A stretch of 64,000 bases of DNA from Thermoplasmata archaeon (GTDB taxonomy: Archaea > Thermoplasmatota > Thermoplasmata > Lutacidiplasmatales > UBA184), in NCBI GenBank assembly GCA_030041175.1, contig JASHOK010000006.1, positions 7,710 through 71,709 on the forward strand. The letters run 5' to 3'. Position 1 is the first letter of the stretch. Each line of letters opens with the position of its first letter. The notes under the pieces are model-generated. The model ran no database searches, was not told where the DNA came from, and saw nothing but the letters and a program-made list of their open reading frames with translations. A program made the translations under genes and the position numbers. Shown here piece by piece: positions 1 through 64,000 of this stretch.

Positions 1-587
1 ACCTCGACCGACTCGCCCTGAACACCGGCCCGCAGCCGGGCCATCCCGCCAATCTCGAGCGACCCGAAGGTCAGAGGCGCCGTGGTCTCGAATCTCCCGC
101 CGATTTCGATCCCCTGCCGGACGATCCCTCCGCCGACCAGGACTCGGCCGCCCACGCTGAGGCGGTTGAGTTCTACGGCACCGCGCAGCTCTGCGGAACC
201 GCCAACTTCCAGGTCCTGTCCGTGGGTCGCGCCCGCCACCTCGAGGATGCCGTCGATGTCCACATCCGGGCAGGTCAGGCTCCCTCGGATCGAGACCCCG
301 CGATCCCCCGACAGCGACTGCGCCGTCAGATCGCCGGCGATGTCAATCCGAGCATGCCGCAGCGTGAACCGGCTAGCAACGACGACGGACCCAGCGACCC
401 GCAAGCTTCCGTCCCGGACCCTGAGCTCCTGGCATTGGAGCGACCCCTCGACGGCGCCCGAACCCCAGACGGAGAGCTGGCCCGTAATCTCGATGGTCGT
501 CGAACCGGGCGGAGGTCTCAGGACCCCGCCGGGCGGCAATTCATAGTTTCCTTCGATTCGGCCCCCGGCCGGCGTCGACGTGACCAT
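1..587 (-). CDS. polymer-forming cytoskeletal (bactofilin-like) beta-helix repeat protein; 3' end runs off the window
   Basis: Absent from the ORF track because there is no stop inside the window. My own translation from ATG 587..585 gives MVTSTPAGGRIEGNYELPPGG..IEITGQLSVWGSGAVEGSL..LRVAGSVVVAS..IDIAGDLTAQ..VSIRGSLTC..LEVAGATHGQDLEVGGSAELRGAVEL..LSVGGRVLVGGGI..IEIGGRFE. This periodic hydrophobic-x-G pattern resembles bactofilin/DUF583-type proteins. The frame is open to position 1. Confidence 0.45.
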   Translation of the reverse strand, partial: MVTSTPAGGRIEGNYELPPGGVLRPPPGSTTIEITGQLSVWGSGAVEGSLQCQELRVRDGSLRVAGSVVVASRFTLRHARIDIAGDLTAQSLSGDRGVSIRGSLTCPDVDIDGILEVAGATHGQDLEVGGSAELRGAVELNRLSVGGRVLVGGGIVRQGIEIGGRFETTAPLTFGSLEIGGMARLRAGVQGESVE

Positions 588-624
588 TCACTCCCTCCGC
601 GGGTCCCTCGGGGCACAACCTTGG

Positions 625-1077
625 TCAGAGTGGCCCGGGGGCCTCCAGCAGGCGGCTGAGAGCCCTTGTCCCATAAGAGGGTGTGGCGACGGTTTGCTGC
701 TCGGAGTCGACGGACACGTTGCCCGACATCCCCGCCCGGGCCGGGGACTCTGCAGCGCCGAGGGACGAGCTCGTGGACGCGGCTTTCTCACCGTCGGGTC
801 CGGGACCGGCGGTTCTGCGGCGCTCTCGGTCACGGCCGCGGCGGCGCAAGAACGCCCAGAAGCTCGACCGGTGAGACTCTGCGTCCGCCGGCGAGCGTGG
901 CAGCGTCGCACTGAGCCACGAGGCCTCCGACCGCGAGTACTCGAGCGACGTGTAGTCCCGAAACTCGGTGGGATGGGTGTTGGTAGCACTCCAGGCGCTC
1001 AGAAGGAGCGCTTCGGGTCCATCCAACGACGATCGGGAAGAGGCTCGGGGGCTCGCGTGGGGAGTTGGTTCCGACAT
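625..1077 (-). CDS. hypothetical protein (150 aa)
   Basis: ORF sits between two same-strand genes. Third codon positions are mostly G/C by eye. No recognisable motif. Confidence 0.3.
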   Translation of the reverse strand: MSEPTPHASPRASSRSSLDGPEALLLSAWSATNTHPTEFRDYTSLEYSRSEASWLSATLPRSPADAESHRSSFWAFLRRRGRDRERRRTAGPGPDGEKAASTSSSLGAAESPARAGMSGNVSVDSEQQTVATPSYGTRALSRLLEAPGPL

Positions 1078-1137
1078 GGCGTTTCACCATGTCCAGAGAG
1101 GGGGAGGGGGGTCAAGGGGGAGACGCACCGAGGATGG

Positions 1138-1545
1138 TCACCGGGCGTTAGCTTCGGGCAACCACGGTAGCCGGGCCACGGGCGAGCGAACCACCTTGGC
1201 CGTGCCATGACTCTCGGTCGACACCGCTCGCCCCAGATGTGTCTCGAGCTCTCGGCTAAACCGGTCCGCACGGGCGAGTTCGGAGTCCGGGAGGGTCGCG
1301 GGCGCTTCCCAATAGATCGCCGCCCCGCCGCTGGTCGGCGCCACTCGGAATCTCACGACCTTGAGCCCTGCGGGCACCGAGGGGTTCATCCGGACCAGCG
1401 ACCCGGTGATCTGGGTGGAGGCGGGCTCCGCCGATTCGACCTTTTCCACGGTGAACCCGATTCCCGACAGGTAATCGGAGACGTAGCCGACGAAGCGCTC
1501 CCGCCCGATGCCTCGGACCCGGAGCCAATCGGCTGCTTCAGCCAT
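1138..1545 (-). CDS. hypothetical protein (135 aa)
   Basis: Start overlaps the stop of the upstream methyltransferase gene by 8 nt. Balanced amino-acid composition. No family recognised. Confidence 0.5.
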   Translation of the reverse strand: MAEAADWLRVRGIGRERFVGYVSDYLSGIGFTVEKVESAEPASTQITGSLVRMNPSVPAGLKVVRFRVAPTSGGAAIYWEAPATLPDSELARADRFSRELETHLGRAVSTESHGTAKVVRSPVARLPWLPEANAR

Positions 1546-2245
1546 GTCGTTTTTTCCTCATCCGGTCGATGCTTCGCACGAAGCCGAGCATCATGCGATA
1601 CTCGTGCTCGGTGGGAACGGCCCGGCCGAACAGCCGCCGGAACAACAGGGTGAGGCCCCGGCGCTTGTGCCGGGGGTAGTCGGCGGCGACCATAAGCTCA
1701 GCGAGTCGTCGGAGGAGCAGTTCTTTCTCCTGTCCGGCCAGCGAAAGGCGCTCGGGAGCGGGGGTGGTCTCCTCCCACTCGGGCCCCTCGGAACGGTGCA
1801 CCGCGTAGAGCAGAATCCCGACGGCGTGAGAGAGATTCAGCGTCGGGAAGTCGCGTCGGGCCGGGATGTGGACGATGAGGTCACAGCTCTCGAGTTCCCC
1901 CCGGGACAGGCCATTGTCCTCGGGCCCGAACACGAGCGCGATCCGGCCCTCGGCGGCATGGACGATCGCACCGAGTCGTTCGGGGTCGATCGACCGACGC
2001 AAGAAGGCGGTCGACCGTCCAAGCACCAGGTCGGTCGATCCGATCACCAGGTCACAGTCCTCCACGGCAGCGTCGAGCGATGCGGCGGTCCGCGCGCCGG
2101 TGAGAAGAGGGATCCCCCCCATCGCCCTCCGCCGCGCCTCTGGGCCCAGGGCCGCCCGAGGCCGGACCAGGACCAGGCGTTCGGCGCCGAAGTTCCGTCC
2201 GACCCGTGCGACCGCACCGACGTTCCCGTCCTCTTTCGGACGCAC
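1538..2245 (-). CDS. SpoU/TrmH-class RNA 2'-O-methyltransferase (TrmJ-like)
   Basis: Motifs NVGAVARVGRNFGAERLVLV, ALVFGPEDNGLS and IPARRDFPTLNLSHAVGILLY are typical of SPOUT methyltransferases. Confidence 0.75.
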   Translation of the reverse strand: MRPKEDGNVGAVARVGRNFGAERLVLVRPRAALGPEARRRAMGGIPLLTGARTAASLDAAVEDCDLVIGSTDLVLGRSTAFLRRSIDPERLGAIVHAAEGRIALVFGPEDNGLSRGELESCDLIVHIPARRDFPTLNLSHAVGILLYAVHRSEGPEWEETTPAPERLSLAGQEKELLLRRLAELMVAADYPRHKRRGLTLLFRRLFGRAVPTEHEYRMMLGFVRSIDRMRKKRHG

Positions 2246-2268
2246 CAGGACGATGGAAATGTGCGCGG

Positions 2269-3255
2269 TCAGCTCGCGGTCCCCTCCGAGAGGAGCCTCG
2301 CGACCATCCAGTCCACGTCGAACGGCCGAAGGTCCTCGTAGCCCTGGCCCACCCCGACGAACATGAGCGGCTTCTTGGTGACGAAAGTCGCCGAGAGCGC
2401 CGCTCCGCCCTTCGCATCGGCATCCAGTTTCGTCAGGATGAGCCCATCGATGCCCAACGCAGCCTGGAACTGCTTCACCTGCTCGAGCGTGTCGTTGCCC
2501 GACAATGCGTCGCCGACGAAGAGCGTCAGGTGCGGTTGCACGACTCGTCGGATTTTCTTCGCCTCTTCGACCAGGTTTTCGTTCGTGTGTTGTCGTCCTG
2601 CCGTATCGACGAGGACGACGTCAAGCCCTTTGGCCCGGGCGTGGGCTACCGCATCGAACGCCACGGCCGCGGGATCGCTGCCCTCCTGCTGCCGAACGAC
2701 CCTGATGCCAAGTCGCTCCCCATGCACCAGCAGCTGCTCGATGGCGCCGGCGCGGAACGTATCGCCCGCGGCGATGACGACGGTGATGTGCTGCCGCCGA
2801 AGCCAGTCCGCAAGCTTGGCCACGGTAGTGGTCTTGCCGGTACCGTTAACGCCCACTACCAGCACGACGAATGGCTTTGGGGACTGGGCCCGAATCCGTG
2901 CCACGAGGTCGATGGGCGGCTGGGCGAGGATGTTACGCACCGACGCCTCGAACGTCGACCGGATCGCCGCCTCGGCATCCGAGCCCCAGCGCAGCTTCTT
3001 TCCGGCCAGCTCCTTGCGGATGTCCTTACGGATCCGTTCGACGACCGGGAGGGCGACGTCGGACTGTAGGAGCGCAATCTCGAGGTCCTCGAGCACGGTG
3101 TCCACGGTGTCGTCGGAGAGCCGACGACCGAATCCGTCCGTCAGGCCGCTCTCCGACGCCGCGGAGCTCGGCGCACCCGCCGCGGGGGCTGGCGCCTCCG
3201 CGGACGCCTCCGGTTTGGAGGAGCCAAAGAGGCGGGACTTAATCGCTGCCCACAT
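2269..3255 (-). CDS. ftsY: signal recognition particle receptor FtsY
   Basis: SRP-GTPase motifs VVGVNGTGKTTTVAKLA, DTAGRQH and LTKLDADAKGG. Start set at MWAAIKSRLFG (ATG 3255..3253), not the longer track ORF. Lies in the conserved archaeal LX-pfdA-ftsY order. Confidence 0.9.
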   Translation of the reverse strand: MWAAIKSRLFGSSKPEASAEAPAPAAGAPSSAASESGLTDGFGRRLSDDTVDTVLEDLEIALLQSDVALPVVERIRKDIRKELAGKKLRWGSDAEAAIRSTFEASVRNILAQPPIDLVARIRAQSPKPFVVLVVGVNGTGKTTTVAKLADWLRRQHITVVIAAGDTFRAGAIEQLLVHGERLGIRVVRQQEGSDPAAVAFDAVAHARAKGLDVVLVDTAGRQHTNENLVEEAKKIRRVVQPHLTLFVGDALSGNDTLEQVKQFQAALGIDGLILTKLDADAKGGAALSATFVTKKPLMFVGVGQGYEDLRPFDVDWMVARLLSEGTAS

Positions 3256-3724
3256 CGTCCGGGCCGGAGGAAGGGCCCTGCTGCGAGCCACCCTGACTCA
3301 GCGCCTCCAGCCGGCCCGAGAGGACGTTGATACGTTCCTCGAGCGCCCGCATCTGGCCCTCGAGGTCCTGGGCAGCCTGGTCGAGCCGAGCCAGCCGGTC
3401 CGCCAGAAGCTGGCTCGCCTTCGGCCGCTCCATCTCCACCACCACACCGCTCCCGATACCGACCAGGACCCGCTCGCTCTCTCGGGGGCTCCCCCGCAGA
3501 AAGGTGTCGCCGCCAACGGGAACCAGGAGCTCCGGGTCGCTCCCAAGCCGGTCGAGCCCCTCGAGTGTCTCCCGAGCGCGGAGGTGGTCCGTGCGCGAGG
3601 CGGTGATGAGCTGATGCTGCTGGAGCATCTGGGAGAGCTGGTTGCGATACAGGTCGAGGCGCATCAGGTCGTCTCGGACCTGCTCCTCCGAGACCGGGGG
3701 CGGAGACTCCGGGGGCGTGCTCAT
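3239..3724 (-). CDS. pfdA: prefoldin alpha subunit
   Basis: Internal start MSTPPES; the ATG overlaps the LX stop as ATGA. Coiled-coil / beta-hairpin / coiled-coil layout (LDLYRNQLSQMLQQHQL...LVPVGGDTFL...GIGSGVVVEM...LEGQMRALEERINVL) typical of PfdA. Confidence 0.8.
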   Translation of the reverse strand: MSTPPESPPPVSEEQVRDDLMRLDLYRNQLSQMLQQHQLITASRTDHLRARETLEGLDRLGSDPELLVPVGGDTFLRGSPRESERVLVGIGSGVVVEMERPKASQLLADRLARLDQAAQDLEGQMRALEERINVLSGRLEALSQGGSQQGPSSGPDDVGSD

Positions 3725-3906
3725 GCCGGCGTCTGCTCCACAGACCGGATTCGAATGAGACGACGGGGCACGTGGTGGCAGCCTCCGATCACCGACAACG
3801 CCCACTCCCGAGCCGCGTCGGCGCTGGGTGCGTCGCGAACTTTCGCGAAGGCTTGCCAGCTGTTTCGGCGAGCGTAGAACTCCCCGGAGACCGTCCAGCT
3901 CGGCAT
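3721..3906 (-). CDS. rplX: 50S ribosomal protein LX (L18Ae/eL20 family)
   Basis: 61 aa. WTVSGEFYARRNSWQAFAKVRDAPSADAAREWALSVIGGCHHVPRRLIRIRSVE matches the LX pattern F..G......F.kev.a....A.e...s.iGs.H.v.R..I.I..v.e. Sits immediately upstream of pfdA-ftsY, as in many archaea. Confidence 0.7.
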   Translation of the reverse strand: MPSWTVSGEFYARRNSWQAFAKVRDAPSADAAREWALSVIGGCHHVPRRLIRIRSVEQTPA

Positions 3907-4172
3907 AGCGCCCTGCGGGCGGTCGCGCCACCCGGGCTCGCTACTTTAGCCCTTTGGGTCGGGCGAGGATTCGTCGGGGCTTGCGGGTTGGCTCGTGGTC
4001 TGTTTCATCACTCGCTCGCGGGTCTGGAACCAGCGGGCCTGCCGCTCCTCCAGGCGGAGCGCCGCAGGCGGACTGACGGAGGTCGGGGGCTCCGCTTGAG
4101 CGGGGTCGGACGAGATCGGTGGTTCCGGAGAGCCAGCGTCAAGCGTACGCTGGCCCCCTCCAGCTTCGGGGC

Positions 4173-5060
4173 TCAACCGGCGAGCTCTTCGATCCGCCGC
4201 CATTGCTGGGCTGTCTCCTCCTCAGTAAATGCCAGGGTAGGAGAGAACAGAACGGTTTCCCCCCACGTCCTCCGGGCCGCGGGGAAGTCGTCCACGAGCA
4301 ACGGTAGGACGACGCCGTCGGCGTGGGTCTGCCCCACCAGTTCGCGCACCACGGCCTCGGGTTCCGTCCCTGCGCTGCCCGTCACCCGTGCCTTCGGGTC
4401 AAAGCGAAGAAGCGTCCCGCCTACGAACAGCTCTCCGACGCCCGCCGTCACGAATGCCACGCGGCATCCACGCTTCATCATGAGGTAGGCCCCTACTGCC
4501 CCGCGGAGGCCGTCGACCAACGCGACCACCCGCCCGGCCACCCCGAGGGGGAACCCCCCGGGGCCGTCCATCCGGCTCGAGTAGAGATACGTCCGGGGGC
4601 CGCGGACCTCTACGTCGAGCTCGACGGCGGGATCGTCGAGGTCGACCGACAGTCCCCGCTCGGGCCACGCGGAGAGGATCCGCCCGCCCAGGTCCCTGGC
4701 GAGCTCCTGGCTGGTGAAGGAGTGGCTGCCGGTTCGGCGGGCCCGGATCGCAAACGAACTTCCGGGCCGCAGGAGGGAGTCAGCCCACACGAGTACCTTG
4801 GTCCGGATCCCGTCGAGGTCCGTCGGAATCTCCTCCACCGGGCTCACCGAGGTGACACCGAAGACGCGGCGTACCAACCGCATCGACTCGGGCTCGTCGG
4901 ACTCCACGTAGAGGTGCCCGTGGTCGGCCCGAAGCCGGCAGGTCCGTCCCGCGGCGAGAAACTGGGTCAGGATGTTCCGTTGCAGCGTCCGCTCGAACTC
5001 CCGCCGCACGGGGGAAGATTTGAGCGCGAGCTCGCCGTAGCGCACGAGGAAGGTAGCCAT
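4173..5060 (-). CDS. THUMP-domain ThiI-like protein with degenerate PP-loop
   Basis: N-terminus MATFLVRYGELALKS..VRREFE and the THUMP region resemble ThiI. The ThiI-like stretch GAVGAYLMMKRGC is present, but the preceding SGGxDS PP-loop reads VDGLRG. Only 295 aa. Confidence 0.7.
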   Translation of the reverse strand: MATFLVRYGELALKSSPVRREFERTLQRNILTQFLAAGRTCRLRADHGHLYVESDEPESMRLVRRVFGVTSVSPVEEIPTDLDGIRTKVLVWADSLLRPGSSFAIRARRTGSHSFTSQELARDLGGRILSAWPERGLSVDLDDPAVELDVEVRGPRTYLYSSRMDGPGGFPLGVAGRVVALVDGLRGAVGAYLMMKRGCRVAFVTAGVGELFVGGTLLRFDPKARVTGSAGTEPEAVVRELVGQTHADGVVLPLLVDDFPAARRTWGETVLFSPTLAFTEEETAQQWRRIEELAG

Positions 5061-5110
5061 CGGAAGAACGGTTAAGACGGACGCGGCTCTTCAGCGTTCG
5101 GGGCAGCTCC

Positions 5111-6922
5111 GTGGGCAGTGGCGAACGAGTGTCGTCGTCTGCTCTCTGGGACCCGTGGGCACCCGCTCGATCCCACATTACGACGGAACTCTCGCGTCGG
5201 CTCGCGGCGCGTGGCTTCCCGGAATCCGTCGAAGCGCTCGACCGGCAGCTGGAGGACGCGCCGGCCGGCGTCGCCGATTTCGGATACGCTACCCACCGCG
5301 CCGCTAAGTCGGCCGGTGTGCCGGCGGATCGGCTCGCCGCCGAGATGGCCGAGGGGTTTCCGCTGAGCGGGGGTCTCGCCCGGGTGACGTCCGACGGCGC
5401 GTACGTGAACTTTCACGCCGACACGCCGCGGTTGGTCCAGAGCACCCTCGAACTCGTCTTCGCCCGAGGCCCCGAGTATGGGCGCGGCCCCTCCCGAACC
5501 GAAAAGGCGTGTGTAGAGCACACGAGTGCGAACCCGACCGGTCCCTTCCACGTGGGCCGGGTGCGAAACGGGATCATCGGAGACACCCTGGCCCGAGTCC
5601 TCCGGGCCGCCGGCTTCCCCGTGACGACCGAGTACTACATCGACGACATGGGCCGGCAATCGGCGATGATCACCTGGATCTGGTCGATCCCCGTGGATCA
5701 ATGGCCGCCCTCCGTCCGGGAGGGCGCTCAGCCCCCGGCGGGGGCCTCGTCCACGACGGAGAAGGCGGACCGGTGGTACGGACGTCCGTACCCGTTCGTC
5801 AGTGAGCTGCTCAAGAAGGACCCGGCCGCGGCGCAGGGCGTCGCCGACCTCGTCCGGGACCTCGAATCCGGGCATCCGCCGGCCCGACATCGGGAGCTCG
5901 CCCAAGCCGTGCTGGATGGTATGCTCGCGTCGCTGGGACGGGTCGGGATCCGCTTCGACTCGTTTGTCTGGGAGTCGAGCCTCATCCAGGATGGCTCGGT
6001 CGCTCGGGTCATCGAACGGCTCCGAAAGGCACCGCATGCCGTCATCGAGGACAACGGCGCCCTCGTGCTCGACGCGCGCGAGTACGGCTTGCCGAAGGAG
6101 ACGGCCAAGATCGTGGTCACTCGCGGGGACGGGACCTCCCTATATCCGACCCGGGACGTGGCGTATCATCTCCAGAAATTTTCTCGATTTGCCCGGGTCA
6201 TCGATGTATTGGGGCAGGACCACCAGTTGCATGCCCGGACTCTGGCCGCCATGCTCGCCGAGATCGGTGAGACGCAGGTGCCGGAGTTCGTCATCTACCA
6301 GGACATCACGGTCCCGGAGGGCGGCCGGATGTCGACGCGCAAGGGCCGGGCCGTCTATCTGGACGACCTGCTGGACGAGGCAGTAGAACGTGCGAAGTCC
6401 GAGGTGCTGAAGCGACGGGAGGACCTCCCCGCGGAACAGGTGGCGGAGATCGCCGAGCACGTCGGCGCCGGAGCCGTGCGGTACCACATCCTGCGGGTGG
6501 CTCCTGACAAGCCCGTCAAGTTCCGATGGGAAGAAGCGCTCTCGTTCGAGGGACGCAGCGGCCCGTTCGTACAGTACGCGTATGCGAGGGCGGCCAGCAT
6601 CCTTCGGAAGGCCGGCCTGACCGGTCCCCCCGTAGGGTTCAACGCCGACGCGATCGCGGGATCCGAGGAGACGTCGCTGGTCCGCGTACTCGCCCGACTT
6701 CCCGGCACCGTGCAGTACGCGGCTCGGACGGCCCACGTACATACGCTCGCGACCTACGCCCACGAAGTGGCCGAGTCGTTCAATCGGTTCTATCAGAGCA
6801 CGCCGGTGCTGCGAGCGGACGAACCCGTCCGGACGGCTCGGCTCGCGCTGGTGGCGGCCGCCCGCCAGACGATAGGCAACGTACTCGACTACGTCGGCCT
6901 CGAACGTCTCGAACGCATGTGA
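5111..6922 (+). CDS. argS: arginine--tRNA ligase
   Basis: Class I motifs HTSANPTGPFHVGRVRN (HIGH) and MSTRKG (KMSK-like). DALR-type C-terminus ends in M, as is typical for ArgS. Confidence 0.9.
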   Translation: MGSGERVSSSALWDPWAPARSHITTELSRRLAARGFPESVEALDRQLEDAPAGVADFGYATHRAAKSAGVPADRLAAEMAEGFPLSGGLARVTSDGAYVNFHADTPRLVQSTLELVFARGPEYGRGPSRTEKACVEHTSANPTGPFHVGRVRNGIIGDTLARVLRAAGFPVTTEYYIDDMGRQSAMITWIWSIPVDQWPPSVREGAQPPAGASSTTEKADRWYGRPYPFVSELLKKDPAAAQGVADLVRDLESGHPPARHRELAQAVLDGMLASLGRVGIRFDSFVWESSLIQDGSVARVIERLRKAPHAVIEDNGALVLDAREYGLPKETAKIVVTRGDGTSLYPTRDVAYHLQKFSRFARVIDVLGQDHQLHARTLAAMLAEIGETQVPEFVIYQDITVPEGGRMSTRKGRAVYLDDLLDEAVERAKSEVLKRREDLPAEQVAEIAEHVGAGAVRYHILRVAPDKPVKFRWEEALSFEGRSGPFVQYAYARAASILRKAGLTGPPVGFNADAIAGSEETSLVRVLARLPGTVQYAARTAHVHTLATYAHEVAESFNRFYQSTPVLRADEPVRTARLALVAAARQTIGNVLDYVGLERLERM

Positions 6923-7611
6923 GGTCGGCGCAGCAGCGGATCGACTGTTCCGGCTTCCGCGAAGCCCTTCGCACGGAGTGCGCAGGAGTCGCACCTTCCG
7001 CAGGGCACTCGGCCCCCCGCATAGCAGCTCCACGTCAGTTCCCAGGGAACGCCCAGCCGGTCGCCGAGCCGCACGATCTCCGCCTTGGAAAGCCGGAGTA
7101 ACGGGGCTTCGACCCGGACGTTCCACCGACGCTCGACGCCGGCCTTGGTCGCCAGACGTGCCAGATGCTCAAAGGAGCGGAAGTATTCGGGACGGCAGTC
7201 GGGGTACCCCGAGTAATCGATCGCGTTCGCTCCGATATAGATCGAGTCGGCACCGAGGCTCTCTGCATAGCCGAGGGCGACCGAGAGCAGGATCGTGTTA
7301 CGGGCCGGTACGTACGTGGACGGGATGTCGGCTCGGCCACGACCGGCCCGGGCTCGGGGTAGCGGCCGGGTCCGATCGGTCAGCGACGACCGCAGGAGGC
7401 TCCCGATGGGGAGGCGGACCACTTCGTGGCTGGCCGCGTGGAAGAATTGCGACAGCTGTCGGGCACTCCGGAGCTCCCGGGCGTGACGCTGCCCGTACAT
7501 CATCGTGAGGCAGTGGACGGGCCCCGCGGTGGCGGAGGCGATGGCGAGCGCCGTGGCAGAGTCCATCCCCCCCGAAAGCAGTACGACCGCGCCCGGTTGC
7601 CGGGCCGTCAC
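6889..7611 (-). CDS. queC: 7-cyano-7-deazaguanine synthase
   Basis: PP-loop VVLLSGGMDSATA and C-terminal Zn cluster SCYAGGRVPCGRCDSCALR. GTG start overlaps the upstream gene stop (GTGA). Confidence 0.9.
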   Translation of the reverse strand: MTARQPGAVVLLSGGMDSATALAIASATAGPVHCLTMMYGQRHARELRSARQLSQFFHAASHEVVRLPIGSLLRSSLTDRTRPLPRARAGRGRADIPSTYVPARNTILLSVALGYAESLGADSIYIGANAIDYSGYPDCRPEYFRSFEHLARLATKAGVERRWNVRVEAPLLRLSKAEIVRLGDRLGVPWELTWSCYAGGRVPCGRCDSCALRAKGFAEAGTVDPLLRRPHMRSRRSRPT

Positions 7612-8432
7612 GTCAGGCTCCCGCCGAGCGCCACCAGTAGGCCGGCGCCCACGAGCACGGTGAGCGCCATGGCGAGCAGATTCGTTCCGCCCTTCGTGAG
7701 CAGCGAGCGATTTTCGAGGGTTTCCCCGAGCAGGCTATCGAGCTGGCATCCGATGAAGCCGGCGAGGAGCACCCCAAAGACGTACGTGCCGACCAACGGG
7801 GTCGCCGCCGAGAACAGCCGGAAAAGTCCCGCGCCGACGAGGGCGGTGGTGAACGCGCCGACGAAGGCCCAGGCCTCGCCCAAGGCGGACACCCCGCCGT
7901 TCGTGCCGGCCGACACGGCACGACCGGTGAGCAGACTGCGGGCCCGTCCCGTGAGGACGCCGAACTCACTCGCGAAGGTATCGGCGGCACCGAAAGCCAA
8001 TGCGGAGGTGTAGAGGAAGGCGGTCGCGGCCTCGGAGAGAACCGTCGGGGCTATCCAGGCGATCGCGACAAGGCCGGTCGGAACGATCACGTGCGCAAGG
8101 ACGTTCGTCACCCCGCGTTCCCCATGCGTGCCCTCCTGGACGTTCTTGCGCCGCTTGTCCTCGAATCGGTATCGCGTGGCCAAGACGCTCGCCACGACGA
8201 AGAGGACGAGCAGGGCAAGGTACGGGAACCCCCCAACGATCACGATGAAGCTGCCGAACAGCGTGGCCACGACACCGGCCAGCAGCGTCAAGGCCTCGGC
8301 ACGCACCGCGCCCGCCGAAAGGGCTACCGTAACGGCAACGCCGACCAGTGCAGGAAAAAGCTGGAGCACCACGAGGGTCTCCGCGCGGGGAGCCGGCCCC
8401 CCTTTAGAAGCTTTCGCGAGGCCGCCGGTCAC
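7608..8432 (-). CDS. DUF92/TMEM19-family integral membrane protein
   Basis: Multi-TM protein with ERGVTNVLAH, AFGAADTFASEFG and GTNGGVSALGE, which resemble the DUF92 signature. 4-nt overlaps with both neighbours. Confidence 0.7.
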   Translation of the reverse strand: MTGGLAKASKGGPAPRAETLVVLQLFPALVGVAVTVALSAGAVRAEALTLLAGVVATLFGSFIVIVGGFPYLALLVLFVVASVLATRYRFEDKRRKNVQEGTHGERGVTNVLAHVIVPTGLVAIAWIAPTVLSEAATAFLYTSALAFGAADTFASEFGVLTGRARSLLTGRAVSAGTNGGVSALGEAWAFVGAFTTALVGAGLFRLFSAATPLVGTYVFGVLLAGFIGCQLDSLLGETLENRSLLTKGGTNLLAMALTVLVGAGLLVALGGSLT

Positions 8433-9007
8433 CCTCGGTGGAGGACTGCTGTCGCCGCAGTACCGAAGTCGGCTCGCTCGACATCCGGGCGGACCCCTCG
8501 TTGGGACAGCTCGGCCGCTACCAGCGACTCATGCGCTACCTCCGGGACGAGCACGGTAAAGAGCCCGAGACGCGCCCCGGCCTCGACGTCCGCCGCCCGG
8601 TCGCCGATCACCGCACTCGTCCGGAAGTCAATGCTCCACTCCGCGGCGGCCCGCAGAAAGAGCGCGGTTCCAGGTTTTCGGCACTCGCAGTTCTGTTCCG
8701 GTGTGTGTGGGCAGTAGTAGAACGCATCCACGTGAGCGCGATAGGCAGAAAGCCGCTCATTCAGCCGGCGATGGATGGCGTGGACGGTCTCTTCGGTGAA
8801 GAGGCCCCGACCCACGCCGGACTGGTTCGTGATACAAATGATCGCGTAGTCATGCTGCCGGAGTAGTCGGAGGCCATCGCCCACGCCTCGCGTCACTTCG
8901 GCGGCCTCCGGGTTGCCGAGGTAGTGCAGGTCGGGCATCAACGTGCCGTCCCGGTCGACGAAGACCGCCCGGCGCTTCGGCTGGGCTGGCGCGGAGGATC
9001 CGCTCAC
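8429..9007 (-). CDS. HAD-IIIA phosphatase (D,D-heptose 1,7-bisphosphate phosphatase / histidinol-phosphatase-like)
   Basis: Motifs AVFVDRDGTL, ICITNQSGVGRG, CPHTPEQNCECRKPG and IGDRAADVEAG. Confidence 0.75.
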   Translation of the reverse strand: MSGSSAPAQPKRRAVFVDRDGTLMPDLHYLGNPEAAEVTRGVGDGLRLLRQHDYAIICITNQSGVGRGLFTEETVHAIHRRLNERLSAYRAHVDAFYYCPHTPEQNCECRKPGTALFLRAAAEWSIDFRTSAVIGDRAADVEAGARLGLFTVLVPEVAHESLVAAELSQRGVRPDVERADFGTAATAVLHRG

Positions 9008-9042
9008 GGCTCGCGGGTTGGCTTAGTACTCTTAACCCTAGC

Positions 9043-9798
9043 GTGGTCGCCCGGGGGGAACGATTACTGTCGGCGCAGCTCGACGACTTAGAGCACGCGT
9101 GGACCGATGCGGTGGACCGGACGGTCGGGGAGGTGCGCAATTGGACCGTACTGTATTCGGGCGGCCTGGATTCCTCGTTGGTGGCGGCGAGCTTCCGCGA
9201 TCGCGCGAAAGTGGACCTGCTGACGGTGGGCGTACCCGGAAGTTCCGACCTCCGCGCGGCCGAGGAAGGCGCAAGGCTGCTCGGACTCCCGTGGCGCGGA
9301 CGTGAGGTGTTCGACGAGGACCTCCGACGAATAGTTGGGGAGAACGCTGAGGGGTTCGCCGCCCTATCGTCGCCCAGCCGCGCCGTCCTCGTCGGGCTTG
9401 CCCTTGGGTTGGATACGGCCCGGACTCGCTACGTAGCCTGCGGCCAGGGCGCCGACGAGCTGTTCCTCGGCTACGCCCATTTCGAGGGCACGTCCGACCT
9501 GGAGGCCGAACGCCGCCGCCGCGGGGACCTCGCCCGTTTGGTCGAGGAGGATTGGCCGTGCTCGCAGCAGTTGGCCGGGCGACATGCCCGAACCCTGGTC
9601 TCCCCGTTCTTGGAGCCCCGGTTCTTCCGGCATTACTCGAAACTCCCCATTCCGGAGCTGCGGAGTGGCCTCGACCGGAAGCATCTCCTGCGCCAGCTGG
9701 CCCGCTCGGTGGCGTTGCCGCCAGAACTGGTGGGTCGTCCCAAAAGGGCCTTCCAGTACGGGAGCGGTATCGAGAAGGCCCTTCGTCGCCTCGAGTAA
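9043..9798 (+). CDS. asparagine synthetase-like PP-loop ATPase (synthetase domain only)
   Basis: PP-loop VLYSGGLDSSLVAA followed by GQGADELFLGY. No N-terminal glutaminase domain (251 aa). Confidence 0.65.
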   Translation: MVARGERLLSAQLDDLEHAWTDAVDRTVGEVRNWTVLYSGGLDSSLVAASFRDRAKVDLLTVGVPGSSDLRAAEEGARLLGLPWRGREVFDEDLRRIVGENAEGFAALSSPSRAVLVGLALGLDTARTRYVACGQGADELFLGYAHFEGTSDLEAERRRRGDLARLVEEDWPCSQQLAGRHARTLVSPFLEPRFFRHYSKLPIPELRSGLDRKHLLRQLARSVALPPELVGRPKRAFQYGSGIEKALRRLE

Positions 9799-9811
9799 GG
9801 CGCCGGCACCA

Positions 9812-10768
9812 TCAGCCGGGCGAGATCCGGGTACCGGTTTCGTTGCGCATGGCCCGGCCCAGCGACGGAGGGTCGGTGATGATGGCCCTGCGGCCGCCGG
9901 ACCGGAGGAAGCTCAGTGCCGCTTCGACCTTCGGCCCCATGCTGCCATCAGCGAACTCCTTGCGCTCGAGGTATACCTGCATCTCCGACGCCGACACCTC
10001 GCCGAGCCATCGCTCCCACGGCTTGCGGAAGCCGATGGCCGCTGCCGGCACGTCCGTCAAGATCACCAGGGTGTCCGCCTGCAGCGTGGTCGCGACGATC
10101 GCGGCCGTCCGGTCCTTGTCGATGACGGCTTCGACGCCCTCAAACACCCCGCGGCCTCGCTCTACCACGGGGACCCCGCCCCCTCCGGTGACCACGGGAA
10201 CGACGTGGGCTCCCCAGTCGCGAGCGAGGAGCTTTTGCAGGCCATCTCCCTCGATCCACCGCCGGGGCGTCGGAGACGGGACGACGCGGCGCCAACCACC
10301 GCGGGCCCCATCGTACACCATCTGCCAGCCCTCCCGCTTTCGGAGGGCTCGCGCCTCGGCCTCGGTGTAGTACCGGCCTACGGGCTTGGAGGGATGGGCG
10401 AACGCCCGGTCGCGTGCGGAGACCACCGTCCTGCTGACGATCGATAGGACGGTCCGGGGGACGCGGGCCCGAACCAGGGCAGCGGTGAGTTCCTGCTCGA
10501 CGAGGTAGCCGATCTGGCCCTGGGTTTCCGCACCGAGGACATCCATCGGTCGTCGCGGCAGCTCATGTTCGGCCAGCTCGTTCTGACGCAAGAGCGTTCC
10601 CACCTGGGGCCCGTTCCCGTGCGTCACGATGAGTTCGTGGCCTTCCGCCACGAGCGCCGCGAGCGCCGTGGCAGTTGCACGCATCTGCGCAACCTGCTCT
10701 GGCCACGTGCCGTGGTCCCCGGCTCGTTGGAGCGCATTCCCGCCCAGCGCGACGACGACCCGACCCAT
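9812..10768 (-). CDS. arcC: carbamate kinase
   Basis: MGRVVVALGGNALQR, THGNGPQVG, GGGGVPVV and DKDRTAA are typical carbamate kinase motifs. Confidence 0.85.
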   Translation of the reverse strand: MGRVVVALGGNALQRAGDHGTWPEQVAQMRATATALAALVAEGHELIVTHGNGPQVGTLLRQNELAEHELPRRPMDVLGAETQGQIGYLVEQELTAALVRARVPRTVLSIVSRTVVSARDRAFAHPSKPVGRYYTEAEARALRKREGWQMVYDGARGGWRRVVPSPTPRRWIEGDGLQKLLARDWGAHVVPVVTGGGGVPVVERGRGVFEGVEAVIDKDRTAAIVATTLQADTLVILTDVPAAAIGFRKPWERWLGEVSASEMQVYLERKEFADGSMGPKVEAALSFLRSGGRRAIITDPPSLGRAMRNETGTRISPG

Positions 10769-10870
10769 GCTCGATCGCGTCCTCGAACGACCGTCGCGTC
10801 AGTATTAGTTGATGGTAAGATAGGCAACGCTTGCCCATCAAGCTCCGCGCATCGAGCTTGCGACAGCACG

Positions 10871-10879
10871 CATATATAG
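10871..10879 (+). promoter_or_regulatory. TATA-box-like element upstream of purB (leaderless arrangement)
   Basis: catatatag is centred about 26 nt upstream of the purB GTG at 10901, in an otherwise GC-rich context. Confidence 0.45.
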
Positions 10880-10900
10880 CCCGCTCCGGGTCCAAATCCT

Positions 10901-12268
10901 GTGACGGAGAGCACGGCGGACCTGCTCTGCCCGCTCGAATTCCGATACGGCCGGCCCGAGGTCCGGGCCCTTTTCTCCCGAGAGCGGCGGCTCCGGCGGG
11001 CTCTTCGAGTCGAGGCCGCCCTGGCCGAGACCGAGGCGGACCTCGGAATGATCCCGGCCAGTGCCGCAAGGGCGATCGCCACGGCGGCGGCCGGATCATC
11101 GGTCACGCTGGACGAGGTCGACCGGCTAGAAACGGAGCTACGACACGACGTGATGGCGATTGTTCGCGCCCTCGCCGCTCAGGCCGGAGAGGGGGGTGCC
11201 TGGGTCCACTTCGGGGCCACCTCCGGGGACATCACGGACACGGCTCTCGGGCTCGAGCTGCAGGAGTCCGTCGGGGTACTCCGGACAGATCTTACCGAAC
11301 TCGGCCGAGTGCTCACGACGCTCGCCCGGGCTCACCGGGCGACAGCTGAGGTCGGCCGCACCCACGGGCAGCACGCCGTTCCCATCAGTTTCGGCTACAA
11401 GATGGCCGTAGGAGCCGCCGAAGTCGTGCGGCACCGGGAGCGGCTGGACCAGCTCGCGGTCCGTCTCTGCGTCGGCAAGATGGCGGGCGCGGTCGGCACC
11501 GGGGCGGGTTTTGGAGCCAAGGCCGCCGAGGTCGAAGCGGGTACGATGAAACGTCTCGCACTCCGAGCCGACGAAGCCCCGACCCAGATCGTCGGACGGG
11601 ACCGCATTGCAGAGTTCACCAACTGGATGGCGCTCGTATCGGGAACTGTCGAACGGCTCGCCACCGAGGTACGGAATCTCCAGCGCACGGAGATCTCGGA
11701 GGTCCAGGAGCCGTTCGATGAGCGGCGGCAGGTTGGCAGTTCGACCATGGCCCAGAAGCGGAATCCAATGGCGTCCGAGAACGTCAGCTCCCTGGCCCGA
11801 CTCGTACGCGCATTCGCGCTTCCCCCACTCGAGAACATGGTCCAGTGGCACGAGCGAGACCTGGCCAACTCCGCGAATGAGCGGGTCGTGCTGCCGCACG
11901 CGGTCGTGCTGACGGACGATATCCTTCGGAAGCTCGCCGCCATCTTCGCCGGTCTGCACGTTGACTCGGCTCGGATGGCGGAGAACCTCCGCACGGGCGA
12001 GGGCGCGGTAATGGCCGAGAACCTGATGCTCGCGCTCACCGCTCGCGGGGTACCTCGGTCCGAGGCGCATGAACTCCTCCGGTCGCTCACCCGGGCCGAC
12101 GCCACCGGGGAGACCCTCGCCAGCCGGGCGAAGCAAAATCCGACGCTCCGCGCCCATTTCCAAGAGGCGGAGCTAGACCAGCTCCTGCTGCCCGACGCCT
12201 ACGTGCAGGCGGCGGCTGCGAAGACGGACCGTGTGATCTCCCGGCTCGAACGAGAACTGGGGTCGTGA
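10901..12268 (+). CDS. purB: adenylosuccinate lyase
   Basis: Fumarate-lyase superfamily signature GSSTMAQKRNP. N-terminus CPLEFRYGRPE and a length of 455 aa are typical of PurB. Confidence 0.9.
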   Translation: MTESTADLLCPLEFRYGRPEVRALFSRERRLRRALRVEAALAETEADLGMIPASAARAIATAAAGSSVTLDEVDRLETELRHDVMAIVRALAAQAGEGGAWVHFGATSGDITDTALGLELQESVGVLRTDLTELGRVLTTLARAHRATAEVGRTHGQHAVPISFGYKMAVGAAEVVRHRERLDQLAVRLCVGKMAGAVGTGAGFGAKAAEVEAGTMKRLALRADEAPTQIVGRDRIAEFTNWMALVSGTVERLATEVRNLQRTEISEVQEPFDERRQVGSSTMAQKRNPMASENVSSLARLVRAFALPPLENMVQWHERDLANSANERVVLPHAVVLTDDILRKLAAIFAGLHVDSARMAENLRTGEGAVMAENLMLALTARGVPRSEAHELLRSLTRADATGETLASRAKQNPTLRAHFQEAELDQLLLPDAYVQAAAAKTDRVISRLERELGS

Positions 12269-12573
12269 CCGGCCCTTCGCCCTGGACGGCACGAATCCGA
12301 GTCCGCCGAGCGAACCGCGCCGATGCCGACCGCATGGTGGGGGCGCTGGCCCCGGAGGTCGCCCGGGAAGTCCCCCGCACGAGGACTGAGCTGGTACGGG
12401 TCTCCGACCTGGAGGTCGAGCTCCGGATCGTAGCCGCGGACACCAGTGCGTGCCGGGCGGCACTCAACACCTACCTGGCCTGGGTCGGTTTGGTGCTGTC
12501 CACGGAGCGGGCCGCCCGGGGGTCCAACGGCCCGGCGGTGGTCGGCGTGTCCTCGAGCTCCCGAAGCCCTTAA
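12265..12573 (+). CDS. pcc1: KEOPS complex subunit Pcc1-like
   Basis: About 100 aa. ARIRVRRANRADADRMVGALAPE...LEVELRIVAADTSACRAALNTYLAWVGLV matches the Pcc1 pattern (D..alRAalNsylRW). 4-nt overlap with purB. Lies upstream of pfdB, as often in archaea. Confidence 0.6.
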   Translation: MTGPSPWTARIRVRRANRADADRMVGALAPEVAREVPRTRTELVRVSDLEVELRIVAADTSACRAALNTYLAWVGLVLSTERAARGSNGPAVVGVSSSSRSP

Positions 12574-12599
12574 GTGAGGTTCCCAGTCTGCGGCCGCCG

Positions 12600-12965
12600 A
12601 TGGCGCTGCCGGCGAAGCTGCAGAACGAGATCCGTCAGTACCAGCGGCTCCAACAAGACCTGAGCCAGATCAGCCAGCAGCGGATGCAGATCGACCTCAA
12701 ACTCCGCGAGACGACCCACACCCTCGACGAACTCAAGGCCGTCCCGGAGGACGCGGTCATCTATCGTCCGATCGGCGGTCTCATGGTCAAGGCGCGGAGC
12801 AAGAAGGAGGTCGTCGACCTCCTGACCGATGACAAGGAGACGCTCGAGGTCCGCGTGAAGGCGCTGGAGCGAAACGAGAACCAGCTCAAGGAACGCTATA
12901 CGACGATGACCAAGGAGCTCTCCGACGCTCTCCAGGCCGCCGGGGTCTCTCCGTCGTCCTCCTGA
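12600..12965 (+). CDS. pfdB: prefoldin beta subunit
   Basis: Internal ATG at 12600. LQNEIRQYQRLQQDLSQISQQRMQIDLKLRETTHTLDEL...VIYRPIGGLMVKA...LEVRVKALERNENQLKE shows the coiled-coil / hairpin / coiled-coil layout of PfdB. Confidence 0.8.
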   Translation: MALPAKLQNEIRQYQRLQQDLSQISQQRMQIDLKLRETTHTLDELKAVPEDAVIYRPIGGLMVKARSKKEVVDLLTDDKETLEVRVKALERNENQLKERYTTMTKELSDALQAAGVSPSSS

Positions 12966-12986
12966 TCGGTCCGGGGACCTGTGCGG

Positions 12987-14051
12987 TCACATCGACCGGC
13001 GGATGAGCCGGTCACCGACCTCTGAGAGAAGCTTCTTCCCACCCGGTCGAATCGCGCGAGAGGCACGGAGGCGGGCGAAAGCCCGGTCCGACAGTTCGCG
13101 GATCTTCGACTCCGAGTAGGCGAGACTTCCAGTGGAGCGGAGGAGCTCGCGCGCCGCTCCGACGCGGGCCGTTGACGCGGAGGGATTTCCCAGCACCTCC
13201 TGTAGTAGCGCGCGGCCGAGGGGGTCCGCGCGGGCCCACGCATGGACGACCAGGAGCGTTCGCTTGCCCTCGATGAGATCGTTCGCGCTCTTGCCGATGT
13301 CTCCCTCGGCCAGTCCGGCACCGAGCACATCGTCGCGGAGCTGGAAAGCGATACCCAGGTCAGTCCCGAACTCGCCCAGCTCGCTCAACAGGCGCGGGTC
13401 GGCGCCGCCCAGTATGGCTCCAATCCTCAGGGGGCCCGAGACGGTGTATTCGGCGGTCTTCCGACGATGCACCTCGAGCACGTCCTCCTCGCGTACCCGC
13501 TCGACGGGGAGGACTCCGTTCCGGATGTCGAGGAGCTGTCCGTAGGCGGTTTCGCGCGTCATCCGCACGTACTCGCCCAACGCCTTCTGCTTGAGCTGCG
13601 CCGAGCCCGGACCCTTCAGCAGGGCCGCCACGACGAACGGTTCTTGGAGATCGCCGACGGTGATTCCCAGCCCGACCCCGTAGTCGGAGCTCGGTCCGAG
13701 GAGCCCCTCCTCAACGTGCTGGGCGGCCAGCCGCCGGTGGACGGCCGGCCCGCCGCGCCGCTCCTCGGCGTGGTCGATGATGTCGTCGTGGATGAGCATC
13801 CAACTCTGGAAGTGTTCGATGGCGGCGGCCGCACTCAAGGCCGCTCCGGGTTCCCGGCCCGTAGCGACGTAGTACCCGCCCAAGACGAGGAGGGCCCGGA
13901 GACGCTTCCCTCCGCGGAGCGTGAACTCCTCGAGGATGTCTAGGGCCAGTCGCGCGGAGGGCGTTGTCTCGGCGGTCTTCGCGGATTCGTAGGCGTCTTT
14001 GACCTCGGCCTCGATGCGAGGAAGCCACTTGGCCAGCCGGTCGAACTCCAC
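12987..14051 (-). CDS. polyprenyl (geranylgeranyl-type) diphosphate synthase
   Basis: FARM MLIHDDIIDH and SARM FQLRDDVLG. Start moved to GTG 14051 (VEFDRLAKWL) because a TATA-like box lies about 26 nt upstream and the longer track ORF overlaps the divergent gene. Confidence 0.85.
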   Translation of the reverse strand: MEFDRLAKWLPRIEAEVKDAYESAKTAETTPSARLALDILEEFTLRGGKRLRALLVLGGYYVATGREPGAALSAAAAIEHFQSWMLIHDDIIDHAEERRGGPAVHRRLAAQHVEEGLLGPSSDYGVGLGITVGDLQEPFVVAALLKGPGSAQLKQKALGEYVRMTRETAYGQLLDIRNGVLPVERVREEDVLEVHRRKTAEYTVSGPLRIGAILGGADPRLLSELGEFGTDLGIAFQLRDDVLGAGLAEGDIGKSANDLIEGKRTLLVVHAWARADPLGRALLQEVLGNPSASTARVGAARELLRSTGSLAYSESKIRELSDRAFARLRASRAIRPGGKKLLSEVGDRLIRRSM

Positions 14052-14071
14052 GTCCGCGCCTCGACGGGGGA

Positions 14072-14081
14072 GTATATTTAA
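14072..14081 (-). promoter_or_regulatory. TATA-box-like element upstream of the polyprenyl synthase gene
   Basis: gtatatttaa (minus strand ttaaatatac) is centred about 26 nt upstream of GTG 14051. It is the only AT-rich patch in the 39-bp divergent spacer. Confidence 0.4.
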
Positions 14082-14090
14082 CCTCGGGAC

Positions 14091-15206
14091 GTGGCCGACG
14101 GCGTGGCGAGCCCGGCCTTCAGCGAGCTGGTCGGTCAACTGACCGAGGCATTCGGGCAACGCGTGGAGGCCATGCGGCCGACCGACGAGGGCTTCCTGCT
14201 GAAGACCTCGGACGACTTCCTCTACGCGTTCCTGGAGGACCCGGCGCAGGTCTCGCTCGCGTCCGTGCAGCGCCTGCTGCACGAGGCTGCCGACCGGCCC
14301 TCCCGTCTGGTCGTCTTCTCTCCCGGACGGCTGCCACTCGCGCTGACCGCGGAAGTGACGTCGAAGGGAGCGACGGTGGTCGATGGCGGCCGATTCAAGG
14401 AGCTTGTGACCGGCCTCAATCTGGGTAGCTACCTCGGAGAGGAACCGCGTGCGACCGGCCTCCGTCCGCCCGCCCGACAGCTGCCGAGCGCCCGGCAGCT
14501 CGACGAGATCGTGGTCCGGGCCCGCACCTGGTTGGAGTGGGGAGTCCCCGCGCTCGCGCTACGATTCTTCCGTCAAGCCCTCGAACTCAAGCCCGAATTT
14601 GCCCCGGCCCGGAACGGGGTAGCGAAGTCCCTCCTCGCACTCGGACTCCTACCGGATGCCCAGAAGATCTTTCGAGAGGTACTGGAAGCGTCCCCGGACA
14701 ATCTCGAAGCCCGGATGGGGCTGGGGGCCGTCGCCGGGGCTGCGGGCAAGCCTGGTGAGGAGATCGCGATCTACCGCAGGCTGATCGAGGAGGACCCTAC
14801 TCGAACCGAAGTGCGGGCCCATCTGGTCGCGGCCTTGATCGACGCGAGCCGATGGACCGAGGTGCCGCCGGAGCTCAAGCAGATGCTGGTCGCTACGCCC
14901 GAGGATGCCCGGCTCCGGTTCCTCCACGGTGCCGCCTTGCAGAAGATCGGCAACGAGGCCGAGGGGCGGCGGGAGATGGAACGCGCGCGCGGTCTCGGCC
15001 TCGAGTTCGAGACAGAACGCGCGCTGTGTTCGCATCTGGGCCTGCCCGTGCCGAAGAGGCCAGAAGCGCCGGTAGGAATCCCACCCGGTACCGTTCCCCC
15101 CCCGAGAGCGCGGCGGAGCCGGCGGGCCGCACGGACCTCGACTCGCAAAGCCTCGGGTCGCCCGAGCCCGCGTCGGCGTCCTCCGCGCCAGCGCAAGGCT
15201 AAGTAG
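14091..15206 (+). CDS. TPR-repeat protein with unknown N-terminal domain and basic C-terminal tail
   Basis: Repeated 34-residue A/L/P-rich units (ALRFFRQALELKPEFAPARNGVAKSLLALGLLPDAQKIFREVLEASPDNLEARMGLG...). C-terminus is R/K/P-rich. Confidence 0.6.
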   Translation: MADGVASPAFSELVGQLTEAFGQRVEAMRPTDEGFLLKTSDDFLYAFLEDPAQVSLASVQRLLHEAADRPSRLVVFSPGRLPLALTAEVTSKGATVVDGGRFKELVTGLNLGSYLGEEPRATGLRPPARQLPSARQLDEIVVRARTWLEWGVPALALRFFRQALELKPEFAPARNGVAKSLLALGLLPDAQKIFREVLEASPDNLEARMGLGAVAGAAGKPGEEIAIYRRLIEEDPTRTEVRAHLVAALIDASRWTEVPPELKQMLVATPEDARLRFLHGAALQKIGNEAEGRREMERARGLGLEFETERALCSHLGLPVPKRPEAPVGIPPGTVPPPRARRSRRAARTSTRKASGRPSPRRRPPRQRKAK

Positions 15207-15273
15207 CGCAGCTTCCAGCGCCCTGCCAGGCGTCCATCGGCCCTAAGAATCCCGCGGGGTTCGCAGGTAAACC

Positions 15274-15963
15274 ATGGGTTGGACCAGCTCGTCGCCCGCG
15301 TATCGGTACTCGTACACGGTCGGACCCCCAACCGTGCACAGGACCTCAACGTCGCGAACGGAGGTCCTCCATCTTTCGATTGCCTACCTCGTATTGACTT
15401 TCGACATCATGCTCCTCCTGGGCGGGCCCTATTTTTTCACAGGTCCCGTACTCGTCTACCTCGCGATCGGCGCCTCCGCCGCCTTAACCGGATTCGTCGC
15501 CCACGAGATGGCGCACAAGGTGGTCGCCCAGATGAGCGGTTACTGGGCCGAGTTCCGCCTCTCTCCGTTCGGGCTCGTGCTCTCCGTGATCACTGCCGCG
15601 GTTGGGTTCCTGTTCGCGGCCCCGGGGGCCACGATGATCGGGGGCATGGGGTCGGTACGGGACTGGGGGCGGACGAGCCTTGCAGGGCCGATGACCAACT
15701 TCGCGTTCGCGCTCGCGTTCACGGGAGCCGCTGCCGCGTTAACGGCCTCGGTGACGCTCGCGTACGCGGCGGGGACCGTTCTCTTCATCGGATTCATCAA
15801 TACGTGGTTCGCGACGTTCAACATGATCCCCGTGGGGCCGCTCGACGGGGCCAAAGTGTTCCGCTGGAGCCGTACGACTTGGGCGGTCTGCTTTGTCGCG
15901 TTCGCGGCGCTGGCCGGCAGTCTGGGATACTTCGTGTACGTGGCCGGTGTGACCTCATTCTGA
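15274..15963 (+). CDS. M50-family (site-2 protease-like) membrane metalloprotease
   Basis: HEMAHK zinc motif inside a TM helix, multiple TM segments, and NMIPVGPLDG (the NxxPxxxLDG motif of S2P). Confidence 0.7.
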   Translation: MGWTSSSPAYRYSYTVGPPTVHRTSTSRTEVLHLSIAYLVLTFDIMLLLGGPYFFTGPVLVYLAIGASAALTGFVAHEMAHKVVAQMSGYWAEFRLSPFGLVLSVITAAVGFLFAAPGATMIGGMGSVRDWGRTSLAGPMTNFAFALAFTGAAAALTASVTLAYAAGTVLFIGFINTWFATFNMIPVGPLDGAKVFRWSRTTWAVCFVAFAALAGSLGYFVYVAGVTSF

Positions 15964-15972
15964 GAGGGTCGG

Positions 15973-16899
15973 ATGTCCCGCGTCCGTGTCGAGGACCTCG
16001 GGTCCAACCGTTTCCAGATCGACCTGGACTTTCGCGACGTGGAGGGCTTGATCGCGAGCTATCTCCTACCGGACGAGGAGGGCTGGACCCTCGTGGAAAC
16101 CGGTCCGGCCTCCTGCAGAGAACGCCTAGCACAGGGTCTGGCGGCCGCGGGCATCGAGACGGCAGACGTCCGGCGGGTATTCGTGACGCATATTCACCTC
16201 GACCACGCGGGTGGCCTTGGGGCCGTGGCCGATCTACTGCCGCGGGCCCGGCTCTACGTCCACCGGGAAGGACTGGAGCACATGGTCGACCCGACTCGCC
16301 TGATTGCAAGCGCGCGTCGCGCCTGGGGTGCGGCGGCCGACCCGTTGTGGGGACCCATTCTGCCCGTGCGGCCCGACCGACTCGTCCCGTTGGTCGGTGG
16401 CGAAACCTTCGCCCTGCGCGATGGACCCCTCGAGGTACTTCCCACGCCCGGCCACGCCCGGCACCACCTCGCGTTCTTTGACGTCCGAACTCGGTCGATG
16501 TTGACGGGCGACGCGGCCGGGGTCCACCTGGCCGGTACCGGAGCCGTTCGCCCGGCCCTCCCTCCCCCGGATCTGGACTTGGAGGCTCTGCTGGAGAGCG
16601 TGGAGCGAATGCTAGAGAAACGGCCGGATCGTCTACTCTATACCCACTTCGGTCCTCGAGAGGGTGGTTCGGCCGCCCTCGCGGAGTATCCCCAGCTGGT
16701 GCTGCGCTGGAAGGAGGTGGCGCTCCGCGCAGCGCGGGAAGACCCTACGGTCGACCACGTTGCCTCCGAGCTCGCCAAAGATGCGCGGGATCGGATCGGT
16801 GGCAGCAACGACGATCCCCGACCCGACCTGATCTCTGGGACAGCGATGGCTGCGCAAGGCCTGCTCCGGTACTTCCGTACGCGAGGTCTGATCTCCTGA
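15973..16899 (+). CDS. MBL-fold metallo-hydrolase
   Basis: THIHLDHAGG (HxHxDH) plus downstream TPGHARHH. Confidence 0.8.
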   Translation: MSRVRVEDLGSNRFQIDLDFRDVEGLIASYLLPDEEGWTLVETGPASCRERLAQGLAAAGIETADVRRVFVTHIHLDHAGGLGAVADLLPRARLYVHREGLEHMVDPTRLIASARRAWGAAADPLWGPILPVRPDRLVPLVGGETFALRDGPLEVLPTPGHARHHLAFFDVRTRSMLTGDAAGVHLAGTGAVRPALPPPDLDLEALLESVERMLEKRPDRLLYTHFGPREGGSAALAEYPQLVLRWKEVALRAAREDPTVDHVASELAKDARDRIGGSNDDPRPDLISGTAMAAQGLLRYFRTRGLIS

Positions 16900-16988
16900 C
16901 GACGCGCGAAGATTTCGTCGGTCCTGAGCTGAGGCCGGCGCTCGCCCTCTTCGGCGCCAGGGTCGTCTACGCCTTCAACTGGTACAAC

Positions 16989-18140
16989 GTGGGGGCACTT
17001 CTTCCCCTCATTGGGGCCACTTTCGCCGCCAATACCGCCCAGCTCAACGTGGTCCTGGCAGCGTTCCTCGTCGGGGTGGGAATCTTTCAGGTTCCCGCGG
17101 GATTTCTCGACCTCCGCTGGGGGTCCCGGCGGACGGCGCTTGCGGGTTTGGTGCTGATGGGCGCAGCCTCTCTCGCCTCCGCGTTCTCCGGGACGCTCGT
17201 CGAACTGATCCTGCTCCGTTTCTTCGCGGGGGTCGGAGCAGCGTTCTTCTTCTCACCGGCGCTCAGCCTTGTCGCGTCCTACTTCCCGCCCGGCCGACGG
17301 GGGCCGATCATCGGTCTCTACAACGGAGGATTCAGTCTCGGTGGCGCCATCGGCGTCACTGCCGGTGCGGCGATCGGGCTCCGGTTTGGATGGCCGTTCG
17401 CGCTCGGCGTCGGTGGCGTGGGCCTCCTGATCATGGCGGTGTACAATTGGTATGCGTTACCGGAAGGCCCCGTCCGGGCGGTCGCGGCCGACGTGGCTCA
17501 GCGATGGACGGTGGCGAAGTCGATCTTCCGGTCCCGGTCGATCTGGATGCTCTCCCTCGGGTTTGCCGGCTTCTGGGCGGCGGTTTATGTGGTCGCCCAA
17601 GACTATGTCAAGTTCGCCCATGTCGTCCACGCGGCCTGGGGAATCCAGACTGCGGCGGACGTCGCCACGATTTTCATTCTCGCCTCGTTCCCGGGGGGTC
17701 TCCTTGGCGGCTGGATCGCCGAACGCGGCTCGGACCGGCGAGCCCTGCTAGCGCTCTTCGGCGTCGCCGTTGGACTCTTGATCGCGGCGATTCCGTACCT
17801 CGGACTGTACGCGACGGCAGGGGTCTTTGTGGTCGCGGGCCTGTTTGACGGAGTTGTGTTTGCGATCCTCTATCTCGTGCCCTCCTACCTGCCGGAGAGC
17901 CACGGCGCCGGCCTCGCCCTGGCTATCGCAGTGATCAACTCGATTCAGGTGCTCCTCGGCAGCATCATCGCCGTCGTCTTTGGGGTCGTGGCGTTCGACT
18001 CCGGGTTCACCGTGGCCTGGATCTTCGCGGGGCTGCTCACGATCGGGCTGGTCCCACTCGTACTCTTCGTGGTGCCGAATCGGGCCGGTCCCGCGGTCGC
18101 CGCGCCGGCGAGGGCGGTGGACGCTCCTACGTCGAAGTGA
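16989..18140 (+). CDS. MFS transporter (true start probably upstream of 16989)
   Basis: About 12 TM segments with an MFS loop DLRWGSRRT. In-frame upstream sequence RPALALFGARVVYAFNWYN looks like TM1 but has no ATG/GTG/TTG. Confidence 0.75.
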   Translation: MGALLPLIGATFAANTAQLNVVLAAFLVGVGIFQVPAGFLDLRWGSRRTALAGLVLMGAASLASAFSGTLVELILLRFFAGVGAAFFFSPALSLVASYFPPGRRGPIIGLYNGGFSLGGAIGVTAGAAIGLRFGWPFALGVGGVGLLIMAVYNWYALPEGPVRAVAADVAQRWTVAKSIFRSRSIWMLSLGFAGFWAAVYVVAQDYVKFAHVVHAAWGIQTAADVATIFILASFPGGLLGGWIAERGSDRRALLALFGVAVGLLIAAIPYLGLYATAGVFVVAGLFDGVVFAILYLVPSYLPESHGAGLALAIAVINSIQVLLGSIIAVVFGVVAFDSGFTVAWIFAGLLTIGLVPLVLFVVPNRAGPAVAAPARAVDAPTSK

Positions 18141-19572
18141 CGAGCACGAGGTTGGTGGGCCGGCCTTCGACTGGGTAGCCGGCGGTCATCACGACCGGAC
18201 GTCCTGGCTCCAGGCGGTACTCCCGCCGTGCGCTCTGTTCGGCCAGCCGGCGCAGCTGGTCGAGCGAGAGGCGGGCGGGAACATGAGCCGTCCGGACTCC
18301 CCAGCTCAGCGCGAGGCGGCGTCGCGTCGAGGCAAGGCGGGACAGCGCCAGAATCGGCACGACGGGCCGAAGTCGCGAGACCAAGTGGGCGGTTCGACCC
18401 GAGTGCGTAGGCACGACAATGGCACGCGCCCCCGTAGTCTCGGCGGTCTGGACCGCCGCCTCGGCCACCGCCTCCTCGGTTCGGGCGAATGGCGTCCTCG
18501 AGGGCGGCCTCCGAAACCGTTCGCGCGCGATGGAGCCCTCGGTGGCCCGAGCGATTCGGTCCATCCAGCGTACCGCCAGGGCTGGATAGCCTCCCACGGC
18601 GCTCTCCTCGGAGAGCATCACGGCATCCGCTCCATCAAGGATTGCGTTCGCCACGTCGGTCGCCTCGGCCCGGGTCGGCCGGGGCGAATTCACCATACTG
18701 AGGAGCATCTGAGTCGCAACGATGGTCTGGCGACCGGCGCGCTGGCCGAGCGCGAGCAGGCGCTTCTGTTCGACCGCGAGACGTTCGAGAGGCACCTCGA
18801 TGCCAAGGTCCCCCCGCGCGACCATAATTCCGTCGGAGAGACGAAGAATCTCCTCGATGCCGGACAAAGCTCGGGCACGCTCGATCTTGGCGATGATGCC
18901 GACCGGACGTGGAGTTCGGCGTCGGATCTCCCGGCGCGCGTGTTCCACGTCGTGGCCTTCGGTCACGAACGAGAGGGCAACGAAGTCGGCGCCTTCCTCG
19001 AGAGCCACGCCTAGGTCGGCAAGATCCTTCGCGTCGAGGACGGGGCCACGTAATCGCGCATGGGGGAGATAGATCCCCTGGTGAGAGTGGACTCGGCCTC
19101 CCTGAACGACCCGGGTCTGAACCGCGCCGGCGGTAACACGGTCTACGTGGAGCTCGACGTTGCCGTCGCCGAGAAGCACCGGATCCCCCGCTCGCGCAGC
19201 CGTCGCGAGATTTGGGAGTGCCACTGAGAGCCGCTCCGGAGTTCCGGGCGCCGGATTCGCGTCCAGCACCACGGGTCGACCGGCCACCAAGTCGAGGGAA
19301 TCTCCGACGACCGGACCGATCCGAAGCTTCGGTCCCTGAAGGTCGGCGACGATGGCCACTTCGCTCCGGTGTCGTTCCGAGACGGCTCGTGCCGTCCGAA
19401 TGAGGCTGCGCTGTGATTCCGTGGTCCCGTGGGAAAAGTTGATCCGGAATGCATCCGCTCCCGCCACCAAGAGGTCCCGGATCGCGGGCGCTGTCGACGT
19501 GGCAGGGCCGAGGGTCGCGAGAATCCGGGTCCTTCGGAGCGAACTCGGGCCAGCCCGTCGTGACTCTGCCAT
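18127..19572 (-). CDS. pyk: pyruvate kinase
   Basis: TRILATLGPAT, FRINFSHG, MVARGDLGIEV and VATQMLLSM. Start set at MAESRR (ATG 19572) because the longer track ORF overlaps the tRNA gene. Confidence 0.9.
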   Translation of the reverse strand: MAESRRAGPSSLRRTRILATLGPATSTAPAIRDLLVAGADAFRINFSHGTTESQRSLIRTARAVSERHRSEVAIVADLQGPKLRIGPVVGDSLDLVAGRPVVLDANPAPGTPERLSVALPNLATAARAGDPVLLGDGNVELHVDRVTAGAVQTRVVQGGRVHSHQGIYLPHARLRGPVLDAKDLADLGVALEEGADFVALSFVTEGHDVEHARREIRRRTPRPVGIIAKIERARALSGIEEILRLSDGIMVARGDLGIEVPLERLAVEQKRLLALGQRAGRQTIVATQMLLSMVNSPRPTRAEATDVANAILDGADAVMLSEESAVGGYPALAVRWMDRIARATEGSIARERFRRPPSRTPFARTEEAVAEAAVQTAETTGARAIVVPTHSGRTAHLVSRLRPVVPILALSRLASTRRRLALSWGVRTAHVPARLSLDQLRRLAEQSARREYRLEPGRPVVMTAGYPVEGRPTNLVLVTST

Positions 19573-19646
19573 CCGAGCTCTCCGATGTCCTCCGGCCTCG
19601 TGAACGTGGGGACCTTTTAGTATCGTTCCCCGCTGCGCTTCCTCAT

Positions 19647-19719
19647 AGCCCCGTGGTGTAGTGGCCAAGCATGCTGGCCTTTGGAGCCGGCGACAGCGGT
19701 TCGAATCCGCTCGGGGCTA
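19647..19719 (+). tRNA. tRNA-Gln (anticodon UUG)
   Basis: 73 nt. Acceptor AGCCCCG/CGGGGCT with discriminator A, anticodon stem CTGGC/GCCGG, loop CTTTGGA (U33, TTG), T arm AGCGG-TTCGAAT-CCGCT. No encoded CCA and no intron. Confidence 0.8.
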
Positions 19720-19791
19720 TCGCGGGGAAATGACGGACCTTACGACCGGACCACTGGGCGTCCGACGGCTACCCGCTGGGAGCGCTAACGC

Positions 19792-20058
19792 ATGATCTTA
19801 CCAGGACTTGTCTCCTTGGCCTTTTATCGGCGCCGCCCGAGCCGCCTTCAAGTATCGGTCGGGCTGGCCTTTACGGTAGCAGTATCCGCGCTCCTCGGAT
19901 ACATTCAGGACGCAGGTACTTCCCGAGTGTGGCTCAACGTTGCCCTCGCCATCGCGGGTGGCGTACTCCTGTACGTCGCGATACTAGCCTTCCTCGTGTA
20001 TTGGTACTTGCCTCGGCATCCCGGGCAGGGCCCGTCTCCGTCCCAGCCCGCTCCCTGA
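19792..20058 (+). CDS. small hypothetical membrane protein (88 aa)
   Basis: Three hydrophobic segments and a P/S-rich tail. No family recognised. Confidence 0.35.
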   Translation: MILPGLVSLAFYRRRPSRLQVSVGLAFTVAVSALLGYIQDAGTSRVWLNVALAIAGGVLLYVAILAFLVYWYLPRHPGQGPSPSQPAP

Positions 20059-20112
20059 GGCTCCCACCGCGTCGCGGGCCCCTTCCCCGTCACCGGGGAC
20101 CCGAGAGGTGGA

Positions 20113-20688
20113 CTAGGCACTATGCCCCGACTGCTCCCGGAGGCCCTTGAAGGCGGTTCCCCAGGACACGAGTTGACCAAGCAGGCGCTTGACTTGATCG
20201 ACTTTGTCCGGAGAAGGCTTGAATGTGCGCCGATTTTCGAACTCCGTCAGCAGCGAGAAGAATACTTGGGCACGAACCGTGGCCACCTCCAGTTCCGCAA
20301 AGACAAGCCGAAGCTGCTCGACGGCCCGAACTCCCCCCGCGCTTCCGTAGCTAACGAAGCCCACGACCTTGTTGTGCCACTCATCGTGCAGGTAGTCGAG
20401 CGCATTCTTGAGCCCACCCGGAATCCCGTGCTGGTACTCGGCCGTGACCACGACGTAGGCATCGAACGATGCGATACGATCGGACCATGCCTTCGTGTGC
20501 GCCTTGGAGTACTGATGGGCGGCCGACGGAATCGGCTCATCGAGGATCGGGAGGTTGAATTCCATCAGGTCGACCAGCTCGACGGAGATGTCCGACCGCT
20601 GCTTGGCAATCTCGTAGACCCACTTGGCCACCGATTCCCCGTTCCGTCCCGGCCGAACCGACCCGACGATGACTGCGACGCGAAGCAT
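20113..20688 (-). CDS. NADPH-dependent FMN reductase family protein
   Basis: MLRVAVIVGSVRPGRNGESVAKWV and VVVTAEYQHGIPGGLKNALD are typical of the flavodoxin-like FMN reductase family. Confidence 0.8.
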   Translation of the reverse strand: MLRVAVIVGSVRPGRNGESVAKWVYEIAKQRSDISVELVDLMEFNLPILDEPIPSAAHQYSKAHTKAWSDRIASFDAYVVVTAEYQHGIPGGLKNALDYLHDEWHNKVVGFVSYGSAGGVRAVEQLRLVFAELEVATVRAQVFFSLLTEFENRRTFKPSPDKVDQVKRLLGQLVSWGTAFKGLREQSGHSA

Positions 20689-20824
20689 TCGATTCTCCCG
20701 AAGGGTTCTCTCGAACCTCGAGCCTCGTGGCAGCCGGCCACGGGATAAACGGCTCGTTACGGCCGCGGAACCACCTCACGGTGGACCTCGAGCCTGCCCG
20801 CGCCCTCCATTGCCGTGAATTTCT

Positions 20825-20834
20825 AATTTTTATA
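20825..20834 (+). promoter_or_regulatory. TATA-box-like element upstream of formate dehydrogenase
   Basis: aatttttata lies 46-55 nt upstream of ATG 20880 in the divergent spacer. Confidence 0.45.
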
Positions 20835-20835
20835 G

Positions 20836-20856
20836 CCGGAGCCGCTTCGGCTCCGG
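20836..20856 (+). promoter_or_regulatory. perfect 9-bp GC-rich hairpin/palindrome between the TATA box and the fdh start
   Basis: ccggagccg-ctt-cggctccgg, checked base by base. Confidence 0.5.
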
Positions 20857-20879
20857 GCCGGGCGCCGGTGGGGTGGACG

Positions 20880-21932
20880 ATGAAAGTTGTAGCCGTACTG
20901 TATCCAGGGGGACCTTCGGCCTCGAACCCAGACCTGCTCGGCTGTGCGGAGAACGCCCTGGGGCTTCGTCCGCTGGTGGAGGGCAAGGGCCACGAGCTGG
21001 TCGTCCTCACGAACAAGGAGGAACAGCTCGACGCTCAGCTTCCTACGACCGACGTCCTCGTCACGACTCCATTCTGGCCGGCCTACGTAACGAAAGAGCG
21101 GATCGAACGGGCCCCGAAGCTCAAACTGGTGATCACTGCCGGTGTCGGGTCGGATCACGTCGACCTCGCGGCGGCCGCCGCGCATAACATCACCGTGGCA
21201 GAGATCACCGGCTCGAACGTTGTCAGTGTCGCGGAGCACACGATCATGGAGATTCTCTCCCTGGTTCGAAACTACATCCCGGCCTACAAGCAGGTCATCG
21301 ACGGCCGATGGGACATCGCCGAGGCAGCGGCTCGGTCTCACGACCTAGAAGGGAAGACTGTGGGAATCGTCGGATCCGGGCGGATCGGCCAGCGGGTCGC
21401 CGTGCGGTTGCGCCCGTTTGACGTTCGGGTGCTGTACTACGACTTCCGTCGATTGACCACCGTCGAGGAAGAGGTTCTCGGGATCCGCTACGCGGTCCTT
21501 GACCAGCTGGTCCCCCAGTGTGACGTCATCACGATCCATTGCCCGCTGACGCCCGACACCGACGGCCTGTTCAATCGCGACAGGCTGTTCGCCATGAAGA
21601 AGGGATCGTACCTCGTGAACACGGCTCGAGGCCGGATCGTTGAGACCAAGGCCCTCGTCGAGGCGATGGAGAGCGGCCACCTGGCCGGATACTCGGGCGA
21701 CGTCTGGTATCCGCAGCCGGCGCCGCCGGATCATCCCTGGAGACGAATGCCCAATCACGCGCTCACGATCCATGTTTCCGGGACCTCCCTCGAGGCCCAG
21801 AAGCGCTACAGTGACGGTACGAAGGATTGCGTGGGTCGGTTCTTCGCGGGGCGGCCCCTGGAGCGGGACTACCTGATCGTGGATGGCGGGCGAGTCGTCA
21901 GCCCGAGCTATAGTGCGGCCTTCAAACAGTAA
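20880..21932 (+). CDS. fdh: NAD-dependent formate dehydrogenase (D-2-hydroxyacid dehydrogenase superfamily)
   Basis: MKVVAVLY..., TTPFWPAYVTKERIERAPKLKLVITAGVGSDHVDL, VAEITGSNVVSVAEHTIMEILSLVRNYIP and GIVGSGRIGQ closely follow the canonical FDH sequence pattern. Confidence 0.85.
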   Translation: MKVVAVLYPGGPSASNPDLLGCAENALGLRPLVEGKGHELVVLTNKEEQLDAQLPTTDVLVTTPFWPAYVTKERIERAPKLKLVITAGVGSDHVDLAAAAAHNITVAEITGSNVVSVAEHTIMEILSLVRNYIPAYKQVIDGRWDIAEAAARSHDLEGKTVGIVGSGRIGQRVAVRLRPFDVRVLYYDFRRLTTVEEEVLGIRYAVLDQLVPQCDVITIHCPLTPDTDGLFNRDRLFAMKKGSYLVNTARGRIVETKALVEAMESGHLAGYSGDVWYPQPAPPDHPWRRMPNHALTIHVSGTSLEAQKRYSDGTKDCVGRFFAGRPLERDYLIVDGGRVVSPSYSAAFKQ

Positions 21933-22001
21933 AGCCCCACCCGTTCTACGGTCCGCCATGCGGCGGGAACTGGCGGGGAGCGAGTTAGCCCACCCCCCAG
22001 A

Positions 22002-22631
22002 GTGGACCGTAACGTCCCTCGCCCGGGGATGTCCGTGACGTTCGTCTTCCCCGCATGGGACGTCTACGTTGGCGCCGCCCTGATCGTCGTCATATTCGCC
22101 CTCGCCGGCGAGGGGCTGCTGCGCCTGGTCGACGGCATCGGTCGCCGCGCGGGCTTGCGCCAGACGACGCTGCTTTGGAGTCGGGACTCGATCCGCATCA
22201 TCTGGATCATCCTGGCAGTTGTCGGGGTTGCGTACTACACGGGCCTCGCGTCGATTCTGACCGTACTTGCGGTGTCGACCGTCGGAGGCCTGGTCGTCTC
22301 GCTGGCCCTTCAGGCGACGCTCACCAATGTGATTGCCGGTCTGTTTCTCCTGCAGGACGGGACGCTCCGTCTCGGGGACGACATCACGTACTCGTCAATT
22401 TCGGGCCGGGTCATTCGCATCACACTTCGAACCTCCTGGATCATCACCGACAAGGGCGTCATCGCGGCCGTCGCGAACTCCCAGCTGATGAACGGCCCGT
22501 TGATCAATCGGACCGCTACGTCCCGGCTCGTCGTGCGCTACCACATTCCGCCGGAACTTGTTTCGCCCGTGCCTGGCGCGGGGCAGGCGCCCGCGACCCC
22601 CCCGCCGGCCGGGCCCATACCGAAGCCCTAG
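22002..22631 (+). CDS. small-conductance mechanosensitive channel (MscS-like)
   Basis: Three TM helices, then LTNVIAGLFLLQDGTLRLGDDI...ISGRVIRITLRTSWIITDKGVIAAVANSQL, the MscS pore helix plus beta-domain pattern. Confidence 0.65.
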   Translation: MDRNVPRPGMSVTFVFPAWDVYVGAALIVVIFALAGEGLLRLVDGIGRRAGLRQTTLLWSRDSIRIIWIILAVVGVAYYTGLASILTVLAVSTVGGLVVSLALQATLTNVIAGLFLLQDGTLRLGDDITYSSISGRVIRITLRTSWIITDKGVIAAVANSQLMNGPLINRTATSRLVVRYHIPPELVSPVPGAGQAPATPPPAGPIPKP

Positions 22632-22694
22632 AGCCACCGGCGCCATCGACCCCGCGGTGCCACTATCGCGGGACCTAAGTACCTGGGAACCGTT

Positions 22695-23453
22695 GTGTCG
22701 CGGATGTCGCCCCCCGCTGCCGGCGGATCCCCGTCTGCGCGGCCGTCGCTGAGTCAGGACGATAGCACCGGACTGGGCCGACTCGGGACTGGGGCCGGGG
22801 TTGGGCTCGCGGGCGGGATCGTCGGGGTCGTCTTGCCAATCGTCTTTCTCTGGCTCGCGGCACACAATCCGGGTGGCTTCTTCACCTACGACACGACGCT
22901 CGTGGATACGACCGGTTTCTTCGTACTCGCGGGGGCCATTCTGCTCTTGATTTCGCTCTTCATGTACCGGCGCGGTTTTGCAGCTCTGCGCAAGGCCGAC
23001 GGTCGATTTACCGCGGCGTCGATTCTCTGCATCATAGGCTCGATTGGCTTCTTGCTGCTCTTGATCGCAGCTGCGGTCCTGGTCGGGACCAGTAGCTCGC
23101 TAATCTCCTGTCTGCACGAGTCGCCCAGTCACGCACTTTCCTGCGTGGAGTCGGGTCAGCCCTTCGGAGCATACACGGCGCTGATCGGGTTCTGGCTGGG
23201 CTGGCTGGGCGGGCTCGGTATCGTGCTGGGGCTGGCGATCGCCGGCGGCCGGTTCCACGTCGGTGCTGTGTCGGGTGGCGCGGCGCTCTACGCGCTCCTC
23301 CTGGTGGTCCTGATCGGACCCTTCCTGAATCTCCTAGTCTCGATTCCGGGCGTGGATTACCTGCTCCTCATCGCGCCGGTCTTCATCGTCCTGGCCCCGG
23401 GTCTCGTGCTGGGAGGAACCCGGCGGGCACTGCTGAGCCGTCCGCCCAGCTAG
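22695..23453 (+). CDS. polytopic membrane protein, function unknown (possibly DUF973-like)
   Basis: About 6 TM segments and a MYRRGFAALRK loop. Family call is from memory only. Confidence 0.5.
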   Translation: MSRMSPPAAGGSPSARPSLSQDDSTGLGRLGTGAGVGLAGGIVGVVLPIVFLWLAAHNPGGFFTYDTTLVDTTGFFVLAGAILLLISLFMYRRGFAALRKADGRFTAASILCIIGSIGFLLLLIAAAVLVGTSSSLISCLHESPSHALSCVESGQPFGAYTALIGFWLGWLGGLGIVLGLAIAGGRFHVGAVSGGAALYALLLVVLIGPFLNLLVSIPGVDYLLLIAPVFIVLAPGLVLGGTRRALLSRPPS

Positions 23454-23479
23454 GCGCTCGGGCGGACCGGTCCGCCAAG

Positions 23480-23812
23480 CTATCCCGTCGAGCCGCGGAA
23501 GGCCCGGAGTCCCCCCTGGGCGTTGTACGCAAACTCACAGCGATAGATCGCCGGCCCGTGTCGGGCCTCGGCATTCCGACCCCGCCGGTCCCCGGCGATC
23601 GTCAATCGGTCAACCGTGGGCCAACCGGTCTCGACCTTGATCCGGGCGACGAGGTTCCGGAACTGAACCGCGCACACTTCGCAGCAGAAGAAGAGCCGCT
23701 GGCCCTCCACTTCCTCCCAGAGGTCCCCCCAGCTCGAGTCGCAGATGGCGCAGGCGGTGTAGTTAACCTTCAAACTGGGTCCCCCGTTCGAGCCGGGCAA
23801 CCAGGTAATCAT
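23480..23812 (-). CDS. small Cys-rich putative metal-binding protein (Ta0938-like?)
   Basis: CAIC...CCEVC cysteine pattern. An alternative TTG start at 23773 would reduce the overlap with the upstream gene to a few nt. Confidence 0.5.
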   Translation of the reverse strand: MITWLPGSNGGPSLKVNYTACAICDSSWGDLWEEVEGQRLFFCCEVCAVQFRNLVARIKVETGWPTVDRLTIAGDRRGRNAEARHGPAIYRCEFAYNAQGGLRAFRGSTG

Positions 23813-24659
23813 CGAACAGGTCTGCCGAGCGAAGGAAGGTGGCCTGAACGGCCTCTCGCTGGCCCGGGCCGGTCGAAAACTGCTCGACCAACTCCAGCGC
23901 CTCGTCCGAATGACCCACGTCGGCCTCGTAGCCTTCGCGGAGGAAGGCTTGGGTCTCGTGCGTTACTTCCGTGCCCTGGAGGATCCGCGGATCAAAGTAT
24001 CGGAGAGTGGCCCCGTGTTGGACGAGCTCCCGGTTCGCGATCAGCTCGAGACTGTGCATCGCCGCCATCGCCTCCACCCAGGGCTCCTCGCTCGCGATCC
24101 GGTTCCATGCTCGGATTCCCACCGCGGTGGACGGTAGCGGCGGAGTGGCCAGGATTTGTGCCCGGTCGAGTCCCAGGCTCTCGCCCATCCGGAGCAGGAG
24201 CTCGTAGTGCGACGGAGCCGGCGTGCCGAAACCCCCGAACTCGGTGTTCAGGTTGTCGAGTTCGTACCGGGCTACCGCCGGTTCGTCGGTGCGGGCCATG
24301 ATGAACGCGCACGAACGAACCCACTGCCGGAGGAAATGCTGGTGCTCGACCACGTAGCCCAGAAGCGTCGCGCGCGAGGGGTGTTGCAGAGCCACCGGGA
24401 ACGGGTGAGGGGTTGGGCCGTAGAACTTCTGGATAAACCGGTCCTTAATCCAGACAGACACCGGCTTCCCCTCCAGATCGAAAAAGGCCCGGAGCCGGCC
24501 CTCGAGTTCCCGAGCGGGCATTTTCTGTCGGGAAATGTTCTGGTTGAGCCAGCGGACGTGGCCGGAATCGCTCGCGTCAGCCTGCGCAACGAGGTGCGCC
24601 GCCAAGGCGGAGTAATCTCCCAGTCCAAATCGCTCGAGGCACGCGGGACACTTTGTCAT
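23763..24659 (-). CDS. N-terminal zinc-finger fused to a heme-oxygenase-like / iron-containing redox enzyme domain
   Basis: MTKCPACLERF...AAHL...GH (C-x2-C...H...H) is followed by an all-helical domain (YVVEHQHFLRQW, HYELLLRMGESLG, MAAMHSLELIANRE, EGYEADVGH). This resembles the TenA/PqqC/HO-like four-helix-bundle family. Confidence 0.6.
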   Translation of the reverse strand: MTKCPACLERFGLGDYSALAAHLVAQADASDSGHVRWLNQNISRQKMPARELEGRLRAFFDLEGKPVSVWIKDRFIQKFYGPTPHPFPVALQHPSRATLLGYVVEHQHFLRQWVRSCAFIMARTDEPAVARYELDNLNTEFGGFGTPAPSHYELLLRMGESLGLDRAQILATPPLPSTAVGIRAWNRIASEEPWVEAMAAMHSLELIANRELVQHGATLRYFDPRILQGTEVTHETQAFLREGYEADVGHSDEALELVEQFSTGPGQREAVQATFLRSADLFDDYLVARLERGTQFEG

Positions 24660-24675
24660 GGGATTCTGCGTGACG

Positions 24676-25047
24676 TCAGAGCGGAAACTCGGCCGGGAGC
24701 CGAGACCTCAGACGCCGGTACTCCGGGTCATTCCCGAATTCGCGACGCATTCGCTCGAGCGTCGCCACAACGTCGGCGGGCGTCCGCCGACGGGCGTCGG
24801 CGACCATCCCAACGGTTCCCTCGAAGTCCGCGTGGCACGCCTCGAAGCAGTTGCCCATCCCCGTGAGGAGTTCCCGTTCCTTCGGGTCCACGGTGGGGAA
24901 CACGGTCGCCCCCTCAAATCGGCGTCGGCGGGGGACCACGGACCGCTTTCGGGCCGGGAACCATTCATTAGCCGTCGAGATGTAAGGCGGACGGAGACTC
25001 AAGATGCCGCCGCGCACGCGAGGCCCGAGGGGTCGGTCCGTCGCCAA
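24676..25047 (-). CDS. hypothetical protein (start uncertain: 25047, GTG 24939 or ATG 24861)
   Basis: Same strand and 17 nt upstream of the HO-like gene. Contains GNCFEACH. The longest form overlaps the citrate synthase start by 44 nt. Confidence 0.35.
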   Translation of the reverse strand: MATDRPLGPRVRGGILSLRPPYISTANEWFPARKRSVVPRRRRFEGATVFPTVDPKERELLTGMGNCFEACHADFEGTVGMVADARRRTPADVVATLERMRREFGNDPEYRRLRSRLPAEFPL

Positions 25048-26344
25048 GCCGAAGAAGGAAAGCGCACTCTCCGTCCTGGACCAACGGACCGGGCGATCCT
25101 ACACCCTTCCGGTCCAGCAGGGCTCCATCCACGCGCCGGATCTCCGACAGATCCGGCGTTCCGAGACGGATTTTGGACTGCTGAGCTATGACCCGTCGTT
25201 CCAGAACACGGCGGCCTGCAAGAGCAGCATCACGTACATCGACGGCGGCGCGGGAATTCTCCGTTACCGCGGGTACCCGATTGACGAACTGGCCGGCCAC
25301 CGCAGTTACCTCGAAGTCGCGTACCTGCTGGTATACGGCCATCTGCCGAACAAGAACGAGCTCGGCGACTGGCTGCACAACATCACCTACCATACCATGT
25401 TGCACGAGAACGTCAAGAAATTCATGGACGGCTTCCACCACGATGCGCATCCGATGGGGATGCTGGTCGGAACCCTGGCCGGCCTCTCGACGTTCTATCC
25501 GGAGGCCAAGCAGATCCACGACGAGCCGGTGCGGCAGCGCCAGATCCACCGGCTGATCGCCAAGATGCCGACGATTGCGGCGTTCGCGTTCCGGCACTCC
25601 ATCGGAATGGCGTACATCTACCCCAGCAACGACCTCGGCTATGCGGAGAACCTCCTCACGATGATGCATCGCCCGTCCTGGACGACGGGCTACACACCGG
25701 ATCCCGTCCTATCCAAGGTTCTCGACATCCTGTTCGTGCTGCACGCCGACCACGAACAGAACTGCAGCACCCTCGCGATGCGAACGGTCGGGAGCTCGCA
25801 CGCCGATCCCTACACCTGCGCCGCTGCCGCGGCCGCCGCCCTGTACGGACCCCTTCACGGAGGAGCGAACGAGCAAGTCGTGGCGATGCTGCGGGAGGTC
25901 GGGAGCCGCGACCGGATCCCGCGGCTCATCCGCCAGGTCAAGGCCGGAAAGAGGCTCCTGATGGGATTCGGTCACCGGATCTACAAGAACCGGGACCCGC
26001 GTGCCGAGATTATCAAAAAGGTGGCTCCCGAGGTCTTCCAGGTCACGGGCCGCAACCCCTTGATCGACATCGCCCTTGAACTCGAAAAAGTGGCCGAGTC
26101 GGACGACTATTTCATCAAGCGGCACCTCTACCCGAACGTCGACTTTTACTCCGGGATCATCTACCAGTCCATGGGGTTCCCGGTCGACATGTTCCCCGTG
26201 CTGTTCGCCATCCCACGGATGTCCGGGTGGCTCGCGCAATGGCAGGAGATGCTCCTCGACCCCGACCAGAAGATCAGCCGGCCGCGCCAGCTCTATACCG
26301 GCTCCGGGCTCCGCCACGTACCGAGGTCCGGAACCCCGGACTGA
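25004..26344 (+). CDS. gltA: citrate synthase
   Basis: ILRYRGYPIDELA, LHADHEQNCST, GPLHGGANE and MGFGHRIYKNRDPR are signature motifs. Confidence 0.9.
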   Translation: MPPRTRGPRGRSVAKPKKESALSVLDQRTGRSYTLPVQQGSIHAPDLRQIRRSETDFGLLSYDPSFQNTAACKSSITYIDGGAGILRYRGYPIDELAGHRSYLEVAYLLVYGHLPNKNELGDWLHNITYHTMLHENVKKFMDGFHHDAHPMGMLVGTLAGLSTFYPEAKQIHDEPVRQRQIHRLIAKMPTIAAFAFRHSIGMAYIYPSNDLGYAENLLTMMHRPSWTTGYTPDPVLSKVLDILFVLHADHEQNCSTLAMRTVGSSHADPYTCAAAAAAALYGPLHGGANEQVVAMLREVGSRDRIPRLIRQVKAGKRLLMGFGHRIYKNRDPRAEIIKKVAPEVFQVTGRNPLIDIALELEKVAESDDYFIKRHLYPNVDFYSGIIYQSMGFPVDMFPVLFAIPRMSGWLAQWQEMLLDPDQKISRPRQLYTGSGLRHVPRSGTPD

Positions 26345-26353
26345 GTCGGCCGC

Positions 26354-26641
26354 TCAGCCCTGTACCGTGATGGTGCCGGACCGGCCCATCGAGACCTGCA
26401 GCTTCCCGCGGTAGTCCTTGACCCATCCGTCGGTGATCTTGATCTTCTGGCCCACGCTGTACTTCTTCGTATCGTCGCCCCACAGGGTGAGCGTGATCGT
26501 GCCGGTCTCGTCCTTCAGTGTCGCGTCGGCCACCTTGGAAGCCCCGCGCGACGTGGTGACGTCGCGTACGTCGGAGATCGCGGTGATAGTGGCTTCGATC
26601 GTCGCATTCGAATTCGCGCGGAGAGACGAGATTCCGACCAT
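26354..26641 (-). CDS. OB-fold nucleic-acid-binding protein (single OB domain)
   Basis: 95 aa. A beta-rich pattern (ATLKDETGTITLTLWGD...GQKIKITDGWVKDYRGKLQV) is typical of tRNA_anti/SSB-like OB folds. Confidence 0.6.
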   Translation of the reverse strand: MVGISSLRANSNATIEATITAISDVRDVTTSRGASKVADATLKDETGTITLTLWGDDTKKYSVGQKIKITDGWVKDYRGKLQVSMGRSGTITVQG

Positions 26642-26707
26642 GGTGGCCCGAGCGAATCCAGTCTTAGTTAAGCTTCTTGCGGCCGCGCTGCCATGGGCCC
26701 GGAGCGG

Positions 26708-27193
26708 TCAAGGAGGAGGCCCGCGGCGGGCCGCGGCCTCCAGCGTTCGAAGCCAGAGTGCATGTCCTTGGAACATCCGGTTCGGCCGCAGGAAGTGGTC
26801 CAAGCGGGCCAGGGCTCCGTACTGGGACTCCTCGGTCACTACGTGGGTTCCCGCGCCGCTGTCCTCCAGCAGCCATGCATGGTAGACATCGACCCCGAGG
26901 CCGCGCGCAGACCAAGCCAGCCGGGAGGGGGCCGCGAACTCTTCCACCCGCGAGACGAGTGAGGCACCGAACGTCCTCCACTGGAACTCCGTCCCGGGTC
27001 CGAGGTCCCGTTCCCCTGCGGGGAGCCGCACGTCACGGCAGTTTGGATACCAGGCGGCCCACCCGGAGGCCCGGATGAGCCAGCTCCAGAGCCGCTCTCG
27101 GGGGACCTCCATGGCAGCCTCATTCCGAACGTGCACCGGCGCCCGCTCTGGGCGGAAACGCTCCGGCCACCGGATCGCACTCCCGGGCCCCAT
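26708..27193 (-). CDS. SRPBCC (START/Bet v1-like) family protein
   Basis: RERLWSWLIRASGWAAWYPN...GTEFQWRTFG...SRLAWSA...VYHAWLL pattern of polyketide-cyclase/AHSA1-like SRPBCC proteins. Confidence 0.65.
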   Translation of the reverse strand: MGPGSAIRWPERFRPERAPVHVRNEAAMEVPRERLWSWLIRASGWAAWYPNCRDVRLPAGERDLGPGTEFQWRTFGASLVSRVEEFAAPSRLAWSARGLGVDVYHAWLLEDSGAGTHVVTEESQYGALARLDHFLRPNRMFQGHALWLRTLEAAARRGPPP

Positions 27194-27278
27194 AGTCCGG
27201 GTGCAAGGACCCGAGGATTTACCACTACGGCCCCGAAATGCGCACTCCTACGTGCCTCCAATGCGGCCGGACCCTAGG

Positions 27279-27285
27279 TATTTAT
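27279..27285. promoter_or_regulatory. TATA-like element in the 336-bp divergent spacer
   Basis: tatttat is the only AT-rich patch in the spacer. It lies about 88 nt from the SRPBCC ATG (27193) and about 245 nt from the SPFH ATG (27530). Orientation cannot be decided. Confidence 0.3.
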
Positions 27286-27529
27286 CCTTACAGATGCGTA
27301 TTCGATTCTGCAAGACCCGCCTTCGAGGGCGGCGTCTCCGCAGGGGGAAGCGAGCTACGATGCAGGACTTCGACCCGAAGTTGCTGCGCATGAGCCTCCC
27401 CTCCCGAACCGCTTCTGAGCGAGAGATGGACCTCGTGTCTGTCGGCCGTACCCGGGAAATCGGCTGGCGCCAGGTCTGCCGCGATGTTGCCGCATCCGGC
27501 AGGCGTCCCGGGAAACGGCAGGGCAGACG

Positions 27530-28456
27530 ATGGATCTCAGTACCCTAGTTCTCCCGACCGCGCTTCTCGGCACCGCCGCCGCGGGCGCTTTCATCGGTTG
27601 GCGCGTCTACCAGCGTTACTACCGGGCAGTCCCTCCCAATCGGGCGCTCGTCGTTTACGGCGGAAGCCGTCCTCTCGCCGCCTCCTCGAGTGGGCCGCAG
27701 GTCGACGTTCGTTCGCCCCGGATCATCGTTGGGGGAGGCATCTTCCTTCCGCCATGGCGGCACGGTTCGGACTCGCTCTCGCTGAGTCCGCTCGACGTCG
27801 AGGCCCGCGTGGTGTTGGCCGCCAACCCGGCGGACCCAGCGGACGTGCCGTGGGAGGCGAGGCTCGCGGTCCAGGTGAAGATTCCGACAGAACCCAACAT
27901 GTTGCGGACCGCGGCCGAGAATCTACTCGGACGGAGCGAACCGGAGCTTCGGGCATTGGTGATCCGTATCGTAGAGGCAGTTGCGCCTGCGGTTGTTCTC
28001 CGGGAGCTGTCGGCCGACCCCAAGACCGCGTGGGATCGGCTGGCCGCAGAAGTCCAGGCCGCCGTCGCGCCGGAGCTAGTATCGCTCGGTTTCGAGGTTC
28101 GGACCCTGTCGGTGGTCCAGCTGCGTCGGGTCGCGGTGGGTGACAGGACCGAACCCGGTCTTCCGGGGGTATCTGCGCTCTCGCGGGACCTTCTGTGGGC
28201 TTCGGGCGACCTCGGGGTGCGCCTCCGGTCCGCGGAGCTGCGGCTGGACCGGACCGAGCGCAGTCTCGGATTGCTTGGAGCCGAGGTGATGCGTCTCGGT
28301 CGGGATGGCTCACAGTTCCCGATTCTTCCGACGTTGCAGCCTTACGATTCCACGGGGGACGAGCCACCGGTTCGGGCCCTCTCTCGAGGCTCGAAGGGAG
28401 CCGAGGGGAGAGGGTCGACCGGCGCCACCCGACCTCTGTTGGATACAGAAGGGTGA
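27530..28456 (+). CDS. membrane-anchored SPFH (flotillin/band-7-like) protein
   Basis: N-terminal TM helix LVLPTALLGTAAAGAFIGW, then YYRAVPPNRALVVYGG..PRIIVGGGIFLPPW...LAVQVKIPTEPNMLRTAAENLLGRSEPELRALVIRIVEA...LVSLGFEVRTLSVVQL follows the flotillin-type SPFH pattern. The C-terminal region is unassigned. Confidence 0.7.
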   Translation: MDLSTLVLPTALLGTAAAGAFIGWRVYQRYYRAVPPNRALVVYGGSRPLAASSSGPQVDVRSPRIIVGGGIFLPPWRHGSDSLSLSPLDVEARVVLAANPADPADVPWEARLAVQVKIPTEPNMLRTAAENLLGRSEPELRALVIRIVEAVAPAVVLRELSADPKTAWDRLAAEVQAAVAPELVSLGFEVRTLSVVQLRRVAVGDRTEPGLPGVSALSRDLLWASGDLGVRLRSAELRLDRTERSLGLLGAEVMRLGRDGSQFPILPTLQPYDSTGDEPPVRALSRGSKGAEGRGSTGATRPLLDTEG

Positions 28457-28466
28457 GAAACAAACC

Positions 28467-29486
28467 ATGTGCCCAGCAGCAATTTTGGGAGATCGAGCAT
28501 GCGGAAAGACGACTTTCCTGGGACTACTCTATGCGGCCCAGGTCAAGTACGGTACCCGGGTCGCTGACTCGTTCCGGTTCCACGCACCGTTGCAGTCGCT
28601 TCGCCTGATGAGCCAGGTCTACGAGGGAATGAAGGACGCGCGCTTCCCCGGAGCGACGCTCAAAGACGAGATGACGGAGATCGGCTTCGTCTTCGGGTAC
28701 CGGAAGGCGTTGTCCGGTCGACTGCCCACGGTGCTCAAGGAGAAGAACTGGGTGAACCCCTTCGCCAAGCTCCAGTTCGCTGCCTACGATGTCTCGGGCG
28801 AAGATGTCCAGGAGTTCATTGAGTCCGGAGTAGCGGCCAGCCCCATCATTCAGCAGCTGTTGAAGAGTCACATCGTCGTCGTGCTGGTCGACTGCAGCAA
28901 GATGACCACCGAGATCGATTCCCCACTCTTCCGCCAGATGCTGAAGTACGACAGTGAGGTGGCCTCGCTCCTGGTCTCGCTCCAGACCTACAAGCGCCAG
29001 GAATTCACCCGGATGAAGGCTCAGGGGCTCAATGTCGGCAACCCCGTGATCTATCCCGCGATGGTCCTGGCCAAGTTCGACTCGGTCCGCGACGAGGTGC
29101 TGGTGAAGCTTGGGCTCCACCGCGGCGTGCCGGCGGGAGACCAGAAGCGCAAGCGCAAGGAGTACGCCGAGGCGCTGCTGCGCGTCTTCATGCCACAGAC
29201 GCTCTCACAGATCCGAGGAGGCAAGGTGGCCGGGGTCAACTTCGACCAGGCGGCCTACTTCTTCAGCTGGGTCAAGACCGAAACGGCGGAGGCCGGCATG
29301 CAGCCCGTGGGCGCTCCCCGGATTGTCCGGAAGGGCTTTTCGGCGGACGGCGGAGCGGAGCCGGACTTCTCGTATGACGACTACGTCGCGTTCATTGAGC
29401 ACTTCCGCGATGTGGCCAACAAGGTCCCCGACGAGATCGTGGAGCAGACGACCCTCCAGGCCGCACCTGCACCGGCCCCTGCCTGA
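28467..29486 (+). CDS. P-loop GTPase-like protein (unclassified family)
   Basis: Start at ATG 28467, with GGTGA 10 nt upstream. G1 GDRACGKT is at residues 8-15, followed by a G3-like YDVSGED, strand VVVLVDCS and a G4-like LAKFDS. There is an insert of about 90 aa between G1 and G3. Confidence 0.65.
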   Translation: MCPAAILGDRACGKTTFLGLLYAAQVKYGTRVADSFRFHAPLQSLRLMSQVYEGMKDARFPGATLKDEMTEIGFVFGYRKALSGRLPTVLKEKNWVNPFAKLQFAAYDVSGEDVQEFIESGVAASPIIQQLLKSHIVVVLVDCSKMTTEIDSPLFRQMLKYDSEVASLLVSLQTYKRQEFTRMKAQGLNVGNPVIYPAMVLAKFDSVRDEVLVKLGLHRGVPAGDQKRKRKEYAEALLRVFMPQTLSQIRGGKVAGVNFDQAAYFFSWVKTETAEAGMQPVGAPRIVRKGFSADGGAEPDFSYDDYVAFIEHFRDVANKVPDEIVEQTTLQAAPAPAPA

Positions 29487-29498
29487 GGACCGCCACCG

Positions 29499-30341
29499 AT
29501 GCCCGACGCCCAGATGGAGGCTCCGGTGCTCGAGACTCCAGCCGAAGTGCTGCAGCTCGAGCACTGGATCTACGGAGCGAGCCCGGAGAAAGGATACGGC
29601 ACGAAGGCCGAGTCGGCCGGCTTAAACGGTCCGCTGTACCAGCGGTATCTCGGAAACCACTTCACTCCGGTCCGGGTGGAAAAGACCGCCAGCGGGTCGA
29701 CGGTGATCGACGCGCGGATGATCCACCCGGCCCCGGCGAACGACGAGGTGCTGCTCTCCGTCCTGGGACGGGGCGCCGCGGACGAGTACAACCGCCCGAC
29801 GATTGCCAACCACACGGTGGTGATTCCGGGAGGCTTCCTCCGTTCGGGTCGGCTGACCCTCACGCAGGCAGAAGCCGCGATCCTGGACTTCGACCGACGC
29901 CTTCCAAAGGCGAGTGGCCGCGTCGAGCCGCTCACGGTGCGTCTGTCCTCCGACACGGTCCCTCGGGAAAGCCCAGGATCAGGCATCCGGCGGTACATCA
30001 CTCGGGCCGCGGTCGATACACTGGTCAGCCGGTTCCTCGCAGATTCGCATGGGCGGACGCTCCTGCTCTGTCGGGGGAGCACGCATCAATATCGGAACGA
30101 GTTGCTCTACAAGCTCGTGGAGCTCCTCCACGCGGGGGGAGAGATCCCGCTGTTCACCGCCATCAGCGACGCGCCCACCCTGAGCGCCATGAACCACTTC
30201 CGTCTCGCGATCTCCTCTCGCGGGGTCCGGGCGGACGGGACCTGGACGCTCCTGGACGCTAGCATCGACCGGCCGACTCTCCAGCCCGTTCGGGGACGAG
30301 CGCCAGTCTACTCTCGAGTCGCGGAAGCGTTCGGGACTTAG
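29499..30341 (+). CDS. hypothetical soluble protein (280 aa) between the two GTPase paralogues
   Basis: GAGGA 9 nt upstream of the ATG. Balanced composition, no TM segment, no motif I can name. Confidence 0.6.
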   Translation: MPDAQMEAPVLETPAEVLQLEHWIYGASPEKGYGTKAESAGLNGPLYQRYLGNHFTPVRVEKTASGSTVIDARMIHPAPANDEVLLSVLGRGAADEYNRPTIANHTVVIPGGFLRSGRLTLTQAEAAILDFDRRLPKASGRVEPLTVRLSSDTVPRESPGSGIRRYITRAAVDTLVSRFLADSHGRTLLLCRGSTHQYRNELLYKLVELLHAGGEIPLFTAISDAPTLSAMNHFRLAISSRGVRADGTWTLLDASIDRPTLQPVRGRAPVYSRVAEAFGT

Positions 30342-30406
30342 CCGACCGCACTGAGACTGCCGCGCTGCCAGTCCGCGAACCCGGGCCTGTCCCGCCGAGC
30401 CGTCCG

Positions 30407-31339
30407 ATGGCCTCCGCGCTGGTCCTGGGTGAACGAGGTTGCGGTCTCACGACCTTCGTGGGGCTGCTCTACACGGCGCAGGTCCGCCTCGGGACGGAGC
30501 ATGCCGACGAGTTTCGGTTCCACGCGGACCGGGACTCGATCCTTCGCATGGAGGCCGTCTATGGCGAGCTCGGTGCCGGCCGATTCCCCGCGGCGGATGT
30601 CGACTGGGAGCGGAACCTGCTCTCGTTCGTCTTCGGCTTCCGACGCGGGCATGTGGCTTGGTTCGCCGGTGGCGGAGGCTCCGGCGAACACGGATTCTCC
30701 GCAGTCCGATTTCAGGTAGGCGGAATGCCCGCCGAGGTCGTTTCGGAGCTTCGAGATCATGACGCCGTACTCGACGGAACGACCCTCCGTTTGCTGAAGA
30801 GCCCCATCCAGCTTCCGATCGTCGACGGGGCATGGTTGGTTCCGGACCGCTCCAGTACGGCCGGACTTCCCCTGGCCCGATACGACCAGCACCTTGCGGC
30901 GACCCTGGACCTCCTCCACAAGTTCCTCGCCGCCGACCGGGATCGGCGGGCGCGGCAGATGTTTCCCTTGTTCGTCGTTACTAAGTTCGATCGGATCCGG
31001 CCCGACTCGCTCCGCGCTCTCGAAGCCCCCGAGGGACCTTCGAGTGAGTGGACCCCCGAAGATCGGAAGTCCGTCGGGACCCGGATACTCTCGGGCTATC
31101 TCCCGGCTACTCGGGACTTTCTACTGCGCTCTAGCCATGATGGCGTGCGTATGGCGGAACCGGCGTGGTACTTCAGCGGGGTCAAGACAGAGGAACGCGG
31201 GGACGAGCTCCGGATTCTCCGGCGTCGCATCTCGCCGACCAGCGGATGGGAGCCCGACTATCCGTTCGAGGAATTCAAGGGGCTGCTCACCCATCTCGGC
31301 GAACTCGCCGGGCGGCTTCCGGTCGAAGCCATCGACTAG
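30407..31339 (+). CDS. paralogue of the 28467 GTPase-like gene with degenerate nucleotide-binding motifs (pseudo-GTPase)
   Basis: ALVLGERGCGLTTFVGLLYTAQVRLGTEHADEFRFHA aligns with AAILGDRACGKTTFLGLLYAAQVKYGTRVADSFRFHA (25 of 37 identical by eye). The Walker A Lys is Leu (CTC at 30446..30448) and G3 reads FQVGGMP. VVTKFD is retained. Confidence 0.65.
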   Translation: MASALVLGERGCGLTTFVGLLYTAQVRLGTEHADEFRFHADRDSILRMEAVYGELGAGRFPAADVDWERNLLSFVFGFRRGHVAWFAGGGGSGEHGFSAVRFQVGGMPAEVVSELRDHDAVLDGTTLRLLKSPIQLPIVDGAWLVPDRSSTAGLPLARYDQHLAATLDLLHKFLAADRDRRARQMFPLFVVTKFDRIRPDSLRALEAPEGPSSEWTPEDRKSVGTRILSGYLPATRDFLLRSSHDGVRMAEPAWYFSGVKTEERGDELRILRRRISPTSGWEPDYPFEEFKGLLTHLGELAGRLPVEAID

Positions 31340-33018
31340 CCCGATGGGACCTTCGCAGCCTCCGCCGGTGACGCTCGGTACTTGAACCCGTCCCGATGGC
31401 TACCTTCTCGGACGACTTCCCAGCCGGGAATCCGCCAAACGCCGTCCGGTGGCACTGCCTGAGGATCGCCCTGAGCGAGCTCTCCGAGCTCAGCCTCGAG
31501 GTACTCGTGGTCCGTCGCGACGTCGGGCGCGATCTGGCCTTTCTGAAGCAAGGAGGCCAGAAGCGGAAGCCCTGCTGGCCGGCCCCTCCAACGGACCGCG
31601 AGGAATGCCTTCCGGGCTTCCACGTCCTCGAGCAGCAGCTGGCGTAAGGACGCGTACGGCGGTCGGCTCCGGTAGTCTCGGGGGGGACCGTCCAGGCGAT
31701 GCCGCTCCCGACGCGCTTCCTCGAGCACCCCGCGCCAGGTCGAGGGGCGCACAGACCTGGCCTCCCAGATGGCCGACGGGTCGAGGGGCTCCTCGCTACC
31801 CGAATCGTCGGTCCCTGCGGGACCGCCACCGGCCTCGCCCGGCAGAGCGGACACTCCCTTTACGCCGGGTCGGCGGAGCGACCTGGGGCCCTGGAGCGTG
31901 TACGCGAGAGCTGCCCCTGTGGCCGCGCCGGAAGGCGGGCGGATTTGGAGTTCCTCGCAGTCGGGATATCGGTTCGGATGAAGTACGACGAACGGACCGG
32001 TCTCTGCTGAACTGAACAGCGCCGCGAGGGCGTCGTTGACCGTCGGTACCTGGCGGCGTACAGCCAGCTCACTCAGCTTCACGAGCGGGAGCGGGGCCTC
32101 GGCCTTGCGAGCGTGGGCGGCTAGGTCATCGAGCAGGGCCTGCGCAACTTCCGCCTGAATCTGCTGGGTCGCTGTTCGGGTGACGGCCTGGTCGGCGGGC
32201 CGGGCACGGGTCAAGCCCTGCCGGACCCGATGGCTCAGGCCCCCGTGGCGCCGGGCGTGCTGGTGCAGGCTGCGCAATCGGACGTTGATCCACGGGTGGA
32301 GCCGGCCACCGCTGACCTTCGACTCCGCGAAGATGCCGCCCCACCGATCCGGCGTCTCGGTGTCCCAGGTCGAGCGCCCCGGGCTCTCTCGGTACCACCG
32401 GAGTGCGAATTCTCGCAGGAGGGCGCCCGCGTTGAGCGGGTCGTCGACCTCGCGTTTAACGCGGTCCATCAGGGCCTCGGCCCGGTCTGCCACGAGAGTC
32501 ACCTGATCTGCGTCGCCCAGATCCAGGTGGAGCAGACCAGAGATTGGAACGGTGTTGAGCTCCAGGATATCGAAGCGCTCGGCGGGGTCCAGAGCCAGAA
32601 ACGCCCGAAGCGGGTCCGGGATCAGTGGTCTTCCGACCTCGCGCACCCGGTCCGCGGGTCCCGGAGGGTGGGCCGCACCGCCCGCCGGGTGGCTCGACGG
32701 GGTGTCCGGGCTACCCTCGGAGGCTCGCGAGGCTCCCGCGGCCCCCTCTCCGGGAGTGATCGGGCTCTCGTCAGCGGAGCCACTGGGATGGGCGCCACCC
32801 CGCCGGAGCGTTTCGACGTTGTGCAGCCGGCGATGATGCTCCCGTTCGATGCGAAGCCGCTCCTCGGCCCGGCGACGATCCCTCTCCCGCTGAATGCGGT
32901 CGGCGTCTGTCTCGGCCGGCATACAACACAGGGGTCGCCGACCCCCCGGGAAATTGGGTCGACCGAAGGCATTAATCGTTTCGTCCGGGGCCGGTGGACT
33001 CTGCCCCCACGGTGTCAC
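31336..33018 (-). CDS. hypothetical protein (up to 560 aa; alternative start ATG 32922)
   Basis: Convergent with the pseudo-GTPase gene, with a 4-nt overlap of stops. The N-terminus has an R/E-rich segment ([26 protein letters not shown]) and a P/G/S/A-rich linker. The remainder has mixed composition with no recognisable motif. Confidence 0.5.
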
Positions 33019-33069
33019 GAACCAGCAGGTCTATGCCGGAGGACTCCTTGGGTCCGGCGAGGCGAGACT

Positions 33070-33276
33070 ATGGTGCAGAAGGTCACAGAAGTGGTTGGGA
33101 CCTCGACACAGGGATTTGCAAAGGCAGCCGAGAACGCGGTCACCACGGCAGCGAAGACGCTACGGAATCTTCGATGGTTCCGGGTCACGGAGCTAGAGGG
33201 CCGCGTCGAGAACCAGAAGACGATCGAGTACCATGCGACCGTGAAGATCTACTTCGACCTCGAGGACGGGAAGTAA
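33070..33276 (+). CDS. dodecin-family flavin-binding protein
   Basis: 68 aa. [65 protein letters not shown] matches the dodecin pattern. Only the last 68 codons of the 348-aa track ORF are used. Confidence 0.75.
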
Positions 33277-33362
33277 CGGGTTCGGCGCCCGGCCCGCTCC
33301 CGGGGAGCCAGGTCGACCGATCGCAGGACCAAGGTGAAAAGCGGGGACGGAATAGCACGGAC

Positions 33363-33752
33363 ATGGGCGCCAGTGGATCTCCGGCGTGGCGGAAACTGAC
33401 CCCGGCAGAGGAACGGGTCATCGTTCGCAAGGGGACCGAGGCTCCGTTCTCCGGGGAGTATGAGCACACGACGGCGGCCGGCACCTACGAGTGCCGCCGG
33501 TGTGGTGCCCCGCTGTATCGCTCCGAGAGCAAGTTCGACTCCGGATGCGGCTGGCCGAGTTTTGATGCGGAGATTCCCGGTGCGGTAAAGCGCCTCCCGG
33601 ATCCGGACAGGGAGCGTGTCGAGATTGAGTGTGCGCGCTGCGGTGGACATCTCGGTCACGTCTTTGAGGGAGAGGGGTTCACACCCCGCAACACGCGTCA
33701 CTGTGTGAACTCGATCTCAATGCTCTTTCGGCCGGCACGACGCCCGGCCTGA
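33363..33752 (+). CDS. msrB: peptide-methionine (R)-S-oxide reductase
   Basis: [13 protein letters not shown]...[11 protein letters not shown]...[12 protein letters not shown]...RHCVNS shows the two CxxC zinc pairs and the catalytic Cys motif of MsrB. Confidence 0.9.
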
Positions 33753-33823
33753 GCTGCCTTCCGATTCCGGGTCACGGGAACGTTTTGTAGCCCTCCGGGT
33801 CCGGTCGGGGGAGGGCCGGGTCC

Positions 33824-34528
33824 ATGCTCCATTCTGCGAAGGGCTACGAGGCCCACCCCCACCCCACCCTGCTCTCGGACTTCATTCTGGGCAGCCAGGA
33901 TGGTCTCGTGAACGTACTCGGAATTCTCCTCGGGCTTAGCGCGGCCTCGGTGAATGTCCACATCATCCTGATCGCGGGGCTGGCTGCTCTGGGTGCCGAG
34001 TCCATCTCGATGGGTGCGGTCGCGTACACGTCCACGCTCGCGCGCCGCCGTCTCTATCTCAGCGAAGTCCAGCGAGAGCAAGACGAGATGCGAGAGATTC
34101 CGGACGTCGAGCGGGAGGAGGTGCGAGAGGTGCTGGTGGAGTGGGGATATACGGGGCAGGACCTCGAGGATCTGCTGGACCGAATCTGCCGCAACCCCCG
34201 GGCGTGGATCGAGTTCATGATGGCGTTTGAACTCAAGCTGGCTCCGGTCAAGGAGACCCAGGCTCGGGACAGCGCACTGGTCGTGTTCCTGGCTACGGTA
34301 GCCGGGTCTGTGATCCCGATCCTTCCGTTCTTGGTGCCCGACTTCGCACTGCTGGCGCGCGTCGTTGCGGCCGTGATCCTCGCCGCTGCCACGCTCGCGG
34401 TCGTGGGAGTGTACGAAGCCCGGACCACGGGCGGCCGCCCCTTCCAGAACGCCGCTCAGATGATCGTCATCGGTCTAGCCGCGGGCTTCGCTGGTTTTGT
34501 CATCGGCCTCGCGCTGGGGACCCACTGA
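33824..34528 (+). CDS. VIT1/CCC1-family iron/manganese transporter
   Basis: SDFILGSQDGLVNVLGILLGLS, a central acidic cytosolic helix region, and C-terminal TM helices. Confidence 0.8.
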   Translation: MLHSAKGYEAHPHPTLLSDFILGSQDGLVNVLGILLGLSAASVNVHIILIAGLAALGAESISMGAVAYTSTLARRRLYLSEVQREQDEMREIPDVEREEVREVLVEWGYTGQDLEDLLDRICRNPRAWIEFMMAFELKLAPVKETQARDSALVVFLATVAGSVIPILPFLVPDFALLARVVAAVILAAATLAVVGVYEARTTGGRPFQNAAQMIVIGLAAGFAGFVIGLALGTH

Positions 34529-34653
34529 GGTCCGAGAGCCTCGTCAAGGCGTTGGCCGGCGCACCGTCCCCCGTCCTCCGCCGGACACGGCGGACTTGAC
34601 GGGGCGCCAGTGGGCGACAGATTTACCCGCAGGCCGCGGTCCGGTCGGTTCGG

Positions 34654-35229
34654 GTGCGTATGGCCGCGGGTGGTCCTCCGGCGCTCACCGACCAGCTCTC
34701 TGTCGAAGACCGGCGGTGGCTGCACGACAAATTCGAACGGTTGACCGCCGAGGAGGGCCAGCTGGCCGCCGGACGGACGTCCTACTTCGCGGCCGTGGTC
34801 ACAGTCCTCATCACGGCGGTCGTGGTGTCCGTGGCCGATCTCTCTGCCCATCGCCTCGAGCTCGCGCTGGTGGTGACCTTCCTCTCGTCGTTGGGAATCC
34901 TGATCACATTTGTCTGGTGGGTCCTTCTGCACCGGACCAACGACGCCCACGCATTGTGGACCCAGGCGAGCCTCCAGTTGGAACAGGTCGCTCCACCGAT
35001 CGCGGGGTCGCTTCCGGGCACGATCCGGCTGCGTTCCGGCGAAACGGTGTCGGTGAACCTCCTGCGCCCGGCCGAGGTTCACGCGACCCGGTTCTCCCGA
35101 GATCGCGCCGTGTCCCCGATGGATCGAGTCAATCCCGACCGGCTCACCGAGCTGCTGCCCCAGACCTTCCTCGTGGTCTGGGTGGCAACGATCCTTCTGA
35201 TCTGGTCGTGGTACGGCGGAGTGCATTGA
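34654..35229 (+). CDS. hypothetical membrane protein (191 aa)
   Basis: Two central TM helices and one C-terminal TM helix. No family recognised. Confidence 0.5.
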   Translation: MRMAAGGPPALTDQLSVEDRRWLHDKFERLTAEEGQLAAGRTSYFAAVVTVLITAVVVSVADLSAHRLELALVVTFLSSLGILITFVWWVLLHRTNDAHALWTQASLQLEQVAPPIAGSLPGTIRLRSGETVSVNLLRPAEVHATRFSRDRAVSPMDRVNPDRLTELLPQTFLVVWVATILLIWSWYGGVH

Positions 35230-35241
35230 CCGGGCGGCCCG

Positions 35242-36615
35242 TCACACGTCGACGTGGGTACGGATCTGCCCCCGACGAATCGCTCGCAAGAACTGTGCAT
35301 AGTCGTGCTCTACCTGATCGGCGTACGCCTCGGCAAAGGCCGTCACAGCCAAATCGAAGACCGGTCGATTCCCGAGGTACCCCGCGAGGAAGGCAGGGTC
35401 CCCGGTCCGGGCATGGGCTCGGGCGAGCGTGGCTCCGCACAGTTCGGCCCAGCCGAGCAAGGTTCGGGGCCGGAGCGTGGTCACGTCGGTGGAGAACTTC
35501 ATGTCTCGCAGCTGCCGGATGTAGAAGTCGCGGGATTGGAGGCGACTCCAGCCGAGGAAGATGTCGCTGGACTCCTGGATCAGGTGTTGCCCCACCACGA
35601 CCCGCTGCGCGTGATTCTCGTACGCGCTCGGCCCCGCGAACGGCTCGAGCACCGAGGCCCGGGCCTCCTTGAGCTGCAGAAAGACGGGGTCCTCGACATC
35701 GCGGTCGCCCAGCAGCAGGAGGACCGCACAGACCGTCCCGACGCTGCCGACCCCGACTACTTTCTGGGCCACGTCGGCGATATGATACCGGTCCAGGAGG
35801 ACGCGGCGTTCGGGCGGCAAAGAGTCCAGGTAACGATCATAGAAGGTCCGCGACTGTCGCTCGTCGGCAGGATTCGCGTAGTGTACGATGAGCGGGGGGT
35901 CATCCCGGATCCGGTAGCGTCCATGGACCTCTCGCACAAGCTTGGGGAAGGCGTGAAGCACGGTCCGGCGCCGGGCGCGACGCACGGCCTGCTCAATGAC
36001 GGCCGTCTCGGCACGGCCGGCATGCGCCGCCACGATCCGGCGATCAATGTGGGCATACCACGTATCGAGATACCGCGCGCGCCCGAACGCGCGCATTGCG
36101 CCCCGGTACACTCGAAGGGCGGTCCGGGTCACCCACCGCGCATTCTCTGGAGATACCCCGTTGTGTCGTGCCGCGAGGACCAGACTCGTCGCGAGTCGCT
36201 TCACGTCCCACTCCCACGGACCCGGGAGCGTCTCATCAAAGTCGTTCACGTCGAAGACGCGGTCACGCTCGGGGGTTGCGAAGACCCCGAAGTTGTTCAT
36301 GTGCGCATCGCCACAGAGCTGGACCCGGGCGCCGGTCGTCGGGGTGCCGGACAGGTCGTGAGCCATCAGATCGGCCGAGCCCCGGTAGAAGGCAAACGGC
36401 GAGAGAGACATGCGGCCAAACCAGATCGGAACCAGGGCCGGCACCCGCCCCTTCGCGGATTCGTTCAAAATCTCGAGCACGTCCCTGTGATCGGCCGCCG
36501 GGGCCCAGGCCGCATGGCTGGATCGCGGAGCCTGCTGACGAGCCTCCTTGCCAGCCACCGTCCGCCGCCGGCGCGTCTCCGAGCGGCCGGATGGCGGCCG
36601 GATCGAGAGGGCCAT
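35242..36615 (-). CDS. DUF2252-family protein
   Basis: FAFYRGSADLMAHDL, LCGDAHMNNFG, FDVNDFDET and WDVKRLATSL match my recollection of DUF2252. Confidence 0.75.
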   Translation of the reverse strand: MALSIRPPSGRSETRRRRTVAGKEARQQAPRSSHAAWAPAADHRDVLEILNESAKGRVPALVPIWFGRMSLSPFAFYRGSADLMAHDLSGTPTTGARVQLCGDAHMNNFGVFATPERDRVFDVNDFDETLPGPWEWDVKRLATSLVLAARHNGVSPENARWVTRTALRVYRGAMRAFGRARYLDTWYAHIDRRIVAAHAGRAETAVIEQAVRRARRRTVLHAFPKLVREVHGRYRIRDDPPLIVHYANPADERQSRTFYDRYLDSLPPERRVLLDRYHIADVAQKVVGVGSVGTVCAVLLLLGDRDVEDPVFLQLKEARASVLEPFAGPSAYENHAQRVVVGQHLIQESSDIFLGWSRLQSRDFYIRQLRDMKFSTDVTTLRPRTLLGWAELCGATLARAHARTGDPAFLAGYLGNRPVFDLAVTAFAEAYADQVEHDYAQFLRAIRRGQIRTHVDV

Positions 36616-36681
36616 CGCCGAGTTCCTCCGAGTGCGAAGCTCAGGGCAAGTTACGGAGCCACATGCGCGACCATTCCCGCA

Positions 36682-37188
36682 TCAGTGCCCGGAAGCCGGG
36701 GGCACCTCTGCGGCGGCCCCGGAGGCCGGCGGGCCGGCCGCCTTGATTCCGAACGTCGGGGGCGTTCGGAAGGCGATCATCAGGCGATTCCAGGCGTTGA
36801 TCTCCACGACTGCGATCGAGAGGTCGACGATCTCTCGCTCCGAGAATTGCGCCTTCACGCGGTCCCAGACGGCGTCGGGCACGTGCCGCCGACCGATTCG
36901 GGTCAGGCTCTCCGTCCAGGCTAGAGCGGCTCGTTCCTTTTCCGAAAACGCGGGCGACTCTTCCCAGCCTCCCAGCGTATCGAGCTGGGCCTCGGCGAGC
37001 CCCAAACGTCGCGCTCGACGGGAGTGGAGATCGAGGCAGTATGCGCAGCCGTTGATCTGAGAGGCGCGAAGGAAGACCAGTTCGAGGAGGGCGGGCGGCA
37101 GCGAACCACTGCGTACGAATCGCATGAGTTCGGTGAGCCCCTTGGTCGAATCCGGTGCGATCCGGTCGTACTCGATGCGGGCGGGCAT
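36682..37188 (-). CDS. carboxymuconolactone decarboxylase / AhpD-like family protein
   Basis: RASQINGCAYCLDLH (CxxC) in an AhpD-type helical domain. Confidence 0.8.
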   Translation of the reverse strand: MPARIEYDRIAPDSTKGLTELMRFVRSGSLPPALLELVFLRASQINGCAYCLDLHSRRARRLGLAEAQLDTLGGWEESPAFSEKERAALAWTESLTRIGRRHVPDAVWDRVKAQFSEREIVDLSIAVVEINAWNRLMIAFRTPPTFGIKAAGPPASGAAAEVPPASGH

Positions 37189-37267
37189 ATCGTGCCAGCC
37201 GGACGTTGGGATCGGTATTTAGGGTTATGAGAATCCGTCCTCGGGCTCCACCAGAGTTGGCAGAAGT

Positions 37268-37684
37268 TTACGGCCCGAACAGGTGCAGCACACCGTCCGT
37301 CACCCGGACCTCGAAATGTGGCACCCCGGAGCTCGCGGGCCCTCGCAGAACAGCCCCGGTCGTCAACTCGAACTGGCTCCCGTGCCAGGGACAAGTAACG
37401 ACCGTACCGGTCACCGGCCCCCGCTCCAGAGGACCGCCCCGGTGCGGACACCGAGCCCCGATGGCGAGGAAGGTCCCTCCGACATTGAAGACGGCGACCG
37501 GCACGCCCTGAAAGTCGACGCGGATCGCTGCTCCGGGACCCGGAAGCATGACTCCGGGAAAGGTCACATCCGTCACGATCAGGACCCCCGTTCCGTCAAC
37601 GGTCGCTCGCCCGTGCGCACGATCGTCCTCAGCGAAGGGCGAGCCCCCACATGAGTACTTCTGCCGCGCGGATGACCGACGCAC
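37268..37684 (-). CDS. Rieske [2Fe-2S] domain protein (start uncertain; ATG 37549 possible)
   Basis: CPHRGGPL...CPWHGSQF Rieske ligand motifs. Confidence 0.8.
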   Translation of the reverse strand: MRRSSARQKYSCGGSPFAEDDRAHGRATVDGTGVLIVTDVTFPGVMLPGPGAAIRVDFQGVPVAVFNVGGTFLAIGARCPHRGGPLERGPVTGTVVTCPWHGSQFELTTGAVLRGPASSGVPHFEVRVTDGVLHLFGP

Positions 37685-37716
37685 CGCCGTCGGGCGTAGC
37701 GATTCCGCGGTGTTCC

Positions 37717-38358
37717 CTAACTGAAAATCAACGTCAGCACCCCGGTAAACGGTGTGGCCGGAGTCTCGACATTGAAGGAGAGAAGCGGACTCGCGTTCGC
37801 CGGTACGGTGAGTGGGGTATTCGCTCCGCTTACCGTGAACCCCGCCGTATCGGCAACGACCGACATTATGTTACAGGCCAGCGTACCTGTTCCAGCGCTG
37901 TTGTTCGCCCCCGAGATCGCGTAGGTCAGCGAGACGGACTGGTTCGTGCTGGCGTTAAAGCCCTCCGCCGTCGCCCCGTTCAGGCCGCAGACGTTGTCCG
38001 AGGAGTCGATGTTGATTCCCGTAACGACCACGTTGTAAGTCTGGGCCGGGGGGGCCGTCAGGATGGCAATGGCCCCGACTACAATGATCACGACCACGAA
38101 TCCGACGAGGATCCAGAGCAGGAGATGTCGCCGCGGCGGGGGCGGTGGCGGCGGTGCGGGGTACGGGCCCTGTCCATACCCTGGCGCAGCGTAGCCGGGC
38201 GGAGCCCAGCCGGCCGCCCCCGGGGGAGGTGGCACGACCGGTGCAGCGGAGGGCAACGGCGCAGAGGGCGCCGGAGGGAGTGGATTGCCACAGTACTGGC
38301 AGAACGCAGCGGACGGAGGGTTAGCGCCGCCGCATTGCGGACATGTTCGCGCGGCCAC
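37717..38358 (-). CDS. zinc-ribbon membrane protein with extracytoplasmic beta-rich domain
   Basis: CPQCG...CQYCG zinc ribbon, a proline-rich linker, one TM helix (LLLWILVGFVVVIIVVGAIAIL), then an S/T/N-rich domain. Confidence 0.6.
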   Translation of the reverse strand: MAARTCPQCGGANPPSAAFCQYCGNPLPPAPSAPLPSAAPVVPPPPGAAGWAPPGYAAPGYGQGPYPAPPPPPPPRRHLLLWILVGFVVVIIVVGAIAILTAPPAQTYNVVVTGINIDSSDNVCGLNGATAEGFNASTNQSVSLTYAISGANNSAGTGTLACNIMSVVADTAGFTVSGANTPLTVPANASPLLSFNVETPATPFTGVLTLIFS

Positions 38359-38385
38359 GGAAGCTGTCGAGGGTACGTGCCCTAC

Positions 38386-38805
38386 TTATGGCCTAGGGGG
38401 CGCCGTAGTCACCGGGAATCCGGGGCTCGAGAGCGTTGTCTGCAGGCGCTCGAAGTCGCGAGCCAGAATCCCGAGGAAGCGTTTCCCGTCCAGGCGGATC
38501 GCGAGCTGTCCGTCCTGGAAAACGAGGACTGAGGGGGTGATCCGGATCCGGAAGGAATCCCAGAGCGGACTGTTGAGGTCCGTGATGTCGGCAATCGCGA
38601 GGCGGCTTCCCTCCGGCACCCGGCAGCGGAGAAATCGGGGCATGAACCTGCGGGTGACGGGACACCACTCCGCGGCGAAGCACACTACATAGAGTCCGGG
38701 TCGATGCAGCGAGGTGGCTGAAAAGTCCGAGGTACCCAAGACTTCGAGTCCGCTCTCCGCCCACGCCGCGCGAGCCGTGGGCCCGCCGGGCTGCGCCGCA
38801 CCCAT
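38386..38805 (-). CDS. thioredoxin-fold protein (monothiol WCPVT motif)
   Basis: LYVVCFAAEWCPVTRRF sits at the position of the Trx WCxxC motif. The second Cys is replaced by Thr. Confidence 0.55.
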   Translation of the reverse strand: MGAAQPGGPTARAAWAESGLEVLGTSDFSATSLHRPGLYVVCFAAEWCPVTRRFMPRFLRCRVPEGSRLAIADITDLNSPLWDSFRIRITPSVLVFQDGQLAIRLDGKRFLGILARDFERLQTTLSSPGFPVTTAPPRP

Positions 38806-38868
38806 GGGGGGGACAAAGGAATCGGGAAGTATTGAGCGCTGACGGGCCGGATCGGACGACCGTCTGCC

Positions 38869-40410
38869 CTAGTCTCCACGATAGGCCCGCTCGAGAAAGT
38901 CGGACACCCCGAACCGATGACCAGTGACTTCCTCAACCCGTGGCACCCAGTCGAAGCGCGCGCCATGCCGGAACCACTCTTGGCGCAACCACGGGATCAC
39001 CCGGCGGTTCGGCCAGAGGGGCCCACCGACCTGTTCGCCCAGCGCCCGCCTCAGTTGGGCGGCGAGCAGACTTCCCAGCAGGTAACTCTTGGAATAGAAG
39101 GCCGCCTCGATCCAAAACGGATCGGCGACTGGACCGTTGGGAACGTCTGCAAAGCCAAACAGCCGGCGGTCGGCCCGACGGAAGAGAGGCGCGAGATCGC
39201 CCGTCGGGTGGGAGTAGAGCTGAATCTCCTTCCACACCCACTGCGCGGTGCCCGCGCCTTGTCGGAGCTCCTCCAGCGAGAAACTCTCGTGAAACCGGTC
39301 GACGAGCTGCGGATCGACTTGGGGGCGCGAGGGCAGCCAGCGCGAGTCGGTTGCCAGGCGCTCGAAGAGCCGGCCGATGCCCTCGCAGAAACCGGCATAC
39401 CCCGGGATACTCTCCGGCCCCCGGAGGAGATGCGTCGGAGCGCGGGTGTATCGGTCCTGTACTGCGTGGCCGAATTCGTGAGCCAGGATCATGTAGTGGA
39501 GCCAGCCACCCTTCGGATTGACCGCCACGCGGACGTCGTTCGGGATCTGTACTGCAAGCGTCATTCCACCGACTGGGATTGACCGCTGGACTATCCGGAA
39601 CGGTCGAGCGGGGCCCTGGAAGCCCCAGGCCCGGATGGCCCGAAGGATAGCGGGCACCATCTCGCGACCGGAGAAAGCCGCCTCGGGGAGGGGATTCCGG
39701 CCCAGGGTCGCCTTCGCGGAATCCCATGGATAGTAGTCCGAACTTCCGGTCCGGTCTTCGAACTGATCCCGGAACTGGCGGTGCACCGGTTCCGAGGCAC
39801 GAACGACCCGATCTACGAACCGCTCCAGCGCCGGGAGCGTGAGCCCTTCGGCCCGAAGGCGAAAGTCCATGAACGAGTCGTAGCCGAGCACCCGGGCACG
39901 TTGGTTCCTCGCTTCGACCAGGCGTCGCACGTTCCGTTCCACCTGTCGCCAGATCTCGAGCAGGGACTCGTACGCCTGGCGGCGCACCTCCCGGTCGTCA
40001 TGGGTTCGGAGCCGTTCCCGGACTTCCGACTCGGGGACGCGGCGGCCGAGCCACTTCGGGCGAAAGGCGAAGACCTGTCGCACCAGCGGAGCCCGGAGCC
40101 GGATGACCGACGGGTGCTGCTCCACCAGCGCGTCCTCGACGATGCGTTTCCACAGTTCTAGCCGACGGGTCAGTAGTCCGGCGTGAGGTCGCTCCAGCGA
40201 GCGGGTCACGAACCGAAGCAGATCCTCTCGGCCGATCATTCGAGTCCGCAGAACGTCCCATCGCCGGGTCCCTGCGTTCGATACACCCGCGTACTGGTTC
40301 CACCAGGCCACGAAGAGCGAGTGGTCGAGGTCGCCCAGCCGGCGCTCGATCCGATTGAGGTAGCTGCGAAGGTCGGCTTCCGAGTTGCTAGGGGAAGGGG
40401 GTAACTCCAC
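38869..40410 (-). CDS. M3-family oligoendopeptidase-like zinc metallopeptidase
   Basis: HEFGHAV zinc motif in a large helical protein of 513 aa. The layout resembles PepF-type enzymes. Confidence 0.7.
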   Translation of the reverse strand: MELPPSPSNSEADLRSYLNRIERRLGDLDHSLFVAWWNQYAGVSNAGTRRWDVLRTRMIGREDLLRFVTRSLERPHAGLLTRRLELWKRIVEDALVEQHPSVIRLRAPLVRQVFAFRPKWLGRRVPESEVRERLRTHDDREVRRQAYESLLEIWRQVERNVRRLVEARNQRARVLGYDSFMDFRLRAEGLTLPALERFVDRVVRASEPVHRQFRDQFEDRTGSSDYYPWDSAKATLGRNPLPEAAFSGREMVPAILRAIRAWGFQGPARPFRIVQRSIPVGGMTLAVQIPNDVRVAVNPKGGWLHYMILAHEFGHAVQDRYTRAPTHLLRGPESIPGYAGFCEGIGRLFERLATDSRWLPSRPQVDPQLVDRFHESFSLEELRQGAGTAQWVWKEIQLYSHPTGDLAPLFRRADRRLFGFADVPNGPVADPFWIEAAFYSKSYLLGSLLAAQLRRALGEQVGGPLWPNRRVIPWLRQEWFRHGARFDWVPRVEEVTGHRFGVSDFLERAYRGD

Positions 40411-40529
40411 GCGAGGTCCCGTCTCCGAATGCCGTCGACTCCTTAGACATTCGCGACCCGGCTCCGGCGGACCTAGAAACCAGAAGTAGGCAGGCGGGGT
40501 GATCGCCGCCGGGATTTCCTACGCCCGCG

Positions 40530-40910
40530 CTGGGTGACCGCCGAACGATCCTCCATACCTTCACGATCGATGAGGTCCGGACGTATGCCGAGATCTCCGG
40601 CGATCGTGGCGCGCAGCACCAGGTCCCGGACGCCGAAGGGCGTTTGATGGTCCATGGGCTACTACTCGGAACGCTGCCGACCGTCGTGGGGGGCTCCTTC
40701 AACTTCCTCGCCCGGGAGATGACCTTCGAGTTCCTGCGTCCCGTCTGGACGGGCCAAGCTGTGCGCTGCGAGGTCGAGCTGACGCGCTGGGACGAATCCG
40801 ACGATCGGGTCCGAGTTTCGGCCGAGTGGACCTGCCACACCGCGGACGACGTCACCGTTATGCGAGGCCGTGCCTCGGGCATCGTTCGACACAAGTCGCG
40901 GCGGAGTTGA
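40530..40910 (+). CDS. MaoC-like (hotdog-fold) dehydratase; start codon unresolved
   Basis: In-frame translation from the stop at 40500..40502 gives ...LHTFTIDEVRTYAEISGDRGAQHQVPDAEGRLMVHGLLLGTL..., the MaoC pattern. The first canonical start (TTG 40644) would delete the conserved N-terminal half. CTG 40530 is only a placeholder. Confidence 0.5.
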   Translation: MGDRRTILHTFTIDEVRTYAEISGDRGAQHQVPDAEGRLMVHGLLLGTLPTVVGGSFNFLAREMTFEFLRPVWTGQAVRCEVELTRWDESDDRVRVSAEWTCHTADDVTVMRGRASGIVRHKSRRS

Positions 40911-40998
40911 GGCAAACCGTGTGCGTAGTACGCAGCCAGAGGTCCGTGGACAGTTCAGTGAGGGAACACCGTCGGAAGGGCCAGCTCGGGGTCCGGCC

Positions 40999-42981
40999 AT
41001 GACGTCCGCGAACGCCCGCCCGCTGGCGCCGCCACGGTTTTCACCGGCGCATATGGATCGGTCGGTTCTACCCTCGGACGACTTCTACCGGTACGCCACC
41101 GGCACGTGGGTCGATCGGAATCCAGTTCCCGCGGACAAGTCCCGGTGGAGCGCCTTCGATGCGCTCACAGACTACAACTACGAGAGAATTCGTCGGCTGC
41201 TGGACCGTGTGACTCCCGCCCGACGGGGGCGCTCCGCCGTCGAGCGCGAAGTCGGAGATTACTATGCGTCAGCAATGGATCAGCAGACGCGGAACCGCCT
41301 CCGAGCCAGACCGCTGGCAGAGGAGCTAGCGCGGGTCGACGCGATTCACGACCCGGATTCGCTGGCCGCAGCGGTTGGCGTCCTGCATGACCGAGACATT
41401 GCCGCATTCTTCGAGCCGCGCGTCGACCCGGACCGGAAGGACAGCCGGCACTACGCCTTCTATGTCTGGCAAGGGGGCCTTTCGCTACCCGACCGAGAGT
41501 ACTATCTCGCTCCGGCGTTCGCACGGCAGCGCGAGGAATTCCCGAAGCACGTCGTCCGGCTGCTCGGACTCGCCGGGCAGTCCGGAGCCCCCGCTCGGCG
41601 CACGGCCCAGGGGCTTGTGAAGCTAGAAACGGAGCTCGCTCGTGCGAGTCGTACCCGGACGGAGCTTCGGGACGAGCCCCGGAACTATCACCGAATGAAC
41701 CGGTCCGAACTCCGATCGCTGGCGCCCGCGTTTGCGTGGGATGCGTACTTCCGCGCGCGCCGCGGCTCTCGAATCAAGCGGGTCATCGTGGGTCAGCCCG
41801 AGTTCGTCCGTGCGTTCGGTCGCCTCCTCCGTCGCCACTCGCTCGACGAACTCAAGGCCTACCTTCGCTGGCAGCTCATCCGGGCAAGTGCCCCCTTCCT
41901 GGACGAGCGAATGGAGGAAGAGCACTTCCGATTCTACCTCAAGGGGCTCCGGGGGCAACAGGAGCAGGAACCCCGCTGGAAGCGGGCTGCACAGTCGGCC
42001 GATGCGTGCATCGGGGATGCGCTCGGCCGGCTCTTCGTAGACGCATACTTCCCGGAGTCGTCCAAGATTCGCATGCAGCGACTGGTCGACGACGTCCGGT
42101 CCGTGTTCCGAGACCGTCTGCGCGTCCTGGAGTGGATGACCCCCGCCACGCGGCGGGAGGCCCAGCGGAAGTTCCAGCGGTTCCGGGTAAAGATCGGCTA
42201 TCCGCGACGGTTCCGGGATGACTCGGGCCTTAGGATCCGTCGGAATGACTACCTGGGGAACTTCCGCCGGGCGACCGAATACGAGGCCCGTCGACAGATG
42301 GCCCGGGTTGGCCACAAGGTCGACACGAATGACTGGCTGATGACCCCGCCGATGGTCAACGCGTATTTCTCGCCCAGCCGGAACGAGATCGTGTTTCCGG
42401 CCGGCATTCTGCAGCCGCCCTTCTTCGACCCCGACATCGACGACGCGGTGAACTACGGAGGGATCGGTCTCGTGATCGGCCATGAGATCACCCATGGCTA
42501 CGATGACCAGGGCCGGCAATTCGACAAAAACGGAAACCTGCGCGACTGGTGGACGCCGCGAGACGCCCGGGAGTTCAAGCGGCGAGCCCAGCAGGTGATC
42601 GCGCAGTACGACCAGTTTGAGGTACTGCCCGGCGTACATGTGAACGGCGCGCTCACCGCGGGGGAAAATATCGCGGACCTCGGGGGGCTCCGGGTCGCGT
42701 TCGATGCCCTCGAGCGTCGGATCCGGCGCGAGAAGCAGCGGCCGCCGCTCATTGACGGATTGACGCCCGAACAGCGGTTCTTCGTCTCCTATGGGCAGAT
42801 TTGGCGGCAGAACACCCGGCCCGCGGACGCAAAGCTGTTGGCGACCGTCGACCCGCACTCGCCAGCCCGCTTCCGGGTCAAGGGAGCGGTCCAGAACTCG
42901 GACGACTTTTATGCCGCGTTCCGGATCAACGCTGGGTCGCGCATGTGGCGTGCGCCCGGCGCTCGCGTGAAGATCTGGTAG
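40999..42981 (+). CDS. M13-family metallopeptidase (neprilysin/PepO-like)
   Basis: DDFYRYATGTW, NAYFSPSRNEIVFPAGILQPPFF, GHEITHGYDD, GENIADLGG and a C-terminal W. Start at MTSANA (ATG 40999). Confidence 0.9.
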   Translation: MTSANARPLAPPRFSPAHMDRSVLPSDDFYRYATGTWVDRNPVPADKSRWSAFDALTDYNYERIRRLLDRVTPARRGRSAVEREVGDYYASAMDQQTRNRLRARPLAEELARVDAIHDPDSLAAAVGVLHDRDIAAFFEPRVDPDRKDSRHYAFYVWQGGLSLPDREYYLAPAFARQREEFPKHVVRLLGLAGQSGAPARRTAQGLVKLETELARASRTRTELRDEPRNYHRMNRSELRSLAPAFAWDAYFRARRGSRIKRVIVGQPEFVRAFGRLLRRHSLDELKAYLRWQLIRASAPFLDERMEEEHFRFYLKGLRGQQEQEPRWKRAAQSADACIGDALGRLFVDAYFPESSKIRMQRLVDDVRSVFRDRLRVLEWMTPATRREAQRKFQRFRVKIGYPRRFRDDSGLRIRRNDYLGNFRRATEYEARRQMARVGHKVDTNDWLMTPPMVNAYFSPSRNEIVFPAGILQPPFFDPDIDDAVNYGGIGLVIGHEITHGYDDQGRQFDKNGNLRDWWTPRDAREFKRRAQQVIAQYDQFEVLPGVHVNGALTAGENIADLGGLRVAFDALERRIRREKQRPPLIDGLTPEQRFFVSYGQIWRQNTRPADAKLLATVDPHSPARFRVKGAVQNSDDFYAAFRINAGSRMWRAPGARVKIW

Positions 42982-43070
42982 GAGACCGGAACCCCCCGGG
43001 GCCCGAGCCGGGGGCTATCTTTATGACGAGTGGTAGGTGGTTCCACGTCGCCTCGGCAGATGGGCTCCGC

Positions 43071-43304
43071 ATGCAGAAGCTAACCCTCAAGACCTCGGTC
43101 CTGGCGCTCTGCGTCGCGTTCGGCGCCGTCTGGCTCGCGCTCACGCTCGTGGCACTGGGCCTCAGCATTATCGGAGGGGACCCGCTGTACACCGCCTATC
43201 CGGGCGGGCTCGTCCTACCTCATCTATCCTTGTTCGGGAAGATCTACCTCGTCTCGTCCATGCTCATGCCGTTCGTGGTGATTGGGGCCATCGCCTCGGC
43301 CTAG
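43071..43304 (+). CDS. small hypothetical membrane protein (alternative start 43023)
   Basis: Two clear TM helices (SVLALCVAFGAVWLALTLVALGL; IYLVSSMLMPFVVIGAIA). Confidence 0.4.
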   Translation: MQKLTLKTSVLALCVAFGAVWLALTLVALGLSIIGGDPLYTAYPGGLVLPHLSLFGKIYLVSSMLMPFVVIGAIASA

Positions 43305-43362
43305 GTGGACCGACCGAGGGCCTTCCGGCACCATCGTGGGCCCGGAGGGGAAGCCGAGCGGA

Positions 43363-44253
43363 ATGGGTTCGGAACCGGCGCCGCCCAGCATCGAGAGCCG
43401 CAAGGAGGACATTGTCGACAGCTGGGACGCCCGCGCCGAACAATGGGACGCCTGGACCCCCGTGGTCGACGCGTGGTTCGCACCGGCAACGGCACTGCTG
43501 TTGGAGCACCTCGAAGTTCGACCGGGTCACCGCGTCCTCGAACTCGCCGCGGGGTCCGGGGGATTCACGCGGCATCTGGCACATGCCGTGGGACCGGAGG
43601 GCCGCGTCCTCGCGACCGATACCGGTCCAAACATGGTGAAGCTGGCAGCCCGTAACGCGCTGGCGCAGGGTCTCACGAACGTCACCACTCGGGTTATGGA
43701 TGGCGAACATCCCGACGTGTCCTGGGCATCGATGGACGGTGTAACCTCTCGACAGGGCGTCATGTTCTTCGCCGACCCGGGCGCCGCCTTCGCCCAGCTC
43801 CTTCGCGTGCTCCGGCCGGGGGGGCGGCTCTCCGTGAGCGTGTTCACCACGTCGGCGCGCAACCCGTTCATGTCGGTGCCGGCCCGCATCCTGTCGCACT
43901 GGGCCGATCCCCACGGGACGTCGCCCAAGCTGCCGGAGGGCCCGGGTCCCTTCAGCTTGGGAAAGCCCGGCCAGCTAGCGGAGACCCTCCGCCGAGCGGG
44001 TTACGACGATGTTCGCAGCGATACCGTTGCATGCGCCTTGCGGATGCCGTCCGCGGACGACTTGCTCCGCTTCTACCACGAAATCCTCGGGGATACGGTG
44101 CGAGAGCTCCCCCCCATGCAGCAGGAACGGGCCTGGGCCGAGGTGCGGCAGGCCTGTGGGGCGTTCGTCGATCCTTCGGGGCCCGGAGCGCCCAGCGAGA
44201 TCCTTGTCGGCTCCGGCCGTCGACCGGCCGGCGGACCGTCCCGTCCGGGGTGA
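43363..44253 (+). CDS. class I SAM-dependent methyltransferase
   Basis: Motif I VLELAAGSGGFTRHLA, with LRPGGRLSVSVF downstream. Start at MGSEPAPP (ATG 43363). Confidence 0.8.
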   Translation: MGSEPAPPSIESRKEDIVDSWDARAEQWDAWTPVVDAWFAPATALLLEHLEVRPGHRVLELAAGSGGFTRHLAHAVGPEGRVLATDTGPNMVKLAARNALAQGLTNVTTRVMDGEHPDVSWASMDGVTSRQGVMFFADPGAAFAQLLRVLRPGGRLSVSVFTTSARNPFMSVPARILSHWADPHGTSPKLPEGPGPFSLGKPGQLAETLRRAGYDDVRSDTVACALRMPSADDLLRFYHEILGDTVRELPPMQQERAWAEVRQACGAFVDPSGPGAPSEILVGSGRRPAGGPSRPG

Positions 44254-44274
44254 GTCGCAGGACGAAGCCCGAGG

Positions 44275-44586
44275 CTACCGGCGCTTCGAGACCCGACGCT
44301 TTTTCCGGCCGACGGTCTCGTCGATCCGGAGATAGATGTTTTGAAGGTCGGGCTCGAGTCCGCCGGTGCAATAGATGGTACCGTTGACGTACCCGGTGAA
44401 CACGCTCGATCCGAATCGCGCGCGCCAGAGAGCAGCATCGGTCCTGAGGTCGTGGTCAATGCCGCTGCCGACCTTGGAGAGGAGGTTACGCACTTCTAGG
44501 GAGGTCGGCTTGGGCACTTCCCTCCATGTGCGGGTGGGAACCCCCCGGTAGAGGAAGCTCGAGGTGGGGCCCGGCCTTGCCGCCAT
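44275..44586 (-). CDS. hypothetical protein (103 aa) with basic C-terminal tail
   Basis: ORF only. No family recognised. Confidence 0.3.
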   Translation of the reverse strand: MAARPGPTSSFLYRGVPTRTWREVPKPTSLEVRNLLSKVGSGIDHDLRTDAALWRARFGSSVFTGYVNGTIYCTGGLEPDLQNIYLRIDETVGRKKRRVSKRR

Positions 44587-44751
44587 GGGGAGCCAGTGGG
44601 AGGGGCTTCCCCCGTATGAAACATGCGACGCGGCGCCCGGGCCCAGTGTGGGGCGACCGGAACTCGCACGCGGGTCCGTTCCTCAGGTGTTCCCCCTAGA
44701 GCCAGGAAGCGGGACCCTCCAGGCGGTATCTTTGCCGGGCTTGTGCGAACC

Positions 44752-46548
44752 CTAGCGTTCGGGCAGCTGGGAAGCCGCCGGTTCGGGGGGTCGCCGGCGA
44801 CTCACCAGCACGGCTGCGGCACAGACTGCCACGGCCAGGACGACGAGGCCCGTTACGAGCCAGAAGAGACCGGAGCCGAGACCACCGCCCGCCGTTGGGC
44901 CCACCGCGACGACGATCTCGAGAGAGCTGGTGTTTCCTTGAGGCGTCGGAGCTTCGGAGTCGTTCACCCAGAGCGTGATCACGAACACTCCGGCGGTCGG
45001 GCAGGTCACCGCCGCAGTCGGGCCCGTTCCCGCGGCGGCTCCAGCCACGGTCCATTCGTAGGCATAGGGCGGGAGACCCCCCGTTACGGTCGACGCCAGG
45101 TGGACGTGGAGCGGCGCGAAGCCTGACGTGCTCGATGCAGCAATTTGCACCTCGAGTCGGGACGGGAGCACGTCGATGGTGAGACTCCGGCGGACCGAAG
45201 AGCCGTTCTGGTCTGCCACTGTCAGATTTACGGCGTACGTCCCGGCGATCTCGTAGTCATAAACCGGATCGGCCGCGGTACTCGTGGCGCCGGAACCGAA
45301 GGACCAGTTGTAGCTGTACGGAGAGACTCCGCCCGACGCTCCCGCATCGAATGTGACCTGAAGTGGGGCCCGACCGGTCAGCGGGGTCGCCGATGGCTGG
45401 GCCGATAACGGCGAGTACGGGACCGCACCGCAGGAGACGGATGCGGCCGTCGGCGTCCCTTGCGGGAAGGTGAAGCACATCGAGGAGAGCGTCCAGTTGA
45501 AGACGGCTTGGCCGTAGTAGCTCGAAGGAAATGGACTCAGGAACTCCGACCCAAGGTTGAGGTCGTCGAGGTACAGGTTGGCGTCGTTGTTCGGCCCGTA
45601 GGACCAGCACGAAACTCCGGCCGACTGGATCATCTGGTTCAGGTTGACCAGGACGGCGCTGAAGTTGACTGCGAGCGTCCGGGCACTGGCGTTCATCGCG
45701 CCCTGGGTTCCGTTATAGAAGTAGAGAGCGGTCAGCTCCGAGTCGTTCGTCCCCTGGCAGAAGTGCGAGAAGTCCCATGGTTGGTCGGACAACGTGCTGT
45801 TGACGAGGGTAGGTAGTTCCGCCACCCCTTCATATGGAAAATACGTGAACGGCGACCCCTCCTGCCCGGTCGACATCCAGAGCATGATCTCGAGAGAGAA
45901 ATTACCGGGCCCGGTGACATTGGCCGGCGTGGGCACGTAGGAGGAGAGAAAGTTGTCCCAGACGTAGTCATAGGCGGCTGAGCCCAAGCTGTCGTTGATC
46001 GAGTAGGTGTTCGTCAGCCAGAGGCTGCTGTTGGTCGCAGTGGCCACGGGCTCCGGAAGCTCGAACTCCGGAGACATGTTGCCGGGCGACCCGCCCCAGA
46101 GGTCCTGACCGTACTCAACGTGCGGAAAGCCCAGGACTCCCTCGGCTCCGCCTACGTTGCTAAAATTTACGACATTCGAAACAGCGCCGGCCCCACCGCC
46201 CGAGTAACAGACATCGTCCGTCCCGGAGCTTCCCGACCCCAGCCCAAAGAGATTCGGAGTCTCGTAGCCGTAGGGCAGATACGATACAGGAAACGGATCG
46301 GATGGCGTGCCGTTGGCACAGATTTCCGGCGTTCCGTTTGGCGACGGCACGAGAGTGACTCTGGCCGACGGCGAGCCCGCGCCGAGAGGACCAACCCGAA
46401 GAGCTGGAGCCGAGCGGAGCCCAGTGACCTCCGGCTCGTGATCGGTGGCGGCTAGAGTCGATGGGATCCGGAGCCCCGACGAGACAGTCAGCACGCTGGC
46501 GGCGACGAGAGCCACCGCAATTCCCAACACAATCCACCGGACATGCAC
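44752..46548 (-). CDS. secreted/anchored surface protein: GH12-like domain + two PKD domains + C-terminal TM anchor
   Basis: N-terminal signal/TM segment. FSLEIMLWMS resembles the GH12 E-[IL]-M-I-W motif. Two PKD-like units are present (PLQVTFDAGASGGVSPYSYNWSFGSG...YAVNLTVADQNG and APLHVHLASTVTGGLPPYAYEWTV...VITLWVNDSE). C-terminal TM helix followed by RRR. At least 20 N-x-S/T sequons by eye. Confidence 0.75.
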   Translation of the reverse strand: MHVRWIVLGIAVALVAASVLTVSSGLRIPSTLAATDHEPEVTGLRSAPALRVGPLGAGSPSARVTLVPSPNGTPEICANGTPSDPFPVSYLPYGYETPNLFGLGSGSSGTDDVCYSGGGAGAVSNVVNFSNVGGAEGVLGFPHVEYGQDLWGGSPGNMSPEFELPEPVATATNSSLWLTNTYSINDSLGSAAYDYVWDNFLSSYVPTPANVTGPGNFSLEIMLWMSTGQEGSPFTYFPYEGVAELPTLVNSTLSDQPWDFSHFCQGTNDSELTALYFYNGTQGAMNASARTLAVNFSAVLVNLNQMIQSAGVSCWSYGPNNDANLYLDDLNLGSEFLSPFPSSYYGQAVFNWTLSSMCFTFPQGTPTAASVSCGAVPYSPLSAQPSATPLTGRAPLQVTFDAGASGGVSPYSYNWSFGSGATSTAADPVYDYEIAGTYAVNLTVADQNGSSVRRSLTIDVLPSRLEVQIAASSTSGFAPLHVHLASTVTGGLPPYAYEWTVAGAAAGTGPTAAVTCPTAGVFVITLWVNDSEAPTPQGNTSSLEIVVAVGPTAGGGLGSGLFWLVTGLVVLAVAVCAAAVLVSRRRPPEPAASQLPER

Positions 46549-46667
46549 GGCAGACTCCGCTGGCAGGCCCGAGACGCCTCGCCTCGGCGGCCCGCCTGCC
46601 AGAACGACGTCAAAACATGCGGCGAAGACCCATATCTACGTATGTGCCCAACGGGAGGCCGGTCCCC

Positions 46668-47291
46668 CTATGGCCCCCGGTTGACGTCGATCCACGTCAT
46701 GTCTGGCGGTTCCCGGTTTCGCTGCCAGTATAGACCGATGATCTCCCCAAGATGGTGGGCCTGCTCAAAGGTCGTCTGCAGCAGGGCATCGCCGACGGTG
46801 TATCGCCCCGGCATCCAGGGCGCTCTAACGCGACGCGCGAGTTTGGCAGGGGTCAGACGCTGGACCTCCGCCGTCACTCCGCTCCACACGGACCGAGAGT
46901 AGGCATTGAAGCCCTGCCACGTGGTCGGCCGACGGTCGGTACGCTGGAACAGCGCTGGGAGCTCTGCCGTCCGGCCTGGTACGATGTAGACCATCCAGAC
47001 TTCGTGAACGTTCAGGATATGCACTAGGGTGCGAAAGATCGATAGGTGGCCAGTGCCCCGATTGGCCATTGCGACACGCACCGGCAATCGACGTGCGGCG
47101 CGGGCATAGCGGGCGAACACCCTGGCGTTGTAGTCCGTGAGCCACCGGGCAGTGGCCGGAGTCAGCGGAGAAGAGATGCCGTCCATCGGTTCCGGCTCAG
47201 GCCATCGGCCCGCATAGAGGGTTGGGTCGTCGGAAGCGGGCCGGCTCAGTGACGGTGGGAGCGCGGTGTTGACCGGGCCTTCGGCGCCCAT
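46668..47291 (-). CDS. DinB-like superfamily protein
   Basis: Helical-bundle pattern with conserved His residues (HILNVHEVW...EQAHHLGEI). Weak call. Confidence 0.5.
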   Translation of the reverse strand: MGAEGPVNTALPPSLSRPASDDPTLYAGRWPEPEPMDGISSPLTPATARWLTDYNARVFARYARAARRLPVRVAMANRGTGHLSIFRTLVHILNVHEVWMVYIVPGRTAELPALFQRTDRRPTTWQGFNAYSRSVWSGVTAEVQRLTPAKLARRVRAPWMPGRYTVGDALLQTTFEQAHHLGEIIGLYWQRNREPPDMTWIDVNRGP

Positions 47292-48712
47292 CCGCTAGGT
47301 CCGTCCGTCACGCGAACGACGCTCTCGAAACCGATCCTCTCGAGAATGCTTCCGGCGATCGCTGCCCGGTATCCACTCTGGCAGTGGACATACACGGGGA
47401 GCGTCGGGTCGAGTGTCCGGTGGGCTTCGGCCTCCAGGCGAGGAAGCGGGATGTTGATGGACCCCGGAACGTGCTGGACCGCCGCCTCTGAGGCATTGCG
47501 CACGTCGAGGAGGGTCAGAGCCTGTCCGGACTCCATGCGCTTCCGAACGGCAGCCATCGGGACCCGTCCGGATGTGGCGAGCGGGAATCCGGCTGCCGAG
47601 TAGCCATCGAGTCCGCCGTCGAGGTACCCACGGAGCCCGTCGTACCCGATTCGAAGGAGGGCGATTTGAACGACGCGACGAACGCCCGGTCCGGTGTCGA
47701 CGAGTACAAACGACTCGTCTGAAGAGCGCAGCCAACCGACCCAGGCCGACACAGGTCCGTCTGACGGTACGGACAAGGCCCCCGGGACATGACCGGTGTC
47801 GAAGGCTTGTGACGGCCGGATGTCCAGCACCGTCGTCCCCGGTTTCTGTCTCAGCTGTTCGACCGCAGACGGTGCCAACGGAGGGAGGGCCGGAATCTCG
47901 GGTTCCAAGGGTTTCCCGCCGGCCAGGTTCGTGGTTCGGGGCTGCCCATAGTACGACGGAAACGGGGCATCGCTGAGGTACCGGACGAAGAACTGGGCGA
48001 GGTTCTCGGCACGGAACAACGGATTGGACCTGCGTTCCCGACCCAGAGTGGATGCGAAGACGGACCGGGCGCCGACGCCGCAGAAGCTCCCTCCGGCGTG
48101 CGTGGGGAGGACCTCGACGGCGCCTGGCAGCGGCCGATAGATCGCGTGGAGGGTCGCGTATTCGGCAGAAACTAAGGAGTTGGTGTACCGGGGTCCCAGC
48201 AGATCCGGACGTGCCGCGGTTCCAGCCATGAGGCTGCCTCCGGAAAAGAGGACACGGGGGTCACCGCCCGCGTCGTGCAGGAGGAAACTGATGTGCTCCG
48301 GCGTGTGGCCGGGCGTGCGCAGCACCGTGAGGTGACCTGGGCCGAGATCGATGCTCTCGTGCTCCGCCAGGGCCACGTGGCGGAACGGGGCTTCTACTTC
48401 CGCGCTGATGCCAAAGCGGGTCCCGGAAATGTCCGCGAGCTGCTTTCCGCCGGAGACGAAATCGGCGTGCAGATGCGTGTCGAGTGCCCAGCCGAGTGAC
48501 AATTTTGACCGGCGCAGGGCATCGAGGTACCGGCCAACATCCCGCGTGGCATCGATGACGACCGCCTGGCGCGAGTGGAGGTCACCGACCACGAACGACG
48601 AGTTTCCGAGGTCCAGTGACGGGAGGAGGTCGACGAACAGCCCGTCGGCCTGCCAAACACGACGCGGCGACTCGCCCGGTAAGTGGGTGCGCGTCGCACT
48701 CGGGCGCGTCAC
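47246..48712 (-). CDS. MBL-fold (persulfide dioxygenase-like) protein fused to two rhodanese domains
   Basis: LDTHLHADFVSGG and TPGHTPEH in the N-terminal half. The C-terminal rhodanese domain has the active-site loop VHCQSGYRA. Confidence 0.85.
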   Translation of the reverse strand: MTRPSATRTHLPGESPRRVWQADGLFVDLLPSLDLGNSSFVVGDLHSRQAVVIDATRDVGRYLDALRRSKLSLGWALDTHLHADFVSGGKQLADISGTRFGISAEVEAPFRHVALAEHESIDLGPGHLTVLRTPGHTPEHISFLLHDAGGDPRVLFSGGSLMAGTAARPDLLGPRYTNSLVSAEYATLHAIYRPLPGAVEVLPTHAGGSFCGVGARSVFASTLGRERRSNPLFRAENLAQFFVRYLSDAPFPSYYGQPRTTNLAGGKPLEPEIPALPPLAPSAVEQLRQKPGTTVLDIRPSQAFDTGHVPGALSVPSDGPVSAWVGWLRSSDESFVLVDTGPGVRRVVQIALLRIGYDGLRGYLDGGLDGYSAAGFPLATSGRVPMAAVRKRMESGQALTLLDVRNASEAAVQHVPGSINIPLPRLEAEAHRTLDPTLPVYVHCQSGYRAAIAGSILERIGFESVVRVTDGPSGWAPKARSTPRSHRH

Positions 48713-48772
48713 ATGTCCTCGGAGGGAGTCTTTCCACCTTCCAGCGCCGGACCAACTACCGGCTGGCCCCCC

Positions 48773-49072
48773 TCAGCACTGGCCGCGCTGAACCACTTCC
48801 TCGCAGTGCGAGGCCGGAGTGACCTGTAGAGTCCCGAGCTGTCCGAATGGCGCGAAGTACTGCCGGACGGCGCCTTCGTTTGCCCCATCGACGATGAGGT
48901 ACAGGTGGTGGCCCCCGTTGGCAACGGCGTCACCGTGGATCTTGATCCCCGCCTTCGCGGCGTTTGCGGGATTGACGATCTGGAGGAGACCGCTGGCCAT
49001 CTGAGGGTTCCTGGCGGGGCAGCTCTCGGCGGGATGGGTGTGCTCGGCGACGAATAGCGCCATGGGTGCCAC
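48773..49072 (-). CDS. hypothetical small protein (99 aa)
   Basis: Balanced composition, with Cys at both ends (ESCPARN...SHCEEVVQRGQC). No family recognised. Confidence 0.45.
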   Translation of the reverse strand: MAPMALFVAEHTHPAESCPARNPQMASGLLQIVNPANAAKAGIKIHGDAVANGGHHLYLIVDGANEGAVRQYFAPFGQLGTLQVTPASHCEEVVQRGQC

Positions 49073-49110
49073 CGGGGGTTCTACCCCTCAAAAACCCTTC
49101 GTTACCTCAT

Positions 49111-49127
49111 GCTTTGGGATTTTATTC
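49111..49127. repeat. left terminal inverted repeat
   Basis: gctttgggattttattc. Coordinates checked against the ATG at 49109 of a track ORF. Confidence 0.8.
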
Positions 49128-49278
49128 GAGTTCCTCGAGGAGACCCGGTTCTCACCGTTCACCTTCCATCGGGGCCGTCAGTCGCTTCTAGCCCCACTCC
49201 GACTCATACCGGATGCAGATCCTCCGGGGCCTCCTTCTTCCTCTCGCCGCTCCGCTTCCAGCTCCCCTCCTCGGCCTC

Positions 49279-50496
49279 ATGGCTGACTATCGACTGCTGA
49301 CCAACGCCACCCTTCGATACCTCCTCGAGACCGGTAAGACCTCCCGAGGTTCTGGTTCCAGGTTCGCCCGGAACTGGGCACTGGTCAATCACATGACTGG
49401 CCAGCATGCGGTAGTGGCCGCGGAGATCGCCGTCTCACTCGCTCGAGCCCATCGAACCCGACTTCGGAAGGGAATCTCTGCTCACATCCCCTACGTTCGG
49501 AAGCGATTCCTTCGGACCAGTCCGACGACCTTTCACTTCGACCTCGACACCGGCAAGGTTCGAGTCTCCCTGCGGACTGGCGAGTGGTGCTCCTGCTTCG
49601 TTCACGTCGCTCCTTACCATCGGGAACGCCTCCAGGAACCTGGAGTTCGGATCAAGCAGCTCCAGGTGTCCGAGGATCGGGTAGCCCTGTTCCTTGAACG
49701 ACAGGTTCCAGAACCCTACCCTCCATCGTCCCTGGTCGCCCTCGACACCAACGAACGGTCGATGGACGGGGTCGTCGTCACTTCCTCCGGTACCGAGGCT
49801 ACTCGGGTCGAGTACTCGGACATCCCGCAGATCCAGACCGTGCACTTCCAACGGAGGCGACGCCTCGCCCGGAAGAAGGCCCATGACCGACGGGTGGGTC
49901 GGAGGCTGCTCTCCAAGGAAGGTCGTCGAGAACGGCACCGGGTCCGGTCTCGTCTACACGTCCTGAGCCGACGGTTCATCGAGATCCTGGAACGACACCA
50001 CGCCGCTCTCGCCCTCGAGGACCTGTCGCGAGTGCCTTCACCACGACGACGAGGTCCCGGAGCTAGGGGTCGATGGCGGGGACCCCAGCTCCGCCGTCGA
50101 CTCTCCAGCTGGCCTCGTCGGGAATTGCATCGCCAGCTGGCATACAAATCCCAGGACCATGGCGTTCCGATCTACTGGGTCAACCCGTATCGCACCAGTG
50201 TGACCTGCCCGAGATGTGGGGATATTCGACGACCCCGAAGCAGGGTAGGGCCGATGTTCACGTGCGAGTCGTGTGGCTGGACGCTGGACCGGCAACTGAA
50301 TGCCGGAGTGAATGTCGGACGAACCGCTCTGCGAGACCTCGCAGAGCTCGAAGGTCTTCGACTGGACCTTGACGGCCTTTCCGAGGATGCGAGGAGGCCC
50401 CGCTACCCCTTCGAAGAATCGACGGGGCATGGGCGGAGCGGAGGGAAAGGAAGGGAGCGAATGCAGGGGGCATCGGAAGGTGAACCCTGTGAATAA
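49279..50496 (+). CDS. tnpB: TnpB-like RNA-guided endonuclease / IS605 OrfB transposase accessory protein
   Basis: RuvC-like residues in VALDTNERS, LALEDLS and TLDRQLNAGVNVGR, plus zinc finger CPRCG...CESCG. Start at MADYRLL (ATG 49279). Confidence 0.85.
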   Translation: MADYRLLTNATLRYLLETGKTSRGSGSRFARNWALVNHMTGQHAVVAAEIAVSLARAHRTRLRKGISAHIPYVRKRFLRTSPTTFHFDLDTGKVRVSLRTGEWCSCFVHVAPYHRERLQEPGVRIKQLQVSEDRVALFLERQVPEPYPPSSLVALDTNERSMDGVVVTSSGTEATRVEYSDIPQIQTVHFQRRRRLARKKAHDRRVGRRLLSKEGRRERHRVRSRLHVLSRRFIEILERHHAALALEDLSRVPSPRRRGPGARGRWRGPQLRRRLSSWPRRELHRQLAYKSQDHGVPIYWVNPYRTSVTCPRCGDIRRPRSRVGPMFTCESCGWTLDRQLNAGVNVGRTALRDLAELEGLRLDLDGLSEDARRPRYPFEESTGHGRSGGKGRERMQGASEGEPCE

Positions 50497-50507
50497 AATC
50501 CCAAAGC
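50491..50507. repeat. right terminal inverted repeat (overlaps the tnpB stop codon)
   Basis: gaataaaatcccaaagc. The TAA stop at 50494..50496 lies inside the repeat. Confidence 0.8.
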
Positions 50508-50518
50508 CCCGGGAGGCC

Positions 50519-50998
50519 CTAGGCGGGGGCCGGCCGGGCCGACAGGGGTACCCTCCGGTCCTCCTTGACCCGGTTGAGCACCACCTGCGTGCTCGTCCGC
50601 TCGACGTACGGGTCCTGGAGGGTGTGCTTGACGAACCGGTCGAGGTCCCGGCGGTCCCGAAAGCGACCGATGATGAGGGCATCGAACTCCCCGGTCACGT
50701 CGTAGATCGCGTAGGCTCGCGGGTCCCGACCCAGGCGTTCCTCGACCTCCCGGAGCCGGCCCTTGAGGATCCGGATGCCGATTGTCGCCCACAGGTCCCA
50801 ACCCAGCAGTTCGTCGTCCAGGAGGGGGATGTATCCGCGGACGACCCCGAGCTTCTCCAGCCGCTCCAGGCGGTGGCTGATGGTCGTGGGTGACACGCGG
50901 AGCCGACGGGCAATCTCCCGGTCGCTCCGCCGCGCGTTGATGTTGAGCTCCTGGAGCAGGGACCGGTCGAGGTCGTCGACGGCGGACGTTTGACCCAT
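50519..50998 (-). CDS. lrp: Lrp/AsnC-family transcriptional regulator
   Basis: LDRSLLQELNINARRSDREIARRLRVSPTTISHRLERLEKLGVVRGY (HTH) plus a RAM-like C-terminal domain. Start at MGQTSA (ATG 50998). Confidence 0.85.
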   Translation of the reverse strand: MGQTSAVDDLDRSLLQELNINARRSDREIARRLRVSPTTISHRLERLEKLGVVRGYIPLLDDELLGWDLWATIGIRILKGRLREVEERLGRDPRAYAIYDVTGEFDALIIGRFRDRRDLDRFVKHTLQDPYVERTSTQVVLNRVKEDRRVPLSARPAPA

Positions 50999-51023
50999 GG
51001 TACTTCGACTCTGGTGCACTATG

Positions 51024-51042
51024 TCCACTGAATATTTGTGGA
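51024..51042. promoter_or_regulatory. inverted repeat TCCAC-N9-GTGGA spanning an AT-rich core in the lrp/glnA divergent spacer
   Basis: The sequence tccactgaatatttgtgga is present. A direct repeat of atgtcca occurs at 51021 and 51052 (31 bp apart). The aatattt core is TATA-like, about 36 nt upstream of the lrp ATG. Confidence 0.35.
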
Positions 51043-51113
51043 TTGGGATGAATGTCCAATTCCGTCGGCGCAGGGTTGATGTAGCGACATGCGGTCGGAG
51101 GAGCGAGGACGGC

Positions 51114-52595
51114 ATGTCGGACGACCCGGCGAGCGGGGCAGCGAAGAGCGGCATCACCGAGGCAAAGGCAGCGGAGATTCTCTCCGGTCTCAAGGCGCAG
51201 AAGGTCCGGTGGGTCGAGATCTTCTACACCGACATCCTCGGCGGGTTCAACCATCTCCACCTTCCGCTCGACGCGCTCGAGCCGGACTCCTTCGTCACCG
51301 GTATCCCCAAGCTGGACGGATCCTCGGTCCGAGGCTTCCAGGAAATCTACGAGTCGGACATGGTCCTGTTGCCGGATCCGAACACGCTCGCCACACTCCC
51401 GTGGGGCGGCGCGGGTACGGGCAGCGTCCGATTCATCGCCGACATCCTGATGGGCGGGAGTCGGACCCCGTATCCGCGCGACCCGCGCGGGATCGCCCGC
51501 AAGACGGTCCACGTGCTCGGCTCCGCCGGCTATGACCATTCGTACTGGGGCCCGGAGATCGAGTTCTTCGTCTTTGACGCGGTCCGCCTGATCCCGTCGG
51601 CGGATGCGGTCCGGGACGCCTGGAGCGGCGCGGGGTATCTCATCGACAGCTCGGAGGCCCCCTGGCAGGAACAGGACGGACATGGGTCGATCCGGTTCAA
51701 AGAGGGCTATCACCGGGGAGCGCCCTCGGACCAGCTCCAGGACCTCCGCAGCGAGATGTGTAACATCCTGGTGGACGACTTCCATATCAAGGTCGACGCG
51801 CACCATCACGAGGTCGGCACGGCGGGGCAAGCCGAGATCAACATCCGGTTTGACGAACTGATTCCGTCCGCCGACCACGTCCAAGACGTCCGATTCGTGA
51901 TCAAGAACGTGGCCCGGCAGCACGGCAAGATCGCCACGTTCATGCCGAAGCCGGTCTACGGCGACAACGGCCTGGGTCTCCACACGAACCAATCGCTCTG
52001 GAGTCACGGGACCAACGTCTTCTACGACGCGTCCGACGCCTACGCGGAGATCAGCCAAACCTGCCGGTACTACATCGGCGGCCTGCTCGAGCACGCCCGG
52101 GCGCTCTGCGCCCTCACGAACCCGATCACGAACTCCTACCGCCGGCTCGTTCCGGGCTTCGAGGCTCCGGTCTTCATCGCGTACAGCAAGGCCAACCGGT
52201 CCGCCAACGTTCGAATTCCTTTCTACCTGAAAGGGCACCCGGCCGCCAAGCGACTCGAGTACCGGACACCGGACTCGTCGGCGAACATCTACCTGGTCGA
52301 GGCCGCGCTGGCCCTTGCCGGGCTCGACGGCATCCAGCGGAAGATCGACCCCGGGAACCCGGTCGACACGGACATCTACAAGTTGTCGCCGGAGAAGCGT
52401 CGGGAGCTGGGGATCCGCGAACTTCCCGGATCGCTCGGTGAGGCCCTGGACTGTCTCGCCACGGACCATGCCTTCCTGGCGCCCGCCTTCTCCGACTCGT
52501 TCCTCGAGTCGTACCGGGAGTTGAAGCAGGAGGAGCAGCTCCAGCTGAACCTCCGGCCCCACCCCTACGAGTTCTACCGGTACCTGGACGTCTAG
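51114..52595 (+). CDS. glnA: glutamine synthetase, type I
   Basis: VRWVEIFYTDILGG, FDGSS-like LDGSSVRGF, GPEIEFFVFD, KPVYGDNGLGLHTNQSLW and NSYRRLVPGFEAP. Start at MSDDPA (ATG 51114). Confidence 0.9.
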   Translation: MSDDPASGAAKSGITEAKAAEILSGLKAQKVRWVEIFYTDILGGFNHLHLPLDALEPDSFVTGIPKLDGSSVRGFQEIYESDMVLLPDPNTLATLPWGGAGTGSVRFIADILMGGSRTPYPRDPRGIARKTVHVLGSAGYDHSYWGPEIEFFVFDAVRLIPSADAVRDAWSGAGYLIDSSEAPWQEQDGHGSIRFKEGYHRGAPSDQLQDLRSEMCNILVDDFHIKVDAHHHEVGTAGQAEINIRFDELIPSADHVQDVRFVIKNVARQHGKIATFMPKPVYGDNGLGLHTNQSLWSHGTNVFYDASDAYAEISQTCRYYIGGLLEHARALCALTNPITNSYRRLVPGFEAPVFIAYSKANRSANVRIPFYLKGHPAAKRLEYRTPDSSANIYLVEAALALAGLDGIQRKIDPGNPVDTDIYKLSPEKRRELGIRELPGSLGEALDCLATDHAFLAPAFSDSFLESYRELKQEEQLQLNLRPHPYEFYRYLDV

Positions 52596-52640
52596 CGCCG
52601 TCCACCGAGCCGTTTAACGGACGCCGGGCTAGCGCCCGGC

Positions 52641-54200
52641 GTGCAGGCACCCGTCGACCGGGCGTGGCTCAACGGACGGGTGTTTACCGGGACTCGCTTC
52701 GCCGAGGCGTTCCTCGTGGAAGGGGGCGAGGTGCGCGAGGTCGGTTCGGACGACGTGATCCGGCGGGCCAAGGGTGCGGGGGCCGACGTGGTCGACCTCC
52801 GGGGACGCCTCGTGATCCCGGGCCTCACGGACCTTCACATGCACCTGACGGACACGGTTCTCGAGCGCGAGGGGGTGGACCTTCGCGGTGCCCGGAGCCG
52901 GGAGGAGTTCACGGCTCGCGTGAAGGGCGGCCTCGCTCGCGTCGGGGAGGGGCCCCTCGTCGGAGTCGGTTGGGATGCGTCGCTCTGGCCCGACGGCCGA
53001 GAGCCGACACGGGAGGAGCTCGACCGTATGTCGGCCGACCGGCCGATTATCCTATTCCAGGTGAGCATGCACGCCGCTGTGCTGAACTCCGCCGCGCTGG
53101 AAGCATCGGGGATCGACGAAGGCTCGGCCGATCCACCGGGCGGCGCCTACGGGCGAACACCCGAGGGCCGGTTGAACGGGATCCTCTACGACGCAGCGAT
53201 GGCCCGGCTGGAAACGTCGGCAGCCTCGGTCGAGTGGGTCCGGAACCACCGGGCCGCGTACGCACGCCTGTTCGTGGAGGCCGCCGCGATGGGCCTGACC
53301 ACACTCTGCCCCGTCCTGGCGTCGCCCGCCGAGATCCGTACCGTCTCCGAGCTGGCGACCGAGCCCCTGCCGGTTCGAATCCGATTCTATCTCGACCTCC
53401 GGGCTCTCGAGGCCGTCTCCGCGTTGCCTCCGCCCCCGTCCGATGGTCGCTGGAGGGTGACCGGAGTCAAGGCGATCACTGACGGAGCGTTCGGTACCCG
53501 GACCGCCTGGCTCGATGCACCCTACACCGACCGGCCGGACACCGCCGGGTTCCCGATATGGACCGACGGCGACCTCGCCGAGGGACTTGCCGCAGCGGCA
53601 GAGCTTGGTCTGACTCCAGCCCTGCACGCCATTGGCGACCGGGCTCTGGCCCGGGTACTGTCGATGCTCGACCATGTCCGGGTTTCCGGCACTCCCCGCA
53701 TCGAGCATGCTTCGCTGACCCCACCGTCTCTCTGGCCGGCGCTCGAACGGCAGCGACCCCAGCTCGTCGTCGAGCCTCACTTTGTGGAAACGGACCGGTG
53801 GCTCGTGACCCGCCTGGGTCCGGAACGAGCCCGGTGGACGTACGCCTTCCGGACGCTCACCGATCATGGTTTCGCCCTGGGGGGTGCTAGCGATTCCCCG
53901 GTGGAGCCCCTGGACCCCTGGACGGGGATCCGGGCCGCCGTGGAGCGGGTTCCCCGCTCCGACTTCGGCCGCTTGACGGCCTCGGAGCGACTGGCTCCGA
54001 TCGAGGCTCTCCAGCTCTACACCCGGAATAGCGGCCCGATCCTCGGTGAACCGACCCTCGGCTGCATCGCGGCCGGAGGTCCAGCGGATTTCGTGGTGAC
54101 GTCGGTTTCTTCCCTCGACGCCGCTCTCGCCGCCGGGCGGTTCGGTATCGGGGAAACGTGGTTGGGAGGCCGGCGGAGCTTTCCCACGGTAGCGGCTTAA
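52641..54200 (+). CDS. amidohydrolase-family (Amidohydro_3-type) metal-dependent hydrolase
   Basis: VIPGLTDLHMHL, HAIGDRA, IEHASL and GGASDSPVEPLDP motifs. Confidence 0.8.
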   Translation: MQAPVDRAWLNGRVFTGTRFAEAFLVEGGEVREVGSDDVIRRAKGAGADVVDLRGRLVIPGLTDLHMHLTDTVLEREGVDLRGARSREEFTARVKGGLARVGEGPLVGVGWDASLWPDGREPTREELDRMSADRPIILFQVSMHAAVLNSAALEASGIDEGSADPPGGAYGRTPEGRLNGILYDAAMARLETSAASVEWVRNHRAAYARLFVEAAAMGLTTLCPVLASPAEIRTVSELATEPLPVRIRFYLDLRALEAVSALPPPPSDGRWRVTGVKAITDGAFGTRTAWLDAPYTDRPDTAGFPIWTDGDLAEGLAAAAELGLTPALHAIGDRALARVLSMLDHVRVSGTPRIEHASLTPPSLWPALERQRPQLVVEPHFVETDRWLVTRLGPERARWTYAFRTLTDHGFALGGASDSPVEPLDPWTGIRAAVERVPRSDFGRLTASERLAPIEALQLYTRNSGPILGEPTLGCIAAGGPADFVVTSVSSLDAALAAGRFGIGETWLGGRRSFPTVAA

Positions 54201-54232
54201 GGCCCCGGCGCTCAGGCCCCGACGGCCGGACC

Positions 54233-54799
54233 ATGAGCGCTGTCACCCCGGTGCCCCCGTTCAAGACGTTCTCTCCGACGATGCGCGTCGACGCGCTACT
54301 CGGAGATTGGAGGGCGGAACTACCCGTCGAGCTCAGCGCCGAGGAGCGCGAGGGGCGCTTGTACGCGCGCGCTTGGGAAGAATACCTGACGGGGGACTAT
54401 GGGTTCGGCCTCTGGTGCTGGCACGAGACCGACCGTCTGACGAATTCGCTCAACGGCAGCGTCAAGGAAGTGACCCGGGTCCTCGGACCCGGCCACTTCT
54501 TCGGCTTCTCCCATCGACGGGCGGTCGCCGAGAAGGTCCCGCTGGAGCGAATCCATCGGCCCCGGAAGGGCGAGATGAGCACCCCCCGGCCGGAAGCGAT
54601 CGTACTGGCCAACTACCAGCTCTTGTGCACCTACCTGGTGCAGGGGCGGCTCGGCGACCCGAAAGCGAAGGCCCAGTTCGAGATCGCTCTGCTGGACCTG
54701 GAAGATCGCCGCCGTACGGACCCGTATCTCAAGTTCTTCGAAACGTTCCGTGACCTTCTCGACCGCTCGGCGAAGGCCCCGGCGCCCAAGCCGGCATAA
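54233..54799 (+). CDS. hypothetical protein (188 aa)
   Basis: Start at ATG 54233. Balanced composition. No family recognised. Confidence 0.5.
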   Translation: MSAVTPVPPFKTFSPTMRVDALLGDWRAELPVELSAEEREGRLYARAWEEYLTGDYGFGLWCWHETDRLTNSLNGSVKEVTRVLGPGHFFGFSHRRAVAEKVPLERIHRPRKGEMSTPRPEAIVLANYQLLCTYLVQGRLGDPKAKAQFEIALLDLEDRRRTDPYLKFFETFRDLLDRSAKAPAPKPA

Positions 54800-54818
54800 C
54801 GCGAGCGGCTCCCGGCCG

Positions 54819-55643
54819 ATGACGACCAAGTGGCTAGTCCGGTTCGGGTACGACGGTGAGGGGTTCGCGGGGTGGGCCCGACAACCGGGACGGCGCACGG
54901 TCGAGGGAACCCTCCGAGAGGGGATTCCGCGAGTCGGGGTCGCGTCGAGCGCGGAGGCCGCCGGACTCACGGTCGCGAGTCGTACCGATCGCGGCGTCAG
55001 TGCCCGGGCGAATGCGATGGTCGTTCGCTCCGATCTCCCCGGCCCCGCAGTCCTGCGCGCATTGAACGGAGTGGCGCCGGATATCTTCTGCACCGCCGTC
55101 GTGGCGGTGGAGGAGGGATTCTCTCCGAGATCGGCCATCGGACGCTGGTACCGGTACTTCGAGCCGTCCGAGGGCTGGCACCTCTCCCGCTGGCGCTCGG
55201 GCGCCGCCCGGTTCCGGGGGGATATCGACGCCCGTTCGTTCGGCCGCGGCCTCCCGGTCGACCGACCGGTCCGAAGGACCGTCGAGGCGGTCGAGGTCCA
55301 CCGAGCCGGCCGAGGATGGTTCGTCATCGACGTGAAAGGTCCCTCGTTTGTCTGGGGTATGGTGCGAAAGATCGTCGCAGCGCTCCGAGCCGTCGACGAC
55401 CGGTCCCTTAGCCTCGAGGACCTGGACGCGGCGCTCGGTGGGCACCGACGATTGACCTTGCCCCTGGCCGAGCCGGAGCGACTCGTGCTCTGGGAGGTCC
55501 GATACCCCACTCCGTGGGCGGAGGAGTGGACGGGGCCCAATCGCGCGCAGTCCCGGCACCTTCGACGGGTGGTGACGCACGCGCGTCTGCGGAGCACCAT
55601 CGGTGCCCAGCTGCCCGGGGCCGACGCCCACCCGTCTCGGTAG
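54819..55643 (+). CDS. truA: tRNA pseudouridine(38-40) synthase
   Basis: VRFGYDGEGFAGWARQP, the catalytic-Asp region ASRTDRGVSA, and FVWGMVRKIV. Confidence 0.85.
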   Translation: MTTKWLVRFGYDGEGFAGWARQPGRRTVEGTLREGIPRVGVASSAEAAGLTVASRTDRGVSARANAMVVRSDLPGPAVLRALNGVAPDIFCTAVVAVEEGFSPRSAIGRWYRYFEPSEGWHLSRWRSGAARFRGDIDARSFGRGLPVDRPVRRTVEAVEVHRAGRGWFVIDVKGPSFVWGMVRKIVAALRAVDDRSLSLEDLDAALGGHRRLTLPLAEPERLVLWEVRYPTPWAEEWTGPNRAQSRHLRRVVTHARLRSTIGAQLPGADAHPSR

Positions 55644-55657
55644 GTGCGTAGCTCGGC

Positions 55658-56539
55658 CTAAGCAGCGGCGAGCAGCCGATTCCAGTCCTGCTCGCCGGCC
55701 CAGTCGTCGAGGGTGTGCCACCCGATCTCGGGATAGTCATGGCGGAGGGCCGGGATGTCGACGGTATACCCATGCTGTCCGAGCCACTCGCTCATCTTGG
55801 CGAGGTCCGGGTTCTGCTGCCGGATTCCCTCCAATGGGAGGACCTGGAGCCGGACCGGCCGGCCGATCCGCTGGCTGAGAACGCTGGCGACCTGCACCGG
55901 CGTAAGCTCGTCACCGGCGACCTCGACCCGCTGACCCCGAAACCTGCTGGCCTTTTCGATGAGCATCGTATCGAAGGCCGCCAGATCCTCGAGAGCGATC
56001 ATCTGGATGGGCTTGTCCGCCGGCACCCAGGAGCCGTAGGTTCCCTGCCGGAGGCCAGGAAGGGCGAAGGGGGCGACGACGTTCTCCATGAACGAGACCG
56101 GCCCGACGATCGCGAACGGAAGTCCGCTGGTCCGCAGCTGGTGCTCGACAGCGAACTTGCTGTCGAAGTGCGGAATGCCGGTGTGCTGGCTCGCCGAGGC
56201 CACGGAGGAATAGAGGACGAACGGGACCTCCGCGGCTCGAAGACCCTCGATGACCGATATGCCCTGCTTCCGCTCCACGTCGGCGCCGGCGAAGGGCGTT
56301 CCCATCAGGAAGGCCGCGTCCACGAGCTGCGCAGCCTGCTCGACCGACGACGGATCGTCGAAGCTGCCCTGCACGACCTCGACACCTTGGGCCCGCAGAG
56401 CCTTCGCGGCGGGGGTGGTAGGGTCCCGTACGAGGGCCCGCAATCGATGGCCCCGCGCCTTGAGCTGCCTGAGCAGAGTTCCGCCCTGCTTTCCCGTGGC
56501 ACCGGTTACGAGGACATGGAGGGACCGGTCGGCCATCAT
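55658..56539 (-). CDS. NmrA-family NAD(P)-binding protein
   Basis: VLVTGATGKQGG Rossmann motif and NmrA-like length. Start at MMADRS (ATG 56539). Confidence 0.8.
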   Translation of the reverse strand: MMADRSLHVLVTGATGKQGGTLLRQLKARGHRLRALVRDPTTPAAKALRAQGVEVVQGSFDDPSSVEQAAQLVDAAFLMGTPFAGADVERKQGISVIEGLRAAEVPFVLYSSVASASQHTGIPHFDSKFAVEHQLRTSGLPFAIVGPVSFMENVVAPFALPGLRQGTYGSWVPADKPIQMIALEDLAAFDTMLIEKASRFRGQRVEVAGDELTPVQVASVLSQRIGRPVRLQVLPLEGIRQQNPDLAKMSEWLGQHGYTVDIPALRHDYPEIGWHTLDDWAGEQDWNRLLAAA

Positions 56540-56799
56540 GTGGACGGAAGATTTCGAAGAGGGCATCGGCCGCACGAAGTTCACTAGGGCAAAGCATTGA
56601 CTCCCGGGGACCGAGCGGTCCTGCCAAGTCCCGGAATGGCCGTCGCCGCGTTGAAATATTCCGAAACCGACGTTCATGTCGAGAGGCAAGGCGCACGTCA
56701 GCCCCACCGCCTGAGAGTTGGCCCCCGCCGCCGGCGACGCCGAGACCGACCGGGCTCGAAGCGGCGCGCAGTTGGTACCGGCGTCATCGCCCCGCGCTC

Positions 56800-57753
56800 G
56801 TGCTGGTGGGCCTCTCGATTCTCATCCCGGAGCTCCTGACGGGCTCGACGCGGGTCGCATCCCTCCTGAACCCGGTCGCGGATCTGTTCCTGCTCGGACT
56901 CTACGGAGGCGGCGTGCTCGTGATTCGAGAGGTCGCCCTTCGGTGGAATCGCGGCTGGGCTCCCGTCCTGTTGCTCGGAGGAGCGTACGCGATCGTCGAG
57001 GAGGGTCTCGGCACGAAGACGTTCTTCGATTGGGTCGAAATCGGGCGGCCGAACTTTGGACCCTATACTCACTGGGCGGGCGTGAACTGGGTGTGGGTCG
57101 GTGAGCTCACGGTTTTCCACGCCGTATTCAGCATCGCACTGCCGATCGCTCTGACGGGGCTGCTATTCCCCCCGGCAAGCACCCTCCGGTTCCTGACGAA
57201 CCGGGGAGTGGTCGCGACTTTCGGGGCGTACCTGGTGACCACGACCACGATGTTCTTCCTTTTCGTCCGGCCCTTTACACTGGCCCCGCCACTCCTGGCC
57301 GGCTGCCTCCTTTCGATAGTCGTCCTCGTGGTCGCGGCCTGGCGGGTACCCGCCGGTTGGCTCCGGCCTCGGACGCCCGAGCCGGCGATGGCTCCGCGAA
57401 CGGCGTTCTGGCTCGGTGCCGGATTTGTGTGGGGGTTCTTCGTCATCTTTCTCGGGCTTCCCGGCCTCCTCCGGGATCCCTTCCTCACGGTCGGCGTGGG
57501 GTGGGCCTATTCCTGGGCGTGCCTCTGGCTCCTGCGAGCCCGTCTCGGAGTACTGGGGAACGAGTCCCAGATCGCCTACCTCTGCCTGGGGCTGCTGACG
57601 TTCTTCGTGGTGTTCGCAGGTCTCGAAGAGTTCGCGGGAGACCTGTACGCCTTTCTCGCGATCGCGGCGGTACTCTACGTGATGTTCCGCGTATTCCGAA
57701 TGTACCGATCGGTCGGAGCCGCGGTCAACATCCCCGCCGGGGCCGCTGCGTAG
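56800..57753 (+). CDS. polytopic membrane protein, function unknown
   Basis: About 8 TM segments. GTG start. A 260-bp spacer upstream has no canonical in-frame start. Confidence 0.55.
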   Translation: MLVGLSILIPELLTGSTRVASLLNPVADLFLLGLYGGGVLVIREVALRWNRGWAPVLLLGGAYAIVEEGLGTKTFFDWVEIGRPNFGPYTHWAGVNWVWVGELTVFHAVFSIALPIALTGLLFPPASTLRFLTNRGVVATFGAYLVTTTTMFFLFVRPFTLAPPLLAGCLLSIVVLVVAAWRVPAGWLRPRTPEPAMAPRTAFWLGAGFVWGFFVIFLGLPGLLRDPFLTVGVGWAYSWACLWLLRARLGVLGNESQIAYLCLGLLTFFVVFAGLEEFAGDLYAFLAIAAVLYVMFRVFRMYRSVGAAVNIPAGAAA

Positions 57754-57895
57754 GGCTCCCGAATCCTCCGATCGACCCCCGGTCCGGGCGGCTCTCGGGG
57801 TTGGGCCACGGTCATTAGGGCTCGGCCCATCACTCCGCCCGTCTTTCGATGACCGGGCTCGACCCCCCCGCGGCTCGTACCACACTCGCTTTCGG

Positions 57896-58657
57896 TTGGG
57901 GGCCGCCGTGACCGCTCCCGGTGCCTTGGCCGGGCGTCGGGTGGTGGTCACCGGCGCCGGGAGGGGACTCGGCCGGGCCTTCGCCATCGTTGCGGCGGAT
58001 CAGGGAGCGAACCTCGTTCTCCTGGGGCGGGACCTCGCAAAGCTCGAGGCCGTGGCCGCCGCCATCGGGGCCCGTACCGGCAGCACTCCGCAAACGATCC
58101 GCTGCGACCTCGGCGACGCGGAAAGTGTCGGGCGTGCCTGCACGACCGTGCTCGACCGTGATGGGATCGTTGACGTTCTCGTGAACAACGGTGCCCCATG
58201 GCTGTCAGGACGATTCGCCGACCTCGAGGACGCCGACATTCGTGCGACCGTGATGGCTGCGGGGGCCGGAACGATTCTGGTCACGAAGGGACTGCTCTCC
58301 GGCCTTCGCCGGTCCACCGCGGCCGACATCGTGACCATCGTATCGACGTCGGGCCTGAAGGGCCAGGAACCCGGCGTTGCCTCGGTGGCCTTTACCGCGG
58401 CGAAGTTCGCCCAGGCCGGTATCAGCGAGCATCTGGGGTCCGAACTGCGACCCGAGGGAATCCGGGTGACTGCAATTTACCCGCCGGACTTCGAGGACTC
58501 GGATCCGCTCGGGCCGGAGTGGCTGAAGGACCGAGACCCGGCTTCGGGTGCGCGGCTGAGCAACCGGGAAGTGGTGGCCGCGATCCTGTTCGCCGTGACG
58601 GCACCTCGGGTTTGTGCGTACACCGAGATTGTCCTCGCGAACATGGGGCGGCGGTGA
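57896..58657 (+). CDS. SDR-family oxidoreductase
   Basis: VVVTGAGRGLGRAFA (TGxxxGxG), NNGA, and catalytic-region AFTAAKFA. Confidence 0.85.
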   Translation: MGAAVTAPGALAGRRVVVTGAGRGLGRAFAIVAADQGANLVLLGRDLAKLEAVAAAIGARTGSTPQTIRCDLGDAESVGRACTTVLDRDGIVDVLVNNGAPWLSGRFADLEDADIRATVMAAGAGTILVTKGLLSGLRRSTAADIVTIVSTSGLKGQEPGVASVAFTAAKFAQAGISEHLGSELRPEGIRVTAIYPPDFEDSDPLGPEWLKDRDPASGARLSNREVVAAILFAVTAPRVCAYTEIVLANMGRR

Positions 58658-58829
58658 GTCGACGCGCCTCCGCCCGGTCCCAACCCACCCCGCGGACCGG
58701 CCTCTGACGGTTGGTCGAAGCTTTGGACGTGCGCGAACCGGCGGATAGGCCGCTCAGTGGCCCCCCAGATCCCGGTAGGGGCCTGCGGCACTCGGAGGGC
58801 ACGATGCGCGGGTACGGAGTCCACCGACA

Positions 58830-60137
58830 ATGAACGACGTCGCTGCGCTGCTCCTCGCGCTCACCGTCGGCGGTGTCATCGTTCGCCAGCTGCTGCGGCG
58901 GGGTCCCCCGATATGGACGATTTTCGCAGCCGGCGCGTTCTTGATGGTGGCCACCGAGTCCCTGCCGCTGACAGGCGCCAGCGCCGCCATCGGTGCCAAC
59001 CTCCCGATTCTCGTCTTCCTGTTCTCGCTCTTCCTGTTCGCGACCGCCCTCGACGAGGCTGGGGCCCTGGAGCACCTGGCCGAGTGGATCCTCGGAAGGG
59101 CCCGCCGGTGGGCGGACGTGCCCCTCGTGCTCTTTGCCGCATTCGCTCTGTTGTCCGCGTTCATTCTCAACGACGCCCTCGTGCTCATCGGGGTCCCGTT
59201 GCTGTTTCGGGTGGGGCGACGCATCCACATCTCTCCGGAACCGTTGCTCCTCACCCTGGCACTCTCCGTGACGGTGGGGAGCGTGCTGACTCCGTTCGGG
59301 AACCCGCAGAACCTCCTCGTATCGCTGGACAGCGGCGTTCCGGCGCCGGTGGCCACGTTCCTGCGCTATCTCCTGCTGCCGACACTGGTGAATATCGCGC
59401 TGGGTGGACTCTACCTTCGACACGTCTTCGGCCGACCGCTGGCGCGGGAGCTCGAAGCCCGAAATACCCCGATGGCCACGCCCGTGCCGTTCTTTCCGGC
59501 CGGGGACCTTCTCCCCCGGATCGTCCGGCATCCGGTGCTCGTGATCTTTCCGGTCACGATGATCGGGCTGATAACGGCCGACCTGGTCGCGGCGTACACC
59601 AGTGGGCCGGCGATTCCTCTCTACGCCGTGGCGCTCGGTGCCGCTCTCGTAATGTTACTTGCAACCCCGGGGCGCTCCGGTCTGCTCGGCCGGGTCGACT
59701 GGTCCATCCTGATTCTGTTCGCTTGCCTCTTCGTCGTCGTCGCGGGAGCGGTGAATGGCGGAGTCGTGGCGGCGCTCGAACATGTATTCCCGATCCCGGG
59801 GCCCGGCGACCGGGTGGAAGCCCTCGGCGCGATTATTCTTACGAGCGTGGGTGGGCCGCAGCTCGTCAGTAATGTCCCCTGGGTGGGCCTCCAGATCGCC
59901 CTCCTCCATGGCCTGGGCTACGGGAGCAACACCCCATGGGCGTGGGTGGCGCTGGCCGCCGGAAGCACGCTGGCGGGAAACCTGACGCTGCTCGGAGCGG
60001 CGAGCAACCTCATCGTGGTGGAGCAGGCCGAGCGGGCCGGTCTCCGTATCGGACTCCGGTCGTTCATTCGGGTGGGGCTCCCCCTGACAGGAATCACGGT
60101 GAGCGTCCTGTTCGTGTGCCTCTGGGCCGGGCTCTGA
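58830..60137 (+). CDS. ArsB/NhaD-superfamily (SLC13-like) anion permease
   Basis: About 11-12 TM segments. ILVFLFSLFLFATALDEAG and GNPQNLLV-type re-entrant motifs resemble the citrate/arsenite permease superfamily. Confidence 0.7.
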   Translation: MNDVAALLLALTVGGVIVRQLLRRGPPIWTIFAAGAFLMVATESLPLTGASAAIGANLPILVFLFSLFLFATALDEAGALEHLAEWILGRARRWADVPLVLFAAFALLSAFILNDALVLIGVPLLFRVGRRIHISPEPLLLTLALSVTVGSVLTPFGNPQNLLVSLDSGVPAPVATFLRYLLLPTLVNIALGGLYLRHVFGRPLARELEARNTPMATPVPFFPAGDLLPRIVRHPVLVIFPVTMIGLITADLVAAYTSGPAIPLYAVALGAALVMLLATPGRSGLLGRVDWSILILFACLFVVVAGAVNGGVVAALEHVFPIPGPGDRVEALGAIILTSVGGPQLVSNVPWVGLQIALLHGLGYGSNTPWAWVALAAGSTLAGNLTLLGAASNLIVVEQAERAGLRIGLRSFIRVGLPLTGITVSVLFVCLWAGL

Positions 60138-60142
60138 GTGCG

Positions 60143-61408
60143 ATGGCGGGCGGTTCGAGTTCGAACGACCCTGCGTCGCCGGCAGGGGGCCGGTTTTCCT
60201 TTCCGCATATTTTCGGCGGCGTTTGGCTGGCGTACGCCGGTTACGGAATCCTTCTCGCGGTGCTCCCGCTCGCCGAGCTAGCCGAGGGCGGCGGCCCGCT
60301 GCTCGCAACGCTGGTGGTCGGCGCTCCGCTGCTGGCACAGACCCTGTCGTCGTGGGGCTGGGGCTGGCTGGCCGACCGGACCGGGGCGCGACGAGTGCCG
60401 CTGGTGCTAGCCATGGTGCTCCAGGTGCCGCTCTTCGCAGCCTTTCCGGTTCTGGATGCCACGGGGTTGTTCGCCGTGCGGATCGTCCAGAGCGGGCTGT
60501 TTGGGGCTGTCGTTCTCGCGACCACGCAAGCGACGGAGGATCGCTCGGCGTCCGCGGCGTTCCGTCTCGGTCGGCTTCAACTCGCCCAGAACGCCGGGAT
60601 GTTACTCGGCGTGGTCGTTGCCATTCCGATCCTGCTCGGTGCGGGGTTCCGGCTCTCCTCGGAGGCCGGCTGGGAGCTCGTAACGCTCCTCGGGGCGTTC
60701 AGCGGCCTCTCCGGGATAGTATTCGGCTTCTCGGGGGAGCCGGCGGCCGCCCAACGACCACCGGTACCGACGACCTTCACCCCGACGACAAATCCGGGCA
60801 TCTTCGGTCTGGCCGGCGCCACCACGGCCGTCTCTTCGGTCCGGTACATCGCGGTCACGGCCATCCCCGTGTACCTCGCCAGCAGCCTCGGAAGCCACGG
60901 CCTCTTCGGAATACCGGCGAACACGACCGTCCAGCTGGCGGTCTGGGTCGCCGTCTCCTCCACGCTGAACCTGCTGGCGTCGCCCTTCTCTGGGAGATGG
61001 GCCGAAACCTCGGTGACCCGGCGGCGGAGCCTGCTCGTATTCGCTCTGGTCTACTCCGTGATTTGGGCGGCCATCGCCCTATCGCCGACCTATCCGGTCG
61101 TGTTTGCCGTGTGGAGCCTTCCGGTGGCGGTATTCTTCACTGTCGCCGGCGTCCGAGAGGCCGCTTTCCTGAGCACGCCCTCCCAACGTGGGCGGGCCGT
61201 GGGACTACTCACCGCCGCCTTCAACCTCGGGGGTCTGGTCGGAGGGATCGTTGCCGGGGTTCTTCTGGCCCGAGCCGTTCCCGTTCAGACGGTCTTCGTC
61301 GTGGCTGCTCTGGGAAGCCTCCTCGCGGCCCTGCTGTTCCTACCGGGAGTGCTTCGGCGGTCCGAACCGCCAGCCGCCACGGGCCCGCCGGCGTCGTCAG
61401 AGCCCTAG
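60143..61408 (+). CDS. MFS transporter
   Basis: 12 TM segments with WGWLADRTGARR in the loop 2-3 position. Start at MAGGSSS (ATG 60143). Confidence 0.75.
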   Translation: MAGGSSSNDPASPAGGRFSFPHIFGGVWLAYAGYGILLAVLPLAELAEGGGPLLATLVVGAPLLAQTLSSWGWGWLADRTGARRVPLVLAMVLQVPLFAAFPVLDATGLFAVRIVQSGLFGAVVLATTQATEDRSASAAFRLGRLQLAQNAGMLLGVVVAIPILLGAGFRLSSEAGWELVTLLGAFSGLSGIVFGFSGEPAAAQRPPVPTTFTPTTNPGIFGLAGATTAVSSVRYIAVTAIPVYLASSLGSHGLFGIPANTTVQLAVWVAVSSTLNLLASPFSGRWAETSVTRRRSLLVFALVYSVIWAAIALSPTYPVVFAVWSLPVAVFFTVAGVREAAFLSTPSQRGRAVGLLTAAFNLGGLVGGIVAGVLLARAVPVQTVFVVAALGSLLAALLFLPGVLRRSEPPAATGPPASSEP

Positions 61409-62068
61409 GAGGGACGGAAGCCCGCGAAGGTCCGGCAGCGTGTAGGTCGGTCGGGGCATGGGAGGGGCTTCGAGGCCATACCGGTTGATCCAGACCGTCC
61501 GAATGCCCAGCGCCTCGGCGGGGACAATGTCATGGAACAGGCTCTGCGCCACGTGCAACACCGCCGATACGTCCAACGACGTATCGCGAAAGAAGCGGTT
61601 CCAGTGGGCCGGTGCCGGCTTGTAGGAACGCACATCCTCTGCCGTGATGACCCCGTCCACTTCTAGGGAATTCCGGCGGATGGTTTCGGAGAGGAGATCT
61701 CGGTCGACGTTCGAAAGTATGTAGCGTCCGACCCCGCTGCGGCCGAGCCCGCGCAGGGCCTCTGCGGTGTCCGGAAACACCGGCCAGCTCGGCAGGCTCT
61801 TGGCGAACTCTCGCGCCGCCACGGCGGGGAGATTCACCCCAAGTCGCTGGGCGGTCCGGAGTGCGGAGGCCGCGAGGATGTCTCGATAAGGGGCATAGTT
61901 CCCCTCGAGTTCTCGTTCGGCTGTGTCGTAGGTTGGGAAGACCGGACGCTGGCCTTCCATCCCGGCCGCCCGCAGACGCTGCCCCAGGCTCTCCTCGATC
62001 CCGCTTCGCCAGTCTACGAGGGTGCCGTAGCAATCGAACGTACAGGCGCGCACGCGGTCCGCGGACAT
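61397..62068 (-). CDS. haloacid dehalogenase type II / HAD-superfamily hydrolase
   Basis: Motif I FDCYGTLVDW near the N-terminus when the start is MSADRV (ATG 62068). Also ILSNVD and HVAQSLFHDI. The longer forms (62095, 62122) look less likely. Confidence 0.8.
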   Translation of the reverse strand: MSADRVRACTFDCYGTLVDWRSGIEESLGQRLRAAGMEGQRPVFPTYDTAERELEGNYAPYRDILAASALRTAQRLGVNLPAVAAREFAKSLPSWPVFPDTAEALRGLGRSGVGRYILSNVDRDLLSETIRRNSLEVDGVITAEDVRSYKPAPAHWNRFFRDTSLDVSAVLHVAQSLFHDIVPAEALGIRTVWINRYGLEAPPMPRPTYTLPDLRGLPSLLGL

Positions 62069-62201
62069 CCGTTGCCTCTCCGCGGTGCTGGTCATCGCCG
62101 GCCGAGCAGTGCTGCGGTCCATAAGCCTCGCGCAGCCCGGTCGACACAGGGATTATCCCGCCGCGATCCCTGACGTCCCATCGGCGACAGCGGAGGGCCC
62201 G

Positions 62202-62729
62202 ATGCCGCGGGCACCAGTACGGCGAATCACGCGCTTCACGGTAATGGCGACGTTGCAGGCCGCCCGCGCCCGACACCTCGGACTGCCGCAGGATTCGGCG
62301 TACTCGTGGGGCCTCAACCGCGCCATCTTCTATGCTGCGGCCAAGCGCGGATTCAGCGGAGGTCGGACGGCACCGTCTACGGACGGCGTCGGGTCCGCGC
62401 CCGAGCCCGCGAAGGACCTGTACTCGCTCGGGAACGATGAGGCCTACCGGGATCCCTCCACCTCGAGCCTGCGATTCACGATCGGAGGCGAGACCCAGAC
62501 GCCGGAGGCGTTCGATCGTCAGGTCGCGGTCCGCTTCGGGAGCGAAGCGAACTTTGGCCGTGCATGGGCCGAGGCGATGAGCATCGTAAGCGAGTTTGAC
62601 GAGAAGGTCCTCCGGTCGGGGAGAGACTTTTACGGGCTCGTCTACAAGCCTCGACGAGACGCACTCGTTGCCAAGTGGTCCAAGGAGTTCCATCCCGGGG
62701 ACGTTCGGGATAGCTCTACTCCGGGTTGA
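62202..62729 (+). CDS. hypothetical protein (start 62202 or 62244)
   Basis: Composition is more protein-like than the competing 387-aa antisense ORF. No family recognised. Confidence 0.4.
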   Translation: MPRAPVRRITRFTVMATLQAARARHLGLPQDSAYSWGLNRAIFYAAAKRGFSGGRTAPSTDGVGSAPEPAKDLYSLGNDEAYRDPSTSSLRFTIGGETQTPEAFDRQVAVRFGSEANFGRAWAEAMSIVSEFDEKVLRSGRDFYGLVYKPRRDALVAKWSKEFHPGDVRDSSTPG

Positions 62730-62737
62730 AGTGAGCT

Positions 62738-63547
62738 GTGTCCTTCGAATCCTTCTGCCTCAAGCCGGGTCGGCCCGTCCGTCTCTCAAAAATCGACCCA
62801 GGGAGCACCGCCGCCTTCCGGGGAGGGAAGCGACGAGCGACGGCGGTACTCTCGCAGCACCGGGCGGAGCTGGACCGCCTCCAGGAGCTCTTCTACGCCG
62901 ACGGCCGGCGCGGCCTCCTGGCGGTCCTTCAGGGCATGGACACCAGCGGCAAGGACGGAACGATCCGCCACGTCTTCGAAGGCGTGAACCCGCAAGGGGT
63001 TCAGGTTGCCACCTTCAAGGCGCCGACCCCGGAGGAGCTCGGTCACGACTTCCTGTGGAGAATCCACCCGCACACGCCCCTGCGCGGGAACATTGCCATC
63101 TTCAACCGTAGCCACTACGAAGACGTCCTCGTGAGCCGGGTGCACCAGCTGGTGCCGCGCCGCGTCCTCTCCGCTCGGTACGGGGAGATCAACGGCTTCG
63201 AGCGTGAGCTGACCACCGAGGGCGTTACCGTGCTCAAGTTCTGCCTGTACATCGGACGGGACGAGCAGGGCCGGCGCCTGCGGGAGCGCCTCAAGGACCC
63301 ATCCAAGCAATGGAAGCTCAGCCCATCGGATGCGACCGAGCGGGAATTCTGGCCGGAATACATGGAAGCCTACGAGGAAATGCTGCAGCGAACGACGACG
63401 GCCTGGGCACCGTGGTATGTCGTGCCGTCCAACCACAAGTGGTTCCGGAATCTGGTGGTCTCTCGGATCCTGATCGAGACGCTCCGGGGGATGGACCTGC
63501 GGTATCCTCCTCCCACCGTGGATCTGGCGACCTATCGGATCGAGTGA
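62738..63547 (+). CDS. ppk2: polyphosphate kinase 2 family protein
   Basis: LLAVLQGMDTSGKDGTIRHVF (Walker A), FNRSHYEDVLV, and WKLSPSD...REFW lid motifs. Confidence 0.9.
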   Translation: MSFESFCLKPGRPVRLSKIDPGSTAAFRGGKRRATAVLSQHRAELDRLQELFYADGRRGLLAVLQGMDTSGKDGTIRHVFEGVNPQGVQVATFKAPTPEELGHDFLWRIHPHTPLRGNIAIFNRSHYEDVLVSRVHQLVPRRVLSARYGEINGFERELTTEGVTVLKFCLYIGRDEQGRRLRERLKDPSKQWKLSPSDATEREFWPEYMEAYEEMLQRTTTAWAPWYVVPSNHKWFRNLVVSRILIETLRGMDLRYPPPTVDLATYRIE

Positions 63548-63663
63548 GTCTGGGACCCGAGGTCACGGCGCGGACACCCCCGGTGCCCTGAGTGCCTGGA
63601 ACGGGGCCCGGACCCGCCGACGGTCAAGGGCGGCAGCAGGCGCTCCACCTCGCCCGCGGTTCC

Positions 63664-64000
63664 TTAGGGCGGTTTCGCGGGCGTCGGGAGGGCTGGAGTC
63701 GGAGGGGCGGCGGCCCTTCCACCCCGGGCCGGCGAGCTCGGTCGACGATCCCGTTGTAGCAGAAAGATTCCCAGCGCGATCAGTGCCAGCCCGGCCAGTT
63801 CAACGTCCGTCACCGCCTCACCGAAGATGACTAGTCCGACCAGAAGGCCGGTGACCGGATTGACGTAACCCACGAGGTTGGCTCGAGTCGGCCCCGAGCT
63901 GTGGTGGATTCGAAAATAGAGCGAGTAGCCGACGACCCCGGGCACAACGACGAGGAAGGCCAGCGTACCTGCCGCGGTGACGGGGGTGCCCAAGGTGAGA
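63664..64000 (-). CDS. EamA/DMT-family transporter, C-terminal part (5' end beyond the window)
   Basis: LVGYVNPVTGLLVGLVIFGEAVT...LALIALGIFLL is the typical last EamA repeat. The frame is open to the window edge. Confidence 0.6.
   Translation of the reverse strand, partial: LTLGTPVTAAGTLAFLVVVPGVVGYSLYFRIHHSSGPTRANLVGYVNPVTGLLVGLVIFGEAVTDVELAGLALIALGIFLLQRDRRPSSPARGGRAAAPPTPALPTPAKPP

Follow-up and report, generated by a model that had tools for sequence, protein, structure and literature searches.

Five closely packed genes (A to E) at positions 27530-33018 of the window, i.e., the whole 64,000-nucleotide stretch of Thermoplasmata DNA that was analysed, are probably a variant, so far undescribed, of the double-GTPase (DO-GTPase) systems known from computational prediction. 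The locus combines a predicted active GTPase (B) and its apparently degenerate paralogue (D) with a flotillin-type membrane protein (A), a partner with two predicted domains (C) and a protein of unmatched fold (E). B, C, the B-paralogue and E form one real conserved unit, joined by A in the window's subtype only, and the arrangement, which recurs in 80 genome loci, is far from a chance one.

Gene products of the locus

Genes A to D follow each other on the forward strand with spacers of 10 nt (A-B), 12 nt (B-C) and 65 nt (C-D). E is convergent to them, and its stop codon (31336-31338) gives a 4-nt overlap with D. Shine-Dalgarno-like motifs can be read from the sequence 10 nt 5' of the B ATG, where GGTGA (28452-28456, + strand) overlaps the stop codon of A, and 9 nt 5' of the C ATG, where GAGGA is found (29485-29489, + strand). 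The original prediction had described these spacers and motifs, the convergent E and the overlap, together with the GTPase motifs treated below, and all of its sequence-level statements held when checked. The locus is flanked by ordinary metabolic genes that are common only to the window and its six closest genomes, G+C is uniform, and no mobile-element genes were found among the neighbours.

Gene B (28467-29486, + strand) encodes a protein of 339 aa which is predicted to be an active, divergent DO-GTPase. Its motifs read G1 as GDRACGKT (residues 8-15, 28488-28511), G2 as Thr64 in PGAT, G3/Walker B as DVSGE (residues 108-112, 28788-28802) and G4 as AKFD (residues 202-205, 29070-29081), and a conserved C-terminal extension of ~130 aa follows G4. 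The pattern D[VI][SA]GE is present in all aligned B orthologues, and B looks catalytically competent. While B and D had originally been assigned to no named family, they are probably fringe members of the DO-GTPase families PF19975 and PF19993, the predicted core of conflict systems (Kaur, Burroughs, Iyer, Aravind 2020, eLife, PMC7159879). The window's B scores 22.7 bits against DO-GTPase2 and 17.3 bits against DO-GTPase1, below the Pfam gathering score of 27 and with the P-loop segment alone aligning, and several relatives score above it. These are P0118 (34.8), P0088 (32.6), P0107 and P0108 (both 30.3) for DO-GTPase2, and P0088 (30.2), P0094 (28.6) and P0103 (28.0) for DO-GTPase1, where the alignment of P0103 spans profile positions 4-179 of 226. 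DO-GTPase2 was matched by 18 of 21 family members (E ≤ 0.1). The only non-DO matches of the B family were weak ones to EF-Tu, MMR_HSR1 and AAA_14, and sequence similarity of the family to septins, paraseptins or dynamins was not found.

Gene D (30407-31339, + strand; 310 aa) is a paralogue of B with 30% identity over the full length (BLASTP, E 2e-43) and, as originally described, lacks the Walker A lysine: G1 reads GERGCGLT (30428-30451, + strand), with Leu in place of Lys. The G2 Thr and the G3 DxxGE are lost as well, and G4 (TKFD, 30980-30991, + strand) is the only intact motif, so the predicted division into an intact B and a degenerate D agrees with the motif states. The window's D has no match to the Pfam DO-GTPase models, and by its motifs it appears degenerate, lacking the Walker B glutamate feature of DO-GTPases. 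Because G4 is kept, D may still bind nucleotide.

Gene A (27530-28456, + strand; 308 aa) begins with a hydrophobic N-terminal (TM) helix at residues 5-24 (27542-27601). The SPFH signal is weak for the window's A alone, which has no Pfam match and matches the NCBIfam model FloT (2.8e-8) and flotillin-2 (1.5e-3), and it is stronger for orthologues and the family profile. Band_7 (Pfam) was matched by 8 of 12 A orthologues (best 8.9e-11), and the family profile matched flotillin-1/2 in the PDB at 8e-16 to 1e-13. A is a flotillin-type SPFH (Band 7) protein with an N-terminal membrane anchor, with both the helix and the flotillin-like domain of the original prediction.

C and E had been regarded as orphans, which stands in that neither belongs to a Pfam family and fails in that each has ~190-240 homologues at E ≤ 0.001; all homologues with a named source are from Thermoplasmata. 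Gene C (29499-30341, + strand; 280 aa) has no match in Pfam, NCBIfam or PADLOC, Pfam scans of 12, 37 and 10 C-family members (59 in total, E ≤ 0.1-1) gave no family match, and a C profile found 66 representatives, and no more, among 1.84 billion proteins. The fold of C rests on one AF2 model (pLDDT 77, pTM 0.80) from a shallow alignment (71-93% identity), with residues 27-66 disordered. In this model an N-terminal longin-like alpha+beta domain is followed by a C-terminal alpha/beta domain (TagF/DENN-like) and a single helix, with the protein ending at residue 280; a C-terminal all-helical d-DENN domain is absent from the model. The best Foldseek match was TagF (9t0n; E 3.4e-5, probability 1.0, TM 0.49/0.44, 300 columns), followed by the C9orf72 complex (1.3e-4, TM 0.25) and weaker matches to longin domains, among them the Lst4 longin (0.04, TMt 0.35); FLCN-FNIP2 and GATOR1 were also listed. 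C is therefore predicted to be a two-domain TagF/longin-DENN-like protein, with TM-scores of only 0.25-0.49. It carries a near-invariant motif, DEYNR....NHT (residues 95-106, 29781-29816), and the conserved columns place its near-invariant Arg99 (DExxR...NHT) in a loop of the N-terminal domain.

The longest reading frame of gene E starts at a GTG at 33018 and gives the 560 aa of the original prediction. The start is most likely the ATG at 32922 instead, because the 100%-identical public protein P0241 begins there, and E then has 528 aa (31336-32922, - strand). On this strand it consists of a charged R/E-rich helix (residues 6-42, 32797-32907), a disordered Pro/Gly/Ser linker (residues 45-87, 32662-32790) and a conserved, mainly helical globular body (residues ~95-520, 31363-32640). 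The AF2 model of E is confident (pLDDT 84), and its fold had no match in the PDB (best E 1.4) or BFVD (best E 0.32); Pfam gave nothing for E and zinc ribbons only in its orthologues. The N-terminus of E varies with the presence of A: loci with A have the charged helix, those without it a hydrophobic/TM helix, and type 3 has a zinc ribbon. The membrane association suggested earlier is plausible, through the flotillin-type A and through the TM helix of E in the A-less subtype. None of the five proteins matched PADLOC-DB v2.0.0 at E ≤ 1, and no known effector domain was recognised in them or their orthologues by Pfam, NCBIfam and PADLOC scans.

Conservation and evolutionary rates

In the 80 loci from Thermoplasmata genomes, linkage of B and C with the B-paralogue and with E persists across at least four gene orders, seen as A-B-C-D-E(rev), E(rev)-A-B-C-D, D'-B-C-E(rev), E-D'(rev)|B-C and E-B-C-D, with E joined to B-C-D in several orientations. 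The B-paralogue is found in types 1-3 and in the variant L088. Gene composition is constant in type-1 loci, where A lies upstream of B whenever the upstream DNA is present; all type-2 and type-3 loci lack it. B, C, E and the B-paralogue make up the conserved four-gene core, and A is an accessory limited to the type-1 subtype, which is the window's own. The survey bears out that the genes form one unit; of the five whose co-occurrence was to be checked, the core stays together and A is found in one subtype only.

Seven architectural variants (types 1-3, L088, L092, L093 and L095) have a C domain 3' of a B-type GTPase gene, either directly or with the paralogue in between. Of the variants examined, one short contig alone does not show a C domain after such a gene. 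Several paralogous systems occur in one genome, and in relatives the C domain is sometimes fused (TIR-C, AAA+-C and HerA-like-C). A type-2 copy adjoins ftsZ, L11 and Spt5 genes, a Robl_LC7 gene adjoins L092, TIR and FHA genes occur near the distant B-D-C variants L088 and L091, and one B/C-AAA locus sits among SNase, Cas4-like, primase-polymerase and ArdC-N genes. No relatives were found on viral contigs or plasmids, and the best explanation is that the module is chromosomally inherited in Thermoplasmata archaea.

In type-1 loci, B is almost always 86-97% identical to the window's copy, and a lone value of 76% is a probable assembly error; D changes fast from genome to genome and is 45-83% identical to its counterpart in the window. 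B is 91-97% identical where A, D and E are only 40-55% identical. Genome pairs in which citrate synthase has a dN of 0.066-0.126 gave 0.021-0.026 for B, i.e., B evolves 3-5 times slower, and its dS is lower than that of neighbouring genes. D has a dN of 0.10-0.17 with dN/dS < 0.1, and A and E evolve fastest, 2-4 times faster than citrate synthase. In all five genes dN/dS is < 0.26, which indicates purifying selection. Type 2 gives the same order of rates: B changes least, C is next, and E and D are faster.

Relation to known systems

In DO-GTPase loci, two paralogous GTPases come with a conserved gene for a partner 3' of them, TM and zinc-ribbon elements are frequent, and several paralogous systems occur per genome (PMC7159879). 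The present locus shares these features, as B has the Glu after the Walker B glycine (DxxGE) of this TRAFAC GTPase type, each locus has two paralogous GTPase genes (B and D), a conserved non-GTPase partner (C) lies just 3' of the GTPase, TM helices or zinc ribbons are frequent, and a genome can have more than one system. However, GAP1 (GAP1-N1/-N2, GAP1-M, GAP1-C) was not detected, and the gene in that position is C, which has two domains where GAP1 has three and no Pfam match, GAP1 models included. Neither the five proteins nor their orthologues showed a GASH, FNIII, GAAD or EAD domain. Furthermore, it is E, and not the GTPase, that carries the zinc ribbon or TM helix, the locus includes a flotillin gene, the composition is constant without a variable effector, and the GTPase is hyper-conserved. 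The placement of B and D at the DO-GTPase fringe makes the suggested relation to predicted GTPase-centred conflict systems a relevant lead. Equally, B and D do not fall cleanly into a characterised family with described partners; to our knowledge the DO-GTPases have been described computationally and not experimentally characterised.

The eukaryotic longin-DENN regulators of paired or small GTPases, i.e., FLCN-FNIP with RagC/D, GATOR1 Nprl2-Nprl3 with RagA/B and C9orf72-SMCR8 with Arf/Rab, resemble the model of C, in which a longin-like domain is predicted at the N-terminus and an alpha/beta domain after it. As in Rag/Ragulator, C occurs alongside paired GTPases and a membrane anchor, and its near-invariant loop Arg recalls the longin GAPs, whose arginine finger is located in the longin domain (PMC12290439). 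However, C has no detectable sequence similarity to these regulators, the TM-score is 0.2-0.25 for eukaryotic matches, d-DENN is missing, the partner GTPases are DO-type and not Rag/Arf/Rab, and the hosts are Thermoplasmata and not Asgard archaea. Of the eukaryote-like trafficking idea in the original prediction, the TagF/longin-DENN-like fold remains as a prediction, while an evolutionary link does not follow from predicted-fold similarity at TM 0.25-0.49.

TagF (PDB 9t0n, 6iz8), to which the C model is structurally closest, is a type VI secretion accessory protein that acts as an assembly checkpoint via protein-protein binding and binds an FHA protein; FHA genes also flank L088 and L091. No T6SS genes were found in the context of C, which is archaeal, and we know of no T6SS in archaea and of no action of TagF on GTPases. 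The C model has the two-domain plan of TagF, alpha+beta N-terminal and alpha/beta C-terminal (bioRxiv 10.64898/2025.12.08.692957), but only the predicted fold matches, as the Pfam scans of 59 family members revealed no sequence-level relationship. MglA-MglB/Roadblock platforms likewise encode a GTPase beside a small alpha+beta regulator of the longin/Roadblock fold class, but C is twice the size of MglB, with an extra alpha/beta domain, and the GTPases are not MglA/Arf-like. As in SPFH/flotillin scaffold operons, the first gene encodes a single-TM flotillin-type SPFH protein (A). In contrast to these operons, A is accompanied by GTPases and novel proteins, Pfam matched neither a protease nor another known SPFH partner family in B-E, and the core module can do without A, which is missing from types 2 and 3.

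Proposed function and alternatives

The reading we prefer, with a probability that we put at about one half, is a stable housekeeping or regulatory membrane-tethered GTPase switch around a DO-type (TRAFAC class) B-D hetero-pair. B would bind and hydrolyse GTP and thereby switch the assembly state of a membrane-proximal complex, while D may be a non-catalytic subunit paired with B in which nucleotide binding may persist. C could dock on the GTPase pair as a regulator or adaptor, i.e., a GAP, GEF or platform, with Arg99 as a candidate catalytic or contact residue. E might be a lineage-specific output or scaffold that tethers the complex to the membrane through its variable N-terminus, which is borne on a flexible linker. 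Where E has a charged helix in place of a TM helix, as in the window's subtype, A would supply a membrane microdomain that recruits E or the whole complex.

For this subtype a housekeeping or regulatory role is favoured over an antiviral one. A stable cellular role is suggested because B evolves slowly, dN/dS is low in all five genes, the composition is constant and no effector is recognised, and also because the flanks are ordinary with uniform G+C, ftsZ, L11 and Spt5 genes adjoin the type-2 copy, and neither viral or plasmid relatives nor a PADLOC match were found. Counted against the housekeeping view are the proposal of the DO-GTPase family as a conflict-system core, the conflict-type features of B-C relatives (fusions, SNase/Cas4-like context, multiple paralogous systems), the fast A and E, and flanks common only to the six closest genomes.

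An archaeal DO-GTPase conflict system is possible and clearly less probable. B/D and C would then be a sensor-switch core, and E (with A) a membrane-directed effector or sensor that is freed or activated on infection. This agrees with the probable placement of B and D as remote DO-GTPases, for which the Walker B glutamate carried by B is diagnostic, and with the organisation in PMC7159879 of paired GTPases, downstream partner, TM/zinc-ribbon elements and multiple paralogous systems per genome. The fusions of the C domain to TIR, AAA+ and HerA-like modules, the setting of the B/C-AAA locus, the TIR and FHA genes near L088 and L091, and the fast evolution of A and E point the same way. However, GAP1, GASH, FNIII, GAAD, EAD and known effector domains were not found in the five proteins or their orthologues, nor a PADLOC match. 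Type-1 composition is constant and does not show a constant core with hypervariable effectors, B is hyper-conserved with purifying selection on all genes, the window's neighbours are ordinary and include no mobile-element genes, G+C is uniform, and no relatives were found on viral contigs or plasmids.

It is rather improbable that B and D form a septin-like heteropolymer, i.e., a membrane GTPase cytoskeleton or remodelling machine regulated by C, organised by flotillin microdomains and with E as adaptor. The cytoskeleton-like conservation of B relative to A, D and E and its low dN relative to citrate synthase would suit such a polymer, as would a low dS compatible with high expression, the active/inactive paralogue pair of the TRAFAC class and the linked flotillin gene. 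However, B shows no sequence similarity to septins, paraseptins or dynamins, and its hyper-conservation could have many other causes.

That the five genes are unrelated neighbours in a coincidental operon, for which only the lack of annotation of C and E speaks, has practically no probability left and is refuted by the survey of 80 loci, where the linkage of B, C, the B-paralogue and E survives several rearrangements, and by the 10-12 nt spacers with Shine-Dalgarno-like motifs and the D/E overlap.

A more far-reaching and rather improbable reading is that the active/inactive GTPase hetero-pair, the longin-DENN/TagF-like regulator, the flotillin scaffold and the new-fold protein are a housekeeping membrane-organising or cytoskeleton-like machine of non-Asgard archaea. 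If so, the module would be the prokaryotic counterpart, and perhaps related by descent, of the Rag/FLCN type of system, in which paired GTPases act with a longin-DENN regulator and a membrane anchor, and the "conflict" DO-GTPase systems and a cellular machine would share an ancestral dyad of a GTPase and a C domain.

Results

On sequence comparison, we file the locus as a putative archaeal double-GTPase module of the DO type whose partners form a new set: protein C (280 aa), the convergent-gene product E and a flotillin-type protein. Its GTPase motifs, its pair of paralogues and the placing of a conserved partner gene downstream are as in DO-GTPase systems, whereas searches at sequence level found no GAP1 domain, no GASH or FNIII protein and no variable effector at the locus. 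In the predicted active GTPase B (28467-29486, forward strand) the motifs G1 (GDRACGKT), G3 (DVSGE) and G4 (AKFD) are present, along with a switch-I threonine (PGAT). In its full-length paralogue D (30407-31339, forward strand; 30% identity, E 2e-43) TKFD is retained, but G3, the G2 threonine and the lysine of Walker A are gone. The original prediction had named the G1, DVSGED-type G3 and G4 motifs of B and described D as a paralogue lacking the Walker A lysine, all of which is present in the sequence, but its view that the pair could not be placed in a named GTPase family no longer holds. Window B itself scores 22.7 bits against DO-GTPase2 and 17.3 bits against DO-GTPase1 (cut-off 27), with the alignment confined to the P-loop region. 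Among 21 family members, 18 match DO-GTPase2 (best 1.7e-8) and 16 match DO-GTPase1; several exceed the curated cut-off, and the alignment of one spans profile positions 4-179 of 226. DO-GTPases are defined by a Walker B glutamate and by frequent occurrence as two paralogues (Kaur et al., 2020; PMC7159879), and B fits on both counts, with DxxGE and with D close by. The family-member matches, DxxGE and the neighboring paralogue thus place B and D as a predicted divergent archaeal branch of the DO-GTPases. A PDB sequence search with the B/D profile gave nothing meaningful (best SR-alpha, E = 1), and Pfam, NCBIfam and PADLOC searches of the five window proteins returned just the sub-threshold DO-GTPase match for B and a weak FloT match for A. 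No experimental work on DO-GTPases was found in a literature search.

The ORF map and junction sequences bore out the predicted layout. A (27530-28456), B, C (29499-30341) and D all run in the same direction with spacers of 10, 12 and 65 nt, GGTGA lies 10 nt before the B start codon and GAGGA 9 nt before that of C, and the convergent gene E ends at 31336, sharing 4 nt with the D stop. E had been read as 560 aa from GTG 33018; since the public protein P0241, which is 100% identical to E, is 528 aa long, the start is most likely ATG 32922 instead. The G+C content is 64-69% across the window with no break in composition at the locus, and the flanks are ordinary genes: TenA/PqqC-like, citrate synthase, OB-fold and SRPBCC proteins on one side, and MsrB, VIT1, 8xMP, DUF2252 and CMD on the other. 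The TenA/PqqC-family protein (23763-24659, reverse strand) bears an N-terminal C2H2 zinc finger, while the 8xMP octameric membrane protein is encoded at 34654-35229 (forward) and the DUF2252 protein at 35242-36615 (reverse). The sole tRNA gene in the window is a tRNA-Gln with anticodon TTG (19646-19721, forward). AT skew is about -0.17 to -0.23 at 16001-18000 and 56001-62000, and about 0 over most of the remaining window. A scan for sigma-70 promoters and terminators gave nothing above expectation, the sigma-70 model being uninformative for an archaeon.

Homologues of B are restricted to Thermoplasmata/Thermoplasmatota MAGs. Scanning one genome per species gave 105 hits, from which 80 loci were kept, and all five proteins were mapped onto these. 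In type 1, to which the window locus belongs, B is 86-97% identical to window B in nearly all loci and the order is A-B-C-D-E(reverse); in one sub-clade E is relocated upstream and divergent, giving E(reverse)-A-B-C-D. Type 2 (B about 67% identical) is ordered either D'-B-C-E(reverse), D' being its B-paralogue, or E-D' in reverse followed by B-C, and the SPFH gene is absent from these loci. Type 3 (B 53% identical) is ordered E-B-C-D, all in one direction. Types 1 and 2 occur together in three MAGs, and a type-1 locus occurs with a B/C-AAA locus in one. That B, C, a B-paralogue and E remain together across these rearrangements is strong evidence that they form a functional module. Of the five genes proposed to co-occur in related genomes, these four are linked across the 80 loci, but A is confined to type 1, of which it is an accessory.

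The outlying 76% identity of locus L045 is due to the C-terminal third of its B ortholog, P0016 (L045:8001-8996, record OY970259.1), which in the alignment looks like unrelated Arg/Pro-rich sequence. The same is seen in the ortholog P0099, and both are probably products of a frameshift or assembly error. In four loci the type-2 module lies directly beside an HD + HD_assoc_2 gene (including L089:2712-6659 and L084:4540-5823), and in L089 and L090 it also adjoins two ftsZ genes, Spt5/NusG and ribosomal protein L11; these surroundings are a conserved core-genome context.

Rates were estimated by the Nei-Gojobori method between the window and four genomes with common flanks. As dS was about 1 or more, near saturation, just dN and the rank order of genes were used and not absolute dN/dS, which was below 0.26 throughout. 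B has the lowest dN (0.021-0.026), compared with 0.058-0.111 for C, 0.066-0.126 for citrate synthase, 0.10-0.17 for D, 0.14-0.29 for A and 0.25-0.30 for E. The dS of B (0.77-0.91) is not much below that of its neighbors, which argues that its conservation is due to selection and not to recent transfer. For the same genome pairs citrate synthase has a dS of 1.05-1.35, and the lower value for B might stem from constraint on codon usage or from high expression. At greater distance within type 1, B holds 91-96% identity while A, D and E drop to 37-59%, and type 2 follows the identical rate order (B 78%, C 52%, E 48%, D 42%).

For C, searches of Pfam, NCBIfam, PADLOC and PDB sequences gave no match with the window protein or with 59 relatives, and a PDB search with the C profile gave nothing meaningful (best Csm2, E = 0.49). 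Among 1.84 billion representative proteins, its profile recovered only 66 relatives. The AF2 model (pLDDT 77, pTM 0.80), built on a shallow input alignment of 71-93% identity and of low confidence at residues 27-66, predicts two domains, alpha+beta at the N-terminus and alpha/beta at the C-terminus. Against the PDB, Foldseek matched the model to TagF (9t0n; E 3.4e-5, probability 1.0, TM 0.49/0.44) and to the C9orf72-SMCR8 complex (E 1.3e-4), with weaker matches to the Lst4 longin domain, a Lokiarchaeota Roadblock-Longin protein, FLCN-FNIP2 and GATOR1. TagF is described with the two-domain plan seen in the model, and its C-terminal domain as unlike any characterized protein (TagF structure preprint); a literature search found no paper connecting TagF with DENN. 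The likeness of C to these families lies in the predicted fold only: searches by sequence placed it in neither, and C differs from DENN proteins in having no d-DENN domain. Across 37 diverse members G32, P57, D95, R99, H105, R199 and P226 are near-invariant, and the D95/R99/H105 region of the N-terminal domain forms a DExxR....NH[TS] motif.

The window A protein alone is weakly flotillin-like, but its orthologues match Band_7 in 8 of 12 cases and the family profile matches flotillin-1/2 at 8e-16; residues 5-24 form an N-terminal TM segment. E has no Pfam family match. Its AF2 model (pLDDT 84) consists of a helix (6-42), a disordered linker (45-87) and a well-packed, mostly helical body, for which Foldseek found no match in the PDB (best E 1.4) or BFVD (best E 0.32). 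In type 1, where A is present, E opens with a stretch of 30 residues, mostly 57-77% charged, and lacks any hydrophobic segment. In type 2, where A is absent, E lacks the charged helix and most members have a hydrophobic N-terminal segment, by a crude count with uncertain start codons. In type 3 a zinc ribbon forms the start of E, with a proline-rich linker behind it. Because the E N-terminus co-varies with A, we infer that it is a tether, acting in type 1 through the flotillin scaffold.

Beyond the three types, the dyad of a B-type GTPase and a C domain appears with other partners. Locus L088 has B-like, D-like and C-like genes in order (C-like match hhalign probability 100%, E 2.4e-52) with adjacent FHA and zinc-ribbon genes; L088:5588-6415 was rejected as the C orthologue as it aligned like a degenerate GTPase paralogue, the next gene being the true C-like gene. 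L091 has an apparent B-D-C trio, judged by gene sizes alone, beside FHA, TPR and TIR genes. Distant C relatives traced to their contigs include L092, where a B-like GTPase (4e-40) precedes a HerA-like/DUF87-C fusion, L093, where one (3.4e-90) precedes a C-AAA+-winged-helix fusion, and L095, where the GTPase (hhalign 5.8e-29) and a C-AAA+ fusion overlap by 4 nt. A TIR-C fusion was found on a short contig with no visible GTPase; in every other variant a B-type GTPase gene precedes the C domain, either immediately or with the paralogue in between. As second NTPase these loci may have a pseudo-GTPase, an AAA+ ATPase or a HerA-like ATPase.

Several further features were seen around these relatives. 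A Roadblock/LC7 gene and a GvpD-like P-loop gene are divergent from the GTPase in L092 (L092:2659-7785), and the 504-aa gene after the HerA-C fusion was discarded as an E homologue (hhalign probability 0.4%). In L093, whose MAG (JOPF257) also bears the type-1 locus L016, a guanylate-cyclase + TPR protein gene lies close to the pair (L093:5291-7234). The L095 pair sits amid SNase, Cas4-like PDDEXK, primase-polymerase (NrS1-1 HBD) and ArdC-N genes (L095:4937-14101), a neighborhood that looks like a mobile element. A TIR_2 gene and then a TrkA_N/RyR-domain gene lie a few genes upstream of the FHA gene and trio in L091 (L091:2543-5279), and TrkA_N/RyR also follows the TIR-C fusion (L094:884-4154). 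In P0425, a 556-aa protein from the representative search, the C domain is followed by DUF7862 and weak sub-threshold FNIII-like matches, which recall the FNIII components of GAP1-N2 systems.

Discussion

The best-supported reading of the locus, to which we give roughly an even chance, is a membrane-proximal GTPase switch. B would be the active subunit and D a non-catalytic partner, with C as a TagF/longin-DENN-like regulator or adaptor. By analogy with longin GAPs, which have arginine fingers (PMC12290439), Arg99 of C is a candidate finger or contact residue. E might be a lineage-specific scaffold or output protein, and A a microdomain organizer in type 1.

That the locus is instead a conflict system is a possible but less probable explanation. 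The family of these GTPases was put forward as the core of conflict systems, dyad relatives show TIR, AAA+ and HerA-like fusions, and one of them lies in a mobile-element-like context. For the window subtype, we nevertheless lean towards a stable cellular role over defense, because B is hyper-conserved, the composition is constant, no effector or mobile-element neighbor is recognizable and PADLOC gave no hits among the five window proteins. Relatives were also absent from IMG/VR viral contigs in a scan with the B/D alignment, and from plasmids in a tblastn search with the relative P0103 that was aimed at bacterial DO-GTPase/GAP1 loci. Incorporation of B into a septin-like polymer, which would explain its conservation, is attractive but improbable.

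For the membrane-proximal switch, loci with a flotillin gene and charged E helix and loci where E has a TM helix instead offer a natural experiment on recruiting the complex to the membrane. E itself is a confidently modeled protein unmatched in the PDB and in the viral models. A small family without annotation is founded by C, with a predicted fold like TagF and eukaryotic longin-DENN GTPase regulators. If this fold is confirmed, the regulator architecture would extend to Thermoplasmata, and the fold, which serves protein binding in TagF, would gain GTPase regulation as a testable hypothesis of function. DO-GTPases are known from comparative genomics only, and the locus represents a compact archaeal branch of constant composition, whose clear, predicted active/inactive pair makes it a tractable biochemical entry point to the family. 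Finally, B evolves more slowly than citrate synthase, and such extreme conservation speaks for the module being important to these Thermoplasmata, which are abundant and uncultured.

Follow-up and report, generated by a model that had tools for sequence, protein, structure and literature searches.

A conserved module of four forward-strand genes (A, B, C and D) and a convergent fifth gene (E) was distinguished within the window, i.e. the whole analyzed stretch of 64,000 nt from an uncultured Thermoplasmata archaeon (GCA_030041175.1, contig JASHOK010000006.1, forward-strand positions 7,710 to 71,709). The module is probably, at a likelihood that we put at roughly 0.6, a membrane-proximal GTPase switch and an archaeal offshoot of the DO-GTPase/GAP1 systems. 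Judged by its motifs, B alone among the GTPases of the module is catalytically competent, and its paralogue D is a pseudoGTPase in the operational sense: essential G1 and G3 residues are gone, yet the gene is under strong purifying selection. The five genes are the following (window coordinates):

27530..28456, + strand: gene A, 308 aa, N-terminal transmembrane (TM) helix and divergent SPFH/Band-7 (flotillin-like) domain
28467..29486, + strand: gene B, 339 aa, motif-intact TRAFAC GTPase, predicted divergent DO-GTPase
29499..30341, + strand: gene C, 280 aa, two domains, predicted GAP1-like/TagF-like fold
30407..31339, + strand: gene D, 310 aa, predicted pseudo-GTPase paralogue of B
31336..33018, - strand: gene E, up to 560 aa, convergent with D, the stop codons overlapping

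Conservation of the gene module

Gene A ends 10 nt upstream of gene B. The five-gene content A-E is constant in most of the loci compared; gene A was found in A-B-C-D type loci only, and of the 34 other loci measuring 15 kb or more, 30 have E linked to B/C. A second GTPase paralogue is present in nearly all loci with sufficient flanking sequence, including one (L074) in which it was recognized by HMM. Three loci (L081-L083) contain B and C with no second GTPase nearby, which indicates that the pseudo-GTPase is not required universally. In a remote locus of 42% GC (L085) the order is GTPase, C-like gene and G3-degenerate GTPase, as in the window.

The N-terminal TM helix of A precedes a domain matched by Pfam Band_7 in 10/16 A orthologues (best E=3.1e-7). 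In protein E an N-terminal helix rich in Arg and Glu is joined, by a linker rich in Pro, Ala and Gly, to a conserved C-terminal part of ~400 aa outside known families; the true start of E is probably an internal Met within an 11-residue stretch. No Pfam, NCBIfam, PADLOC, PHROG or PDB match was obtained for E, and a Pfam scan of 25 E orthologues was empty. The E versions of three loci (L047, L050 and L051) carry long hydrophobic insertions that by eye resemble TM segments. In NCBIfam, PADLOC and PHROGs the proteins A-E had no match apart from a weak one of A to FloT (E=2.8e-8, with a score well under the curated cutoff), and no defence or phage family was matched in the module by PADLOC or PHROG. 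The initial annotation of this region had overlooked the DO-GTPase/GAP1-like family, the position of C between the paralogues, the linked genes A (SPFH) and E, and the loss of the switch-I Thr.

The dN/dS values are 0.15-0.25 for A, ~0.03 for B, 0.05-0.10 for C, 0.05-0.12 for D (two D comparisons gave no estimate) and 0.15-0.22 for E; they are approximate because dS is saturated (near or >1 for most pairs).

Bacterial DO-GTPase/GAP1 neighbourhoods are predicted, in the passages of PMC7159879 cited here, to be biological-conflict systems. An antiviral or abortive-infection role, in which B/D would serve as the sensing switch for an effector, either E or an unlinked protein, would agree with the DO-GTPase homology and the probable GAP1 homology, with the presence of two modules each in several MAGs (WH2.bin11, clean3262, REEB18 and clean282), and with the flank-synteny comparison, in which flanking genes were shared only by the ~5 closest genomes, so that the cassette may be mobile. 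Such a role is nevertheless unlikely. No FNIII, GASH or effector domain was found in A-E, the constancy of five genes is atypical for arms-race loci, the GC content of the module does not differ from that of its surroundings, and B, besides its low dN/dS, is 95-97% conserved vs 82-90% for the neighbouring citrate synthase. High conservation, the lack of variable effector domains and the lack of defence-family matches argue for a cellular role (a membrane or assembly checkpoint) rather than mobile defence.

An active and a degenerate paralogue

Both ORFs lie at the coordinates first given. B and D align by BLASTP over their full length, with 97/326 identical residues (30%), 16 gap positions and E=2e-43, which bears out the earlier proposal that they are true paralogues. 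The five shared blocks quoted in its support are all present in both proteins; the 25 of 37 identical N-terminal residues, counted by eye, come down to 23/37 in the ungapped alignment. The nucleotide-binding motifs, or their remnants, are the following:

28488..28511, + strand: B G1/Walker A, GDRACGKT, residues 8-15; K14 in 77/77 orthologues
28644..28664, + strand: B candidate G2/switch I, FPGATLK, with T64; T64 in 78/78 B orthologues
28785..28805, + strand: B G3/Walker B, YDVSGED, residues 107-113; D108, G111 and E112 in 78/78 orthologues
29070..29081, + strand: B G4, AKFD, residues 202-205, a variant of the guanine-specificity motif [NT]KxD; [SAT]K[FY]D in 76/78 orthologues
30428..30451, + strand: D degenerate P-loop, GERGCGLT, residues 8-15; Leu14 codon CTC at 30446-30448
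30710..30730, + strand: D degenerate G3, FQVGGMP, residues 102-108, aligned to B and replacing its YDVSGED
30980..30991, + strand: D retained G4, TKFD, residues 192-195; TKxD in at least 35/39 D orthologues

The motif comparison took in 78 B and 39 D orthologues, together with second copies of the upstream type (23), the downstream type (5) and the divergent type (3). In the 37 genomes having both B and D, every B orthologue keeps K14, T64 and D108xxG111E112; in these genomes the B sequences have a mean pairwise identity of 0.93, and the D sequences one of 0.53. The AlphaFold model of B (pLDDT 88, pTM 0.88) ends in a beta-hairpin and two helices, and gave weak Foldseek matches only, all of them GTPases; neither single-sequence nor profile search found B relatives in the PDB. 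K14 and D108 lie ~94 residues apart, the corresponding span in Ras being ~41 residues. The initial annotation had likened this region to a G-alpha-type insert of about 90 residues. In the model the extra ~50 residues are split between two short insertions (strand 36-39 with helix 42-56, and helix 88-96), and Foldseek detected no specific G-alpha structural match, so this likeness was abandoned.

Position 14 is Leu in 35/39 D orthologues and Q, M, R or S in the others; the Lys/Leu dichotomy suggested earlier is thus conserved across orthologue pairs. The Leu14 codon, CTC, is indeed three substitutions from AAA/AAG, and the replacement of the B G3 motif likewise stands as first described: DxxG occurs in none of the 39 D orthologues examined, the position equivalent to D108 is Gly in 37/39, and that equivalent to G111 is Thr, Ala or Val (Gly and Ala, respectively, in D of the window). 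The switch-I Thr has also gone from D, in which B T64 aligns with Asp (Asp/Glu in 38/39 orthologues). P-loop Lys, Walker-B Asp and switch-I Thr are the canonical phosphate and Mg2+ ligands, and their joint loss removes these ligands. What D keeps is the glycine-rich loop with Thr-Thr after the Leu (GxxGxG-L-T-T), the TKxD motif and the FSG(V/L)KTE block. D of the window has no Pfam match, and its 168 homologues come, every one, from Thermoplasmata metagenomes.

Lost motifs, and nothing else, might suggest that D is a decaying pseudogene, or that Lys->Leu arose recently as a lesion confined to one lineage, or through an assembly error. The probability of this is close to nil: the ORF is intact (306-316 aa) across dozens of independent MAGs, its dN/dS is low, and Leu, encoded by a codon so distant from Lys, persists in orthologues down to ~31% pairwise identity. 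ORF integrity, dN/dS and Leu conservation refute this reading, in line with the initial view of D as a full-length, selected gene.

The dichotomy of active and degenerate motifs also holds in a wider family of 221 clusters, and a neighbour-joining tree resolved one "active" and one "no-G3" clade, which indicates that a single ancient duplication gave rise to the second copy. G2/G3 were lost from the second copy in all lineages, and the P-loop Lys in some only; its position admits L, Q, M, R, S, V, T and G across the clade. It had been reasoned that D orthologues with a normal GKT would point to lineage-specific decay. There are none among the 39 D orthologues from loci of the A-B-C-D order, where Leu prevails, but they do occur in the sister lineage of the X-B-C order, whose deeper D co-orthologues keep GKT and are already without G3. 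Inactivation is therefore ancient and stepwise and, as read from these motifs, G3 was lost first and the P-loop Lys afterwards. The loss forms a natural mutational series, from GKT without G3 through R/S/T to Leu.

The kept motifs leave room for another role, in which D would be an independent, non-hydrolysing sensor of a nucleotide or other ligand that has a non-canonical pocket and acts alone on C or E. The loop, TKxD and FSG(V/L)KTE remain under selection, and GKT in the deeper co-orthologues suggests that nucleotide binding outlasted hydrolysis. We consider such a sensor improbable, since all the canonical phosphate and Mg2+ ligands are absent and the tolerance of eight different residues at the Lys position argues against specific new chemistry.

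The partner protein and the proposed switch

The AlphaFold model of C (pLDDT 80, pTM 0.83), which was built from a shallow alignment of sequences at least 71% identical, predicts a longin-like N-domain (~17-134; topology beta-beta-alpha-beta-beta-beta-alpha-alpha) and an alpha/beta C-domain. The best Foldseek match was TagF (9t0n; E=2.3e-6, prob 1.00, TM 0.47), followed by the SMCR8 chain of the C9orf72 complex, the Lst4 longin, FLCN-FNIP2, a Loki roadblock-longin protein and SEAC/GATOR1; the Lst4 longin domain scored prob 0.99, but TM 0.23-0.25 and E=1.7e-3. No PDB relatives were found by single-sequence or profile search. Pfam GAP1-N2 matches 2/28 C orthologues at a sub-threshold level (E=0.011), one GAP1-N2 match of C spanning profile positions 16-137 of 139 (E=0.08, 13.4 bits vs the cutoff of 24), and neither C nor E matched GAP1-M or GAP1-C. 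In locus L084 a bona fide Pfam DO-GTPase is followed by a C-like gene, and in L085 such a gene stands between two GTPases. Two candidate natural B-C fusions (P0075 and P0091) were dropped, as they look like truncated or frameshifted chimeras.

Invariant residues of C lie at 37-40 positions, including HW, TPxR and RGVRAD. The invariant arginines are R59, R99, R186, R192, R199, R241 and R244, none of which was assignable to a catalytic pocket, and residues 54-64, containing the candidate finger R59, have pLDDT <50. Longins with GAP activity are marked by a GP motif before strand 2 (PMC12290439). This motif is not conserved among C orthologues: the corresponding loop reads GASPEKGY, in which Pro29 varies (His, Arg, Gln or Glu) and only G32-Y33 is invariant. 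TagF functions through protein-protein sequestration, and no GTPase is known as its partner; a GAP role for C is therefore speculative.

We propose that B and D pair in a pseudo-heterodimer whose ancestor was a homodimeric DO-GTPase, in which case only one nucleotide site per dimer would cycle. The part of D would be that of a fixed interface or of an allosteric half, and it might still bind a guanine nucleotide that is not turned over. The longin/TagF-like protein C would bind the pair and either stimulate hydrolysis (with R91/R99 and R59, the latter in a flexible loop, as candidate arginine fingers) or relay the nucleotide state to E, while the TM-SPFH protein A would anchor the assembly at the membrane. 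The membrane link is suggested by the TM helix and Band_7 domain of A and by the TM-like insertions of some E proteins. An obligate heterodimer, as suggested in the initial annotation, would fit the near-invariable co-occurrence of B and D and the published prediction of DO-GTPase pairs.

Pseudo-enzymes often serve as competitive scaffolds, and D could likewise be a decoy or adaptor that mimics a GTPase surface and titrates or scaffolds C without dimerizing with B. The B-C-D and X-B-C orders, which keep C next to both paralogues, speak for such an adaptor, and the present observations fit it and the heterodimer alike, but the DO-GTPase literature, in the cited part of PMC7159879, favours GTPase dimers contacting GAP1, and we regard the decoy role as very unlikely.

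Relation to known GTPase systems

DO-GTPase/GAP1 modules were described as "GTPase-centric systems" by Kaur, Burroughs, Iyer & Aravind (eLife 2020, PMC7159879; Pfam PF19975, PF19993 and PF20013). According to the passages cited here, DO-GTPases are distinguished by a conserved Walker-B Glu after the Gly (DxxGE), and paralogous pairs, present in 38% of the described systems, are predicted to be dimers, with GAP1 encoded downstream (PMC7159879). The DxxGE signature is present in B and absent from D, and B and D together give the two paralogous GTPases per neighbourhood. B matches Pfam DO-GTPase2 with E=8.7e-5 and 22.7 bits, under the gathering cutoff of 27, and DO-GTPase1 with 17.3 bits; many B orthologues have precomputed PF19993/PF19975 matches, and distant proteins belonging to this HMM-defined family pass the cutoff (P0383, 30.5; P0423, 33.9; P0487, 34.7/34.2 bits). 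B is therefore best described as a divergent DO-GTPase relative rather than a clean member.

Further shared features are a partner gene directly downstream of the GTPase (C weakly matches GAP1-N2 over the whole domain), a membrane-proximal theme and up to several modules per genome. The present locus differs in being archaeal, in GTPases without N-terminal zinc ribbons or TM segments, and in the small size of C (280 aa), which has none of the effector fusions reported for GAP1. The third component (FNIII-repeat in the N2 type, GASH in the N1 type) was not found, nor was a tubulin, HSP70 or kinase component; the linked partners are instead the SPFH protein A and protein E, and gene content is constant and under very strong purifying selection, in place of variable effectors. 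The passages of PMC7159879 cited here make no mention of a second copy systematically devoid of G2/G3 and, in the present locus, of the P-loop Lys as well. The locus is probably an uncharacterized archaeal branch of the double-GTPase systems, which had been predicted, by computation, in bacteria only.

The open-access PMC and bioRxiv literature searched here contains no biochemistry or structure of DO-GTPase/GAP1 systems, only computational predictions. The locus may represent their minimal, effector-free version, with a GTPase that ranks among the most constrained genes nearby, a naturally "locked" paralogue and a small partner of predicted longin/TagF-like fold, and thereby makes it testable whether DO-GTPases are dimers, what the role of GAP1 is and whether a pseudo-GTPase half-site can render a symmetric dimeric switch asymmetric. 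Its strong conservation hints at an unrecognized core function (membrane/assembly control) in widespread uncultured Thermoplasmata.

TagF, a T6SS accessory protein (PDB 9t0n, 2qnu), resembles C in its alpha+beta N-domain and alpha/beta C-domain, and the C model matches it over its full length. TagF is, however, bacterial, T6SS-linked and binds Fha and Hcp, and to our knowledge T6SS genes are not expected in archaea. The TagF family was not among the Pfam matches of C and its orthologues, sequence similarity being undetectable and the fold alone similar.

Known pseudoGTPases and active/inactive NTPase pairs include CENP-M, the p190RhoGAP pG domains and Bms1/Tsr1. There too a G-domain fold is selected after G1/G3 loss, in a scaffolding or allosteric role beside an active relative; they are not homologous to D, whose active counterpart is its neighbour in a prokaryotic operon and whose loss was stepwise. 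In MglA/MglB and other prokaryotic pairs of a small GTPase and a roadblock/longin protein, the GTPase is likewise encoded beside a small alpha/beta regulator of the roadblock/longin class. The small GTPase MglA is Ras-like and its partner MglB forms a roadblock homodimer; the sequence family is a different one, and a paralogous pseudo-GTPase is absent.

The N-domain of C gives weak fold matches (E=1e-3 to 1e-1, TM 0.2-0.25) to the longin GAP complexes of Rag and Arf GTPases (FLCN-FNIP, GATOR1 Nprl2/3, C9orf72-SMCR8 and Lst4-Lst7), whose targets are heterodimers of paralogous GTPases and which act at a membrane scaffold, as proposed for the module. The arginine fingers of C are candidates only, the GP motif is unconserved, and both Rag subunits bind nucleotide. 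Membership of B/D in the Rag-like family was rejected, because the B model has no roadblock C-terminal domain, and no Rag match was obtained with Pfam or Foldseek. It is a doubtful conjecture that GAP1 and bacterial TagF are prokaryotic longin/DENN-like regulators, and that the module is a housekeeping heterodimeric GTPase with a longin regulator and a membrane scaffold. If so, an organization like that of Rag-FLCN/GATOR1 or Arf-C9orf72/SMCR8 would exist outside Asgard archaea and in a different GTPase family, and the principle of a longin protein that reads a live G-domain paired with a locked one would have arisen, or been invented in parallel, deep in prokaryotes.

Organization of the locus

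The module consists of four forward-strand genes (A-D) separated by short spacers and a fifth, convergent gene (E):

27530-28456, + strand, gene A, ORF for a predicted membrane-anchored SPFH protein
28467-29486, + strand, gene B, ORF for the intact GTPase (339 aa)
29499-30341, + strand, gene C, ORF for the partner protein
30407-31339, + strand, gene D, ORF for the pseudo-GTPase paralogue of B (310 aa)
31336-33018, - strand, gene E, ORF convergent with D, the two stop codons overlapping

The A/B, B/C and C/D spacers measure 10, 12 and 65 nt, respectively. The stop codons of D and E overlap at 31336-31339, leaving no intergenic space, and orthologous loci show the same arrangement or gaps of at most a few tens of nt. 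The B ORF has an alternative upstream ATG at 28305, which would overlap the 3′ end of A (28305-28466); since all orthologues begin with MCPAAILGD, 28467 is the true start.

GC content is unremarkable across the module. The window is otherwise uniform at 64-69% GC, with strongly negative AT skew (-0.17 to -0.23) at 16001-18000, 22001-24000 and 56001-62000; a single tRNA gene, tRNA-Gln(TTG), lies at 19646-19721. Directly 5′ of the module are a gene that we take, by eye, to encode citrate synthase (25004-26344, + strand) and another for a 95-aa, presumably OB-fold/SSB-like protein (26354-26641, - strand). Synteny of this pair (25004-26641) is limited to the roughly five closest genomes, and conservation of the flanks in general does not reach beyond the nearest relatives.

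The B/D paralogue pair and its history

B and D align end to end in BLASTP (97/326 identical residues, 30%, E = 2e-43). All five shared sequence blocks quoted in the initial annotation were found in both proteins, while the N-terminal identity, put there at 25 of 37 residues, amounts to 23 of 37. B carries the motifs GDRACGKT (G1), YDVSGED (G3) and AKFD (G4); the aligned positions of D read GERGCGLT, FQVGGMP and TKFD. Leu14 of D is encoded by CTC (30446-30448), three substitutions away from a Lys codon.

Homologues of B (n = 158) and D (n = 168) come nearly all from uncultured Thermoplasmata. A scan of species-representative genomes identified 110 encoding contigs, from which 80 loci were kept, and motifs were counted on the locus-derived proteins. 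The Lys/Leu dichotomy described for the window pair proved to be conserved across orthologue pairs, the Leu state being stable throughout the A-B-C-D group.

Motif states in locus-derived orthologues of B and D
Position; B orthologues; D orthologues
P-loop Lys; K in 77/77; L in 35/39, the rest Q, M, R and S
G3; D108, G111 and E112 in 78/78; D108 replaced by G in 37/39, G111 by T, A or V
Switch-I T64; T in 78/78; D or E in 38/39
G4; [SAT]K[FY]D in 76/78; TKxD in at least 35/39

Comparison with the nearest genomes (Nei-Gojobori) put dN/dS at ~0.03 in B, at 0.05-0.10 and 0.05-0.12 in C and D, and at 0.15-0.25 and 0.15-0.22 in A and E, respectively; all values are approximate, as dS is close to saturation. 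From its ratio, D is under selection and not in decay. It evolves far faster than B (mean pairwise identity of 0.53 vs 0.93 in the same 37 genomes), and the conservation of B exceeds even that of the neighbouring citrate synthase (95-97% vs 82-90%). For the same genome pairs, dS of B (0.6-1.0) is consistently below that of C, D and E (1.1 to >2), which would fit a strong constraint on codon usage or a high level of expression. In several long-read assemblies of the MFD...bin series, B, D, E or A is broken into two adjacent frames (L042, 8001-9021; L045, 9939-10926 and 10884-12456; genes E and A in L008 and L023); indel errors are a more likely cause than real pseudogenes.

Four architectures were distinguished among the loci: (i) the window type, A-B-C-D with convergent E; (ii) E on the minus strand, then A, B and C, followed by a downstream second copy of the GTPase gene; (iii) a second copy in divergent orientation, E being located upstream of B-C; and (iv) X-B-C, where X is the second copy, with convergent E. 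The second copy lacks DxxG in every architecture. Its P-loop Lys position is occupied by Leu in the window type, Val/Thr in the downstream type and Arg in the divergent type, and the Lys is intact in the X-B-C type (GDRxSGKT in 21/23). Among 1.84 billion representative proteins searched with a profile, just 221 clusters were recovered, which likewise divide into GK[ST]+DxxGE proteins and G3-less proteins. In a neighbour-joining tree (calculated without support values) the B-type proteins form one clade and the G3-less copies another, with Lys-retaining forms basal to, or beside, the Lys-lost subclade.

The simplest reading is a single ancient duplication, after which one copy would have lost G2/G3 early and the Lys later, in several lineages; the topology is observed, and the order of losses is what we infer. 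The P-loop Lys would have been dispensable by the time of its loss. The initial annotation had reasoned that relatives of D with a normal GKT motif would point to lineage-specific decay. Such relatives do exist, in the X-B-C type, but they are already G3-dead.

Some genomes carry more than one locus. Two complete, divergent modules each are present in the MAGs REEB18, clean282, WH2.bin11 and clean3262 (locus pairs L037/L050, L038/L051, L039/L047 and L044/L048), with B ~87% and ~67% identical to window B and second-copy P-loops that have V/T in one module and R in the other. Both loci of YP1.bin27 (L015/L041) are of the window type (B, 95% and 84%). Archaeal modules were also found on contigs labelled "bacterium" (L020, DAIDCO010000007.1; B 91% identical to window B) and "Deltaproteobacteria bacterium" (L077, JACPFH010000714.1; 66%), which are probably misbinned Thermoplasmata. 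A distant branch (L081-L083) consists only of a B-like GTPase gene and an overlapping C-like gene, and no second GTPase or E was found within 6 kb.

Families and predicted folds of the encoded proteins

B itself matches Pfam DO-GTPase2 weakly (22.7 bits vs a cutoff of 27), as it does DO-GTPase1. Precomputed matches to both families exist for many B orthologues, and more distant proteins that the HMM places in one family with B exceed the DO-GTPase cutoff. Kaur et al. (2020, PMC7159879) defined DO-GTPases computationally as a new family of TRAFAC GTPases in which Walker B contains a conserved Glu, a hallmark matched by the invariant DxxGE of B.

The AlphaFold model of B (pLDDT 88, pTM 0.88) has a Ras-like core with several additions: a strand and helix after helix 1 (residues 36-56), a helix in the beta2-beta3 hairpin (88-96), a 33-residue helix 3, a helical insert after G4 (209-250) and a C-terminal hairpin with two helices. 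The insert of about 90 residues initially described in B and D and likened in position to that of G-alpha is a spacing and not a single insert; in the B model, two short insertions, and not a domain of the G-alpha kind, explain the long G1-G3 distance. Foldseek searches of the PDB yielded weak GTPase matches only (YcjX, atlastin, eIF5B, Ski7, G-alpha, GBP1 and EF-Tu; TM ~0.25-0.32) and no close solved structure.

C of the window had no family match in a Pfam search. Its conservation is high, 37-40 residues being invariant in orthologues as distant as ~40% identity. Its AlphaFold model (pLDDT 80, pTM 0.83, from a shallow alignment) has a longin-like topology in the N-domain and an alpha/beta C-domain. 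The top Foldseek match is TagF (9t0n; full length, E = 2.3e-6, probability 1.00, TM 0.47), described as a two-domain type VI secretion accessory that works via protein-protein contacts; next come the SMCR8 chain of the C9orf72 complex, the Lst4 longin domain and FLCN-FNIP2, followed by a Lokiarchaeal roadblock-longin protein and SEAC/GATOR1 subunits. By structural inference, the model points to a longin/TagF-like fold.

A few C orthologues match Pfam GAP1-N2 below threshold, one alignment covering profile positions 16-137 of 139, which correspond to the longin-like domain of C. Of two remote loci, L084 has a C-like gene fragment downstream of a bona fide Pfam DO-GTPase, and L085 (42% GC) has a C-like domain flanked by two GTPases, one intact and the other G3-degenerate (GKS kept, YDASSV). 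The C-like domain is present there in a 612-aa protein (L085, 3489-5327), fused to an N-terminal HerA/DUF87-type P-loop ATPase. The gene context of these two loci supports the link to GAP1, and on this basis, together with the GAP1-N2 matches, C is most likely a GAP1-N-type partner of the system. GAP longins of eukaryotes are marked by a GP motif (PMC12290439), which is not conserved in the C orthologue alignment, and GAP activity of C is for this reason put forward purely as a hypothesis.

A combines an N-terminal hydrophobic helix with a divergent SPFH/Band-7 domain (NCBIfam FloT, E = 2.8e-8; Band_7 matched by 10/16 orthologues). In E, an N-terminal helix rich in Arg and Glu is followed by a low-complexity linker and a conserved stretch of ~400 aa, for which neither Pfam scans of orthologues nor the PDB revealed relatives; the homologues of E in three loci contain long hydrophobic insertions. 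No matches to defence-system or phage families were found for A-E in PADLOC and PHROG.

Proposed role and relation to DO-GTPase systems

Genes for a fully competent GTPase, its selected pseudo-GTPase paralogue and a conserved two-domain partner are passed on as a set, to which E usually belongs and, in the lineage of the window, the TM-SPFH protein as well. In the mechanism we propose, a homodimeric ancestor gave rise to a B-D pseudo-heterodimer in which just one nucleotide site cycles. D has retained the glycine-rich loop, Thr-Thr and TKxD, so it may possibly hold guanine nucleotide without turnover. C could contact the B-D pair via its longin-like domain and either speed hydrolysis or relay the nucleotide state to E, while A would place the assembly at the membrane.

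A role in conflict has been proposed for the bacterial relatives, and the two modules in several MAGs, as well as flanks conserved in the closest genomes only, would fit such a role here. Gene content is constant, however, dN/dS is very low and GC does not stand out; we therefore consider a conflict system unlikely and favour a cellular role.

In the literature searched (open-access PMC and bioRxiv), the DO-GTPase family is covered by the 2020 prediction and touched on by a survey of PSP systems, and appears nowhere else. The passages retrieved from these two papers mention neither systematic inactivation of one paralogue, nor a TagF/longin-like fold of the partner, nor an archaeal version that lacks effectors, is highly constrained and is linked to SPFH and E. 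The module is a variant of the computationally defined DO-GTPase systems, with a putative heterodimer and a putative GAP function. It differs from the DO-GTPase/GAP1 systems, predicted in bacteria, in being archaeal, effector-free, highly constrained and linked to an SPFH protein and E.
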